A model generated the notes under the pieces. It was not told where the DNA came from and did no database searches. It was given only the letters and a program-made list of their open reading frames with translations. Of a stretch of DNA of 64,000 nt, positions 1 through 64,000 are shown piece after piece. The DNA comes from Sphagnum compactum (Eukaryota), in NCBI GenBank assembly GCA_965153455.1, contig OZ234494.1, positions 8,866,001-8,930,000 of the forward strand. Reading direction: 5' to 3'. Within the stretch, counting starts at the first letter, position 1. Every line of letters starts with the position of its first letter. Both the position numbers and the translations under genes were made by a program.

Positions 1-1091
1 ATCAAAGTTGGTTCCTACTCCTCACATCATAAGAGATCACAAGCAAGCAAAAGGATGGAACATTTTTGTCTTTCAAGTGGGTAGTAGAGGGAGAGAACAA
101 ATTGAAGGATCTATTTTTGTGTCAGCGTACTTTGAGGTAGATGATAGCACACACTTCAGCTGAAGAGGCACAAGAATAAGAAAGGGCACAGATTGCATTA
201 GCTGAGAAACAAGCAAAGGAGTTTCAAGAGAGGCGACATAGAAGAGATTATTTGCTGCATATTCCTCTCACACTGGTCACCACTCCATGTGGTTTAAACA
301 TCAGCATGTGTTTAGTTTGACTGCAGCAAAAAGATCTGCAGCAGCAGAGATCTCTTGTTGTATACTCTGTCATTAGCTGTTAAAAGAGAGAAGAAAAAAC
401 CAGCATCATCAACTGTGACCTTAACTAAGCCTTCAAACAAGTGCCCAGGGTTTCAATGCAAGACTCCAAACAGAAAGCATGGTACTCAAATTGATTTGTA
501 AGCCTTCCCTCCTATCAAGCTTACCATCAGTGTTTTATACTTCTCCTATACATGCATCTTTCTGTGTCTTAGGAGTTTGGAGCACCACCTTCTCACTGTG
601 TGCTGTACTTATTGCATCATCCAGAAGCAAAAATTAAATTTGGAATTCATATCGATTCTCTTCAGCCAGCAATTTGCAAGGTGTTGTGTATAAGGCTGAC
701 AAATTCTTGCTACTTTGTAATTCTTGTCCAGATCTGCACTAACAATCAGTTGGAAAGACACACTGCTTGTTTTGACTATAGAATACCTTGCTTGCGTTTG
801 AACACATGGTTGTACTGTTCAACACTCAGACAAAGATGCAACATTTCAGATGCTGCTACCTGCTGAAGATGCAGACTTTACCCCAATGTGTCCAAATCAT
901 TTTGGCAGAACTCAGTTTTAGGGATAGATCATTGCCAGAAACGATCACATCAAGCCGTCAATGTAATGTGTAAAGTCTCCATTGATGGAAATCCAGAACA
1001 TCAAATGCGTATCTCTTGAATCTTCTACCCATCCCATATGCTGGTCTCAAGGATTGAAAGAACAATGAACATCTTTTTTTGCTATAGACAG

Positions 1092-1232
1092 GTGTTTGTG
1101 ACAGACAAAAAGAAGAAATCTTATGGGTTGAAGGATAAACCAAACAGCATCAAGAAGGTATTGACTCAGGAGCTGAAAGCCATCAATCTAGGTGAACGAG
1201 TAATCTTTGTGGGCACCACCAGCAATCCTCAG
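1092..1232 (+). pseudogene. Isolated exon resembling the AAA domain of IQCA1/DRC11 (dynein regulatory complex subunit 11)
   Basis: AG/GT-bounded 141-nt exon translating VFVTDKKKKSYGLKDKPNSIKKVLTQELKAINLGERVIFVGTTSNPQ, which resembles the post-Walker-B segment of IQCA1/DRC11 as I recall it. The neighbouring exon-like pieces do not continue the protein. Confidence 0.45.
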
Positions 1233-1736
1233 GTGCAGTGCTATTTGATGTTTGCATTTCCTTCATAGCATCATTCATGTTCTTTCTGCAATTCTTTTGA
1301 GAACAAATGTGATGGTCAGGGAAACAAGAAGTCTGTGAAGAAACAAAGTAGGGTAAGACTTCTTTTGCTGAATGTTGGTCCAATTTCCATCACTGCTGAC
1401 CTTGTCCCTACATCCCATGAAAGAAGCATACTTGAAATGTTTACAGGTGACAAGGGTGAAATTGGAGGTCAAAACAGTTGTGGATCATCCCTACAAATTC
1501 AATCCCATGGATCCTGCACTTCACCTCGTTGCCAAGGTACACAAATCCCTTTGATTGATCAGGTTGAAAAGGTAACATGCTTGCAAAAATACATGGTCCA
1601 CTCATAAACATGGCTTTAAAACCAAGATGGTGTGAATGAACAAATGCAGGCCATCCTGAATCAGCATCTTATCCAGTGCCTCGCTCACAACCAATGACTA
1701 ATTAGAAAGCATTCCTACACAGAATCAATAAAACTC

Positions 1737-4700
1737 CTAACGATGGCCATGGGACACCCATGTGCTGCCCGGCTCTCTAGACTCACGTGTGCTATTCCAC
1801 TGCGGTGGAGATGGCCAGCTTGCACAGCTACTATCATTCCCAGAGTGGGCTTCCCAACCCTCTCCTCCTCTCTGGTTTTCACTGGAAAGGTGTCTGCTGT
1901 GGGCTCTTGAATTATATGTGTGCTCACCTTCCCAACAATGGCCACCTTGGTTTTGAGTTGCAAAGTTTGCTCTCAACTCATGCCTATGGTGACTTCTGCC
2001 TCCAAAATATGTTCCAGGTCTTGAGTCATACATGTAGTGATTTGTCTTGAAACCACTAGGGCCTTGTTCAGATTCATTTGCCCAGCCATGTTTGGGTACA
2101 AATCTTGTGGTGGCAAAATTTGCCCACCCATCAACCTGGCCTTCAACAGTGGGGCCTCCCCAACTAGCTCCATCTTCCCTATTTTCCATGGTGAAGTTTG
2201 AACCATCTTGCACTTGCTCTTCAGTGCTACAGCCCCCCCAACTACCTCCACTTCCCTTGTTTTCCATGGTGAAATTATCCCAACCATGTCGTATCTCATC
2301 TGCACTGCTGGTGACCTCCCAACTACCTCCACCTGCTCTATTTTCCACTTTGAAGTCTGCCCAACTGTCCTGTTCTTGGTCCTGTTCTTCAACAGACGGG
2401 TGCCCCCAAATTACACCTCCATCTGCGTGATCTTTGTTGGCAGGGATCCTCCAACTCTCTCTACCTCTGTTACTGTGTCGCTGAGACGGTGCATGTTTGA
2501 CATTGGCATTCCGTTCATACTGTCCCCTGTAATGTTCATACCTCCTTTCACCAGTAATGTCCCTCTGACACCTCCATTCAACCGAAGTGTTGTGTGCACC
2601 ATTCCAGTATGGTGGGGAGGGCCGATTCCAATGGCCACTACCATGCTCAAAATAGTGTCCCCAACTCCTGCCTCTTCCATGCCAGTTGCTTCTGCCTCGA
2701 GGTGCATCCCAGTCTCTCCTTTTGTCCATCTGATGCCCTCCCCTAGCCTCAACAGACCTCCTGCGCTGATAAAACTCCCCATCACGTTGGTGAACTCTAT
2801 CCGACCTTACAAGGCTGCCTTCCCTATCAACCAGAGGTTCACCTCTAGGCAGTGGAGGTACAAATGAAGCATCTGATTCTCTGTGGCCTTCCATGTGTTG
2901 ACATCCCCCAGTCTTTCCAGATCTCTTACAGTGGATAGACTCACCATGTTGGTAGTCTCTATCCCATCTGACCTGGCTTCCTTCCCTATCAATCTGAGAT
3001 CCACCTTGAGCTGATAGAGATACATCATACTGCTCCTCAAAACGATCCCAGCCATCATTTTCAGCCTCTCTATCCCACTCACTATTTGGTTGTCCACCCC
3101 AGTTCTTATCATCTACTGTCCTTGGACTGTGACCCCATTGTTCACCAGAATAGCCATCAGCCACTCTGTCCCACTCACCCTTGGGTTGTTTTTCTTGAGG
3201 TGGTAGAGGCACATTCAGTGCAGAACACTGCTTGTTAAAATGATCCCAGCCAGCACTTTCCACCTCCCTGTCCCATTCCCTCTTGAGTTGTTCACCCCAC
3301 CTCTCATCATCAACTGTCGTTGCACTGTGACCCCGCTGTTCACCAGAATAGCTATCAGCCACTCTGTCCCACTCACCATTGGATTGTTCTTCTCGAGGTG
3401 GTAGAGGCACATTCAGTGCTGCATATTGCTTGTTAAAATGATCCCAACCAGCACTTCCCACCTCTCTGTCCCACACACTCTTGGGTTGTTCACCCCACCT
3501 CTCATCAGCTACTGTCCTTGGACTGTAACCCCACTTTTCACCAGAATAGCCGTTGGCCCCTCTGTCCTGCTCATTCTTGGGTTGTTTACCCCACTTCCCA
3601 TCATCTACTGTCCTTGGACTGTGACTCCACTGCTCACCAGAATAGCAGTCAGCCACCCCGTCCCACTTCCGATTGTTTACTGTCCTTCGACTGTGACCCC
3701 ACTGTTCACCAGAGTGGCTGTTGTCCTCTCTGTCCCACCCATGCTTCAGTCGTTTACCCAATCTCTCCTCAGCTACTGGTCTTGGACTATAACTCCACTT
3801 TTCATCAGGATAGATTTCTTCGAGTTGACATACAGGACTAGAGAGCCTACTCTTTTTAGAGCTCTCACGGGCAATAATATCATCCCCCAGTAGTGTTGAA
3901 TTGGAAGCCACATTTGATTCTCTGTTAACTGACTCTGGTTGACCTGCACCAATTAGACCACTGTAAACCTGCCAGAGTGGGCTTGCTGCTGTGATGCTTG
4001 GCTCACCTATGGGGTTCTTCTCCACATATGCCTGCACATCCTCTGCATCTCGAAGTCCCTCCAAATATTGCCGCAGTGCCCCACCTATAAAACCAGCCTC
4101 ACTCCTAAGATTCCTGAATTTATTGAAAGCAAACCATAAATCAATTGTCAAAGTTTTTCAACCTGTCCTTCACTGATATGAAATCCCTGCAGGGCCTGAA
4201 CTAAGACAAATATGGTGTGATGCCATGAAATTTCAACATCCTTAACCAAGACCATAGGAAAGATGCAACACAGCCTGACAGCAAGCTTTCAGCATGACCT
4301 CATACCTAAAAAGTTGTCATCAGATTCATGTCCTGTATATGTCTGAGGAAAAATGGCTGTACTTGGCTGCACAGGTACAGGTATACAGCAGTCAATTGAT
4401 GACTGTTGAAAATCGGTAGAAAGACAAGAAGACATCATCTACCTTGCCCAAAAAATCTGTCTATGTTGAAATCTGAATGTCAGCTAAGCAACAAGACCTT
4501 AATTGTAAGGAACATAAATTGTAAGCAGAAGTTCCTAAATGTTTCAGACCTTACAAAATACAGCAAACAATGATATGGTACTCACAGGATTTTTTAGGGC
4601 TTTGTATGGGGAATCGTCCACAAGGAGGCAGTTTGAGGGTCCATATTCTCCAGGCTTGAAAGTTGCCCATAACTTTGACAACTCTTTCAGAAACACAGGT

Positions 4701-6297
4701 TTATGCTTTTTGGCAGGATGCTTGACCCCAGTCAACGTGCAGTGTGTTTGATGCTGCAGAATCACCAACAGCAGCAGATGCAATCAACCTTCAAGGTCAA
4801 CAAATTAACTTCATTGGAAACTTTGCAATCAAAGTGCCCAGTCCATGGTCTCACATGACATGTACTGAAAGACATAACAGCCCCAGAATGCAACATGAAC
4901 AAACATGACAAACAGGAGTCTGAGATCACATGATTGCTCAATAAACAATAACACCTCCAAAATCCAATGTTCCTGTGTCCATTGCATCAATGAATATTAC
5001 CCAGGAAAATGCAAGCTGATGTCTCAAATCCTTGAACACAAACTCCACCAGATTATTCACATTGAACCTACACAGGCATGGCAGTGCATTCACATGGCAG
5101 AAGATTACACTACAAGAACAGATTTGTGAGAATCTTAACATTTGAAAGGTAAGCACAAGCTTGCAGCTTCACTATTCCAATAGTCCTATTGCAACCAACA
5201 GTAAGTACAGTAGGGCAAACTTGATAGTACGTCAAGTTGTCAACACACACCTACCTTCAGCATCCACTAGAAGGCACTCTTGAAAAAACTTGCAGTTGGG
5301 CATAAGCAATTTTGAAGCTGGTGACAGACATTCTGATTACATTTCCAAACCACACAGTAGTGTGCTACAATACTGCTGATGGATCCCAGTAAAGAGAAAT
5401 AGCACCACCGGTGAACAGATAGATAGAAACATCAAAACTACAACAAACCTTTAGATCAAACAAATGCCTTTGAACCAACTGACACTGAGAAAGCAAGGAG
5501 GAGGAGAACTCACTCTCGTGCTGAGGACCAAATTCCAACCGTGAAATTCTCCAGGCAAAACAGCACAAACTCTTCACAAAATGGCCTCTTGTACACTGTG
5601 GAAAAAAGCCACACAAACACAAAACCTAAGTCCCCAGTTACCTGAAACAGAACTACTTCCAACAGGTGGTAACACACTGAGAGTAGGTCCCAATTCTCAG
5701 ATCAGATTCAAACACTGAAGAATACCACAAAGGATACAGAATCCAGTGAAGGGATCGAATGGATCAGCATCAGCACATGGAATTCCCTGCAAGTAATAAC
5801 AAGTACATTCTACCGAATCCTGCTACGCATAGATTCTAGTGTTAGAAAGAAGAGACTCAGTCATGAACCCTTTTCCTTCCCGATGGAGAATCAGTTACGG
5901 ACTACCACCGTTGCTGCACCGCAACTAACTGCTGGAAAAGAGATAACAAAGAGCAGCCAGCAGCTGTAAACAAACCAAACGCACAAATCCTTCCACAGAA
6001 AAGGGGAAAAAAACCAACAACCGCGATGGAGAAGAAAAAGAGCAACAAAACGTTACCGTAGAAGTTGCCGAGCTTCACGTGATGAGGTTCAGGAGGTAAG
6101 GCCTCCTGCTTGTGGTAAGTAGCCACCAGCAGTCCATTCACGTCCAGAACCAGCAATTTCTTCTTCTTCGCAGGCGCGGATACCATGGCCGGCATAACCT
6201 CCTCCTCCTCCTCCTCATCCACGTCGCTAGCTCCTCCTCCGTCGTTACGCATTTCCGTAGCATTCTCCACACCGCTACCTCCTCCCTCGTTAAGCAT
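1737..6297 (-). CDS. FCP1-homology (NIF/HAD-superfamily) phosphatase-like protein with a long WG/GW-rich C-terminal extension
   Basis: Six exons with GT-AG boundaries and matching phases: 6297-6057, 5595-5514, 5067-5001, 4753-4586, 4366-4306, 4084-1737. Motifs are KKKLLVLDVNGLL, VYKRPFCEEFVLFC...VGIWSSA, PVFLKELSKLW, LLVDDSPYKALKNP, AIFPQTY and LRQYLEGL...DVQAYVEKNPIG. Confidence 0.9.
3040..3800 (-). repeat. Coding tandem repeats in the FCP1-like tail (66-aa units and shorter YSGEQWGHSPRTVDD-like units)
   Basis: WDREVGSAGWDHFNKQ...LNVPLPP recurs at ~198-nt spacing; SGEQWGHSPRTV-type units recur about six times. Confidence 0.85.
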
Positions 6298-6540
6298 GTC
6301 AGCATCCACGAACCTCAAGCTGTTCCACACATTCGTCGCGAGCTAGAGAGAGAGACACACACAGTCCACGAGGAGAGAGAAAGAGAATAGACGCAAATCA
6401 GTAGCAGCAGGAGAAAGCAGACTACTGTGAAGCGAGCAATAGCAATTTCCTCACTCGGAGGTCAAGTAACCACAACTGCTGCGTTTACTATCTCCATTTC
6501 CAAACGCCAGCCAGAGAGCGTCACAACAGAGCGAACAGCA

Positions 6541-6549
6541 AAACCCTAA
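6541..6549. promoter_or_regulatory. Telo-box AAACCCTAA upstream of the FCP1-like gene
   Basis: Exact AAACCCTAA ~245 bp upstream of the ATG at 6297. The motif is short and could occur by chance. Confidence 0.3.
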
Positions 6550-7688
6550 CGATTGCTCCTTAGTCTTCATCAGCAAACGGCTTTTTGGTGGTGCTAGAAC
6601 TAGGACCAGTTGAGTTGGTGATACCTTGGTCAGCCAAGCCACTGGAGTGAATTCAAGAGAATTGCAAATTAGCAAAGCATCTCTGCCAGATCTTTCTATT
6701 TTACTGTGCTTTCTAGTCTCTATGAAGGAGGATTCAGGCAATAAGCTGCATTTCTAATCAAAATTGGAAAATACAATGGCTACAGAATCAAAAGAGCATG
6801 TGCCCTTTCTGCCTCTTCAGATCAATTTGTACAATAAATGCAGTTTTTGACACAACATATGACATTCAGGTTATTTGCTAGTAGTCTTCACACATAAAAT
6901 GTCCATGTGTGGTTGTGTGTGTCAAGAATGGAAGCTCAGCTTTACCACCAGTCTCACACAGAGAGTTGACCAGATGGGGATTCAGGACATTGACAAGGAT
7001 GGGAAAGATATTTTCTAATGCAGGTTTGTCGTACAACAAGAACAGATGTGCATCTGAGAAAGGAACCTGACACACATGGACTGTTGAACAGATAGGGAAG
7101 CTCCACTCCATGGAGGCTTGTAGTCCTGGTCAACTCCAGTTCAGCCAAGATGGTTGTGTAACAGCTGCAGGACACTCTTTATTGCTGCAGCTACTAGGAC
7201 AAAATGTACAAGCAGCAGACTCAATGAAGGTAATGGATGGTCTTCCACCACCTTTCAAACAAAATTGGCCACAATTGAAGCACTTGAGAGGAGATTTGTC
7301 AATAGAATGGCTTTGCACCAGAACTGATGGCTCCAATCCAAAGACTTTTTGCTCACATGAGTTTACATTACACACAAGGCAGGACATACAAAACCAGAGT
7401 ACAACCTTGTAGAAACAGGAAACACCCTCTTGTGCATTCAGTAGACCATGGGGGTGCAACAGGGTGATGATTCCACCTTATACTATCTGCTGAAGCAGCA
7501 ATGCAGACTTCTCCTGAAATTCTAGCAAAGTTTCTTTTACTACCACTGTGCAAGACACAGTACTACTGCTGGAGAGCCACAGAGAAAGAGAGATCCCTGG
7601 TCTGTATATATAACAACAGTCAAGCACTGGCATCCCTATGGTTTGCAGAGACTAGAATTGCTGAGTTCTATGAAGCAATAGATCAACC

Positions 7689-9021
7689 TTAGCTAGCTTG
7701 GTTCAGCGGATTGTCAGGCGATTTTTTCCATAATTTCCAAAGCATGTCTTTGTATTGAGTGTGTGTAAGGCCTGGCTTCTCCTGCTTTAGCACAGGCATT
7801 TCCGCTTCCTCAAAAGCCTGCAAAAGCCAACATTAAGATTCCACTTGCTTGTACATATTGACCAGTTCTCAAATATCAAATACAAGTCCTGATTCCAACT
7901 TCCAACTATTTCCCTTGGTGTATTGGATTTGCATTAGGTAACCAGGGAAGGAAAACAGAGAATCTTCCAACTACAGACCTATGAAAGAGGTGAGAAGAGA
8001 ATGGGAGCACCTTGAAGGAGGCTTTGAGCCTGCGTTCAGGGTGGCGGTCTGCAGGTAGTTCAGGAGCAGAAATGCTGCTCATCTGAGCCAGTGCAGTATC
8101 TAGACCATGAGCATCCACAATGTCATCATCACGATTGCTGTTGGCCACAGACACCAGACACTCATACTCATCCTCGTGAGCAGTGCGACTCTCACGCAAC
8201 TTGGCAGCTTGAGCTTGTGCTTGCAATTGTTGCTGCTCCTCTTCCTTTCTCTTTGCCAACTCTGCTGCTGTCACCTGTGTACAGCAATACCCAGTCAAAC
8301 CCGTGCATAAACAAAACATTGTACACAGCAGAATTTGAAAAAAATATGTACCAGCACTGTACTACTGCATGACTAATTGCAGTTGATTCTTCTGCCAATC
8401 CTCCAGACTTTGTCTCATGGAAAACTCGAGTGCTTTACCTAGGTAGCACAATTGCTTAAGACTCTAAAATGGTGGACACGAACTGCAACTGCATGCTTCA
8501 TGAAGATTAGAGCTGAAGGTGCTGCTGCCAAGCATTCTAATGACTGAAAGTGACACTCTATCAACAAGCATTGAGCATGCCAAAAGTCGTTCAGAATTTT
8601 GCTGCCTCAACGAACAATTGAATGAGCAAGGGCACACCATCCCAAACCCTAATCCTAAGCCTAAGAAGCAGCACGGGTACTGTACTAAAGGAAGAGAATG
8701 GAAAGCATGTTGCTTGTGTACCTTGGGCACAGGAACTGCCACCCGAGTGGCCTTCTTGTCAACACGTTTTCCGTACTGTGCAAGCTCATTTTCCTCCTGC
8801 TCTGCCAACTTCTTGGCCTCAGCACGTTTGGCAGCTGCTTCTGTGCGGCGCATGGCATCCTCGCTTTTCTTCTTCTCAGCCTTAGACAAGGGACCCTCAG
8901 CATCTTTCCAGAAAGTTTCCTGCCGCTGCCGCTCTTCCTCAACCTTCTTTTGTGTCTGTGCTTCCATTTTGCGACTCCGTGCCTCCTCTGCCTTGCTGTT
9001 GGTGCTCATCTTCTTGGGCAT
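7689..9021 (-). CDS. CCDC124: Coiled-coil domain-containing protein 124 / Lso2 homolog (ribosome hibernation factor family)
   Basis: Exons 9021-8722, 8274-8011 and 7817-7689 with GT-AG boundaries. Translation includes MPKKMSTNSKAEEARSRK, DRHPERRLKASFKAFEEAEMPVLKQEKPGLTHTQYKDMLWKLWKKSPDNPLNQ. There is a probable 5'UTR intron at 9654-9041. Confidence 0.93.
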
Positions 9022-9592
9022 CTTGACTGATGATGATCCCCTGAGAATCAACACTTTCTGCTATTTTCTGACTCCTTTTCTTTGGCTCTTTTTTTGTTTC
9101 ACCAACCTCTTTGCTTGCTTCACAAATTCTGATGAATCCACAAAACACCCCACAAAAACCATTCTCCTTCAGGTGGATCAAAAAAGAAATTGAATTGAAT
9201 TAAGTTAAGCACTCTCAAGAACTCACTGCTCGACTACACATAGTAGACACACTCCTGGTGGAGAAATACCAACAAAAGGGGCATCATCGGCTAGTTTCCC
9301 TCTCAGGATCGTGCACAACACTTTAGGGTTTAGAGTCCCAAACCTATACAATTGTGACGATTCCACGGTTTCGGGTTTTCGTCGATTCCTGAAATCGTCA
9401 AGTTGAGCAAAGGTGAGAGATGGCACTTCTACACTCGCGCAGATTGTCAAAATCCGTCTTCCAGGAGCATCTATGATCAAAACTCTTATCCAGGATTGCG
9501 ATCTGAACAGTCGAAAACTCAAGGCTCAAGCAGGAATAAAGGCATTAAAAACCATCAACATAAAAGAGTGTCGACCGTCATAACACCTGCAC

Positions 9593-9654
9593 AGAGAGAG
9601 ACACAGAGAGAGAGAGAGAGAGAGAGAGACACACACACACACACACACACACAC
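9593..9654. repeat. Compound (AG)n(AC)n microsatellite at the start of the putative 5'UTR intron of CCDC124
   Basis: Directly visible; abuts a minus-strand CAG|GT donor at 9655/9654. Confidence 0.95.
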
Positions 9655-10485
9655 CTGGGTCTTCAGCAAACCCTCGACTTCGCTCGCTTGATGGAGTACA
9701 AGCTTCCGAGAGAAAAAAACCTAAATCCCGGAATTCAACCCTCCTGCCGAAATTCGTACGTCCCAGGGTCGACAAGACGGGAAAGAGCAAACTTGTGTCG
9801 TCTCCAAGAAGGGTAGGAGAACGAAAGGACGCTTGGCAAGAGGGAGCAACGCAAATGAATGTGTTGCGTTTGCGTCCGCTGGCCTGCAATGTTTCTTTTC
9901 TTTTGTCAATTTTGTGATTGGTAGCCAAAGTGGCGATGATCCGCATAAAGATTTAGCCAAATCTGGCTACAAGATAAATATAGAAATAGTTCTCTTTAAA
10001 AAAAACCCTTCTACATTTTTTTGCTACCTACTTCAACCATGTCTAGAAATTTGGTTAGTTTTCTTCTTTTCTAATTCTCCCCATTGAAATTCTTTAAAAG
10101 CACTTGATTTTAGCAGTTTTCATTTTTAATGTAGCTTTCTGGCTATATATATAGCCAGCGAAAAAAGAAAAAGGCCGGCTGGCTCAAGCAAGCATTTATT
10201 CATTACTCAGTCAGCGAGAGACCGATGATGTTTCGATGTCATGAGCCGGATGAATGAGTAAGTATCCTCTATCCTTCTTTCTTGTGGGGTTCTTAAATCT
10301 AGGGATGCGTCAAATGACTGGAACCATGGAAGGACGACGGATGGAAAAGTTTTCTGAAAATGAAATTAAAAACAAAGTGCACAAGTACTGTGCTAGAACC
10401 CTGGCTGTAAACAGCTACCATCACAAGTAATGTGCTAGAACCCTGTCTGTAAACACCTACCATTACCATTACGCATAGAACTGTT

Positions 10486-10862
10486 AGTTCACTCAAGATA
10501 ACCAAAACAACAAACTCAGACCACCTAATTCAAAATAACGGTCCCTTTCTAGTATTTTCATTGGTTCTCTAAAATTCTTGCAACCTACCAAACCCTATTA
10601 CACGTTTTAATTGTTCTTAGTTCACTCAAGATAGCTAAGCAAATAAATTCAGACCAACCAACCCAACCGAGCAATCCAATTAACTTGAAAAAAAAAATCT
10701 TTAAGCCTACACACAATCCTATTCTACTCAACATTGAAAATAATAGTCCTTTTATCATTTCCATTGGCCCTCTAAAATTCTCACAAATCTATCAAACCCT
10801 ATTATGCATTTCACTCTTAATTCACTCAAGATAACTAGAAAAATAATTCAGATCACCAAATC
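10486..10862. repeat. Degenerate tandem repeat of about 130-200 bp (three copies of TTCACTCAAGATA...CAGACCA)
   Basis: The motif recurs near 10487, 10620 and 10821 with similar downstream sequence. Confidence 0.7.
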
Positions 10863-13800
10863 CAGTAATTTTCATAGGCATTAACATTTATTTTTCTTGG
10901 CGCCTATGTACACACCTACTCAACACCCTCTATATACACTACCACTATAACCCTTCTGTGTACACAGACAGGGCTAACAAAATTAGACAAGAGAGAGATA
11001 AATTCTTTAAGGTTTAGTGAATTCACATACAAACAAGGTTAGCAAAAATAGACAAAAGACAGAGAACTTTTTTAGGGTTTGATGAATTCAACCCATTTTC
11101 ACAGTCACAGTGGATGGACAGCCAGAATGTGTGGAGATTTTGAGATGATGGCAACGATCTTGACTCCGATCAAGAGACCATCTTTGTGGCTTCAGTGTTT
11201 TGGATGCACAAAATGCAGAGATAGGTTATTTATTCCTACATGTTAATTCTTGTGAGCTGACAACATAATTTTCTTTGTGAATTTATCAACTTTCATTTGA
11301 ATTTTTGTTTTTCTTAGCAAAAATTCACAATATTTTGACCTGAATATTGGGCTAGCAAATCCGAAAAGGGTTTTTGATTTTTTTTAAATGAACCCAAATT
11401 GCAAAACTCTACTCTCTTAAAAAAAAACTTTTGGTGTTACCATAATGAAAACAACAAGAGGACACATGGTATCTCCTCAAAGGAAAATCATGATTCTTGT
11501 GACCTAGATTGTTAGATCTTTGCCCTAACGGCCATCAGTTTTATAACCCTAACCCCTTCCCTCAAACCCATTTTCACTAAATCCTCTCTCCCCTAAGAAC
11601 TTGTTTTTGCTTATGAATGTGCAAGACACAAGGTGCACACTACACACTACAACAAACTTTCAAAGTGACACTCACTCCTTAATGCGCATTGTGCACAAAA
11701 AATCTTAAGTCGATACTTTCAAATTGAATTATTGTTCAATGCTAACAAGGAAGGTGGTGGGGTGGCAACTCAACATTCAAGCTTCAAGAACAAAGCTTAG
11801 GCTCTATTCAGGGATAGATATTTGAATTTGGTTCTTTAAGTGCTTAGAGTTGACAATGTAATTTGTAGAAAGAAGAGATTGGAATGAAATGTTAAGGTGT
11901 TCAAACTTCAAGCATTCGAGCCATAATGCATGTTATGTCTATCTTGAATCCATATGACAACAACAATGGGTATGTCCCTTTGCCACGTAATATGTAAAGA
12001 TGTTTTTTAAGTTCATACAAAGTTCTTTTGTCTATGAATTTTTTAGATAGGCATGATTGATGTGTTTGCTTCTAAATGTTACTTGAGTGACTTTCAAAAA
12101 TCTTTGTGTTACAAGTTGTGTATGTGAAGTTTTAATTTGGGAAAATTGGGAAATAAATTTTGGTTTAAGGTTTGATCATAATAATTACATTGTGAAAAAA
12201 ATTATTCTTGGATTTTCGATCAATAAAATTTCCATGGTTCAATAATATTGACCCATGCTGTGGGATTCCCACACATCCTTGTTCTAAATTGTTCATGTTT
12301 GGGTGTGGGTTCAAGACATGTGTGACCATAGTTAAAAAGGAGCATTATGTAGTAGTTACAAATACATAATGTCAACACCTAGATTCAACATCTTCACCCA
12401 TAACCATTCGAAAATTTATTAGATGCACACAATCATGATAGGTAGCAACACCTTACTCTTAAGGTTAGTTTAATGACCCACTAAATTTGACAACATGTCT
12501 TCTATTTTTTAGCTTAAGATTACCAAGCATAGTTGTTGGGCTATGTCTAACAAAAAAATCCACTAAGTTACAATTCACAAAAATGGGTGTCTTCTAAATA
12601 TCTTGTTCATTTCACAATGTTTCAAGATTTTTATCTAATACCTTTGTAGTTTCAACTTTAGGGATTATCCATGTATGTCAATTTTGCAATAAACATTATT
12701 AGTCAAATTGTAAATACCTTAAATCATTTGGTACTGATTTGTTCTTTATTTATTTACTAGCAAAGTTTAATCTTGAATGTATTATATGTTCTTATTTTTG
12801 AGCATGAGGTTTTGGGCCAATCGAACGCTATTGAGAGTCATGTCACAACTTGATTGGATATTTTTTGGGATTTGTGACAAGAGCCAAATGTTTATTAAAA
12901 AAGATCACTACTAAAGGAATTGGAGTTTTTAAGCAAGCAAGCAAAGCTAGTTGTTGAAGTAATACATAATCATGAGGTCAAACTAAAAAAAAATCCTTAC
13001 ACCATTGTTTTTTTTGGCTAGAAGGGAAAAAGGTTGTTGGGTGAAAGCACAATATAATGACCCCCTTTCGTGCATTTTTTGGGTTTAGTATTATAATATA
13101 CACCTCCCAAAATGTGGTGTATTTAATTTTGGGTTTAATTTTTGGTGTTTAGGCCTTAAGGTTATGATTTTGACAAAGTTATAAAATATTATTTGAATAA
13201 ACAAATAAATATAATCATTGAAATTCACATAATCATCTAAGTATATTTATGATATAGATAATATAATAAAGTTCATTTCTCACTTCAAACTACATTAGAT
13301 ATTTGATTGCATTAATCATCCAAATCAATGTTTGAAATAGATTTTATTCATTTGCTCTACTTATGCAGTGCTTGTCACCTTCCATTTCAAAGTGATTATT
13401 TGTTGAATTTTCAATTTACCACAAATACTTAACATTAACACCTTGAAAAAACACCATTTTGTGAAATGAAAATTATCAAAATTTTCATAATGCGGTTAAT
13501 AAACATGGTTTAAGTATGTTGAATCACATGTGAAAATAGATATTCCAAATCTCATTAAGGTTTTAAATCATTTCAATAATTTTTGGATTATGTTTGTATT
13601 TTTCAACACACAATTACAAGTATTATTTTCATAAAAATATATTCCAATCCACCATGATATACATTTTTAAAAATTAATTCTATTTTTGGGTTATGTTCTA
13701 CCATAATATGCAAAAACATTGTGAAACTCCTTTTTAGTGTTGACACGGTTTTAATTCAAAAATAGCCACCTAGGAAAAGACTACAATGTGACTATATAAA

Positions 13801-14699
13801 CAAGGTCACCCTATGTTTTCACCCTATGGAACTTTGTTAAAAACACATTAGAAAAAAACTAGAAATTAACCACTTGATTTGTGACTATATTTTAATTATG
13901 ATGGACACCTATGATTGAAAATCTCCCTAGTCACTTAAACAAATGCCAAAAGACATGTACTCATAAATGAAACAACAAAAGTCCAAGTCCCAAAAGTTCA
14001 TATAAAGTCCATATTTTAACATTAGAATGGAAAAAAATGTTAAAAACCAATGTTGAGTGGACCTTATGTGATGATTAATCAATTAATAAAGTCCATATGA
14101 AAAGTTGCCCATCTAGAAAACTTTTTAACATACATGTTAAAGGGAAAAAATATCAATCCAACAAAAGATGAACAAGATTGGGACTTTTGAAAATAAGGTC
14201 CAAATCTAGTAATTCAAAAGTCCATAGTTATTTGTTAGTGAAAGTTTATGTTGTAATTTTCTTTAATCCATATTTATTTTTCCATCATGTATCATATATT
14301 GAGTCCCTATAAAAAATATTGAGATGAAACCATAACAAAAAATGCATTTGAATATTAATGCAGATGTTAGATTATAGTCCATATCTCCATTTTAAAAGTC
14401 CATTACTATATGATTGGTTATGTTTATTGAATTTTGCCCCTCAATAAATATTTTTATTCAAGTTGGCAATCTTAATCCATAAATAGTTTCTCAAATTGAG
14501 GATTTTACAATGCATTTGTGGCATTTGAATAGAATACACTCTACAAAAAGTCCATAAGGATGCAAAAAGTGAGCCACCTAGCTTGCATCTCCCCATATCC
14601 CCTACTTCAAGTTGAAAAAAATCTTTTGTAGGTGTTACTTAAAAGTATCCTGAGTTATAAATATCTAAACAAGTAGTATAGATATTAGTTCAACAAGTA

Positions 14700-17600
14700 C
14701 CTATTTGATTAGGTTCAAACTTGTTGATGGAATAAATTTAATAGGTTGCTTTAACTTGACTATTGTAGGGACAACTATAGTTCCTATTGAAAACAATCCT
14801 TGTTCTGTAGCAAACATTAAATCTTCTTCTTCATTAGATATTCCAAAATGGAAATTATAACAAACTAACACTTTTGGTCATTTAGTTGGTAACAAGTATA
14901 ATTATGACTATACTAGCTCTTTGGATAGTAATAACATGTTATTGCCCCAATTGTGAAATATTTTGGCATCTTTCAACCAAGGATGGCCTAACAAGGAGTA
15001 GCTAGAATCTAACACAATACTTTGTATCAAAATCAAAGGTACTACATAAGGAATTCCATGGACAAGAATCTTAAAATCTTTTATTAGACCTAAAGGTTTA
15101 ACAATGGTTTGACCTGCCATGTGTAGGTTATAAAGTGCTAATTTTGGTTTTGACACACCTAACTTCACTCTTAGTTTTCTAGTGATAATATTAACTTTAG
15201 AAGCACCATCTAAAAGTACATATTCTATGAAGTTCTTTCCTACTTGAACTTATATTACTACCATTTGATGATCAATGGCAACTGAAACAACTGCCGATTT
15301 TGGTAAAGTAGGTTATGATGGTATCAATTAAAAATATAGTGCTTAATATCAGGTATTACCCACAACAATTGTCCCAAGTTAAATGTAGTTGATTTCCAAG
15401 ACTTACTTGTTGATATCCTTCATTGTTTTTTCCAAAATCTTTTCTGGGGTAACATGTTCTAAGGTCACATGTTACTAAATAACCTCATTGGTTCAATTAT
15501 ATTCAACCGATTGATTTGTAATAGAATTATCAGGTAGTCCAACCGAAATACTTAGTGGTTATAGTGGGTTGTTTATCATTCTCACCACATTGTAACTGTC
15601 GTATAATTTTAATAAATGAATCATGTAAACATTCTTCTTTTTGTTCTTATTCTGTTCCTTTGGCTTTAACTAGTTCCTTTTCTTTCAACACCTATTGCTC
15701 TAGTTGTTGACTATGAATAGTGACAGCAACTACCACATTGACTGGTACATTATTAGGTTTAGGCAGTTTAGGTGGTACAATAGTAGAATAAACAAGTTTA
15801 GTTCAAACATGTTCTGCATTTCAATCTTCCTGGGACATTCCCCGGATCTATGCTTAACAGTAGAATAGATTATACAATGGTATCGGACAAGTATTATAAC
15901 TAATTTAACAAGTTGTGACTTAATATTTCTTATAAGTTCTATAGACTTGACTATGGTGTTTGGTACTATGTGAGCCATACTAACATAGCCATGTGTAGTA
16001 ATCTCAATTTTTAAGAATTGCATTAAGGATATTCGGGTGTGGTAAGGCTATTAGGGGTTTTTAGCAACTTCATGTTATATAAAGGAATGATGAATGCGCA
16101 TGGTTGCATGGGGGGTTGTTTTTTTAAAAATTTGATATTAGATGAATGAAATGTAGGGTTAATTCTTTTCTTCAACAAAAGTTGATAATCATAGTTTTAG
16201 AACCTCATTTGTGTGATGAGGGGTGAAAAATCTTTAAAGGGTTGGGTTAAAAGGAAACACCAAAATTCGAATGTTCGGTAAAACATTGGTTTTGTTCTGG
16301 TATCTAGTGGGTAGTCATGTAAGCGAGGATGTTTGAGATTCGAGAAGTAATTGAGGGGGTGTCAATGAAAGGTCCAATGGAGATAGAATAATCTTCAAAC
16401 ATTATAAGCGTGAGATTAATTCAAGACAACATAACGATTAAAATAAATAGTGTGATAGGGTGATAATGACAACATGGATTTCATGATGAGTGAAACTTTT
16501 ATTCAAGTTATGGATAAACTCAACAAGGAGCTGCAATTACATGTTGAGTCTAGGTTATGCCACAATGCTAGTTCGTAACTGTAGAAAATTTAGGATGCGT
16601 CAAATGGTGTGAACTAAATAATCCACCTTGTTATTAGGAGGTAGTTGACCAATCGAACTATGCAACCAACAATAGTGTCCAACGTCGAGAATTGAAGACC
16701 ATGCAAAGATGGAAGTGTCTTCAGTTTCATAAAAACCTTTGCCGACAATTTCAGGTTCATCACCAGAAATGGGATCAATTTGCAACAAAATCATCAAGGT
16801 ATGAGAGTTCAAAAAAATGCGATAATACCAAGCTTGAAGGAATTCAACTTCAAGACGAGGGCGCACTTCTCGCAGTTCAGGATCTTCATCACGAAGATGA
16901 TGCGTCAATGTCAAATCTAGGGATGATTCCCAAAACGGTTCTTCATTCACTTGTGTAGCTTAAGGCCCATAAGACGTGATCATATGCGACGCCATGAATT
17001 CAAGGAAAAGAAAAGAAATCTTCAATCTTCAATCAACTCGACGATGAATGTATGGAAGACTTGATACATCGAAATGAGTGATTATAATTATAGGTCAAAG
17101 AAAAGGAAGAAAACATGTAAATTAATAGTCTAAAACCATGGTAAAGTAAAACCTTAATATCAATGGAAAAAAACATTTAAGTAAAATTTGTTGGGGGGGA
17201 ATGAAAAGAGATGAAAAAGATGTTTCTCCTTTTCCCTCTCCTTCCAATGGCCACCAAACTTAGAACCTTTCAAAGGCCACCAAGCATTGGAATCTTCCAA
17301 GGGCCACTAAACATTGGAACCTTCTAAAGGCCACCAAGCATTGGAACCTCCCATTGGCCACCAAGTTGGTCCTTCACCTCCTTCCTTTTCCTTCTTTTTA
17401 AAAGTGCGAATTTGGATCATTTATGGTCTCTTTTCTTAACATAATTTTCAATTTGAATCTTGAAAAACTTGTTCCTACAACTTTTCTTGGGAGGAGAAGA
17501 ATTATTAGTCTTAATAGATGGTGGAAAAAGGGAGAATAAATGGGATGATAATAATACCTTTGAAAGAATGGAAGTGAGTAGGGGTAGTTTTGGGAGCTTG

Positions 17601-19100
17601 AAATCTTAGAGAAATTTCACACGACCTCTTGGATTTTGTAGCATAACTTCTTTTTGATTTAGGTATAGAACTTGAGATTTAGTAGGCAGGTGTGCCCTGT
17701 ACTTAACTTTCCAATGAACTAATGCAAGTTAGCTTGAATAAATTATGGGACAGCAACAATGTTTTAAATGACTAGAGGTCTACTGTCAAGTTGAATTTTT
17801 TGCTTTTGTGAAACCTTCTCGGGTTTTATGGCACAACTTTTTATTGATTTGGGTGCAGAACTTGAAATTTGGTAGGCATATGCGCCTTGTAACCAACTTT
17901 CCAATGAACTAAGGAAAGCTAGATTTAAATAACGTAGGTGATAGGAACAATGTTTTAAATGACTGGAGCTTTGTTATCAAATTGAGTTTTCTGCTTTCGT
18001 GAAACCCTCTCGGGTTCTATGGCACAACTTTTTATTAATTTAGGTGCAGAGCTTGAAATTTGGTAGGCAGATGTGCCTTGTAAGTAGTTTTCCAATAAAC
18101 TAATGTAAACTAGATTTGGATCATGTATGTGATAAGAACAAAATTTTGAGTGACTAGAGGTTTGTTGTCAAATTGAACATAGTGTCAAATCCTTAAAAGT
18201 TGGTTTAGGTGGATGACAATTTAACATAAAATTCTAGGATTCGGAATTTTTGAACTTAGAAAATATATCTATTAATTTCAATTCATAAATGATGCATGGG
18301 AGCCAAACCATTTGTTTTCAACTACAAACGCAACTTAATATCTAAATATACACTTTGTATTTTTTCCTTGACAAGTAGCATAGGTACTTCCGAATATGAT
18401 CACCTCATAAAACCGAAAGTAAAGGGACAGAAAGTCGCCTCACAAACTATTAGTACTTCTTTATTTTGGTTATGATAGGTCTCAAAAGTATGACATGTTT
18501 TACTGTAATTGATGCAAGTTGATGTGGATTTTGTTGTAGCAAATGGTACTACATATTGTTTTAACTACTATATTAGCCTTTGGTGTGGTTAGTAGAATAT
18601 TATAACTTAAGCTAATAGGTCCACTTTCATCACATATTATAACAACTTCTTTGTGTTCAATCAAGGTATCTTGTTTCATACCTATTGTTGTTAATATGAA
18701 GTAATGTAATAAACTTACTTTGAAAACAGTGGTGAGGAAAACATCTATGGTTCTAACCTATAAATAATTTGTTAATTTCAACAAACGTTCGTAGTAAACC
18801 TCAACATGTTCAACAAATGTTTCGTAATTACATGTAAACTTTCTCATCATTCTTCACAATTCTAAATCATTTACTAAATCTTTGTTCCAACTTTTCAAAT
18901 GTGCAATTTGGATGGTCTTGAACAAAATTTTCACCCCATTCAAAGATATTATCTCTAAAAGTAAAACCAAATAGGTTGATAATGTCAACTTCCATTATTT
19001 CACCATTAGCTTTAATGGCCTTCTTGAATACTCTGATGTGAACATCTAGATCAATGTCCGTTTTTGACATAGGTTGGATATTACAACTTCATGTATGATA
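14700..19100 (-). mobile_element. Decayed Ty3/Gypsy-type gag-protease, interrupted by an insertion at 15969-18444
   Basis: Retrotransposon gag-like ORF at 19070-18867 (HIRVFKKAIKANGE...LFGFTFRD..EW). Degenerate zinc knuckle CIIYSTVKHRSGEC at ~15880-15838. Aspartic protease VLLDGAS at ~15200-15220 and LLGHPWL in ORF 15168-14908. Confidence 0.75.
15969..18444. mobile_element. TG..CA-bounded solo-LTR-like module, copy 1
   Basis: Begins TGTGAG and ends CTCACA (6-bp inverted termini). Flanks tacta/aacta give a 4/5 TSD match. Contains a 190-bp unit x3 and ~27-bp repeats, and is homologous end to end with 54905-56990. Confidence 0.75.
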
Positions 19101-20987
19101 ACTTGGTTGCCAGTTTTGGTACATGTTATACAATAGGTTATTGATACCATGGTGGTATAAACATGCCACTACAACAGAAGTATGGTTTTTATGCTACTAA
19201 CATTGTGACTAAGATGACTTTATAATCATTTTTAGTCACAATGTTATTTATCTAAATTGACTACTCATGTTTGATATGATTAACATAAAAAGTGAGCATG
19301 TCCATTATGACTCAACTTGGACAATAGTCTAACGACATGCTCAATTATTTTTAATCTCATTATTTTTCGTCCTATCAATTGTCGACACGTGTCACCACTT
19401 AAACTAGGCTAAAACCTAATTTAAGTGGGTATGTAGACCACATAATCTACATACTTAAGCTCGTCTAAGTAACCACCTAACCTAGATAATCTAGGTAAGA
19501 ATATTCAATCAATATTTCAATGTTGACCGCAATGGATGTCATTTGTGATGTTTGATCCTTGGACACCAAGGATGGAGTTTACTTCTTTTACCACCATGCC
19601 ACTGCATTTGTTGTGCAAATAATCTAATGTTTATTATATTTAAACCATACTTCATTTAAACATTACACAAAACTTCAAATTTAATCATTCGTATTTTATT
19701 GATAATTTGTCCAAATAAAAGATTAAAAGCTTATTCGTAAATTTCCTTCAATAATACACAACTATATAATTTTTTTAAATGTAAAATAAAATTGAAAAAA
19801 ATTATTTGAATTTTATATTGAATAACATTTCACTGACCATACTTAAATTCAAACACATGATTTGTAAATGAAAAAACCTTTATGGCTAATACATGAATAA
19901 AAAAAAAATCTTTTATATTTTAAACATTCATTTGATTTAAAATTTTATATTATACAATTTTTCTTCCAATATATCATAATTTTACTAATAATTTTTAATT
20001 TAGATGTATGAATCCATGTAATTTATCCACATAAAATATTTATTAATGGATAAATCAATTTTTTCTATATATTAAATTTTTTATATTAGTCGTATTAAAT
20101 ATGAGGTATAAATTTAATCTAAATATTTTAATTTAATTTGAATAATTAATTTATTAATATTAAAATATTAACTAATTTTTTGAAATTATATTTTTATTCA
20201 TTTTTACACATATATTCTAATATAATTATGTAGTAATATATTTGTACATATTTAAAATAAATTTATTTATTATACATATATTATATAAATTTTTATTTAA
20301 ATTTATGATAAACTTTTAATGTACAAATAATATTTCCCACATCTTACACTTCTATTTTATTTTTAATTTATAATATTAAAAAAATAATATATCATAATTT
20401 TACCATTAAAATTTAGTTCAATGTATAATATTTAATTTAATCACATTGAATATTAAAAATGGATTATATATTAAGTATAATTTTTTTAATGTAATAAAGG
20501 CTTTTATATCACCTATACGTATAATATTAATCAAAATCAGTTCCTTACATGTTGTAATTTATTATGTCCATTTGTACTCATATTGAATTACTAATAGTCA
20601 TTTTTGAATAATTAAAATAATTATATGACCACATTTTTTTGTAATGACACATCATTTTGTCCACATCATTTTCTTAGTTATTTTTTAGTTATGTTTGAAA
20701 TGATTTTATCATAATCACATTTTCAAATGATATCTTAGACATCCACGTCGTTTTGTCATCAACCATGGATGTTATATGGATGAAAACTTGTAATGAAAAA
20801 ATGATGTCATCTTCTTATTACCAAGGCATCTACTAATCAAATGTAGCATTACTGTATAACTACAATTTTTTTCACATAGGATTTGAATTAAAATATCCCA
20901 TGATTATAATCAATTATGTAGTCGTTTACAACATCTAGTCATTGATATCTTGGTTGTAAAGGACAAAATTCCTTCTAGTGCCTAGAG

Positions 20988-21250
20988 TTGTCCAATTTGA
21001 CTAAACTAACTAATGTGTTTGAAAATGGTCATCTAAGTTTGACTAAGTGTGATGTAGTGCAACTTTTTACTGATGTGGCAATATTTTAATTAATGAATTC
21101 TTTTAATTTTAAAACTATGAATTGTCCAATTTGACTAAACTAACTAATGTGTTTGAAAATGGTCATCTAAGTTTGACTAAGTGTGATGTAGTGCAACTTT
21201 TTACTGATGTGGCAGTATTTTAATTAATGAATTCTTTTTATTTTAAAAAT
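20988..21250. repeat. Near-perfect tandem duplication of ~134 bp
   Basis: TTGTCCAATTTGACTAAACTAACTAATG...GAATTCTTTT occurs at ~20988 and ~21122. Confidence 0.9.
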
Positions 21251-21929
21251 ATAAAAATATGCCTGCAAACATAAGACAATTGTCTTGTTCTTTAATTATT
21301 ATTTTTCATTATCATATGTGCATAAAAATAAGGGGTGTAAATGGGAAAAAAATCCAAATTTTACATGTGAACATATTTTTAAAATGGAGGATTAAATCTA
21401 TAATTTTGTTTGTATAATATGTAAAGTAAATTTGACAATTACAACCATGTTCATGAAGATTAGCCCACATCTTATTGTTTGTAATTATCAAAGTAAAGAA
21501 AGAAATAAGAATGCACTTTAGAGCATTTAGTTCATCCAAATTAAACACCACACCAAAAACCTTGTTGGATGACATTTTGAACTTTGAATAATTATCCATG
21601 AGGGTCCAAGCTATTTCAAACTTGAACATATAAATGTCACACTTCCAAAATAAACATACAATGACCATCTTATAGTGTTTTACTAACCATCGTTGTCACA
21701 ACTTGTATTAAAATCCTCTAATGTGTCGTCTGCTCCATCATCTTCCTCTTCATTAGACACATGATCAACAACCAAATCTACTAGTGCAAGAATAGAACCT
21801 CCTATAATTGTGGTAGGTTGAATTGATTCCTCAATAGAAATAGGAGCTTATGGCCCTTTATAATCATCAATGTTGTCAAATCTAAACATATCAAATTCTA
21901 TTTGGTCAACTTGGATTGTTTCAGTTATT

Positions 21930-22580
21930 CATCTCCCACGGGGATCTTTTCGTAGCATTACCTTCCACCTTCATTCTTTTGGGTCACTAGAAAAGAAAAC
22001 TTGCTCGACATGTAAAGGGAAAGCAAATGATTAATTGGAAATGGGAATAATGGGGGAAAATTTTATAAATGTGAAGCCATACTCATTTTGCTTGATTGTT
22101 GCACTACTCCCAGTGTAATCTGCTTTCACCCAATTGCACAACAAAACAATTGTGTTGAACACCCTGTAATTTAACTCCAAAATTTCTTCAACTTGGCTTA
22201 CATATTCTGCCAAAATTGGACTTTGGTCATTTTGACCAGATATGCATTCTTGTTCAAAATTTGCCACTACACCATAATCACTTGTTCTTAATTGTTCTTC
22301 GACACTTGAAACACAAATGTGATTGCCATAAGCATACATGGATCAATAAGACATTGTTTCCAGTGTCGGTGGCATGGACATGTGCACCATGTCTTTGATA
22401 ATTATCTCTCCATTTCTAATAGCTGATACAATGGAAGCCCTTATCCACATTGCAAAGGGGGGCAATGGGGCAAGGTCATTTGGAAACACAAGATTCTTCA
22501 CTTGTGACCAACCTTGATTGAGTAAGAAATCTCTCCTCGGTTAATTCAAATATTAACTTTTGTGGAATGCTTCCTGCCAA
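21930..22580 (-). mobile_element. CACTA (En/Spm) transposase remnant, DUF4216-like region
   Basis: YAYGNHI..., EYVSQVEEILELNY...VLLCNWV, NEYGFTFIKF, FAFPLHVEQVFFSSDP and WKVMLRKDPRGR, with in-frame stops. Confidence 0.75.
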
Positions 22581-25500
22581 AAAACCATAATACACATCAA
22601 TTAGGCTTAATTTACAACTATTCAAATTGTATGAAACTACTAGACATTAACTATCTAATAGAAAAATTTGGAACTTCTTGGCATTCTATAATGTCAAACA
22701 CAAAATGCTAACACAAGTTTCTAAAAACTATGCAACCCTATAATCAAATGTGTAGTAAAAGTAAATTAAAGAATACATTACTTGTGCCACAAAGCCATTA
22801 ATCTCACATTTTGGAACACAAAATAATGGGCCATGTCCTGAAGGTCTGTAGTTACAATTCATGGACGCTTATTAAGGCTAGAAAGTCTTATAGGTAAATT
22901 TTTGGGGAATTGTAATTTTGTATCAAAAATCAAACTTTATTGATTTTGAAATACAAACCGATTTTACATTTCTACCCATTTTACGTTACTATCAATTTTA
23001 GGTTAGAACCGATTTTAGGTTACTACTGATTTTGAGAAGTTGTTTATTAATAGAACTGAAAAATCAATTGTCGCCTTTAACTTCAGTTCCAGATTCTAAG
23101 TGTAGGATAAGGTTGGATAACTTGGAGTTTAGGAGGATTTCTAGTGATTTTTCTTTTCTTTTAGGACCCCCACTGTTTTTTTACGGGCTTGAGATCTTCT
23201 CTTGGAAAAGCTCAAAGGGGTTTTTTTTTTTATCTTTGTTTTAAATACGACTATAATGTATTTTTTTCACTTTAAAGCTCTTTGAATGAAGTGAAATTTT
23301 TTTGCTCAAGTTTTTGCTTTGCAAAGTGTGTTGAAGTTGTCTTTCTTATTTGTTGTTTTGACTATCAGCTTTGGAGATGCTGCAAAGTAATTTATTGTTA
23401 TTTAATTTTTTTTAAAGAGAAAGTGGTAGGTTATTTGCCTAATTTTTTTCCACCTATTTTAAAGTGACAATTTGTCACTAAATACTAACAAATTTGAAAT
23501 GTTCAAATCTAACTAATTTTCAATCAAGTACCCAAAAACACCCAGGAATTCAACAAATGGGCCTAACATTTGGTGACCATATCGCGGATACAAAACTAAG
23601 ATTTCTAGTTTAGTAGCTCTCTTGTTGAGAGATTTAGTAGAAGCTATTTGTTTTCACAAGAAAAGTGAGTATTATTTATTCCAAAAGTTTCATTATTTTT
23701 GCAATTTGTTCTTTTGTTCAAAATTGAAAAAAAAACATAAAAAATCTTTATTCTATGGGTTAACCACTTTGGTTTGTGAAAGATGACAATTGTGTTGACA
23801 AGGGGTATGAAGAAGCAAATGAACGAAGCGTTGCAATGAGAAGGTGGGGATGTATATTTTATTGGTTAGGGAGGACAATTTCACACGATGGATCGGGAAG
23901 GCCTTGCTACCCTTCACGTGGTAGAGTAGTAGGAGGTCAAAATCAACATTGAAAGAGGAGAATCAAAAATATGAACTAACACCAAAATTCACTCGATGGA
24001 GTGGTTGGTTGTGACTGCGAACACGGAACCTTCATGGGGCCATGTTTAGACCCCTACCAAAAATGATGTTTCTCATTACCAGGAAACTGTTGCACCTAGT
24101 ACCTAAGCCCTAAAGATTGAAAATTTTCAACTTCAAAGGACAATCGAGGATCTAGTGGAGTTTTTAGAGAAGGCTGCTTCCAAAAGTGACAATAGTGACC
24201 ACTCTTCAATGATGAATCTTTGTGGGGAGCATGACTCATGTTAGACGATTTTGATGATGCCTACTTTTATAATCGATTCCACACCCACTAGCCAAATCTA
24301 CACTTTTTGTAGAGGTCCTAAACACGCAGTTGGAAATTGCCCCTATAGATCCAGCCAAGTACCAATTTTTGTGATTGAATCGATTTTCAATACCGCCTAC
24401 CTTGCCATCTTAGTTAGTTCCTAGATTCTAGTGACTTAGGTTCCTGTAGTACCTAAGCGTACCCCTTCTTTCAAAGTTGCCCCAAGTTGCCTTGCTAATC
24501 AAATGTTGAGCGACCAATATCCAATAGTGAATCCTACCGGAAATAATATTTTACCAACATACCTTGGGAACTATGGACCATCCTATGCATGCAACAACAA
24601 TATTCCCAACCCATGGACAATGACTCCTAATCCTTATTACCTAGGAAACCCTCCACTTACTTTCTCCAACACATTTGGACCTACGGCATACCCTTTCCTG
24701 AATATGGTGTGTACCAGAATTGTTGCAACTGAAAGAAGTTACGGTGTCCAAATGTTTGTGATGACTTCCTTAGTACTAGTGGATTTAAGAACACCTTAAT
24801 GTATTATAACTAGATATTCCACTAATGTACATATAATATATCATATTATACATATAAGGGGAACTAAATTTTTGTTATTTTTATGACTAATGGACCATAC
24901 ATGGGTTTTTTAGGATGAAAATGATGTTAAATCATCCATTTGGTAGATGATTAATCCATTAGTTATATAATACTCACAAAGATAACCAAAAATATATACA
25001 ACTTAAAAAATAATCGCAAAACTTATTAGGGTTAGTTGCATGCGATAATTAATCACACATAATCACAAATCAAGTGGTTAAATTTTGACCTTTTTCCTAT
25101 AATGTAAGAATTATCCCATTTTTATCAAAAAAACATTTTTAAAAATTCAATACATAGTGAAAAAAATTATCAAAAATTTGTGATAAAACCTGGAATTTAT
25201 ATCTATTGTCAAGTTTCAAAATTTGTTGACCCGTAGGCCCTTATGTTGAAAACTGGACCTTGTTCTTCATTAATACCTTGCTAAGGTATCAAAAAAAAAT
25301 CTAATGAGGCTGGTTTTCAAGTGATTGACTCTCATTCCAATGAGAACTTTTGAATCAAGTCCCTTGCATGACCCTTGATGATACCCAATTTGAGACCCAC
25401 CTCAAATGGGCTCTTACATGACCCTCTTTTCTCAATGTGAAGAACTGAGGAAAGACCTTCAAATCTTTGCATTGTATTGGACCAAAACCAAAATTAGGGA

Positions 25501-26498
25501 GCTTTTAATATTGACACCACTTGACAAACCTAAGGTTACATAAAAAAACGTTCATGAGCAAAATATATATATGAACATAATGTTGTTCTTACACAACATT
25601 TCATGTACTGGGTAGATCCTTTGATCATACTTGGACTAATTTGAAGTCTATCAAATTGTTATGGTGTGATTTTCATCATGCAACTTTTTTTTCCCCTACT
25701 CGACACAATTTGCACTTGCTTTGAAAATTATCAACAACATGATGTGGACATTGATTTAGCATAATTTATTGTCCATGATTCCTATTTAGGAATGTGAACT
25801 TATATTAAAATAACACCACATTCACTGTCATTGGACATCAATCTTTTATCTTAATGCCCTTTGCATCTAGCCCATTTGGCATAAGTATTCAAATGATAAG
25901 GTAAACTACAAATAATCAAGCAAACAACCCAATTGAAATTGTTGTTATTATTATCATTTCCAACAACCTTGCTTATGGAGCAACATTGCTCTAGCATTTT
26001 GATTCAACCTCCAAACCTTTTCATTACATTATTTGTGGCATGGTAAAATTTCAACTCACAACAAAGAGAGGTATTAGTTGAAGATGTAATTTTAATTAGT
26101 CTAATAAGACATTTCCTTTAACAAGCTCATTAGTTTAATAAGAGCACTACCTTAATATGTAATCAATGAACCTCCATACTATTTTTAAAATTGAAGGTAC
26201 ACATTTAGCATGATTTTGTCAAGAATGTGTAGAAATGAGGTAAGGATAGTTATTTACATATTTTGCTAAATGGAAAGTTTTCTTCAAAACACATCCACAT
26301 CAAATTGCCAAAAGAAATGCATAGAAGATCACAACATAAGTGAGGGGATAAACATATTATTTTCTTTAGATTGGGAACTTGAGAGAGAATGTCATCTTCA
26401 ACACCGTTTGCAAATAATCTTCAACAATGTCAAATGAACACCATGTCTCTTAAATTTGTGGGGCTTCTTTCACAATGTGTTTCATGCTATGGCTTCAA

Positions 26499-26511
26499 CA
26501 CTACAAGAAAA
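26499..26511 (+). mobile_element. Canonical CACTA terminal inverted repeat (CACTACAAGAAAA); partner end not identified
   Basis: Exact En/Spm-type TIR sequence. Confidence 0.55.
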
Positions 26512-27734
26512 TGTGGTTTATCTCACAAAAAAAATCACAACTCATGAATGGTAAACTTTGTGATTTCATCCATTACCATGTAGGATATTTGGTATTCATT
26601 GTGGTATATATTACATTAAAATTCCAATTGAACATGAGGTAATGACACATTACATTTTTCACTAAACTTACCATCTTTTATGCAAGATTCCCAACCATGT
26701 ACAACATTATTTTTCAAATCATTCAATACTAAGGGACTGTGAACAACCCTTTAAACCTTTTAAAAATCAAGTAAATGTCCAAGTTGAATTTTCCAATTAA
26801 TGCTTCGCACCAAGTAAGGTGAGGCCTTGGTGTGAAGGCCTTACCCTTTGTAAGGGCCATGCTAATCTTCTATATTTCGTTCCAATTTTATTGGATATTT
26901 CATGTGAGGCCTTTTACCCTATGCAAGTGGACATCCCATGAATTCAATGGAGACACCAATGATGTAATCGTGTTAGCATCATTGATTGCCACTTGTCTAA
27001 GGTTTCAAACCTCACAATCCACCAAAATTCACTCATTTGATTAAACATCCTACTAAAAAATGTAAAAGCTAATGACAATTCATAAACCTTTGTATATGCT
27101 ATATATCATTGTCATGATGAACACATAACAACCCAATAAAGGGATTGAGGTGAAGCTTATAAGCTAATGAAAGAAGAGTGTTTAAAACCAAGTTCAAAAT
27201 CAAGATTCAAGGAAAAATAAATATGCTAGTTGTAACTTGTGTATAAACAAATCGAATTAAAAAAAAAGGCTCTACCTCAAGATTTGGTTCCACATAATAT
27301 CATCATTATATCAACTATGACTAATGCAAAATCCAAAATTTCATATGAACTCAAGTACATAATAGAAGATCTAATGTTTTACTGAGGTCTTCAACAACTT
27401 GCCTAGAATTGCCATTCCTAGTACACTTCCAAAGGAGGCCAGATGACTAGCAATTGTTGTCAATGAAAAGTTTTTTTGATGTCGTCATTGCAAAATGTTG
27501 ATTTAAAAATCCAACAACAAATTTCCTTTGGTTCAAGGTGTGGGGATCTTAAGAACTCCAAACATAGTTCCAACAATTGTTGAACACATTAGGTTTCATA
27601 ATAAGTACCCATGGTTTACATACTCAGTTACCCTTATGACTGGACCAAAACTAAAAGAGTTGAATAAGTTGAATTCAAACTGTATGATCACAAAAGTAGG
27701 AGAAGATGGTAAAATTAACCTAACCAAAAATGGC

Positions 27735-28460
27735 CTATGGTAGAATAACCAATAATAACCTACAATAGAATAACCAATAATAGCCTATGATAGAATAACA
27801 AAAAATAAACAAGATTAATCTATGATAAATAACTTAAAATAGTTAATAATAACCTATGATAAAATAACCAATAATAGTTTATGGTAAATAAAATTGAATA
27901 ACCAAAAATAACATATGATAAATAACTTAGAATAGCCAATAATAGCCTATGGTAAAATAACCAATAATAGCCAATAATAATCAATAATAGTTTATGGTAA
28001 AATACTTTAAAATAACAAAAAAAACTTTAAAATAGAATAACTAATAATAACCCATGATAAAATAACCAAAAGTAACTTATGGTAAAATAATATAAAATAA
28101 ACAATAACACACGATAAAATAATTTAAAAATAATAAAAACCTATGATAAAATAACTAACAATAGCCAATAATAACATGTGATCAAATAACCAATGGTAAA
28201 ATAGCCTAAAATAACCAATGATAGCCAATGATAGAATAACCAATAATAGCCAATGGTAAATAATTTAGAATAACCAACAATAATTTATAATAGAATACCT
28301 AAGAATACCCAAGAATAACAAATGGTAAAATAGTTTTAAATAACCTACAATAAAATAACTAATGGTAAAATATCTTATAGCCAATAACTTATAATATAAT
28401 AGTCAACAATAGCCTATGGTAAAATAACCAACAATAACCTAGGGTAAAAAATAATTTGCA
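27735..28460. repeat. Degenerate minisatellite of AATAGCCTATGGTAAAATAACC-like units
   Basis: Many imperfect 11-33 bp units are visible. Confidence 0.85.
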
Positions 28461-29889
28461 TAATAAAATGTGATGACAAAAAAATCATTCATTTAAAGAG
28501 TGGTTCAATGGTTAAGGATGTGTTCTTTAAACATGGAGGTAGAAAGAGGTGAAAGGTTCAAACATTCACACTTGCACCCTAGGTTGATGGGCAAGATGTT
28601 TAGGTGGGCTAGGTTCCTAACTTAGGTTAAGTTGCTTAGTGAAGGTTTCTAAGTGTTTAGCTTAAGTTTGTAATTAATTATTAATGAATTAATTATTGAC
28701 AATTTGACTATTAGTGAAATTAATTAAATATTGATGAATTCACAATATGCTAAAACATGGCATCCATGATTAGGACATTTTGCAACTATGTCTTTGCTAT
28801 AATGATGTAGTAGTATAGGCCTTGTCCTTTACCACTATCATAGGGTTTAGGACAAAAATATGACTACACTACTAGGATTAGTGATTGTAGTTGTTTAATA
28901 TATTGATACGTGTCCAATGTTAGCCACTATAGTCGTTTAAATACAACAACATTACTAGGTTTGTGATTATAATATAAATTCATAATGCATGCAATATGTA
29001 ACCATGCCCTAATTTCATTTCACCTTCAATGAAACTTTAATTACACATTCAGTTGTAATCAAAATGATCTATTAAAATTAATTTTGGTGCTATTAATATG
29101 ATAATTTCAATGTTGTATAAAATTTTATAATAATCGTTATTTAATGTAATTAATTTACAATGTGTAAGATTATTTATCATAACTTTTTATTCCATCAATT
29201 AGTTATAATATGACATATTATATGGTGATTCAAACCAATTTATAACTAATTTAGTAATTTATTTTACATATAATTCTCAATTTAATTGCCATATATTATT
29301 TTGGGCTTTCATTTATTACAATGGAAATACATGTTTAAGAAATAAAAAATGAAAACCCAATATTAATCATATGTGCTGATATATATTTAATATAAATTTA
29401 AATAATATAGTATATTACAAATAATATATTGCACTATAATGTAAAATTTTATATTTATTTGCGTGATTACATTTATTATTATAGATATAAATATATTTGA
29501 TTACATAACATAATAGAATATAAATATTAATTAATTAATTATAAATGATTTTACTAATTTATCATATTATTAATTTATAATTAATCAACATCTTTCATTA
29601 TTTTGAAACCAAATGAATTAAAAGAAAATTCCAAATTAAATAAATTAAACTGGAATTTTTTTTAAATGTTTTTTTATTAATCAGTACTATTAATTAGAAA
29701 GAATATTATGAGTTTTTTAAGGATGTTTTATATTATTAGCTAGCATGTTATTTATAAATATATACTTTAAATATAATTTAAATACTAAAAAATTATTTAA
29801 GTTATTTTGTTTTAAATAATAATAATAATATATATATTTCCCTCTTTGTATGGAGATTTATAAGCATTTTACATTTTTAATAATAGCTC

Positions 29890-30610
29890 TAGTCTTTGCT
29901 TGGGTATAGGTTGAACCCCTTAAATAGAGGCGTGACCTTGACAGTTGTAATGTTGAACAAAAGCTGATTGTTTGACACTCCCCAATCATTTTTATGGTGA
30001 GGGGACAATAAAGTTGATTTTATTAGTAACCACCTCATCAAACGAGTAGGAAGTTTTTTGTAAGCTTATCCAAACATGTTGCACTAGACGTGAATTTCTT
30101 TCTTGTTTAATTTTTGAGTTGTGGCAAATGGAATTTGCATGTAACTTGACCAACTTCTCAGGGTAAGATTAACATTTTGTATAATTATAACAATGAGGTT
30201 CTTTAATGTTATCAACTTGCGCACCTTAGTATGCAGAATGGCCATATTTTGTTTTGTGGGCTAGGTAGGATTGTGATATGATAATGAATTATGTTCAATG
30301 ACATGTTGAACTTGGAACAAAGCTCATAATTTTAATATCCTTAATTTTATAAAACCCTATTGGGTATTTACAACCTTGGTTTTGGCCTCTTTGAAGCCAA
30401 GACCACATTTTTGTTAAAATTTTGCAACTACCAATTTGACTACTTTTGTCAAGAAGGTCAACATGTCAACCTTAGTGATGACAAAATTGTATGTATACTT
30501 TTTCATGTAGCACTTGGATGTATACTTGAAAGGGGCTTTTGTGCATTTTAATATCACCGCTTTAAGATCATTGAAGGCGACATTAGCTAAGAATGGAAGC
30601 ATCTTATAAT
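29890..30610 (-). pseudogene. Decayed group II intron-type reverse transcriptase/maturase (RT subdomains 4-7 plus domain X), probably part of a NUMT
   Basis: LPFLANVAFNDL corresponds to SPLLANIALxGL, KYTYNFVIT to RYADDFVIT, and KF*QKCGLGFKEAKTKVV to FLxERGLxLxEEKTKI. It is followed by PTKQNM...IIQNVNLTLRSWSSY, which is domain X-like. Several stops are present. Confidence 0.65.
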
Positions 30611-30958
30611 TTTACAAAGTATGCTCGTTTAAACATATAGGAGTGGGTGTCTAATTGGCATTATACGATGAGGTTAATTGCTAGAAAGTAAAGCATTGAC
30701 ATTGCCATGTTTTTCATGGTAAGAAAACTTAGCAGAAACTTTTCATCTATTTTAGGTTTAGAACGCATAACACAACAAGTTGGGCCTAGTTGTTTTACAG
30801 GGCTATCGTATAGCGCTATGGAAAGTGTGCAATAAAAGACATAAATAAATAAATAAGATATTTTTTTCTTTGAATTGAGTTTTACACCCTAGTCTTTTAT
30901 CGATTAATGACCCAAGGGTCAATTTATTTTCATGTTTTTAGTTGACTTTGATTTTGAT

Positions 30959-31032
30959 TCAAGGTGATAGGGTTTGAACCTCTAGCCCTCCATACCCAAA
31001 ATAGATGCGTTACCAGATTGCGCTACACCTTG
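30959..31032 (-). tRNA. trnP: Degenerate plant-mitochondrial-type tRNA-Pro(UGG) (pseudo-tRNA, NUMT)
   Basis: Reverse complement reads CAAGGTGTAGCGCAATCTGGTAACGCATCTATTTTGGGTATGGAGGGCTAGAGGTTCAAACCCTATCACCTTGA. It has acceptor stem CAAGGTG/CACCTTG, anticodon TGG and a GGTTCAAA T-loop, and is close to plant mitochondrial trnP as I recall it. Confidence 0.8.
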
Positions 31033-33257
31033 GTTTATGTTCCCTAATAAATATTCTATGAATGCTTAGGGTGTTATCATTAATGGACATGAAAAAAAAC
31101 CAAGGTTAAGAAAAACAAAATTCCCACCACTTGGTTAATAAAAAAAATCCACTATTGTCTTATTCATTTTTTTCTTTAGTTTAATTGAGAAAAACATCTT
31201 TTTTTATTGAACGTTTATGACTGTTTCATCTTTCTTATGATCGCTTGAGGCTAAAAGGGTTAAATGATGTCATATGAAAGCTAAGCACACTAAATGTGCA
31301 TTACATTTGTTTATGTGGACACTTATGATCTAAGGTTAAATCGGTTGAAAGTTGGCCCATAAAACAAAAAAAAGGCATAAGTCCCATAGATATTGATTTT
31401 TTGATTTGCGCATATTCACTATGAGAAAAAAATGGTGTTTTCACTAGAAGAAAAACATGTATTTTTTACTAGTCTTTGCAACTAAATTTTAGTCGTAAGG
31501 GACATTTTGCAACTAAAATCCCTTTAATCGCCTAAAACAAGTCACATGCGATAAACTAATCGCAAATGACAAAGGGTACTATATGAAAGAAAAAGTCAAC
31601 AAATACATTTCATCCTTTGACTCCATTGTATACGTATTGTCACATGCGAACTAAGATGCAACTATTTTGGTCACAATTGAGGGCAAATGATGTGCTGCCA
31701 TGTGTTTTAATATTTGATTAGTTAAAATATTATAATAATTATTATTTTGAATCAATCTAGGACGTTCAATTCAAATACTTGGATGATCTTATATTATGAC
31801 ACGTGGCCTAATGTAAGTATGCCACATGACATTAAAAAAAATATTAAAAAATATTAATATTAGGTTGTAGGTACCTAGGTAGGTACATAAATAGGTGCCT
31901 ACAAACCTAGGTTACATATCAACCTACCTACTTAGGTTTAAAAATTGGTAGGTAGGTTTTACGTTCTTAGGTTAAATACCTACTCATATAGGTAGGTACT
32001 TAGGTAAGTAAGTACATAGGTCAACCTAGGTGGGTAGGTCAAACTGAGTTCCTACCTAGTTAAGTAGATAAGTAGGTTGGGAAGGTAAATATTTTAGAAA
32101 TGTGCATAATTTTATTTTTGTTTTGGGTTGAGCTTCTTGATTAGCTCATCCCATGTGCACAAATTTCTTAATGTGAAATTGGATGACCACACCCCCTTGT
32201 TTATATAGTGTTCAAAATAGGAATGAAGAATAAACAATATGGGATAAGTTTTGAACTTACAATTTCCTCACAAACTAAGTTGTAATTCCAAAACTTTCTT
32301 CATGCCTTACTTTTTTAGTTTTTAGATTTCTAAACAATTTAAGTACTAGATAATTAGATAATCATTTAATTAATAATGATTAAATTTACATATATTTAAA
32401 TTATAAATTATACACTACAAATATTCAATATTCATTATCAATTTACTTACATAAGTACTAACTTCTTAATATTTAACAAACTAACTATCTAGTTACTCAC
32501 AAATTATTAAACATAACTCATAAATAATTAAATAACTAAAATATTTTAAAATATTTAATTACTTTTTAGAATCTGATCGAATTATATATAACATAATTAA
32601 TGTAAAAATATTTAAAATATTTATGTTAAAATTAGAAGTAATGAATTAACAATTGCTATTAGAAAGTAACAAATTTTTGAAACATTATTATTCAACTATT
32701 TACATTACTTATTTTATAATTACATTTATTGTTGTAAAAATTATTATAGGTCACGTAATTTTTTTTCTCTTGGTAATTGTTAACTATAAATACAATGATT
32801 TGTTAAACATAACATTAATTTTCATAATTACTGTAAAATTACTATAAAATATTTATCGTAGATGATTAATCATAGAACTAAAAAATAATAATATTATATA
32901 ATAACTTGTGAAATAAGAATCAAAAAAATAATTATTTTACCAACAGTGTAATTTTTCCAAATTTTTAATTCAGGTTTGAAGTTATAAATTACAGAGTGTG
33001 AATAATTATGTTCAATTAGAAAATAATTATGCACATACTAATTAATTCTTATCTGAAATAATTATAATGATTTTAAAGTAATGTCACATTAATTATATTA
33101 ATTAATTTATGCTAATATAATAATATAAATTATATAACATACAAATATATATTATAACGATAATTATTTAGTGTAACTTAGATTTAATAAACATAATCAT
33201 TTATAATTATTTATAAAAGTGATTTATTATGGATTACACTAGTAGAAAAAACCTTTA

Positions 33258-33662
33258 AAACTCAATCAATAATTTTTTGAATTAAAATATAAATTTAAGA
33301 TTCCAACATAATAATTCAAAATTCAAATATCATTTTTAGATCAAGTAAGCTTTTTGAAGTTAAATAACAAATTTCAGAATTGGAATTTCAATTTTCAGAT
33401 TCAAATTATAATATTCAAAATTGAAATGTCCATTTTAAGACTCAGTTAACAATTTTCTGAATAAAAATATTAATTTCGAAAATCCAAAATATTAATTTGG
33501 AATTCGAATTTCAACTTTCAAGTTAAATAATTTCTTAAAATTGAAATTTTAAACTTCAGAATTCAAATATAATATTTCAAGTCCAAATAAAAATATTTTA
33601 AATCAAAATGTCAATTTTTAGACTCAATAAAGTTTTTTGAATTGAAATACTAATTTTTAGAT
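33258..33662. repeat. AT-rich ~360-bp repeat array, left part
   Basis: 33376-33662 aligns with 48617-48901 and 33258-33375 with ~48860-48975. The array is preceded by CACTAGTAGAAAAAA at 33237. Confidence 0.85.
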
Positions 33663-35118
33663 CTTAGAGGTCCAGAAAGAGTGTGCAACATTGCGAACCA
33701 ATCTCATGTCACTGCAGAGCTCACGTACCATGCTGGAAGCCAGCCTAAAGGATGAAACCTCTGCCCGCTCACAACTGGTGTCACAACTCTTCAATTTGCG
33801 CAAGGTGCTATTTGAACAGTCCTCAAAATTTCTGCCCATTTTTCATGGCATTCTCACTTTTTATCTTGAAGGCTTAGCTTATTGTCTACCAGAGACTAAT
33901 GAGTCATTGGAAAATGATGCAGGAGAATGAGAGGATGAAGACTGAACTTGAGACATTGAAACTCAATCAGAAGGTATAACACCTCTTAGGGCACTCCGTA
34001 AATTCTGCTTTAATCATTCCTGTGGTCTCTAAATGACTTCTGCCTGTGCTATGTAGTTCAAAAGATCAGAAAATGTTTGAGTGCGTAACTAAAGAATTGC
34101 TCTTCTCAACTTTTGAAGGTTGTTCAGATTGCCACCCTTGGCCTTCACATGAAAATGAAAGTTGAAAAAATTGTGTTGCTGAAACAGTGTCTTGTGGTTC
34201 AGTTTTTGGTTAGGCAGCCAAGAGGGGGGCGAATCGCAGCAGAGAAGATGGATCTGATGAACACAGTGAACCAACTGTTGGTGGAGATGAACAAGTTAAA
34301 GGAGGAGAAGGTTGCACTTGAGGAAGAGGTTAAAGTGCAGCGTCACTCTCAAGTGCATGACTATGTGACACGTACTGTCACTGCACGTGATATTGCCTTG
34401 GCTGCTAGTAACAAAGTAGCCCATCTGGCCTATTACCCCTTGTTTGTTCAGGAGGGTGTCATTTTTATGAGAGTTGATAAGATGCAAGTCTCCTGTGAAC
34501 TTGCTTCACATCCTTCATGGATGAGAAGGAAAAGGAGAGGATGACTAATGGGCGGGGTGTAATATTGAGTGACACAGGTAGGTGATGGAGAGTTAGCAGG
34601 GAAGCTGGCAAATACAAGGCTCAAGCAGCTTGCCCAAGCGAACTCGATGTTTCCAGTACCATCTCAACTGGGGATGAGCAAAAGCCCTCAATATAGCACC
34701 ACCATGAACAACCTCCATCTGCTGGGGGATACAATGGTGATGAACAATGACATGCAAGAATCTGAAAGTCATGTTGAAACTCCCATCAGAGATGATTTTA
34801 ACAGGTACTGTGCTTGACCTCTTGCTCTTGCAACAGAAGTATGGAAATCTCCTTTTGTACTCTTAACTCTGCAAAATGTCTTCTGAACATTGTACCATTG
34901 GGAGAACATTTGGCACTCAAGCTGAGATGCATCCCATTGAATGACTCTAGCAAAATGCAACAAACACATTGTCGTTGTGATTCCTGGATTCATGTGTGTA
35001 CATTTTGATCATGGCCTCTTGCAGGAACCAGTATTCACAACAAGGTCCAAAATTGTCAATGCACAGGATTGGGAGTGGAGGTTTGGTGCAACTTGCAGGT
35101 GAGAGATTCTTGAGTTGA
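33661..35118 (+). pseudogene. 5'-truncated multi-exon gene for an unidentified coiled-coil protein (3' exons only)
   Basis: Exon-like blocks with AG/GT: 33661-33804 (ILEVQKECATLRTNL...NLRK), 33923-33973 (ENERMKTELETLKLNQK), ~34218-344xx, 34578-34804, and 35025-35118 ending in TGA. No upstream exons; the block abuts the repeat array. Confidence 0.6.
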
Positions 35119-36023
35119 AATTCTGTTGTAATTGAGTTCTACTATGCTTCAATGGATTGTCTCTCTTTTGCTCTTCTTATGTTGGGTTGAGTTTCACATG
35201 TGCAGCTTTTTGCATATTCTTCTGCTGTAATTATCAATTTGTATTTTTACATATGCCATTGTAAAATATATACATATACATATTCAATTCTTCGGCTTTG
35301 TCTTCCTTCCAATATCAGCATTCCAGCATTCTATTGTAAAGTCGGCAACATCCCCTTCGCATGAACATGCTGCTTATGAACACTCCAAATTCACAGAGCT
35401 CTGCCCTGTGAAATTGCTGGTTTGAAAACAAAAGGCCAGAGTGAACCAACAAGGGATGGATGATGGGTGGACGGGGAACACTTTTCCATCAGGTTCCAGA
35501 TAATTATGGTGGTTATCTCAGCTGCTGTTTTTACTACCTACCTACTAACAAACACACCTGCCCTTACCTATGTACTAACCATCTACATGCATCTACTTGT
35601 ATTCACCTTTTCTCCTACCTACATACAAGATCTTCCCTTTACACAATAGGTTATGTCATAACAGGCTTCCAATGGATGGTGCATTGGTGGCTGTTGGTTT
35701 GCTCTGGACCACTGGTCATTGTATCGGTAGTTCTTGAATCGAATGTGTAACTGTTCAATAATATTCGACACAGTTGAATGCTATCATTCTCAGGGTTCTG
35801 GGATCCTTTTCTGATATTTGGAATGATCCTGATCATGGTGCTGATGATCCTTGTTGGTTAATGCCTAATTAATTATTAAGATATTTGCCTCTCTCGATTA
35901 TCTCTCTTGTGGATGCTTTCATCCTGTTTGTAGTCAATGCTTTCATTGTAAAGAATACTCCAATCAATCCTCCAATCAATCCATGGCCATGATGGAAATA
36001 AAGACAACTTAACCTAAAAATAG

Positions 36024-36172
36024 CAGTGGTGTCGATTGTGTATGTGTCAGTGTTTCATGGTTATCTGGGTTGGTTTTTGCGAAGATATCCAATATGTTAA
36101 ACATCAATGGGTTAACTTGTAAGGGTATGTCATTACCTCATATAGCTAGTTCTAACTTCCATCTGGGTCATA
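36024..36172. repeat. 149-bp direct repeat, left copy, flanking the Helitron
   Basis: Identical by eye to 46442-46590. Confidence 0.95.
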
Positions 36173-36525
36173 TCTACTTATATAATATCCTTGGTTTTGT
36201 CCGCTTGCGGTTGTCGTCCTTTCCATCCATCCGTCCCGTCATCCGTCGTCATCCGTCCCATCATCCGTCCCCTCATCCGTCCCGATGACGGCCATCGGTG
36301 CTATTCGCTAAGGTTATCGCTTGCCTCCAAAGAGACAAATAGCTGGGGCTACTGTGTCCACATTCAGAACGTGTGGTTCTGCCTTGTTGCTTTACCCGCT
36401 CTTGCGCCTCTTCTTCTTCTTCTTCTGCTGGTGAATTGTGTGTCAATGGGTGCACTGCATGTGTCATGTAGAAGGAAGGGAATGGGAGAAAGAAGCAAGA
36501 GAGAAAGCCATGGAGTGCAGAGAAA

Positions 36526-36561
<36 letters not shown>

Positions 36562-36634
36562 AACAGAAACACCAGGGATGTTGTTGTGCGGGACAGTTTT
36601 GAGAACACTGGTGCAGTCGTCACCGTCTTCAGCT

Positions 36635-36899
36635 ATGGCCAGCAGTAGCGGCAGCGCGGCAGCATAGCAGCAACAGCCGTAGCCGCAGCAGGAGGAACAG
36701 CAGTAGTAGCGGTCTCCCACCAGCATTAGCAGCAGTAACAACGCACGCTACGAGGAGTAGTGTTCGACATGGATGGGACTCTGACGGTGCCTACCATTGA
36801 TTTCGCCTCCATGTATAGCAGGGTGTTAGGAGATGACCATCCTCCGATTGTTTCCGGCTCACCCATCGACATTCTGCATGAGATTGCAGAGTGGAGTCC
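36635..36899 (+). pseudogene. Captured first exon of a HAD-like hydrolase (At2g33255-like)
   Basis: RTLRGVVFDMDGTLTVPTIDFASMYSRVLGDDHPPIVSGSPIDILHEIAEWS contains the HAD motif I DxDGT. The upstream poly-Q tract carries CAG>TAG stops and a frameshift, and the fragment is truncated at ~36900. Confidence 0.8.
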
Positions 36900-37290
36900 C
36901 TGACCTGCTGACCCTGACTTGCGGCGTCGGAGCTGAAGGTGGCTTTTGCATTTCCTACCGGTTGTTCAACAACATCTCCCATCCTTCTTCTTCTGCTGGT
37001 GCACCAAGGTCAGATCGCGCGGCCGCCTTGCAAGCTGACGAAGAAGCGAACCACGGCCACTACCCGCCACTGTCTGATGTCTGCGCTCGCATACTGCATC
37101 GATCCAGCTAGCACCACGCTGCTAAAAACGCCTTGGCCAACGAACTTTGCAGTGGGATTCTGTTGTTGGTGAGAACTAGAGCAATAAGAAGAAACATTCT
37201 TTAGCCTGTACTTAATGGGTCAATCGACTAATAGTAGTATAAATTGTGGAATTTTTCTGAGAGAATTTTTTTTTTCTCAATTTTGAGCAG

Positions 37291-37900
37291 GTCGACAGAT
37301 ACCGCTCCGAGCTGGATGAGTGTCAGAGTAAGCTCACGTCATGTCTCCAATCCCAAGTTGCATTGGAAAGGTACAGACTTTTCTCCGACTCTTCTTCCTG
37401 TTTCCTTTTGAAGATAATAAAGAAAAAAATGGGCACTTATACAGTGAAAATACTAAATTGTGGGTCATGTGCATGGGGTCATTGAGCAGGCAGGTGGGTG
37501 AGCTGCAAGGTGTAGTTGAAGAACTGAAATCAGAGGGATGTGCGAAGGAAGTGGATCTGAACTTGACTGCTCAAGTTGCTGTTGTAGAAGAGGAACAGAG
37601 GCAGAATGCTCGACTTATTGCAGACCTCAAGCTGGAACTCCAGCAGGTAAAATAGAGTTGCGCCTGTCCATCAACATAAAGAACTCAGTATGGCAAAAAC
37701 ATGACATCCAGTTTATAAGTTGGATTAGCAGTATTGGTATCCCTGTGGAGTTGGGAAAGTCTGGAAACTAATCATCATGATGTTAGCATGATGTGCAGAA
37801 CGCAGAAAGGGCAAAGCTGGAAGCAAGCAGGTGTGAAAGTCTGGAGCTTGAGTTAAAGGGAGCATTGCAGGAGTCACAGGACTTGCATTGCCAGCTTCAG
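37291..37900 (+). pseudogene. Three captured internal exons, with introns, of a coiled-coil protein gene
   Basis: Exons 37291-37370, 37490-37646 and 37799-37900 splice in phase without stops: VDRYRSELDECQSKL...QVGELQGVVEELK...NAERAKLEASRCESLELELK. Confidence 0.7.
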
Positions 37901-39361
37901 GTAAAATCAATTATTGCAAACTTCCCAGAAAAGGCATTTTCCACTTTCTCTTCTTCTTCTTCTTCTTCTTCTTCTCTCAGTGCTACGTTCTCTTCACCAG
38001 CAAGGATGTAAGGAGAAACGAGTTCCACTGGCGCAAGTAAGGCGGCTTCCTTTGATTTCACATGAATAAATATTCTAAGGAATCCTGCATCCATGGAAGT
38101 GCAAATTGTGTTGGTGTTGGAATTTGCATGATGATTTTTGCGGTGTCATTGGTTTTTTCTTACATTTAAAGTAAAAGTTTTTTTTTAAAAAGTTAAAGTT
38201 TTTTTTTTTTTTTTGTCTGTAGTGGAACTATTATACATTATATTTTTTGCTTATAATGTAATGTTATTGGTGTTGCAACCAAGAGTGTGCTCTTCTCTAG
38301 CAACAACATCAACTTCTTCCATGCAATGCAACACCTCATCAGCTAGACACCAATATGCAGGCCTATCTCTCAGATTCTCCAAGAAGTCTAAAACCAACAA
38401 TTATAGCCAGGGGAGATCTGAATCCAAACTCTTTGGTTCACAAAAACTCCCAATAGATTCATGTTCAATGACACTAATTATAAGCTTAGAACTTTCAAAG
38501 GCCTATTTTTAATGTTTAAGCGTAAGGTTGGAATTCTTTTAATAGTTAAGCTTAAGGTTAGAAGGTTTTTAATATTTTGGCGTAAGTTTAAAATCTTTTT
38601 AGGCCTAAAGATAAATCTATTTGGGCCTAAAGGTTAAAATCTATTTAGGCCTAAGGATTAGAATCTTTTTATTATTTTGACTTAGGATTTTTAAAAATTG
38701 CCATTTTGCCTTGGGTTAGAATCTTTTTATTGTTTTGACTTAAGATTAACAAAAATTTAGCACAGAGGCCTACAATTAGGTTTAAAATTGGGCATTCTAA
38801 AAAATTCCTGAAAAACATTTCTCAAAATGCTTGAAAAATATTCATTAGTTTGAGAATCTTTATTCTGCCCAATATATTTTGGGCAGATTATATAGGTTAT
38901 TTTTTTTCATTTTTGCTGAAGAATTTGGGAAATCAATAAATCCTATGCTCGGAAATATTCATGAGATTTTTTTTCTAAGATGCTTGAAAAAATTTCAGGC
39001 AATTTTGGAAATTTTAGCTTGTTTGGGAAAGTTATAAATGCTGATTTTTATAATTTCTGCCCAAAATATATTGGGCACTCTGAAAAATCTGGATGCTTGA
39101 AATTTATTGGCATTTTGGGAATTCTCATTTTGCTCAATAATAACCGGCACCTTATAAATGTTGAAGATAGTTTTCATTTATGCCCAAATTTTTGGGGCAT
39201 TCTGAAAATGTTCTCATGCTTTAGAAATTTTGGGCAATTTGAGAATTTTTTTTGTCCAGTAAGTTCGAGCAGATTATGAAGGTGAAAAAACTTTTTTTTG
39301 TCACTGCCCACCATCCCGGGTGCTCTTCTCACATGAAAGTCAGTATGTTGGGTAGACCAAC

Positions 39362-39535
39362 ATTAGGACAAATGTCTTGGCACCCTTAAGACAAATGTTT
39401 CACACCCCTAGGACGAATGTCTTGCTCTCTTAAGCCAAATGTCATCCATTCTCAAAACAAATGTCCCACGCCCTTAAGGTAAATGTCCTACACCCTTAAG
39501 ACAATTGTCCTATGCCCTTAAGACAATGACCTTGG
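39362..39535. repeat. Tandem ~21-22-bp repeat (CCCTTAAGACAAATGTC-like, about 8 copies) inside the Helitron
   Basis: Directly visible imperfect units. Confidence 0.8.
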
Positions 39536-40097
39536 GTCAAATTGTAATAGCCCCAAGCCATTGGACCAAGAATTTTTGTGTATTTGATACAAATACACAT
39601 TTAAAATAATAATAATACACGTATATTGGCTTATTGTTAGACCTCATGTCAAAAAAGTTTACCCCAAGACAAAACTAAATTTTGCATATGCATATTGGCT
39701 CAAGGTTGGAATATATTTACAGAATGTGGCTCAAAGTTAAAATCTTTTTTGGACACTTTGGCCTAGGATTAGAATTTTCTGAGCACTTTGGTTGAAACAT
39801 TTTTTAACAATTTGGCTTGAGGTTGGAGTCATGTACCAGTATGGCCCTTTTGATATTCTCCACACAGCTAAGGAAGGGCACATATTTCAAGAATGCCCTT
39901 GCGACCAAGGCATTAACTTAGGCATTAACTGTGCAAACACTTAGGTACAAGCAGAGCAAAGTTGGTTGTGATGAAGAATTGTGGGCACATACCTCAAATT
40001 GAGAATCCCAAGGAATATAACCGCATCATCCTCAATTTCCTGAAAACCTGCCCCCAAAACTCAACCAAGGATTGATTGATATTGATCAGTCTTTTAA

Positions 40098-40164
40098 GAG
40101 GATTATGATTTCTAGAGTTCCGACTTTTGGAAAGGGGACGCAATGTGAGCTCATTGCAGCCAAG
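40098..40164 (+). pseudogene. Adenylate kinase P-loop exon fragment, copy A
   Basis: RIMISRVPTFGKGTQCELIAAK followed by a GT donor. Confidence 0.75.
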
Positions 40165-40359
40165 GTGCATTGAAGAAATTTCCTGAATTGCAAATTGGAA
40201 AGCACTTCTGATGGAAAGAATATTGCTGTAAATTTAGCCAGTTTGACATTGTTTCTACAATTCTATCTTCGTTGTTGTCCAGGCAGAATTTCAAAGCGCT
40301 GCTGCTGCTGCAACATCATAATATTCGACTTATTGATTTTTCTTTTTTTTTTCCTCTAG

Positions 40360-40462
40360 CGAAATTAGTTTAGGCCTCGGTAGGAATGGAGGCCCTGAGG
40401 ATTATGATTTTTGGAGTTCCGGCATCTGGAAAGGGGATGCAATGTGAGCTCATTGCAGCCAA
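40360..40462 (+). pseudogene. Adenylate kinase P-loop exon fragment, copy B (chloroplast-type ADK-like)
   Basis: Polypyrimidine tract and AG at 40359, then ...MEALRIMIFGVPASGKGMQCELIAA, matching the ADK consensus GAPASGKGTQC. Confidence 0.8.
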
Positions 40463-40529
40463 CTTTGCTTTGAACAGATCTCTTCACCTATCTCCCCCCC
40501 CCTTCAACACAACAACTCTCATTAAACCG

Positions 40530-43500
40530 ATGAATGAAGAGGAAGAGGAGGCCCCTTTGGAGGACCCGCGCATCCGTCGAAATCATCTTGCTCGGGAGAG
40601 GCACGCTGCTCGATCTAAGGAGCAACGTGCGGTAGATGCCAACCGGCGAGCAACTCACAGAGCTACGCATAGTGATGCGCAAATTACTGCGGATGCCAGC
40701 CGGCGGGCAACTCATAGAGCTGTGCGTAGCGATGCGCAGATTGCAACGAATGCCAACTGGCGAGCAGCTTAGAGAGCTGCGCGCAGCAATGCCCAGATTA
40801 CGGCGGATGTTAATCGACGAGCAGTTCAGAGAACTGCACGCAACGATGCGCAGAATGCAACGAATGCCAGCTGGCGGGTAGTTCAGAGAACTGCGCGCAA
40901 CGATGCGCAAATTGCTTTGGAAAATGTTGTGTGTGTTAACGCCCGGACACTTTTGCATTCTGATAGGCAACAGGAAATGCATAACGCAGATCCTGATGCT
41001 CACCAGGGCCAGCGTGAGCAATTGCCGGAAGAGCGTCGCCAAGAAATTCGAAACGTTGACCGTCAAGCACGTAGTGCCCAGCGTGAACTCGATCGCGCAA
41101 ACCAAGGTGGGAATCAAATGATACCTTTGGCGCGCCGTGAATTTGACGGCATCCATTGTGGTCTTCGCCACACTTTAGGTGAAATGACCACCGTGTGTGG
41201 CAAGTGCGACGCCCTACACTTTTTGGAAGAGCGTGCCGCATCAAATTCGTGCGCCAATCCGTAATTTACACTGTGCTGCGCGTAAGGTAAAGTGACGCTG
41301 CCCCCATTGGCACCCCCACCAAAGCCACTCAGGCGGCTCCTTACAGGTAAAGAAACGGATGCGAAAGACTTTCGTCAGCACATCCGCTCTTACAACAGTG
41401 CGTTAGCCTTCACGTCTGTGGGGGCCAAGCTGGATACCAACGTTGCCCAACCTGGCAATTATACTTACCGTCTTCGCGGTGAGCTTTACCATAGGATGGG
41501 GAGTCTACTTCCTCAACCTAGCGAGGCGCGAAAATTCGCCCAACTATACATCAGCGATCCGCATGCCGAGCTTGATGGCCGGATGGGCAATTTTGGTGGC
41601 CTGAATAGGGACACCATGCAGTCGTTGCAAACGATGCTACATGCATGTAACCCCTATGCCATTATCTACCGAACGGCCGTGGAACGGCTCCAAGGCGGGG
41701 CTATTGAGCTAAGTCTTCGTTTGGTGAATGACCGCCGCACTGATTTACGGCGTTACAATGCGCCAACTGTTGACGAAGTTGGCGCATTGATGGTTGGGGG
41801 CGATGTGGATGAAGTAGACGCACGCGACATTGTTGTGCGTTCGACTAATGGCTATTTTCAGCACGTTTCTCCCCTGCACAGTGCATACGCGCCACTACAT
41901 TACGTCCTTCTCTTCCCAAATGGACGCAACGGATGGCATGACGGCATCCCATTGAATGGATTTCAATGGGATGGCTCTGTGTTCATCCAGGATGACGAGA
42001 ATACAGTAGGTGGTAAACGCGGTTCTGCGCGCGTCACCATGCTTCAATTTTATGCATACATGCTACAGCATCGCATCAACGAGGAATGGATTCTACGAGC
42101 CGAAAGGCTTTTGCAGCAATTCATTGTTGACGCATATGCATATACTGAACAAAATCGCTTGAAGTTTATTCGCGAGAACCAAAGACAATTGCGTTGCGAC
42201 CTGTATAATGGTCTTCAAGATGCATTGAATGCTGGCGACGTTCTCGGGAACGTCGTCGGGCAGAAGATGATTCTCCCGTCGTCATTCCAGGGTGGTGAGC
42301 GCGCCATGGGCCAATTGTACCAGGATGCCATGGCCAGGGTCTGCAAATTTGGTAAGCCAGACCTTTTTGTCACATTTACCTATAATCCTAAATGGAAAGA
42401 GATTACAAATGCGCTTTTCCTGGGGCAGACTGCCAAGGATCGCCCAGAGTTGATAACTCGCGTTTTCAATTTGAAACTTGACGCCCTTTTGAGGGACATC
42501 AAAGATGGTGTTCTTGGCAATGTGATTGCTAAAATTTGGGTCATCGAGTTTCAAAAGAGAGGTTTGCCCCACGCACACATTTTGCTCATTTTAGATGAAG
42601 CGTCAAAATTGCGCACTGCCGAGGACTTCGATTCGATGGTATCGGCCGAGATTCCGGATTTGATACGCCATCCTGAGGCGTATGAGACGGTCACTTCGTG
42701 CATGGTGCATGGGCCATGTGGTCCAGATTTTCTCAACGCACAATGCATGGAGCAGGGAAAGTGCAAGAAAAAGTACCCGCGTTCCTTTAGTGAAGAAACG
42801 CGCTGTGATGTTGACAAGTACCCCGAGTACCGACGTCGTCAAACCCGCATTTTTGTAGATCCAAAGACGCAGCGCGTGGTGGATAACCGATGGATTGTCC
42901 CGTATAATCTTCATCTGGCAACCAAGTACCACGCGCACATCAACGTGGAGATATGTTCGTCCATATCTGCCGTCAAGTACCTGTACAAGTATGTGTACAA
43001 GGGACCTGACCGTGCTACTGCCGTTGTCGAAAAGCAAGTGAATAGGCATGGCCAGGAGAACAATGCGCAGGTGGTTGTTGCTAATGGTGAGGGGCAAAAC
43101 CACGATGAAATTAAAGCATACCTTGAAGGACGTTATGTCTTTGCTTCCGAGGCATCGTGGCGTCTTTTCTCTTTTAGAATGCATGAAGGGACACCGTCTA
43201 TCACACGCCTTGCCGTGCACGAGCCTGCAATGCATAAGGTCGTGTACAATGATAATGCCAGTATTTTTGAAACTATTAATAGCGAGCTAAACCAGAAAAC
43301 AACGCTCACCGAATACTTCCAAGCCAATATTGATTACCCCTTGGCCAGAAAAGTCACGTACATGGATTTTCCCTCTGTGTTTACATGGACCAATGGGACG
43401 AAAAAATGGACCATCCGGCAAAGAGGGTGTTGTGTCGGGCGCCTTTATTTCGTCAGTCCTTCCGTTGGCGAACGCTATTTCTTACGTACATTGTTAACGA

Positions 43501-45363
43501 AGGTCAAAGGTGCTGTTTCTTTTGAAGTTCTTCGCACAATTAACGGTGTTATCCATGACACATTCAAATCAGCGTGCATTGCGCCTGGTTTGTATGACTC
43601 GGATGACGAGTGGAATGCCTGCTTAGAAGAAGCAGTTGGCATGCAAACAGGTGCGCAATTGCGGTCTCTGTTTATGACCATCTTTGCCTTTGGCGTTCCA
43701 GGTGAGCCGCGCATGCTCTGGGACAAGTATAAGGAGCACATTTGCGATGATTGCAAGGTAGCATTGCAACGTCGCGGTATAGTGGAACCGTCCATTGAGC
43801 AAATTGAGAGTTGAGCACTACATTCCTTACAGGATGCGCTTGCCAAATTTAACAAAACTCTCGAGGAATTTGGCCTTCCTGCCCCCTCTGTTGCTTTTGA
43901 TCGATTAGAGACTAATCGCCTGCTTGAGGTGGAGCGCGACTACAATGTCGAGGTCTTGCAAGCCGAGGTGGCTATGGCCATTGAGAGCCTCAATGATGGG
44001 CAACGTGCACCCTATGCTGCCCATCACGCTAAAGTCATCTTTATCGATGGCCCCGGTGGAATGGGTAAAACCTACACCGAAAACTTGATTTTGAATGTTG
44101 TGCGTTCGCGTGGCGATATTGCACTTGCTGTCACCTCTTCAGGCATTGCTGCACTTTTGCTCTCAGGAGGGCGAACGGCCCATTCATACCTGAAGATCTC
44201 GATTGCACTCGACTGTACGTCCTTTTGCTGTATGCGTAAGCAAGATGATTTAGCGGCGCTAATCCGTCAAATGAAACTCATCCTTTGGGATGAAGCTCCT
44301 ATGACTAATAAGTTCGCTTTTGAAGCGGTGGATTGAACTTTGCGTGACCTTACAGATAGGAATGAGCCCTTTGGCGGCATTGTTTTCGTCATGTCAGGGG
44401 ACTTTCGCCAGGTCTTTCCGGTCATCCCCCGGGGATCCCATGCAGACATTGTCTCTGCATCAATTAAGAACTCCTACCTACGAGAATCTGTTGAGGTATT
44501 CCGTCTTTTGAAAAACATGCGAGCCGGTGATGCCATTGCTATTCACCCCGATCTTGGGAATCGCACTTTTGCAGACTGGCTTCTTTGTCTTGGCAACAAC
44601 GAGCTAGAAACCATCGATGAGGACTACATCAAATGTCCAGACATGATGAAACTCCCTCCTACGGACACACGAGCCATGGCTGTGGCCATCTACCCTCAAC
44701 TACACGAGGGCCAAGTCACACAAGTATTTGCGTGAGTGCGCGATTTTGGCTCCTCGCAACAAGGAGGTTTCACTAATAAACGTGATGGTTTTAAGCTACC
44801 TTCCAGGCGCGCAAGTTGACTTCCTCAGTGCGGATTTTGCAGAGGACATGGAAGTGGCGAACACATACCCTTCCGAGTTCCTCAACACTTTGGAAGTCAG
44901 TGGCATGCTTTCACACAAGTTGTCGTTCAAGATTGGCACACCAGTGATGCTGTTGCGCAATCTCGACCCATCGGCTGGGCTATGCAATGGGACGCGCCTG
45001 ATTATTCGACGCTTCACGATGCGGGTTGTTGAGGCTGAGATCATCACAAGCAAAGGGGCTGGTAATGTGGCCTTTATCCCGCGCATTAAGTTCATTTCCG
45101 ATAACAGCGGTTTGCCATTTACATTTGCAAGGAAGCAATTTCCTTTGCGGCTAGCCTATGCGATGACTATTAACAAGTCTCAAGGGCAGACCCTCTCTCA
45201 TGTTGGCCTTCATCTCGCAGATGACGTTTTTTCGCATGGCCAACTTTATGTTGCCTTTTCACGCGCCAAAGCACCAGCGAACATCAAAGTTCAACTGCTA
45301 GACACTATGCATGGCCGGATTGGCCTTATGCGCAATGTTGTGTACGAAGAAGCCCTCCTTTGA
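40530..45363 (+). pseudogene. Helitron Rep/PIF1 helicase (RepHel), intronless and disabled
   Basis: Zn motif CGKCDALHF...LCC, HUH motif IEFQKRGLPHAH, Y2 motif KYLYKYVYKG, and PIF1 motifs DGPGGMGKT, WDEAPM, GDFRQV, QFPLRLAYAMTINKSQGQTL and FSHGQLYVAFSR. In-frame stops at 40770, 41262, 41283, 43812 and 44334, and a frameshift near 44720. Confidence 0.95.
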
Positions 45364-45450
45364 GGCTGCATGCATCTCTTAAATGGCTCCGCGAGAAGCT
45401 ACATTCACGATGTGCAGCTGTTTGAAATAGAATGCTTTTTCGAAATAAAT

Positions 45451-46441
45451 ACGGTTTAAAAACACCAAGGGACTTCAAAGTGTCCGAAGGTCACGGGTAC
45501 CCACTAGAATTTTTTTGAAAAAGAAAATAGAAACAAAATAAATAAATAAAAATAGAAAAAAATGAAGATAGACAAAATAAGAATAGAAAAAATAAAAACA
45601 TGAAACAAACATAAACAAAAAAAAAAAGTAAAAACGCAAAAACTATAAAAAAAGGAATAGAAACAAATGAAACAAGGAAAGCGAAATACAATAAAATAAT
45701 TTTAAAAGAAAAAAAAATTTAAATGAAGAAACCAAATAAAGAGTAAAAAATAAGAAAAAATAAAATTTATAATAATGAAGAAAAACCCTACTTGAAAAAG
45801 AATGAGGTGTGTCTTCTTTCTCCAAACTTCAAACTTGCATCCAAATAAACAAAAATAGAAAAGTGAAAAAGAAACACTTTATTTTTATTATACAAAATAA
45901 TAATAAAAACAGAAAACACATAAAATAAAAATAAAAAAGATAAAAGTTTCTAGAAAAAACTAAAACATGAACCAAGTTTGAAGAAACCGGGGGACTTCAC
46001 AGTGCCCGAAGGTCACGGGTACCCACTAGGTAATGTTTTAGGTGTCTGTCTATCTGACCATCCTCCTTGGGGGTAAGGGGGTTAGGGTTAGCACGCCCTT
46101 CATTAACGCGTTTCAAAAGAAGAAAGCTTGGAATCTGCCCAAATCCTCCACAAATCTTGGCAATTTCAAAACCTGTTTTTTTCTCCTCAAAATGTGCCGA
46201 TTTCAAAAATCTTTTTTTTCACCCTCCTGGAAATGTGGCGATTTAGTTTTTTTTTTGGAAATTTTCCAAAACGCTCGCTTCACCATGTATGTTTTCATGG
46301 GGGACTTTTCAACGAATTTTCACCACAAAAAATAAATAAAATTAAAATAAAATTAGCTGCTTTACACCTTTGTGTGTGTCTCTCTCGGTTTAAAGAAACC
46401 AAGGGACTTCACAGTGTCCGAAGGTCACGGGTACCCACTAG
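45451..46441 (+). terminator. Three stacked Helitron 3' termini (hairpin plus CTAG) ending at 45507, 46029 and 46441
   Basis: A ~55-bp motif ...GGGACTTC(A/C)AGTG(T/C)CCGAAGGTCACGGGTACCCACTAG occurs three times. Confidence 0.9.
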
Positions 46442-46590
46442 CAGTGGTGTCGATTGTGTATGTGTCAGTGTTTCATGGTTATCTGGGTTGGTTTTTGCGA
46501 AGATATCCAATATGTTAAACATCAATGGGTTAACTTGTAAGGGTATGTCATTACCTCATATAGCTAGTTCTAACTTCCATCTGGGTCATA
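46442..46590. repeat. 149-bp direct repeat, right copy, flanking the Helitron
   Basis: Identical by eye to 36024-36172; continues into the T of the original AT target at 46591. Confidence 0.95.
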
Positions 46591-46949
46591 TTGGGGTATA
46601 AAGAGGATTGATAAAGTTGGTGGTCTGGGTGCTCACAATTATATACCCTGTTTGTGTGAGTAAAGAATGGGTAATGGCTTTAACATTATTCAGCTAATTA
46701 TACTTTTCAATGAAAGTATTTCAGTTTTAGGAAAATCCCCGAATGTTTTTCTAAGCTTGGCCATAAAACTGTCGGGTTTGTACCAGTTCTATCATAGAAA
46801 AAAAACCCAGGTTCTTTATGGCTTTTTAAATAAATGCAACCTGTGGTTCTTTGATTTTGAACTTTTCCCAAAAGAACTAGAGGCGGTGGTTCTGGGAAGG
46901 ACTGGAAACATTGACTTGGAATATATTAAAAACTGGAACTGGTGGTTCT

Positions 46950-47057
46950 TTTAAAAATTCAAATAACCATGCCACACACACAAAAACACGGGGCTTTAAA
47001 AATTCAAATAACCATGCCACACACATAAAAACACGGGTCTTTAAAAATTCAAATAAA
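46950..47057. repeat. 45-bp tandem repeat, about 2.4 copies
   Basis: TTTAAAAATTCAAATAACCATGCCACACACA...CACGGG is repeated. Confidence 0.85.
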
Positions 47058-48209
47058 AGCATCACACTGATGGGTACATGGTTGTTTTAAAATTCAAAGG
47101 GTTAGTGCAGCACACTGAAAGATACATATCCCTCTTGCTTGTATTTCAAGCAAAAGAATGAGCACTCATGTGACAAATTTGTGCACATTGCATTAATGTT
47201 ACACTTATCCCAACTTCCCACAACTTTCACAGGTTGGTCCCATGGACAATATAACCAAATGCATCTTCCCATTGGAGTGTTGATTATTTTCCAATCCTCA
47301 CCAATAAACATGAATACTTGAACAATAAAAACACGAGAATTTATTTAAATGTTATCAATCATAATCTAGACCAATTTTAAAAAAACAATCAATTTTTTCT
47401 CATAAGTTATGATCCATTTTGGAGATTGTTTTCTCTTGTGCACAATTTATAGATCTTAAAAAGCATCTTCACTTTGAAGGAATAAACACCATTTCATATT
47501 AAATTTCAGGTGAAATGTGTAGTATGTATAATAAGGGAAGGCACTACTATTAGTGCCTTTTTCCTGCATAATGGCTAAGGGCTCAGATGCATTTACACAA
47601 ACTTTTCCTGCATAATAACGACAACCCATACTCACTTATGAGAAAATTTCCTATTTCCTTACAGGAAACCTTTTACTCCAGGCTGATGAGGAAATTGTTG
47701 TCTTGTAAGACGCCTTGAAAATACACTACACACATCTGCCAAGGTCACTATGATGATGCAAAAACTTCTGATGTACACTAAATATGATTAGCAATTTGTG
47801 ACTTTTAGAAACATCTTTAAACAGAATTGTTTCATATTGAATTGGTGATTGATAACAAATTGTTGGTACTGGTGTACAGATTTAAATTGGTTTCTCGCTC
47901 TATGAAGTGCAGGAAAACTCCACGATATTCTGTTTTTAAACATGGAACTCATGTATTAACACTAAATTGTTGAACTTGCCATTGGTGCTATGATCATCGT
48001 CTATGGTTGGGCAAGTGCTTAAACCATGTTGCACAATTAGATAATATGCCTTGTTCAGACCCGGGCTAGTGGCAACATGCAACTTGGCTGGGTCTTCCCA
48101 ATGGCCATTACATGTTACACTTTTTGTTTTCACTCCAAAAGAGATTTCACACCTACTGGTCTAAATAGTGTCTGCTACATACAATCGACTTGCCCCAATA
48201 ATAATGTGT

Positions 48210-48517
48210 TTAAAGGTGATGGATGAATTATCGTTGGACTCCTGATAATGGGTTAAAAGGTGATGGATGAATTATTGTTGGACTCCTGATAATGGGTTAA
48301 AGTTGATGGATGAATTATCGTTGGACTCCTGATAATGGGTTAAAGTTTATGGATGGATGAATTATTGTTGGACTCCTGATAATGGGTTAAAAGTTGATGG
48401 ATGAATTATTGTTGGACTCGTGATAATGGGTTAAAAGTTGATGGATGAATTATCATTGGACTCCTGATAATGGGTTAAAGTTGATGGATGAAAAATTATC
48501 GTTGGATTCCTAAATAA
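48210..48517. repeat. ~44-bp minisatellite, about 7 copies
   Basis: Contiguous units GGGTTAAAAGTTGATGGATGAATTATYGTTGGACTCCTGATAAT with no spacers. Confidence 0.95.
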
Positions 48518-48613
48518 CATACCCTTACACTTACCCTTATTCATAAATTGTGATTAAATTAGAACCAGGCTTCCACAAAAACTCAATATGTAACCCAAGC
48601 ACTGAATGATTGG

Positions 48614-49530
48614 TTGCAGAATTGAAATGTCAATTTTCAGATTCAAATAATAATATTCAAATTTGAAATGTCCATTTTAAGACTCAATTAACAATTTTCT
48701 GAATTGAAAGATTAATTTCGAAAATCCAAAATAATTGGAATTCAAATTTCAACTTTCAAGTCAAATAATTTCTCAAAATTGAAATTTTAAACTCCAGAAT
48801 TCAAATTTCAAATTTCAAGTCGAAATAAAAATACCTTAAATCAAAATGTCAATTTTTAGATTCAATAATTTTTTTTGAATTGAAATACTAATTTTTAGAT
48901 TCAAAAATAATAATTTAAAATTCAAATATCAATTTTTAAATCAAATAAGTTTTTTGAATTTAAATAACAATTTGCAGAATTGAACTATCAATTTTCATAT
49001 TCAAATAACAATATTCAAAATTGAAATGTCTAGTTTTACACTCAATTAATATTTTTTCAGACTTGAAGTATTAATTTTGAGAATCCAAAATAATAATTTG
49101 GAATTGAAATTTCAGGTTCAACTCAAATAATTATTTAAAATTTAAATTCATAATTTTTAGAGTCCAAATATAAAATTTCATATTCATATAAAAATATTCA
49201 AAATTAAATGTCCATTTTTTATATCAACTAATAATTTTCTGAATTGAAATACTAATTTTTGGATTCAAAAATATCAATTTAGAATTCAAATATCAATTTT
49301 TAGATCAAATTAGCCTTTTTGAACTTAAATTGAAAATATCATATTCAAATCAAAAATTTGAAATTGAAATAATGTTTTAAACAATTGAAATAATAATTTT
49401 CAGATTCAAATATCAAGTTTCAAATTCTAATATATATATTTTTTAAAATTAAAATAATATTTTTCAGTATTGAAATATCAATTTTCAGATGAATAAAAAT
49501 TCAAAGTTCAAATTTAATTTTGAGATTCAT
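48614..49530. repeat. AT-rich ~360-bp repeat array, right part (about 2.5 units)
   Basis: CAGAATTGAA..TCAATTTTCA recurs at ~48617 and ~48975; same family as 33258-33662. Confidence 0.85.
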
Positions 49531-52500
49531 TATATGAACAATATACATACGTATGCATATTATATATATATAATTTTAGTACATACATTAAAATACACCC
49601 CTATGTCATTGTAGAATACCTTTAGGATGCAATTATTTTGGTGACTATTGCGACTAATGGGACATATCAACCTATTAATGGATGAAAATAAATGTAAAAT
49701 TGATCTAACCAATAGGATGAAATTTTTAATAGTTGCATCATAGTTGTGAGAATGACCAAAATAGTTGAAATATGGTCCTGTAGTTGCAAATGTTCCCAAA
49801 TATAATCACAAACGACTACGAGTCACATGTAGTCGTAAATGGAGTGGTTACATTTTGGCTGATTTTTACTAGTGTTTACAACTAGCCTTGCAATTCAATT
49901 TTTGAGTTATAGAAGACACTTGCAACTCACTATATCTATACATCGTGGGTGCTAACGAACAAGTTGCATGAATTGTAGAGTTACAACTCAAGATATATAT
50001 GGTGCAACTCAATTGCAACTCAATCAAAACAAATTCTTTTTAACTATTATGCAACTCCATTATAACTACACCCATGATGTCATATTAATGTTAGTAATTG
50101 TCATCCATAGATTAAAATTTGACGCATGACATTATGAAGATTTTTGGACATAACTATTTTTTTTGAAATATTGATCTACATCGTCCATTATGATTATTAA
50201 TGATGGTCCGAAATTGTGACACATGGCATAATTTTTTTTTGCCAAATGGCATATTAATTATATTTTGGGAAAAAAATTAATTATTTTAGTAACTAGGTAG
50301 GTTGACATAACCATAGGTAGGTAGGTCTTAAAACCTACATACCTATGTAATTACCTAGGACCTCATGACCTACCTACTACATAGGTAGGTAGAAAAGTAG
50401 GACCTACTTACTTATCTAGATAAGTAAGTAGGTAGGAAAGCACAAGACTAAGTGCATTAAATAATAGCCATGAAATTTTATTTTTTATTTTATGTTTTGC
50501 CTTTGGGTTAAGCTTTTTTAAGCTCATCCCAAAATGGCACATGTATTTTAATGTGAGAACATAAGGAACCAAGCCTTATTTATATTGTTTATAACATGGG
50601 ATCTAAAGACAAAACATATGGATTAAAAATTTTAGTTGTTCGTTAGTTGCAGTTAAGTTGTAACTACAACATTTAAGTGTTCAAGGTAGGTTAAATCCAA
50701 GGGGAGGGCTCCATTATTTTTTGTGTCGAAACAAAACTTGAACCCCTCCTATTGACACATCTAGTGCACTAAGAATCGTAAAAAATGGAATAGAATTGAA
50801 AAAGTTATAGCTCTTCAAAGTAAAGAGGGTCAAGAATTCAAAAAAACAAACCACCAAATGTTACAAACGTTAGTTCCCAGGCACCCACAAAATTCCTTGC
50901 ATGTTGTTTTGTTGCTACAAGAGTTCAAAGATGATTTGTAGAACTTTAGGTGGCATTCCTATAATATTTTAAATCATTTATAATAATAATTATTATTATT
51001 ATGAGGTTTGAAACTAGGAGGGGTCCAAAGAGGAAAAAAAGGGAAAAACAACGTGTTTTGTAAATTGGAAAGCTTATTTATCTTGTTATTTTTTCATTAT
51101 TCATTTTCCTTTGCACTCCAAATATGATGTCTAAAACTTGAAGTAGCGCTCCCATAACGTTTTAAATCACTCAAAATGAAACACATATGATGAAAATATA
51201 AATAACTGATGTAAATATGTATCATTATTAAGTTATAAATAGTTGTATTATAGTCATAACATAGTTGAACAATAGTATTTTAGTAGTGACGCACTAGTGG
51301 CCGTACTAATTGTATCAATGGGAATCATAATCGAGATTAATTGCAAATGTATCCCATAATGGGTGGTGGAAATGTGAACACATGGCATGATCACATGTAT
51401 GTACATTGTACATTAGTTGCAACATAGTTGTTGCTTTAGTGACACATTTAGAATAGTTCTAAAATAATTGTCACATGCAAGTATAATTCAACTCTTGAAA
51501 AAAATCAAACATGGTTGACTACATATGTATGTACGATATGTATAAATTATAGTATAAAAGACCCATTTTAAACTTAGTTGCAACTTTAATACAATTAATT
51601 GATTTTTGACATGACAATTTATTATTAATACATTATATTTCTAAGGGGATAGTTCATAACAATTGTATATGAGTTGCAGGGTAATGTGGTTTTGGCGAAC
51701 ATGATTTTTCATAGTGATTATACAATACAACATTATAGATTTAATAGCCGTTTAGCCTCAATTCGATTATATAATGCTTAAATTAGTAGACACTTTGTGA
51801 TTTTGTATTCTATAAATGATAAATGAGGACTGATTTTAAATAAGGTATACATATTATATATAAATTCTTTAACTAAATAATATTTTATTGTGGATTTCAC
51901 TTGATAAAAATTTAAAGATATTATTCATCCATGAAAATACAATTTCTTTGATCCAATATTTTTTTCAAATAAGATCATTGATATATAATATATAATTATA
52001 TATATATATAATATATTATATTAATAAAAATAATCTTGAATAAAATGAATATAATATAACATTTATTTATAATTTATCTTCAAATTAATTAATATTTTAT
52101 AATTACATTATCAAACTCATATTATAATATAAATTAACGTGTATGTATTTAATATACCATATTTAAATGTATTGTATTTCCTACATACACTATGTAACAT
52201 TGAATGGTTTTGAAAATAACATTATTATATGTTGATACATCATATTTTATGAACTATTCATATTAAATTTCATAATTAAAATGTACTATGTAATACAAAA
52301 AAAGTCATATATTTTAAATTTTCTTTCATTTGGACAAAGTAAGAGAAAGATAATGATGGTTAAAGAAAGAAAATGTCTTCAAAACATTGTTGTTGAAATG
52401 TATTGAAATGCAAGATTTACATGCAATTTTCTCCAATTCAAGTATTTTTTAATAATTTTAAATTTTTTTTGTAGATTTTGGAAAACCTTCCAAAATGAAG

Positions 52501-52734
52501 TTCAAATCATTTCATTTAAACACAATATGAAAAAGATATTACTAATTAAAGTTGGCTTTTGGAAAAGGTTTAGTTGCATCTCAATTTAAAACTAGGTGCA
52601 AGTAAAAGGTTGAACACATATGTTTTGCCTTTGAATCTCATCTCACAAGTTATATAAAGAACATATCTTCCCATGATTTATCACATTGAAATGCATATGT
52701 CAATTTGGGATGAGGGAAGGAATGCTTGACCTTG

Positions 52735-53213
52735 AATGGAAATTGCAAAGTAAATGAAATAGTTCTTTGGTTATTCATTTCATTTACATTTTCCCTTTCC
52801 TACCTATTTGCCAACCTACATAAGTAAGTAGCACTACTAGAAAAACTGTTGTTCACAACCACTACATTTGTGACTAGCTGTGACTATAAACGATTGTTTT
52901 TGCAACTACGTTTTAAAAAAGGGATGGATTTTGGTTGTTTTTGCAATTATGTTGTAATTGGTATCAATGGAAATTGCAAAGTAAATGAAATAATTTTTTG
53001 GTTATTCATTTCATTTACATTTTCCCTTTCCTACCTATTTGCCAACCTACACAAGTAAGTAGCACTACTAGAAAAATTGTCGTTCGCAACCACTACATTT
53101 GCAACTAGTTGCGACTAGGAGTCACAAGTGACTATAAACGATTGTTTTTGCAACTACATTTCAAAAAGGGATGGATTTTGGTTGTTTTTGAAACTATGTT
53201 GCAATTGGTATCA
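52735..53213. repeat. 231-bp tandem duplication containing a CACTA left end (CACTACTAGAAAAA at 52832 and 53063)
   Basis: Two near-identical copies; the second has an extra ~17 bp. Confidence 0.85.
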
Positions 53214-54904
53214 TGTTCATCCATCCAAATGTTGTGTCCTCTAAACGTACAATAGTTCAAATATGGCCCAATATATATGCATAGTTGCATTGGTGACCAC
53301 AACAGTTGTAACCGTGATGGCGACCATATGTCACATATGGGTTGTTGCAATATTCCATAGACGTACTTATTGTACACATACACATAAGCCATTTGGATTA
53401 CACATCAAAATACATTTAATTTTTTTTAAAATTTAAAATTGCATGTAAGATTCCGTATGCCACCCATGGAACAAAAACAAGCCCAATATGTGGAGAGTCT
53501 TGCAAAGTTTTTCATTCCACAAGATCCTTTCACAACATTCATAACATGACTTGTTGAACAAAACAAGAGTAGTCATCTTGATGAGCAGGTCTCTTGTTGA
53601 CTAGTGACTTCATCTTGATGAGTAGTCTCCTAACATAACTTGTGCTCCCATCGAAGCCTTTATGTTAGCCAAAGCCCGACAACCACTTGCAACATTACAA
53701 TTGCTAGTATTTGCATCTAGGATGACAAATGCACATGGTAGCGCAACATGTTCGTGCCAATCTTTCGGTGCACAAATTGCCTACGAACATGTGGCAATGT
53801 CCCACCAACATACCAACCATTGTAGGTTGACGATCCCTGTTTTGGTGAAAAACACCAACTGATGAAACTACTTTTGGAAGGAAGAGCTTCTCCACATGAT
53901 ACTTCGACAAAATTTGAGTTTTGCAGCCTTTGGTAGCTCATTGGCTAAATGTATTAATGTGTGTGTAATTCTCATTTGCTTGGGTTAGTGAGGTTCAAGT
54001 CCCAATTTTGTCTCAGTTGTTTGATTTAATGAAGAAGTCCAAATTTTGTATGTTAACCTAGTTCAATTGATTCTCTACAAGAGGCACGATGGAACATTAT
54101 ACGGTTGGCAAGGAAATGGCATAGGTGTTATTGACCTTGGAACACAATTTTTGAAGACTTTCAAACCTCCGTTTGAGCCAGTTCTATGGGGCAACCACAC
54201 ACTAGACTTCAATGAATTTACTCAACTAACTTTGTGCAATACCTCCCAAGTCACTAATAAATGTAATGACATGGAATACGATGATCAATCCCACCACCCC
54301 ATTATAGTGAGCCTAGCCACTAGTATTACACCTTACAATGATGAATGTTAGTGCAAACTAATATTTAGAATTAAAGTGTGAAAGTAATATGTTAATCCAA
54401 CAATTTGGAAAAATCGTTAATAGAAGCTATGATTAATCATGGGTGTAATATGGTGTGCTAGCTATACATTGAAACTTTCTAGAATCACTAACATGCCTAG
54501 CCACTAGAAAATCACTATGGACCCATGACATGAAGATTAATGCACAACCACTTTAAAATATCATTTGATGCAATCACTAGAAGATCAATATACACCCATT
54601 AGAACAATAGGTCAAGTAATGATTATAAGAAAATCACTATGTAATCGTCAAAAACATCAATATGCATTTCACTTAAGGATCACAAGGGACAATCCACTCA
54701 CTGTTGTCTTGGGTATAGTACATGCCATATATTACAACAGACTAATCCATTACGATTCCACTGGTCGTTGCCACACGACCCTGTTCACTGGCGAATTCCA
54801 CTAAATTGGACAAGATGTCATTATAATGTCAATATAATGGAATTGGTTTAATCCACTTGAAAATAAGTGGAATGCATAGTGGCTAGGACCACGATCTGTT
54901 GTAG

Positions 54905-56990
54905 TGTGAGCCATAGCAACACATCCATGTGTGGTAGTCTCAATTTTTAAGAATTACATCAGGGATATGCAAGTGTGGTAAGGCTATTAGGGGTTTTTAA
55001 CAACTTTCTTCAACAAAAAGCTGGTAATGATAGTTTTAGAACTTCAGTTGTGTGATTAGGGGTGAGAAATCTCTAGAGGGTTGGGGTTAGAAGCAAACAC
55101 CAAAATTCGTAAAAAACATTGGTCTTATTATAGTATTTATTGGGTAGCGAGGATGTTTGAGATTCGTGAAGCAGTTGAAGGGGTGTCAATGAAAGGTCCA
55201 ATATGATAATCTTTAAACATTATAAGCGTAACTTAATGATCAAAATAAACAATGTGGTAAGGTGGTAATGGCAACATGAATTTCATGTTGAGTGAATCTT
55301 TTATTTATGTTATGGATAAACTCCACGAGGGGCTGCAATTACATGTTGAGCTTGGGGCTATGCCATAGTGATAATTCATAACTGTAGGGAATATAGGATG
55401 CATGGTGCAAATTAAGTAATTCGCCTTACTATTAGGAGCCAGTTGACGAATCGAACCGCGCAACCAACAATAATGTCCCACGCCGAGAATTGAAGACCAT
55501 GCAAAGATGGAGGTCTTCAATTTTGTAAAAACCTTCGTAGGCAGTTTCAGGTTCATCACCAAAAGTAGGGTCGACTTACAACAAAATCACCAAGGTGCGG
55601 GAGTTCAGAGAAATGCAATAATACCAAGCTCGAGGGGGTTCAACTTCAAGATGAGGGCGCACTTCTCACGGTTCGGGATCTTGGTCACGAGGGTGTTACG
55701 TCAACGTAAAATCTAGGGATGACTCCCGAGGCGGTTCTTCATTCACTTATGCGATTTGAGGCCCATAAGAGGTGGTCATACGCGATGCCATGAATTCAAG
55801 GAAAGGAAAAAAAAAATTTCAATCAAAACTCAACTCGACGATGAATATGTGGAAGACTTGGTACATCAAGATTCGTGGTTGTGATTTATAGGTCAAGGAA
55901 AAGGAAAGGAAGGCATAAAATAACGATCTTGAACCATGGTAAAGTAAAACCTTAATATCAATGAAAAAAAAAAAAGGTTTAAGTACGTTTGTTAGGGGGA
56001 AAATGAGAAGAGGTGAAAAGGATGTTTTTCCTTCTCCTTCCGTTGGTCACCAAACATTGGAACCTTCCATTGGCCATTAGAACCTTCCATGGGCCACTAA
56101 ATTGGGGTCTCCTTTCACCTCCTTCCTTCTCCTTCTCTTTAAAAGGCGAATTCGAATCATTTGAGGCTTTCTTTTCTAGACATAACTATCGATTTGGATC
56201 TTGAGAAAACTTATTCCTATAACTTTCCTTGAGAGGAGAGAATGATTAGTCTTAGTAGATGGTGGAAAAAGGAGGAATAGATTGGATGATTGTGGTACTT
56301 TTGAAAGAATGGAAGTGAGTAGGGATAATTTTGGGAGTTTAAAATCTTAGAGAAATTGTATAAGACCTTTCGGTCTTGTAGCACAACTTTTTATTGATTT
56401 GGGTGCAAACTTGGAATTTGGTAGGCAAATGCATTGTAGTTAGCTTTCCAATGAGCTAAAGCAAGCTAAATTTGAATAACGTATGTGATAGGAACAATAT
56501 TTTAAGTGATCAGAGGTTTGTTGCCAAGTTGAGCTTCCTACCTTTGTGAAATCCTCTCGGGTTTTGTAACATAACTTTTTATTGATTTAGGTGCAGAGCT
56601 TGGAATTTGGTAGGCAGATGCGCCTTGTAATTAACTTTCCAATGAGCTAAGGCAAGCTGGATTTGGATAACGTAGGTGATAAGAACAATATTTTAAGTGA
56701 CTAGATGTATGTTGCCAAGTTGAGCATGATGTTAAATCCTTAAAAGTTGATTTAAATGGGTGACAATTTAACATAGAATTCTAGGATGTGGGGTGCTTGG
56801 ACTTAAAAAATGCATCTATGAATTCCAAATCATAAATGATGCATAAGAGGCAACCTATTTGGTTTTAACTACAAACACAACTTAACATCTAAAGATACAT
56901 TTTGCAACTTTCCTTCACCAATAACATATGTACCTCTGAGTATAATCATCTCATAGAACCAGGAGTAGAGGGACAGAAAATCGCCTCACA
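54905..56990. mobile_element. TG..CA-bounded solo-LTR-like module, copy 2
   Basis: TGTGAG...CTCACA termini, collinear with 15969-18444. Only two of the 190-bp units are present. Flanks tgtag/ttaca are not a TSD. Confidence 0.75.
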
Positions 56991-57222
56991 TTACAGTGCC
57001 TCTATTTTTTCAATAGGAAAAATTCTAAAGGAATGGAAACCCTCTTTGGCAATGGTAGCATAAAATGGCTTAATATCAAAAGGTGAACTTGCAAGCTTAG
57101 ACAATATTTTAGCTTCTCTTATATGCTCTTGAAATCTCTCAAAGGCAGATTTACATGTTTGACTAACATATAGCATTTTACTATTATTGACATTGTAAAT
57201 AACATAAATTACCCCCTTATTT
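56991..57222 (-). pseudogene. GIY-YIG endonuclease remnant
   Basis: NKGVIYVIYNVNNSKMLYVSQTCKSAFERFQEHIREAK shows the GIY...YVGQT...R..EH pattern. It is truncated at the border of the TG..CA module. Confidence 0.6.
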
Positions 57223-60001
57223 GAAAATTAGATAGAGGCTAGTTGAAGAATTAAGGTGTTTTTGCCTAAGCTTTTTAAGTCTATTGAAAAACTTAATGTT
57301 GAAGACAAAAAAAAAGTATTGGCAATTACCTTTTTAATTGGGCCCCATTTTATGTTTCCATTTCAAAGGTATGGAGTTTATTTAAGTTATACCTAGCCAA
57401 AAAAGAGAATCTATCAAACCAACCAGGTCGAATACCATAATGGATACATCCAATATAAGACATTTCATCCAAGTGAAAAGCTTAACCTACCCTATCTACA
57501 GTGGGGGTGACAAACCTAATAAATTTAGTGTCTGGCAAGAGGTGTATGGTAAAAACACAAGTCTCACATTATTCATCAACACAACAACAACATCAAGGCA
57601 CAACTCTAAAACATCTCAATAACATCCACAGATAGGCCATTCATTGATGATGAAGTTGATGTTCTTTACACCCCCTTTCTAATAAGCAGAAATGCCACTA
57701 GGGTACAAACCTATGTATAAACACCCATTGTACACATAGTGTTTTGTTGACTCAACTTATGCATTTTGCAAATATCCATGTTCTGCTTTTACAATAGCTG
57801 ACAAGGTCACAAACAACCACGCATCCTAAGCATAAGCTCTCAGACATCTACATTATTTAGTTACAATTAGTGGCCAACACCATTCAAATCACACTACATA
57901 ATTCTAGCTACCCATTTTGGTTTAGATAAACTGCATTCGCTTGTGATGAGGCATTGACCACAAATGGACACTAGTCTATGTAAACTACATTGATAGACTT
58001 GGACATTGGACTAAACTATGTGTCCACAAAATAATATGTGGTAAGCATGTGTCAACTAAGGTAAGATTTCATACCTATCTTGCATCTCCCAACGCCTCTT
58101 TTAGGGTTCAATATTTTTGCCTTCATAAAAAAACTCAATCCCATGCAAACAAACTGACCTTGGTTGATTGTAACTGCTTGGAGATAAGCACTACATTTCA
58201 ATTACAACCTAGCAATGGAAGGAAGGAATCAACCCAACACCACTACAGCCCTTTTGAACCCCTAATGTGGGGTAAATAAACACTCATAGCCAATTTGTTG
58301 TGGGGGTCTGTTTGGAGGCTGGCTTGGGCACCTCTTGTTGTAAACAATGCAAATGGAGGCTCCTTCCCATGCCCAACTCCCACCTCATCATCGTTGCCAT
58401 AGTCACTTCCTTCCCAAGACCCATCTTTTGACTACCCCACCTCATTATTGGATGTGTTGAGTTTACTCTTAGAGTCAGTCGAAGTTGCAGGAGAACCCAC
58501 TTCCACCACAATTTATCATGTATTTATAATATTTTTCATATTCTTCAAAGGTTGTTTTGTGCCCCCCGCACTCATTCTCACCACATGCCCTTTGGTTGTC
58601 ATCTTGTTGGAGGACTTAGTGTGGCAGCCTTGACCCTCCTACAATGTTTACAAACATGTTCAACAACACAAAATATGTGTACAATTAACAACGTTTGGCA
58701 CGACATGTAAATAATGTTACACAATAGCTTAACCTAAAATAAAAAATACAACACCTCTACGAGCTACCACATGTGTTCCACGAACCTAATTGAGTGGGGT
58801 GGAAGTGTCCATCTAAACGGGATCTAAATTGCACAACCCTTGGACTAGACAATGTAAGAGAAGCAATTAGCCATGTTCGTTTCAAGCTACCCTAATTTCT
58901 TGTGCTCATGCCAAGCCTACCCTAATAGTCTGTTCTAACCTAATGATGCATTCCATCCTCCGCAATAATGCTTGCAACCAACCTCCTTTCCTCTGCTACT
59001 TGGTCCCACTAACATTCACATTGTTGTAACAAGTTCATTAATTAGAGTTCCAAGTAATGAAACCTTGCAACACAAACATTAACTAAAGTTCTACGGTAGA
59101 ATCAAACTTATATTTACAACAAATTGATCTTCATTGACTCCAAAAAGTGGGTCACCGAGTCACAAACATAAACATTGTGTGAGGTTGCATGAGATGTTGG
59201 TGCGAGTCGATTTCTCCCCGGCTCTCTTGCATTTAAATGACCCAGTAGACTAGCAGTGTGGCCGGAGCTCACACCGTTTGACAACGCTACAATTGATGTT
59301 GAGGGGGTAGTTTGTAACTAGGACATGTTACAACTATTACCAACTTCCTCCTAATGCTCCATGGAACTTGCACCTAGGACAATCGGCAACTTATAAGATA
59401 GTGTGATGGAAGTGGCTGAGGCTATCAACAACAAATGCAAAGTTTTAAAAAGCTCGATGGCGATGGTAGTATTATAATTTTTAGGGGCATGGTTATGTCA
59501 CAATTTAGGGTTTATTAGCAAACAAACCCAACCTTAAGGTTAATGTCACCCCTTCCCATGGTTGTGTTAAAGCCTAGTGTTATATATTGGGAAGTTAATT
59601 TATTTTGCTCACATCCCGAGCTGTGCCAGGCCCGCCATTTTAGGCCTAGTTGTGTACACCCATTGGCCAATATGGGCCATCAATGTGTTATGTAGGGTGA
59701 TCGTTGTGATTAGCCGAATCCTTGGAAAATCTAAGGTTTTGCTGATAATGTAAAGAAACATAAGCAACATTCTATTGGAAACAACTTGAAAACAAGCAAG
59801 AAATGCAACACTCAAGGTTCATGAAATGGAACAATTGTATTAACTAAAAGAAGATTACAAAGGTTGTATGCTTCAAATGCTACAATCATAAAACTATGGC
59901 TTGCAACAACTAACAAAGCTTGAAGGTTCTATGTGCACTCAACAACCATGAAAGGAAAGAATGAAAGACAATTCAAAACCACTCCATTATATACTATCTT
60001 C

Positions 60002-60170
60002 TAACCCTGAAGTAGCCGCCACTTAACCCTGACCTAGCCACCACCAAACCCTAACCCTAGCCGTCGCCTAACCCTAGCCGCCACCAAACCCTAAACCTAA
60101 CCGCCGCCTAACCCTAACCCTAGCCGCCACCAAACCCTAAGTAGTCTCCACTTCTAAACCCTAACCTAAC
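60002..60170. repeat. Telomere-like CCCTAA/AAACCCTA units interspersed with GCCGCC inside the Copia LTR
   Basis: About ten (A)ACCCT(A/G)A-type units alternate with TAGCCGCC(ACC). Confidence 0.85.
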
Positions 60171-60270
60171 AACTACAAGGATGTGTATACTATTCATCCT
60201 TTTGATGAATGTTTAACACATTCATCAACATTGGGAATTAGAAACGAATAGTATTTCTAACACTCCCACT

Positions 60271-63200
60271 CTATGAAGTTTCTAATCCGAACATGTTTAT
60301 CAACTTATGATGTCGTTCTTTAGATAATGCCTTAGTAAGGACATCCGCCACCATGTGTTCGGTTGTACAATATTCAAATCGAACTTCTCCATTTTCAACT
60401 CGTTCTCGAACAAAATGATGTTGTACATCAATGTGTTTTGTTCGTGCATGGTGAGTGGGATTCTTGGTCAATGATATCGCACCTTGATTGTCGCATCGAA
60501 TCACCATCATTTTCTTCTCCTCCATGTATCCTAAATCCATCATCAATTTTGTTATCCATATGGCTTCTTTTGTGGCTTGCGTGTTCGCCATGTATTCCGC
60601 CTCCGTGGTGGACAATGCTATTGTAGGTTGTCGTTTGCTACTCCAAGAAATCGCTCCACCTCCAATCATGAAAACAAACCCTGTGGTGGACCTCCTATCT
60701 TCAAGATCACCACCCCAATCCGCATCACAATATCCAAGAACTTCCTTGGATGGTGTTCCACCAAATTGTAATTTCATTTGCAATGTACCTTGCAAATATT
60801 GAAAGATTCGTTTGACGGCCATCCAATGCTCCATGTTAGGGTTCGCCATGTGTTGACTCAACACGCTTATTGGGTATGCCAAGTCGGGTTGTGTGCACAA
60901 CATGGCATACATCAAAGACCCAACCGCTTGTTGATATGGAAATCCCTTTGATTCATCATTTCCATTCACATTCCTTTGTAACTTCACCTTGGGATCCAAT
61001 GGAACTCCAATGGGCTTACATTCTTCCATTCGAAACTGCTTCAATATTTCCTTGAGGTATTTGATTTGGTTGATGCGTAGGAGTCTTTCATCACGATTCC
61101 TTTCCACCTCCATCCCCAAAAAGAAATGCAACTCCCCGAGGTCCTTCATTTCAAACTTTTGACTCAATTCCTCTTTGATTTGCAAAAGTTTGTTTTGATC
61201 GTTGCACACCAAAATGAGGTCGTCCACATAGACCACAATGAAAAACTTCACATCTCCCACTTGTGCAACGTACACACTAGGATCCGCCTCACTCTTGATA
61301 AATTCAATGCTTTTGAGAAACGCATCTAACTTTTGATTCCATGCCCTTGGAGATTGTTTCAAACCATACAAGGACTTGTGAAGCTTACACACGAGATGTT
61401 CACCTCCTTGGTGCATGAACCCTTGAGGTTGCTCCATGTAAATCTCTTCTTCAAGCTCGCCATTGAGAAATGCGGTTTTCACGTCCATTTGATGGATCTC
61501 CATGTCTTCCAAGGCCGCCAATGCAAGAATACAACGAATAGATGCAAATTTTGCGACCGGCGCAAAAGTTTCATTGTAATCCACTCCGTAGGTTTGGGTA
61601 AAACCTCTTGCTACTAATCTAGCCTTGTAGCGTTCCACTTCCCCATTTGCGCCTTGTTTGATTTTGAACACCCATTTGCAAGAAACGGGTTTCCTACCGG
61701 CGGGAAGTGGTACCAAAGTCCATGTGTTGTTTGTCATGAGGGAATCATATTCTTCTCGCATCGCACACTCCCACTCCTTGGAATTTTCACATGTCAATGC
61801 TTCTTCAATATTTTGGGGCTCCTCCAAAAATGCAACGGTGGCGCGCTCCACCTCTTTGGTAGCAATCCACCAATCCCGAGGCCATTCCCTTCGTTGCCTT
61901 TGAGGTCTTTCCCTCGCAATATCTTGTGAAGGTTCACAAGATGGGTTATCATTGGAAACAACAAATTCCTCTTCCGATGAAGAACTTGGTGTGGATTCAC
62001 TTTGCACACCTTCCATTCTTGTTTCACTCAAAGGTCTATCTTGACTAAAGGCCAATGGTTCTTCTCCCTCAACTTCTTCATGCACAACTACATTTTTCTT
62101 CTTTCTCAAGATGAGGTACACCACCTATTTCCTTTGACCCTTCAATGAACACAACATCTCTACTTTTGATGATTCTCTTGGTTTTCACACACATAAAGCG
62201 ATACGCTTTGGTGCCTTCGTAATATCCTAAAAACACACAAGGCATGGACTTGGAGTCTAATTTGGTCCTCTTCTCATCGGGGACATGTGCAAAGGCTTTA
62301 CAACCAAAAACTCTCAAATGGGACACATCGGGTTTCCTACCACTCCACGCTTCTTGAGGGGTCTTGGAATCAAGAGCCTTGGTTGGACATCGATTTTTGA
62401 TGTACACCGCCGTGTTCACCGCTTCGCCCCAAAATTCAAGTTCCAACCCTTGTGCAAGAATCATGCTTCTTGCGCATTCCATGATGGTTCTATTGGCACG
62501 TTCCGCAACACCGTTTTGTTGTGGGGAATAGGGCGCACTTGTTTGTCGTTGAATTCCACATTCTGCAAGAAATGTGTCAAATTTCTTAGACACAAATTCT
62601 CCTCCGTTGTCGGAACGTAGCACTTTGATTTTATGACCAATTTCGTTTTCCACAAACGCCTTGTATTGTTTGAACTTTTCAAACGCTTCTCCTTTGGCCT
62701 TCAAAAGATAGACATGAGTTTTCCTTGAGAAATCGTCAATGAAAGTGAGAAAGTATCGCGCTCCACCATGCGATGTAGTCTTCATTGGCCCGCACACATC
62801 GGTGTGCACAATCTCCAAAAGTTGTGAAGCCCTCGTTGCTCCGTCCTTAGGAAATGATGTTCTTTGATGTTTGCCTTTGACGCATCCTTCACAAATGTGA
62901 TGCAACGGCACTTCTTTCAAATTCATGCCATCCACCATGGCATCTAACTCCTTAAGGCTTGCCATGTTGAGATGGCCAAGTCTTTCATGCCAAAGCATCG
63001 CACTTTCCTCCAAAGAATTTGCAATGTGTGCCATGTCCTTACGCACCTTCACATTAAGAAGGTACAAGTTCTTGTCCCTTCGTGCTTGCGCCACAACAAC
63101 TCCTCGAGCATCGTTGACCTTGCAACCATCCTTGTCAAACTCCACTTTGAAACCTTCCGAACTGAGTTTGCTCACCGAAATGAGATTATTCTTCATTTTT

Positions 63201-64000
63201 GGATGGTTGTGTGTGTCAATTGGCCTCCCACTTGCAATGTGGCTTTGATGCTCCCCTTGCCAATGGCCTCCAAAACGGTGTCATCGCCCATGAACACCCT
63301 CCTTGGGGAAATGCGCTCGTACGTGGTAAACCATTCTTGTTCGAATGTCATGTGTTGCGTTGCACCCGAATCGACAATCCAATCATACGTGGTATGATCA
63401 TTGGCACTCAATGCCGCAACAAACATTTGTTCGTGATCTTCACAAGCTTGATTAACTTTTTCTTTTTCATCATTTTTCTTCTTCAAACAATTTCTCACAA
63501 AATGTCCGGGTTTCTTACAATAAAAGCAAAGCTTCTCATTTGGCTTGTGAGTTTTGTTCACTAATGCGGTAGTCTCGGAATTCTCACATTCTTTTCTTTT
63601 GGACACTTCGTGAAGCAACCTTGCTACAACGAATTGAAGGTCTACATCTTTCGTGGACATGGACTCCAAGCTTGTGACTAAGTTATCAAAGGATGGAGGA
63701 AGGCTCATGAGGAGTACCATGTAAACATCTTCATCCGTAATGTTCACCTCGATGGAACGTAGTTGGTCCGCAAGGGCTTTCACCGTGTTGATGTGCACAA
63801 GCATGTCATCTCCTTCTTGCATTTTGATGGCGAAGAATCTCCTTCGAAGGAACAACTTGTTGCCAATGGTCTTAGCTTCATGCACACCACAAAGAGCCTC
63901 CCACGCACTTCTCACATTGTCACAATATTGAATGTGTGCAAGTTGGGCATCCGTGAAATGTTCGCAAAGCAATGCAAAAGCCTTGGTCTCTTTTTCGTTG
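60271..64000 (-). pseudogene. Copia gag-pol polyprotein with two frameshifts
   Basis: Zinc knuckle CFYCKKPGHFVRNC; protease WIVDSGATQHM; LWHERLGH; integrase HTDVCGP...RSDNGGEF...QNGVAERANRT; RT KARLVARGF, MDVKTAFL and YVDD; RNase H DADWGG, TEAEY and ADVLTK. Frame breaks near 63195 (small deletion) and 62100 (+1 A). Confidence 0.92.

Follow-up and report, generated by a model that had tools for sequence, protein, structure and literature searches.

A gene on the minus strand of Sphagnum compactum contig OZ234494.1 encodes an atypical HAD-fold domain followed by a long, Trp-rich tail, and we lean, by a small measure, towards the view that this tail would act as a multivalent, Trp-anchored docking region. 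The gene lies in a stretch of 64,000 nucleotides (positions 8,866,001 to 8,930,000; the window). A preliminary description made from the sequence alone reported the fusion of an FCP1/NIF-fold domain with a long WG/GW-bearing tail, and both the fusion and its expression are confirmed here. The tail differs from the canonical WG/GW platforms of plants. Argonaute Trp pockets are the leading named candidate for the receptor of the tail, if a rather tentative one, and a role of the protein as a silencing adaptor is putative.

The gene and its transcript

The gene runs from an ATG at 6295-6297 to a stop at 1737-1739, exactly the limits 1737-6297 given in the preliminary description, and has six exons defined by RNA-seq joints with GT..AG ends. 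The coding sequence of 2967 nt has no internal stops, and its product of 988 amino acids has the same sequence (100% identity) as P0311, an annotated Sphagnum protein in the public databases that is called an "unnamed protein product". The exons are listed below; X22 refers to stranded poly(A) raw reads.

6057..6297, minus strand, coding part of exon 1; joint 5595->6057 in six X22 reads and in contigs, GT..AG intron 5596-6056
5514..5595, minus strand, exon 2; RNA-seq joints, GT..AG for intron 5068-5513
5001..5067, minus strand, exon 3; joints 4753->5001 and 5065->5512 (cut +2), splice sites read
4586..4753, minus strand, exon 4; RNA-seq joints
4306..4366, minus strand, exon 5; joints 4366->4586 (10 X22 reads) and 4082->4304, cut +2 (7 reads)
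1737..4084, minus strand, coding part of exon 6 including the stop; continuous X22 depth 7.7-18.1, open reading frame
1600..1736, minus strand, approximate 3' UTR; drop in X22 depth

The N-terminus encoded by exon 1 is acidic and is followed by a run of four Lys (KKKK) and by the first part of the NIF domain, and the junctions of exon 5 are also found in the transcript-derived protein P0001. Exon 6 codes for the end of a conserved extension of the domain and then for the tail; its product has 781 amino acids, about 726 of which are tail (the stop-to-stop reading frame of this exon has 806 amino acids with 42 Trp). X22 depth is 7.7-18.1 in all of the bins of 1674-4109 and only 0.03 in the intron bin 4110-4283, and all first mates in exon 6 map to the plus strand. 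The depth is 12.2 in bin 1674-1847 but only 2.3 in bin 1500-1673, and the end of the 3' UTR is approximate. The poly(A) RNA-seq spans all 2.35 kb of the last exon; the tail is neither terminated early nor spliced out, as the depth is continuous and no joint was found within it in the X22 stranded poly(A) reads.

The NIF domain and the D-x-N-G motif

Residues 47-224 match the Pfam NIF family (PF03031) with 74.4 bits against a cut-off of 21.8, over profile positions 1-160 of 160, which confirms the domain that the preliminary description had placed upstream of the tail. A paralogue and other relatives score 63-160 bits. The positions corresponding to the active site are the following.

6133..6144, minus strand, motif I codons GAC GTG AAT GGA (D52-V53-N54-G55); read from the sequence
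5522-5530, minus strand, motif II codons, W103-S104-S105; exon 2, WSS invariant in alignments
4685-4687, minus strand, motif III codon, K153; exon 4, invariant Lys column
4613-4618, minus strand, motif IV codons, D176-D177; exon 4, invariant DD columns

In motif I (D52-V-N54-G-L, in the context LLVLDVNGLL) the nucleophile Asp is retained and Asn replaces the second Asp of DxDxT; N54 aligns with the second Asp of DIDYT in UBLCP1 and of DLDET in SCP1. The window protein lacks the catalytic form of motif I, DxDx(T/V), in which the second Asp is the general acid/base. In the alignment with UBLCP1, S104/S105, K153 and D176-D177 fall on its IWSAT, K and FDD blocks, and we take these blocks to be HAD motifs II, III and IV. 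The D, N, G, WSS, K and DD residues are invariant in two alignments (21 and 16 sequences) that extend from an alga to a gymnosperm.

The preliminary description had correctly read DVNG in place of DxDxT. D-x-N-G is present in all 131 scorable relatives, from alga to angiosperms (150 representatives were taken, and 19 without an N-terminus were left out). As far as these sequences go, D-x-N-G is the signature of a whole streptophyte-wide NIF subfamily and not a peculiarity of this gene. The subfamily includes proteins of a streptophyte alga, liverworts, mosses, lycophytes, ferns, gymnosperms and angiosperms, and the database names that we met for it are 'hypothetical', 'FCP1 homology domain-containing' or an automatic 'TIM50'. 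It is uncharacterised, and being so widespread it deserves specialist attention. Since all of the active-site residues except the general acid are kept, the sequences suggest that the subfamily has conserved a chemistry of an unconventional kind or binds phospho-groups. We would expect the N-terminal FCP1/SCP-fold domain still to bind Mg2+ and a phosphoryl group and to have an atypical turnover, either slow or on a different kind of substrate; it may also serve as a binder of phospho-sites.

Composition, repeats and predicted disorder of the tail

Three regions of the tail are referred to below.

1740..3917, minus strand, Trp-rich tail, residues 263-988; 40 W, 19 WG/GW, 13 WD
3039..3813, minus strand, tandem-repeat zone; Tandem Repeats Finder, periods 198, 96 and 168 nt
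2034..2426, minus strand, C-terminal block most like a classical hook; matrix score, about residues 760-890

The preliminary description had estimated a repetitive tail of about 730 amino acids with about 19 WG/GW dipeptides. There are exactly 19 (11 WG and 8 GW) in about 726 residues, and all five of the contexts that it quoted (SAGWD, EQWGH, GSWGG, DGWAN and HGWDN) are present. The 40 Trp make up 5.5% of the tail. The WG and GW count is about two-fold above the 9.3 +/- 2.8 expected from residue shuffles of the tail, 18 of 20,000 of which reach at least 19. The enrichment of WD is stronger than that of WG or GW, with 13 observed, 2.75 expected and none of 20,000 shuffles reaching 13.

Tandem Repeats Finder reports a 198-nt unit in 2.7 copies with an 85% match, plus two further arrays; the unit corresponds to about 66 amino acids with 5-6 Trp. 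Judged from these arrays, the tail grew by tandem repeats, and because of them the WG/GW copies are partly non-independent. The C-terminal block has contexts such as GGSWG, GASWGG, DGWANF and HGWDNF. The tail is predicted to be intrinsically disordered. With a mean normalised hydropathy of 0.339 and a net charge of 0.03 it presumably falls beyond the charge-hydropathy boundary, among disordered sequences, and AlphaFold2 gives residues 250-988 a pLDDT of 25-35 and no secondary structure, although these low values may partly stem from the shallow 16-row alignment, with which the NIF domain itself reaches only about 50-83.

Tandem duplication of Trp-bearing units has produced an array of some 40 Trp. 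According to the docking reading that we prefer, every one of them would be the anchor of one short linear motif, and the disordered tail would form a multivalent platform by which the HAD module is carried to its partner. The ancestral unit would apparently be a moss-wide repeat of the type Asp-x-Arg/Lys-Trp-x-Glu/Gln-Pro, and not GW as such.

The composition of the tail can also be explained without a dedicated Trp pocket in a partner, and we consider this unlikely. The tail would then be a low-complexity region of stickers and spacers, in which aromatic residues and Arg drive self-association, partitioning into condensates or non-specific RNA binding, and which concentrates the NIF domain in a nuclear or cytoplasmic body. 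Regular spacing of aromatic residues is linked to phase separation, and the Trp residues of the tail are regularly spaced, mostly 8-15 residues apart. The other properties also fit, namely 9.6% Arg, 10.2% Tyr, Phe and Trp, 11.6% Gly, 10.3% Ser, a net charge near zero and a low hydropathy. A high Arg content (5.6-17.1%) and aromatic residues are common to all 32 of the tails compared, irrespective of how many WG/GW they contain, and one relative, which has CCCH RNA-binding zinc fingers ahead of the same NIF domain, hints at an RNA context. Trp-bearing fragments of disordered regions condense and associate indiscriminately in vitro, according to the relevant part of a preprint (bioRxiv 10.1101/2025.10.18.683247). 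However, this explanation leaves open why Trp is repeated rather than the commoner Tyr or Phe, and why the WD and WG contexts are enriched over shuffles.

Comparison with plant Argonaute hooks

The preliminary description likened the tail to an Argonaute hook. On this model, which is one particular form of docking, the Trp residues would bind several AGO proteins through the Trp pockets of their PIWI domains, and the NIF (pseudo)phosphatase module would thereby be held at RISC or at silencing complexes associated with Pol II/V. We find this possible but rather doubtful.

A compositional predictor of AGO hooks speaks against it. We re-implemented the dos score of Karlowski et al. 2010 (Table 1, dec 8.6), the matrix of which was trained on Pol V-type hooks. 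With this matrix the tail as a whole comes to -234.7 half-bits; its average per residue is -0.32, where the reference composition yields +0.58. No 100-residue stretch within the tail exceeds +4.2, and the only one with a positive score, at this value, is in the C-terminal block. The tail splits into 13 islands of at most 43 amino acids, nine of which pass the published threshold of 6.99 half-bits, and only such short islands pass. The maximum dos of 21.0 is no better than that of a shuffled tail, as it was reached in 829 of 2000 shuffles, and it overlaps the published scores of the weakest Arabidopsis WG/GW candidates (10.8-38.9). The published scores of plant platforms are 170 for NRPE1, 586 for SPT5L, 216 for GTB1 and 74.5 for SDE3, and our control, random sequences of the reference composition, gave domains of about 320 amino acids with a dos of about 212. 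By the dos criterion with this Pol V-type-trained matrix, the tail does not have a hook-like composition.

The known plant hooks (the NRPE1 CTD, SPT5L/KTF1, SPT6L/GTB1, SDE3 and WGRP1) and the tail have in common that they carry reiterated WG/GW, are disordered (predicted, for the tail) and evolve by repeats. The Trp fraction of the tail is close to the 6.3% of the reference plant hook set, and its hook-dipeptide density (38 of 726 residues, 5.2%) is inside the range of genuine NRPE1 platforms, which extends from <2.5% to >10% in the part of PMC4476159 that concerns them; repeat turnover with rapid divergence is described there as typical of them. In contrast, the tail has half the Gly of the reference and several times its His, Tyr, Glu, Arg and Val, the overall matrix score is negative, unlike those of NRPE1, SPT5L, GTB1 and SDE3, the leading dipeptide is WD and the attached domain is a HAD fold.

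Other points are in favour of a hook. The part of the preprint on binding sites (bioRxiv 10.1101/2025.10.18.683247) states that Gly 'often, but not always' flanks the Trp to which AGO binds, proposes that acidic residues near Trp are necessary for AGO1-type binding and gives Trp plus acidic residues in a disordered region as the criteria for such ligands. Asp follows Trp 13 times in the tail. The N-terminal disordered region of SGS3, a proposed ligand of the AGO1 pocket in that part of the preprint, likewise has Trp together with acidic residues, but its Trp are few and its acidic residues form a defined patch, whereas the tail has about 40 Trp and alternating acidic and basic residues. FCP1/NIF proteins are absent from the 20 published Arabidopsis WG/GW candidates, and our literature search found no paper connecting 'FCP1 homology' with GW or AGO.

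Conservation and evolution of the tail

All 19 WG/GW dipeptides are retained in five of five Sphagnum orthologues, which are 94% identical overall. Across the six Sphagnum sequences, 38 of the 40 tail Trp columns are invariant, compared with 652 of the 726 tail columns, so that Trp conservation (95%) barely exceeds the tail average (90%). Outside Sphagnum, 27 relatives have 0-5 WG/GW, and it is RW-x-EP rather than GW that is conserved as a unit in mosses. WG/GW enrichment is therefore confined to Sphagnum when compared with these 27 relatives, which also argues against the hook. Scattered Trp repeats are still present in bryophyte and fern tails. The tails of Marchantia, Adiantum and Mesotaenium have Trp-bearing repeats, as do relatives P0007 and P0009 and Ceratodon, where the units are of the YDRRWEEP type. 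Gymnosperm tails and those of several other relatives have only 0.5-1.3% Trp, which implies that Trp-based docking is not family-wide.

The paralogue on chromosome 8 has 6-8 WG/GW. Its tail is 34% identical to that of the window protein, compared with about 92% for the domain; the tandem-repeat zone is mostly gapped and the C-terminal block is partly conserved. Trp is kept at 15 of 23 positions, compared with 245 of 497 aligned residues overall, in an alignment whose matrix is itself biased to W-W pairing. Because 17 of the 40 Trp are in segments missing from the paralogue, a large share of the array has arisen by recent expansion of the repeats, and this expansion could be tolerated rather than selected.

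A further reading is that the whole tail is an essentially functionless expansion after a functional NIF domain and that the WG/GW count is a by-product of unit duplication. Its repeat origin, the Trp missing from the paralogue and a divergence faster than that of the domain (94% versus 98-100% identity within Sphagnum, with the same trend in the paralogue) would all agree with this. However, we regard it as very improbable. The frame is open over 2.2 kb in six Sphagnum sequences with the 19 dipeptides retained, long tails are kept from the streptophyte alga through the gymnosperms, and the poly(A) RNA contains the full tail. Furthermore, pN/pS is about 0.46 (22 nonsynonymous and 12 synonymous inter-species differences in metatranscriptome contigs, among the 40 of 211 rows listed), which suggests that the tail is constrained and not junk.

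The silencing-adaptor interpretation thus keeps the expressed fusion, the predicted disorder, the conservation within Sphagnum and the dipeptide density, and is opposed by the matrix score, the lead of WD and the restriction of WG/GW to Sphagnum. The docking reading can be extended to a bolder scheme, to which we give little credence. An ancient D-x-N-G HAD module, able to trap or bind phosphoryl groups, would in Sphagnum be joined to a repeat-expanded acidic Trp hook, on which several AGO1-type Argonautes, or else a Pol V/SPT5L-like complex, would dock. RISC would thus be physically coupled to a reader of phospho-sites or to a slow phosphatase. Such a protein would represent a new class of GW proteins, in which phospho-signalling on AGO or on the polymerase CTD is connected with small-RNA silencing, and the scattered Trp repeats of other bryophytes and ferns would be its weaker ancestral form. 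The Sphagnum copy is a natural extreme of a Trp-rich tail. If AGO does bind, no earlier GW protein would have had a HAD/phosphatase-like effector, and silencing in bryophytes could be approached from a new side. If it does not, the tail would be a useful negative control, showing that a mere count of WG/GW predicts too many AGO hooks and that such predictions must take composition and context into account.

Related phosphatases

An AlphaFold2 model of family member P0006 (pLDDT 83.8), not of the window protein, has an FCP/SCP-type fold, and its top PDB matches are CTDNEP1, SCP1-3, TIM50, UBLCP1 and Fcp1. The best sequence match among solved structures is UBLCP1 (PDB 3shq; profile E=4.1e-7, positions 12-217), which has the same FCP/SCP HAD fold as the model (rank 25 of the fold matches) and blocks corresponding to the family profile (KKLLVLD..., IWS..., K...W and N-T-hydrophobic-DD...NP). 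It differs in motif I (DIDYT versus DVNGL), has an N-terminal ubiquitin-like domain and has no Trp-rich tail. The reported substrate of UBLCP1 is the proteasome, not Pol II.

By predicted fold the closest proteins are SCP1-3 (CTDSP1/2/L) and CTDNEP1/Dullard (Foldseek E 4.6e-11 to 7.7e-09 and TM-score, normalised to target length, 0.60-0.77 against the P0006 model), which belong to Pfam NIF like the Sphagnum protein. Unlike it, they have a canonical DxDxT with the general-acid Asp and lack a long disordered tail, and their sequence likeness is weak (profile E 0.0016 or worse, over the N-terminal 60 residues only). Since UBLCP1 is closest by sequence and CTDNEP1, SCP, TIM50 and UBLCP1 are all at the top by fold, a Pol II CTD substrate is not implied, and the link to a polymerase-CTD (pseudo)phosphatase made in the preliminary description is weakened.

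TIM50 is a fold match and also the UniRef name of some fragments of these Sphagnum genes. We reject this identity, as the name is automatic, the nucleophile Asp and motifs II-IV are kept and no presequence or membrane segment was shown.

Arabidopsis CPL1 and CPL2 are, like the Sphagnum protein, FCP-type domain proteins; they have a canonical catalytic motif and belong to a separate branch of the FCP family. They use dsRNA-binding motifs where the Sphagnum protein instead has Trp repeats. In the part of the review PMC8774115 that concerns them, these motifs and cited work on HYL1 tie CPL1 and CPL2 to small-RNA biology.

The gene and its transcripts

The preliminary description reported a minus-strand gene at 6297-1737 in which an FCP1/NIF-type domain is followed by a long WG/GW-rich tail, and its observations on the gene, the counts and contexts and the DVNG motif are borne out in every particular. 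A stop-to-stop ORF listing has an 806-aa open frame at 1737-4157 on the minus strand, with NIF-like blocks in shorter frames upstream. X22, a stranded poly(A) RNA-seq run carrying the same species label, and three metatranscriptome contig sets were mapped on 1500-6700. The exon joints are 5595/6057, 5065/5512 (cut +2), 4753/5001, 4366/4586 and 4082/4304 (cut +2), with 6, 1, 2, 10 and 7 X22 reads, respectively, and all five introns have GT..AG ends.

Exons of the gene, from RNA-seq joints and GT..AG ends
6297-6057, minus strand, exon 1
5595-5514, minus strand, exon 2
5067-5001, minus strand, exon 3
4753-4586, minus strand, exon 4
4366-4306, minus strand, exon 5
4084-1737, minus strand, exon 6

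The six exons make a coding sequence of 2967 nt, which encodes 988 aa without an internal stop. A public Sphagnum compactum protein, P0311 ("unnamed protein product"), is 100% identical to the model across all 988 residues, and therefore, the gene model is independently confirmed. Public databases already contain the gene, labelled as a hypothetical protein.

The full last exon is transcribed, and neither early termination nor splicing-out of the tail is seen. The X22 depth is 7.7-18.1 in each bin of 1674-4109, 0.03 in the intron bin 4110-4283 and down to 2.3 in bin 1500-1673, and a 4.5-kb metatranscriptome contig encodes P0001, a protein with 94% identity that spans the junctions of exons 4, 5 and 6 and all of the tail. 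All of the X22 first mates are on the plus strand, as expected of minus-strand RNA in the usual stranded libraries; among the rows listed, no X22 read differs inside the last exon. Three tail-skipping joints (1842->1976, 2042->2957 and 3003->3964) were rejected; they occur in only one contig of the X5 contig set, with 0 X22 reads and the entry 'between: not known', and our reading is that they reflect a paralogue contig mapped piecewise rather than splicing.

Other joints, forming a second set (13, 16, 16, 14 and 12 X22 reads, the source reads being 90-95% alike), have additional letters where the two sides meet and are attributed to an expressed paralogue sharing the NIF exons. Over the NIF exons (4586-6057), such 90-95%-alike reads with divergent exon ends exceed the gene's own junction reads about 2:1, and so, expression in the X22 sample is stronger for a paralogue whose NIF exons are nearly identical.

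An atypical NIF domain

P0311 matches Pfam NIF with 74.4 bits at residues 47-224; single exons give sub-threshold NIF matches only (20.4 and 15 bits), and the full-length protein passes. P0006, one of the short family members, was modelled with AlphaFold2 (21-row alignment, mean pLDDT 83.8), and the best PDB matches of the model are CTDNEP1, SCP2, SCP1, SCP3, TIM50, UBLCP1 and Fcp1. A phmmer search of PDB sequences with the paralogue P0158 gave no match at E<=0.01, and the matches of a tail-including profile (alignment A1) were limited to low-complexity proteins (huntingtin, CFAP46), which we dismissed as compositional noise. A profile built from nine of the short members (A3) places UBLCP1 first by sequence among relatives of solved structure, with E=4.1e-7 over the whole domain, and SCP1 next (0.0016).

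The family stretch L-L-V-L-D-x-N-G-L-L aligns with L-L-V-L-D-I-D-Y-T-L of UBLCP1 and V-V-I-D-L-D-E-T-L of SCP1; therefore, Asn54 occupies the position of the general acid/base, the second Asp, and Gly-Leu that of x-Thr. Two family alignments (A1, 21 sequences; A2, 16 sequences) cover a streptophyte alga, liverworts, mosses, a lycophyte, a fern and gymnosperms; no variation occurs in them at the nucleophile Asp52, at Trp-Ser-Ser103-105, at Lys153 or at Asp176-Asp177. Given this strict conservation in the remainder of the active site, we infer a site that is atypical rather than dead.

HMMER, run exhaustively against 1.84 billion proteins, produced 810 matches at E<=0.001, and motif I was scored in the best 150 representatives. 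All 131 that have a motif-I-like stretch carry D-x-N-G; the other 19 are without the N-terminus. The replacement of DxDxT by DVNG, which had been described as a property of this gene, is thus present but not peculiar to it, and is a subfamily signature, not the degeneration of one gene. The subfamily to which this atypical HAD module belongs is large and uncharacterised, with UBLCP1 as the nearest relative of solved structure. The RNA polymerase II CTD cannot be assumed to be the substrate of the domain, since the nearest characterised relatives use differing substrates.

The D-x-N-G family

The layout with the D-x-N-G NIF domain at the N-terminus and a long tail after it recurs in Mesotaenium, Marchantia, Riccia, Calypogeia, Ceratodon, Diphasiastrum, Adiantum, Ginkgo, Cryptomeria and Taxus. 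Most of the angiosperm relatives have the NIF domain at the C-terminus or in tandem, and CCCH zinc fingers, DUF4378 or DUF724 are added in single relatives. For example, P0248, a 1224-aa transcript-assembly protein, has several CCCH zinc fingers upstream of its D-x-N-G NIF domain; in P0014 (Helianthus), DUF724 accompanies two NIF domains, and in P0255 (Malus), DUF4378 accompanies NIF. These three fusions give a hint that the subfamily operates in connection with RNA or chromatin. The P0298 cluster, a 475-aa D-x-N-G NIF protein (LIVIDLNGLL), is on 126 metagenome contigs.

Sphagnum has at least three paralogous genes.

Sphagnum paralogues
Paralogue 1: the gene under study; chromosome-2 locus tags in S. 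fallax and S. magellanicum
Paralogue 2: chromosome-8 gene, 747-815 aa
Paralogue 3: tandem-NIF gene, 588 aa

The source names of family members are all 'hypothetical', 'FCP1 homology domain-containing' or an automatic 'TIM50'. The literature searched, supplementary proteomic or predictor tables aside, contained no paper under six locus names (two of the spellings guessed) or on the D-x-N-G family. None of the 15 papers listed, out of 68 matches, pairs 'FCP1 homology' with Argonaute or GW, and the one review that came up for a plant FCP1 subfamily without DxDxT leaves such a subfamily untreated.

The tryptophan-rich tail

Among the 806 aa of the last-exon ORF are 42 Trp, and the 11 WG and 8 GW of this ORF add up to exactly 19, where about 19 had been estimated; all five contexts that had been quoted are present. 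The tail proper (residues 263-988, 726 aa) has 40 Trp, with a spacing that is mostly 8-15 residues. Its 19 WG+GW compare with 9.3 +/- 2.8 in shuffled tails, and 18 of 20000 residue shuffles reach at least 19. WG alone (11 vs. 4.7 shuffled) is matched by 64/20000 shuffles and GW alone (8 vs. 4.6) by 1611/20000. The strongest dipeptide signal is WD, with 13 copies vs. 2.75, a number reached by none of 20000 shuffles. At 3039-3567, Tandem Repeats Finder detects a 198-nt unit repeated 2.7 times (85% match), with arrays of 96 and 168 nt that overlap and extend to 3813; the WG/GW copies are not independent of one another.

In a full-length AlphaFold2 model from a shallow 16-row alignment, in which the domain itself scored modestly, residues ~250-988 have a pLDDT of 25-35 and no secondary structure; the mean hydropathy (0.339) and net charge (0.03) of the tail likewise point toward disorder. 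An ESM Atlas query with the tail gave no usable match, and Pfam matches to RecJ_C_Deinoc and COQ9_N were below the cut-off and dismissed as noise. A word search with residues 680-988 found orthologue and paralogue clusters only, and within its sensitivity, the hook-like block is common to no other protein family. The repeats could presumably also be read as WxxF (6 copies), W-x-x-V (AIM-like) or PEX5-type WxxxF, readings to which we give little weight.

The tail is a predicted disordered, repeat-expanded Trp array with a part likeness to known AGO hooks. It would serve as a multivalent platform on which partners dock through Trp anchors; this is the function that we favour, as somewhat more likely than not. 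Self-association of a generic sticker type is unlikely and ranks after Argonaute binding.

Comparison with plant WG/GW hooks

The WG/GW predictor score dos was re-implemented from Table 1 of Karlowski et al. 2010 (PMC2910046), with dec 8.6 and a threshold of 6.99 half-bits. It finds 13 islands of 2-43 aa in the protein (dos 4.7-21.0), nine of which are above 6.99. The whole tail scores -234.7 half-bits (-0.32/residue) and the best 100-aa stretch at most +4.2, with a matrix trained on Pol V-type hooks and a tail that is acidic around Trp. Random 726-mers of published hook composition, run with the same code, reach 320 aa in their longest domain (median) and a dos of 212; the published values are 170 for NRPE1, 586 for SPT5L, 216 for GTB1, 74.5 for SDE3 and 10.8-38.9 for weak candidates. 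The maximum dos of the tail is reached by 829/2000 of its own shuffles. The island number and summed island score are above shuffles (reached by 85/2000 and 5/2000) because of the extra WG/GW seeds. Relative to the plant hook reference set, the tail is alike in Trp (5.5% vs. 6.3%), lower in Gly (11.6% vs. 21.3%) and higher in His (5.1% vs. 0.6%), Tyr (2.8% vs. 0.4%), Glu (9.2% vs. 4.8%) and Arg (9.5% vs. 4.4%). By the compositional predictor called for earlier, the tail is no canonical contiguous plant WG/GW platform; it is Trp-dense with short hook-like islands, the best at residues ~760-890 and 940-982.

Argonaute is the best single candidate for a partner of the tail, and a tentative one. 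According to PMC4476159, hook peptides make up <2.5% to >10% of the platform in NRPE1 orthologues, and these platforms evolve via repeated expansion of unrelated repeats; the tail, with 5.2% hook peptides, is inside that range and shares that mode of evolution. A 2025 preprint (10.1101/2025.10.18.683247) indicates that Gly often, but not always, adjoins an AGO-binding Trp and proposes that AGO1-type binding also requires acidic residues in the ligand, which the tail has around its Trp. However, the dos composition is negative over the whole tail and the islands are short. The earlier proposal of a silencing adaptor is a fair hypothesis that exceeds the evidence; the tail resembles known AGO hooks only partly.

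Evolution of the tail

All five full-length Sphagnum orthologues have 19 WG/GW and 42-44 Trp. Their tails are 94% identical vs. 98-100% for the domain, and 38 of the 40 Trp columns are invariant vs. 652/726 of the tail columns overall. Between the window and related-species contigs, pN/pS is ~0.46 (22 nonsynonymous and 12 synonymous among the 34 differences listed, from 40 of 211 rows). A functionless expansion that is merely tolerated is very improbable. The chromosome-8 paralogue is ~92% identical to the gene in the domain, as read from the printed alignment, vs. 34% in the tail, which has 20-21 Trp and 6-8 WG/GW. Seventeen of the gene's 40 Trp are in repeat segments that the paralogue is without, and 15 of the 23 aligned Trp are kept.

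WG/GW enrichment is confined to Sphagnum: 27 non-Sphagnum relatives have 0-5 WG/GW (tail Trp 0.5-3.3%), which also speaks against Argonaute. Arrays of Y-D-R/T-R-W-E/Q-E-P units in Ceratodon and further relatives are similar to the Sphagnum D-D-x-R/K-W-G-E/K-Q-P units, and clustered Trp in Arg-rich contexts are also found in the Marchantia, Adiantum and Mesotaenium tails. The Trp repeats, which occur across bryophyte and fern members, are thus old, and the WG/GW enrichment is an elaboration of the Sphagnum lineage.

Other features of the window

Three other coding regions were observed.

41286-45363, plus strand, Helitron-type transposon coding region
60271-63999, minus strand, Ty1/copia-type LTR retrotransposon, continuing past the window end
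8464-9060, minus strand, Lys/Glu-rich ORF of 198 aa (MPKKMSTNSKAEEARS...)

The Helitron-type region contains an ORF of 842 aa with a Helitron_like_N match (185 bits) and, downstream of it, one of 237 aa with matches to the Pif1 2B and UvrD_C_2 helicase domains. The Ty1/copia-type element has three consecutive ORFs, for gag (Retrotran_gag_2, zf-CCHC), integrase (rve, gag_pre-integrs) and an RVT_2 reverse transcriptase. The 198-aa ORF has no Pfam match at E<=0.001 and is presumably similar to CCDC124-type coiled-coil proteins. The G+C content is 42-50% in genic parts and 23-36% over long stretches at ~10000-34000 and 48000-54000, which are presumably intergenic or repeat DNA.
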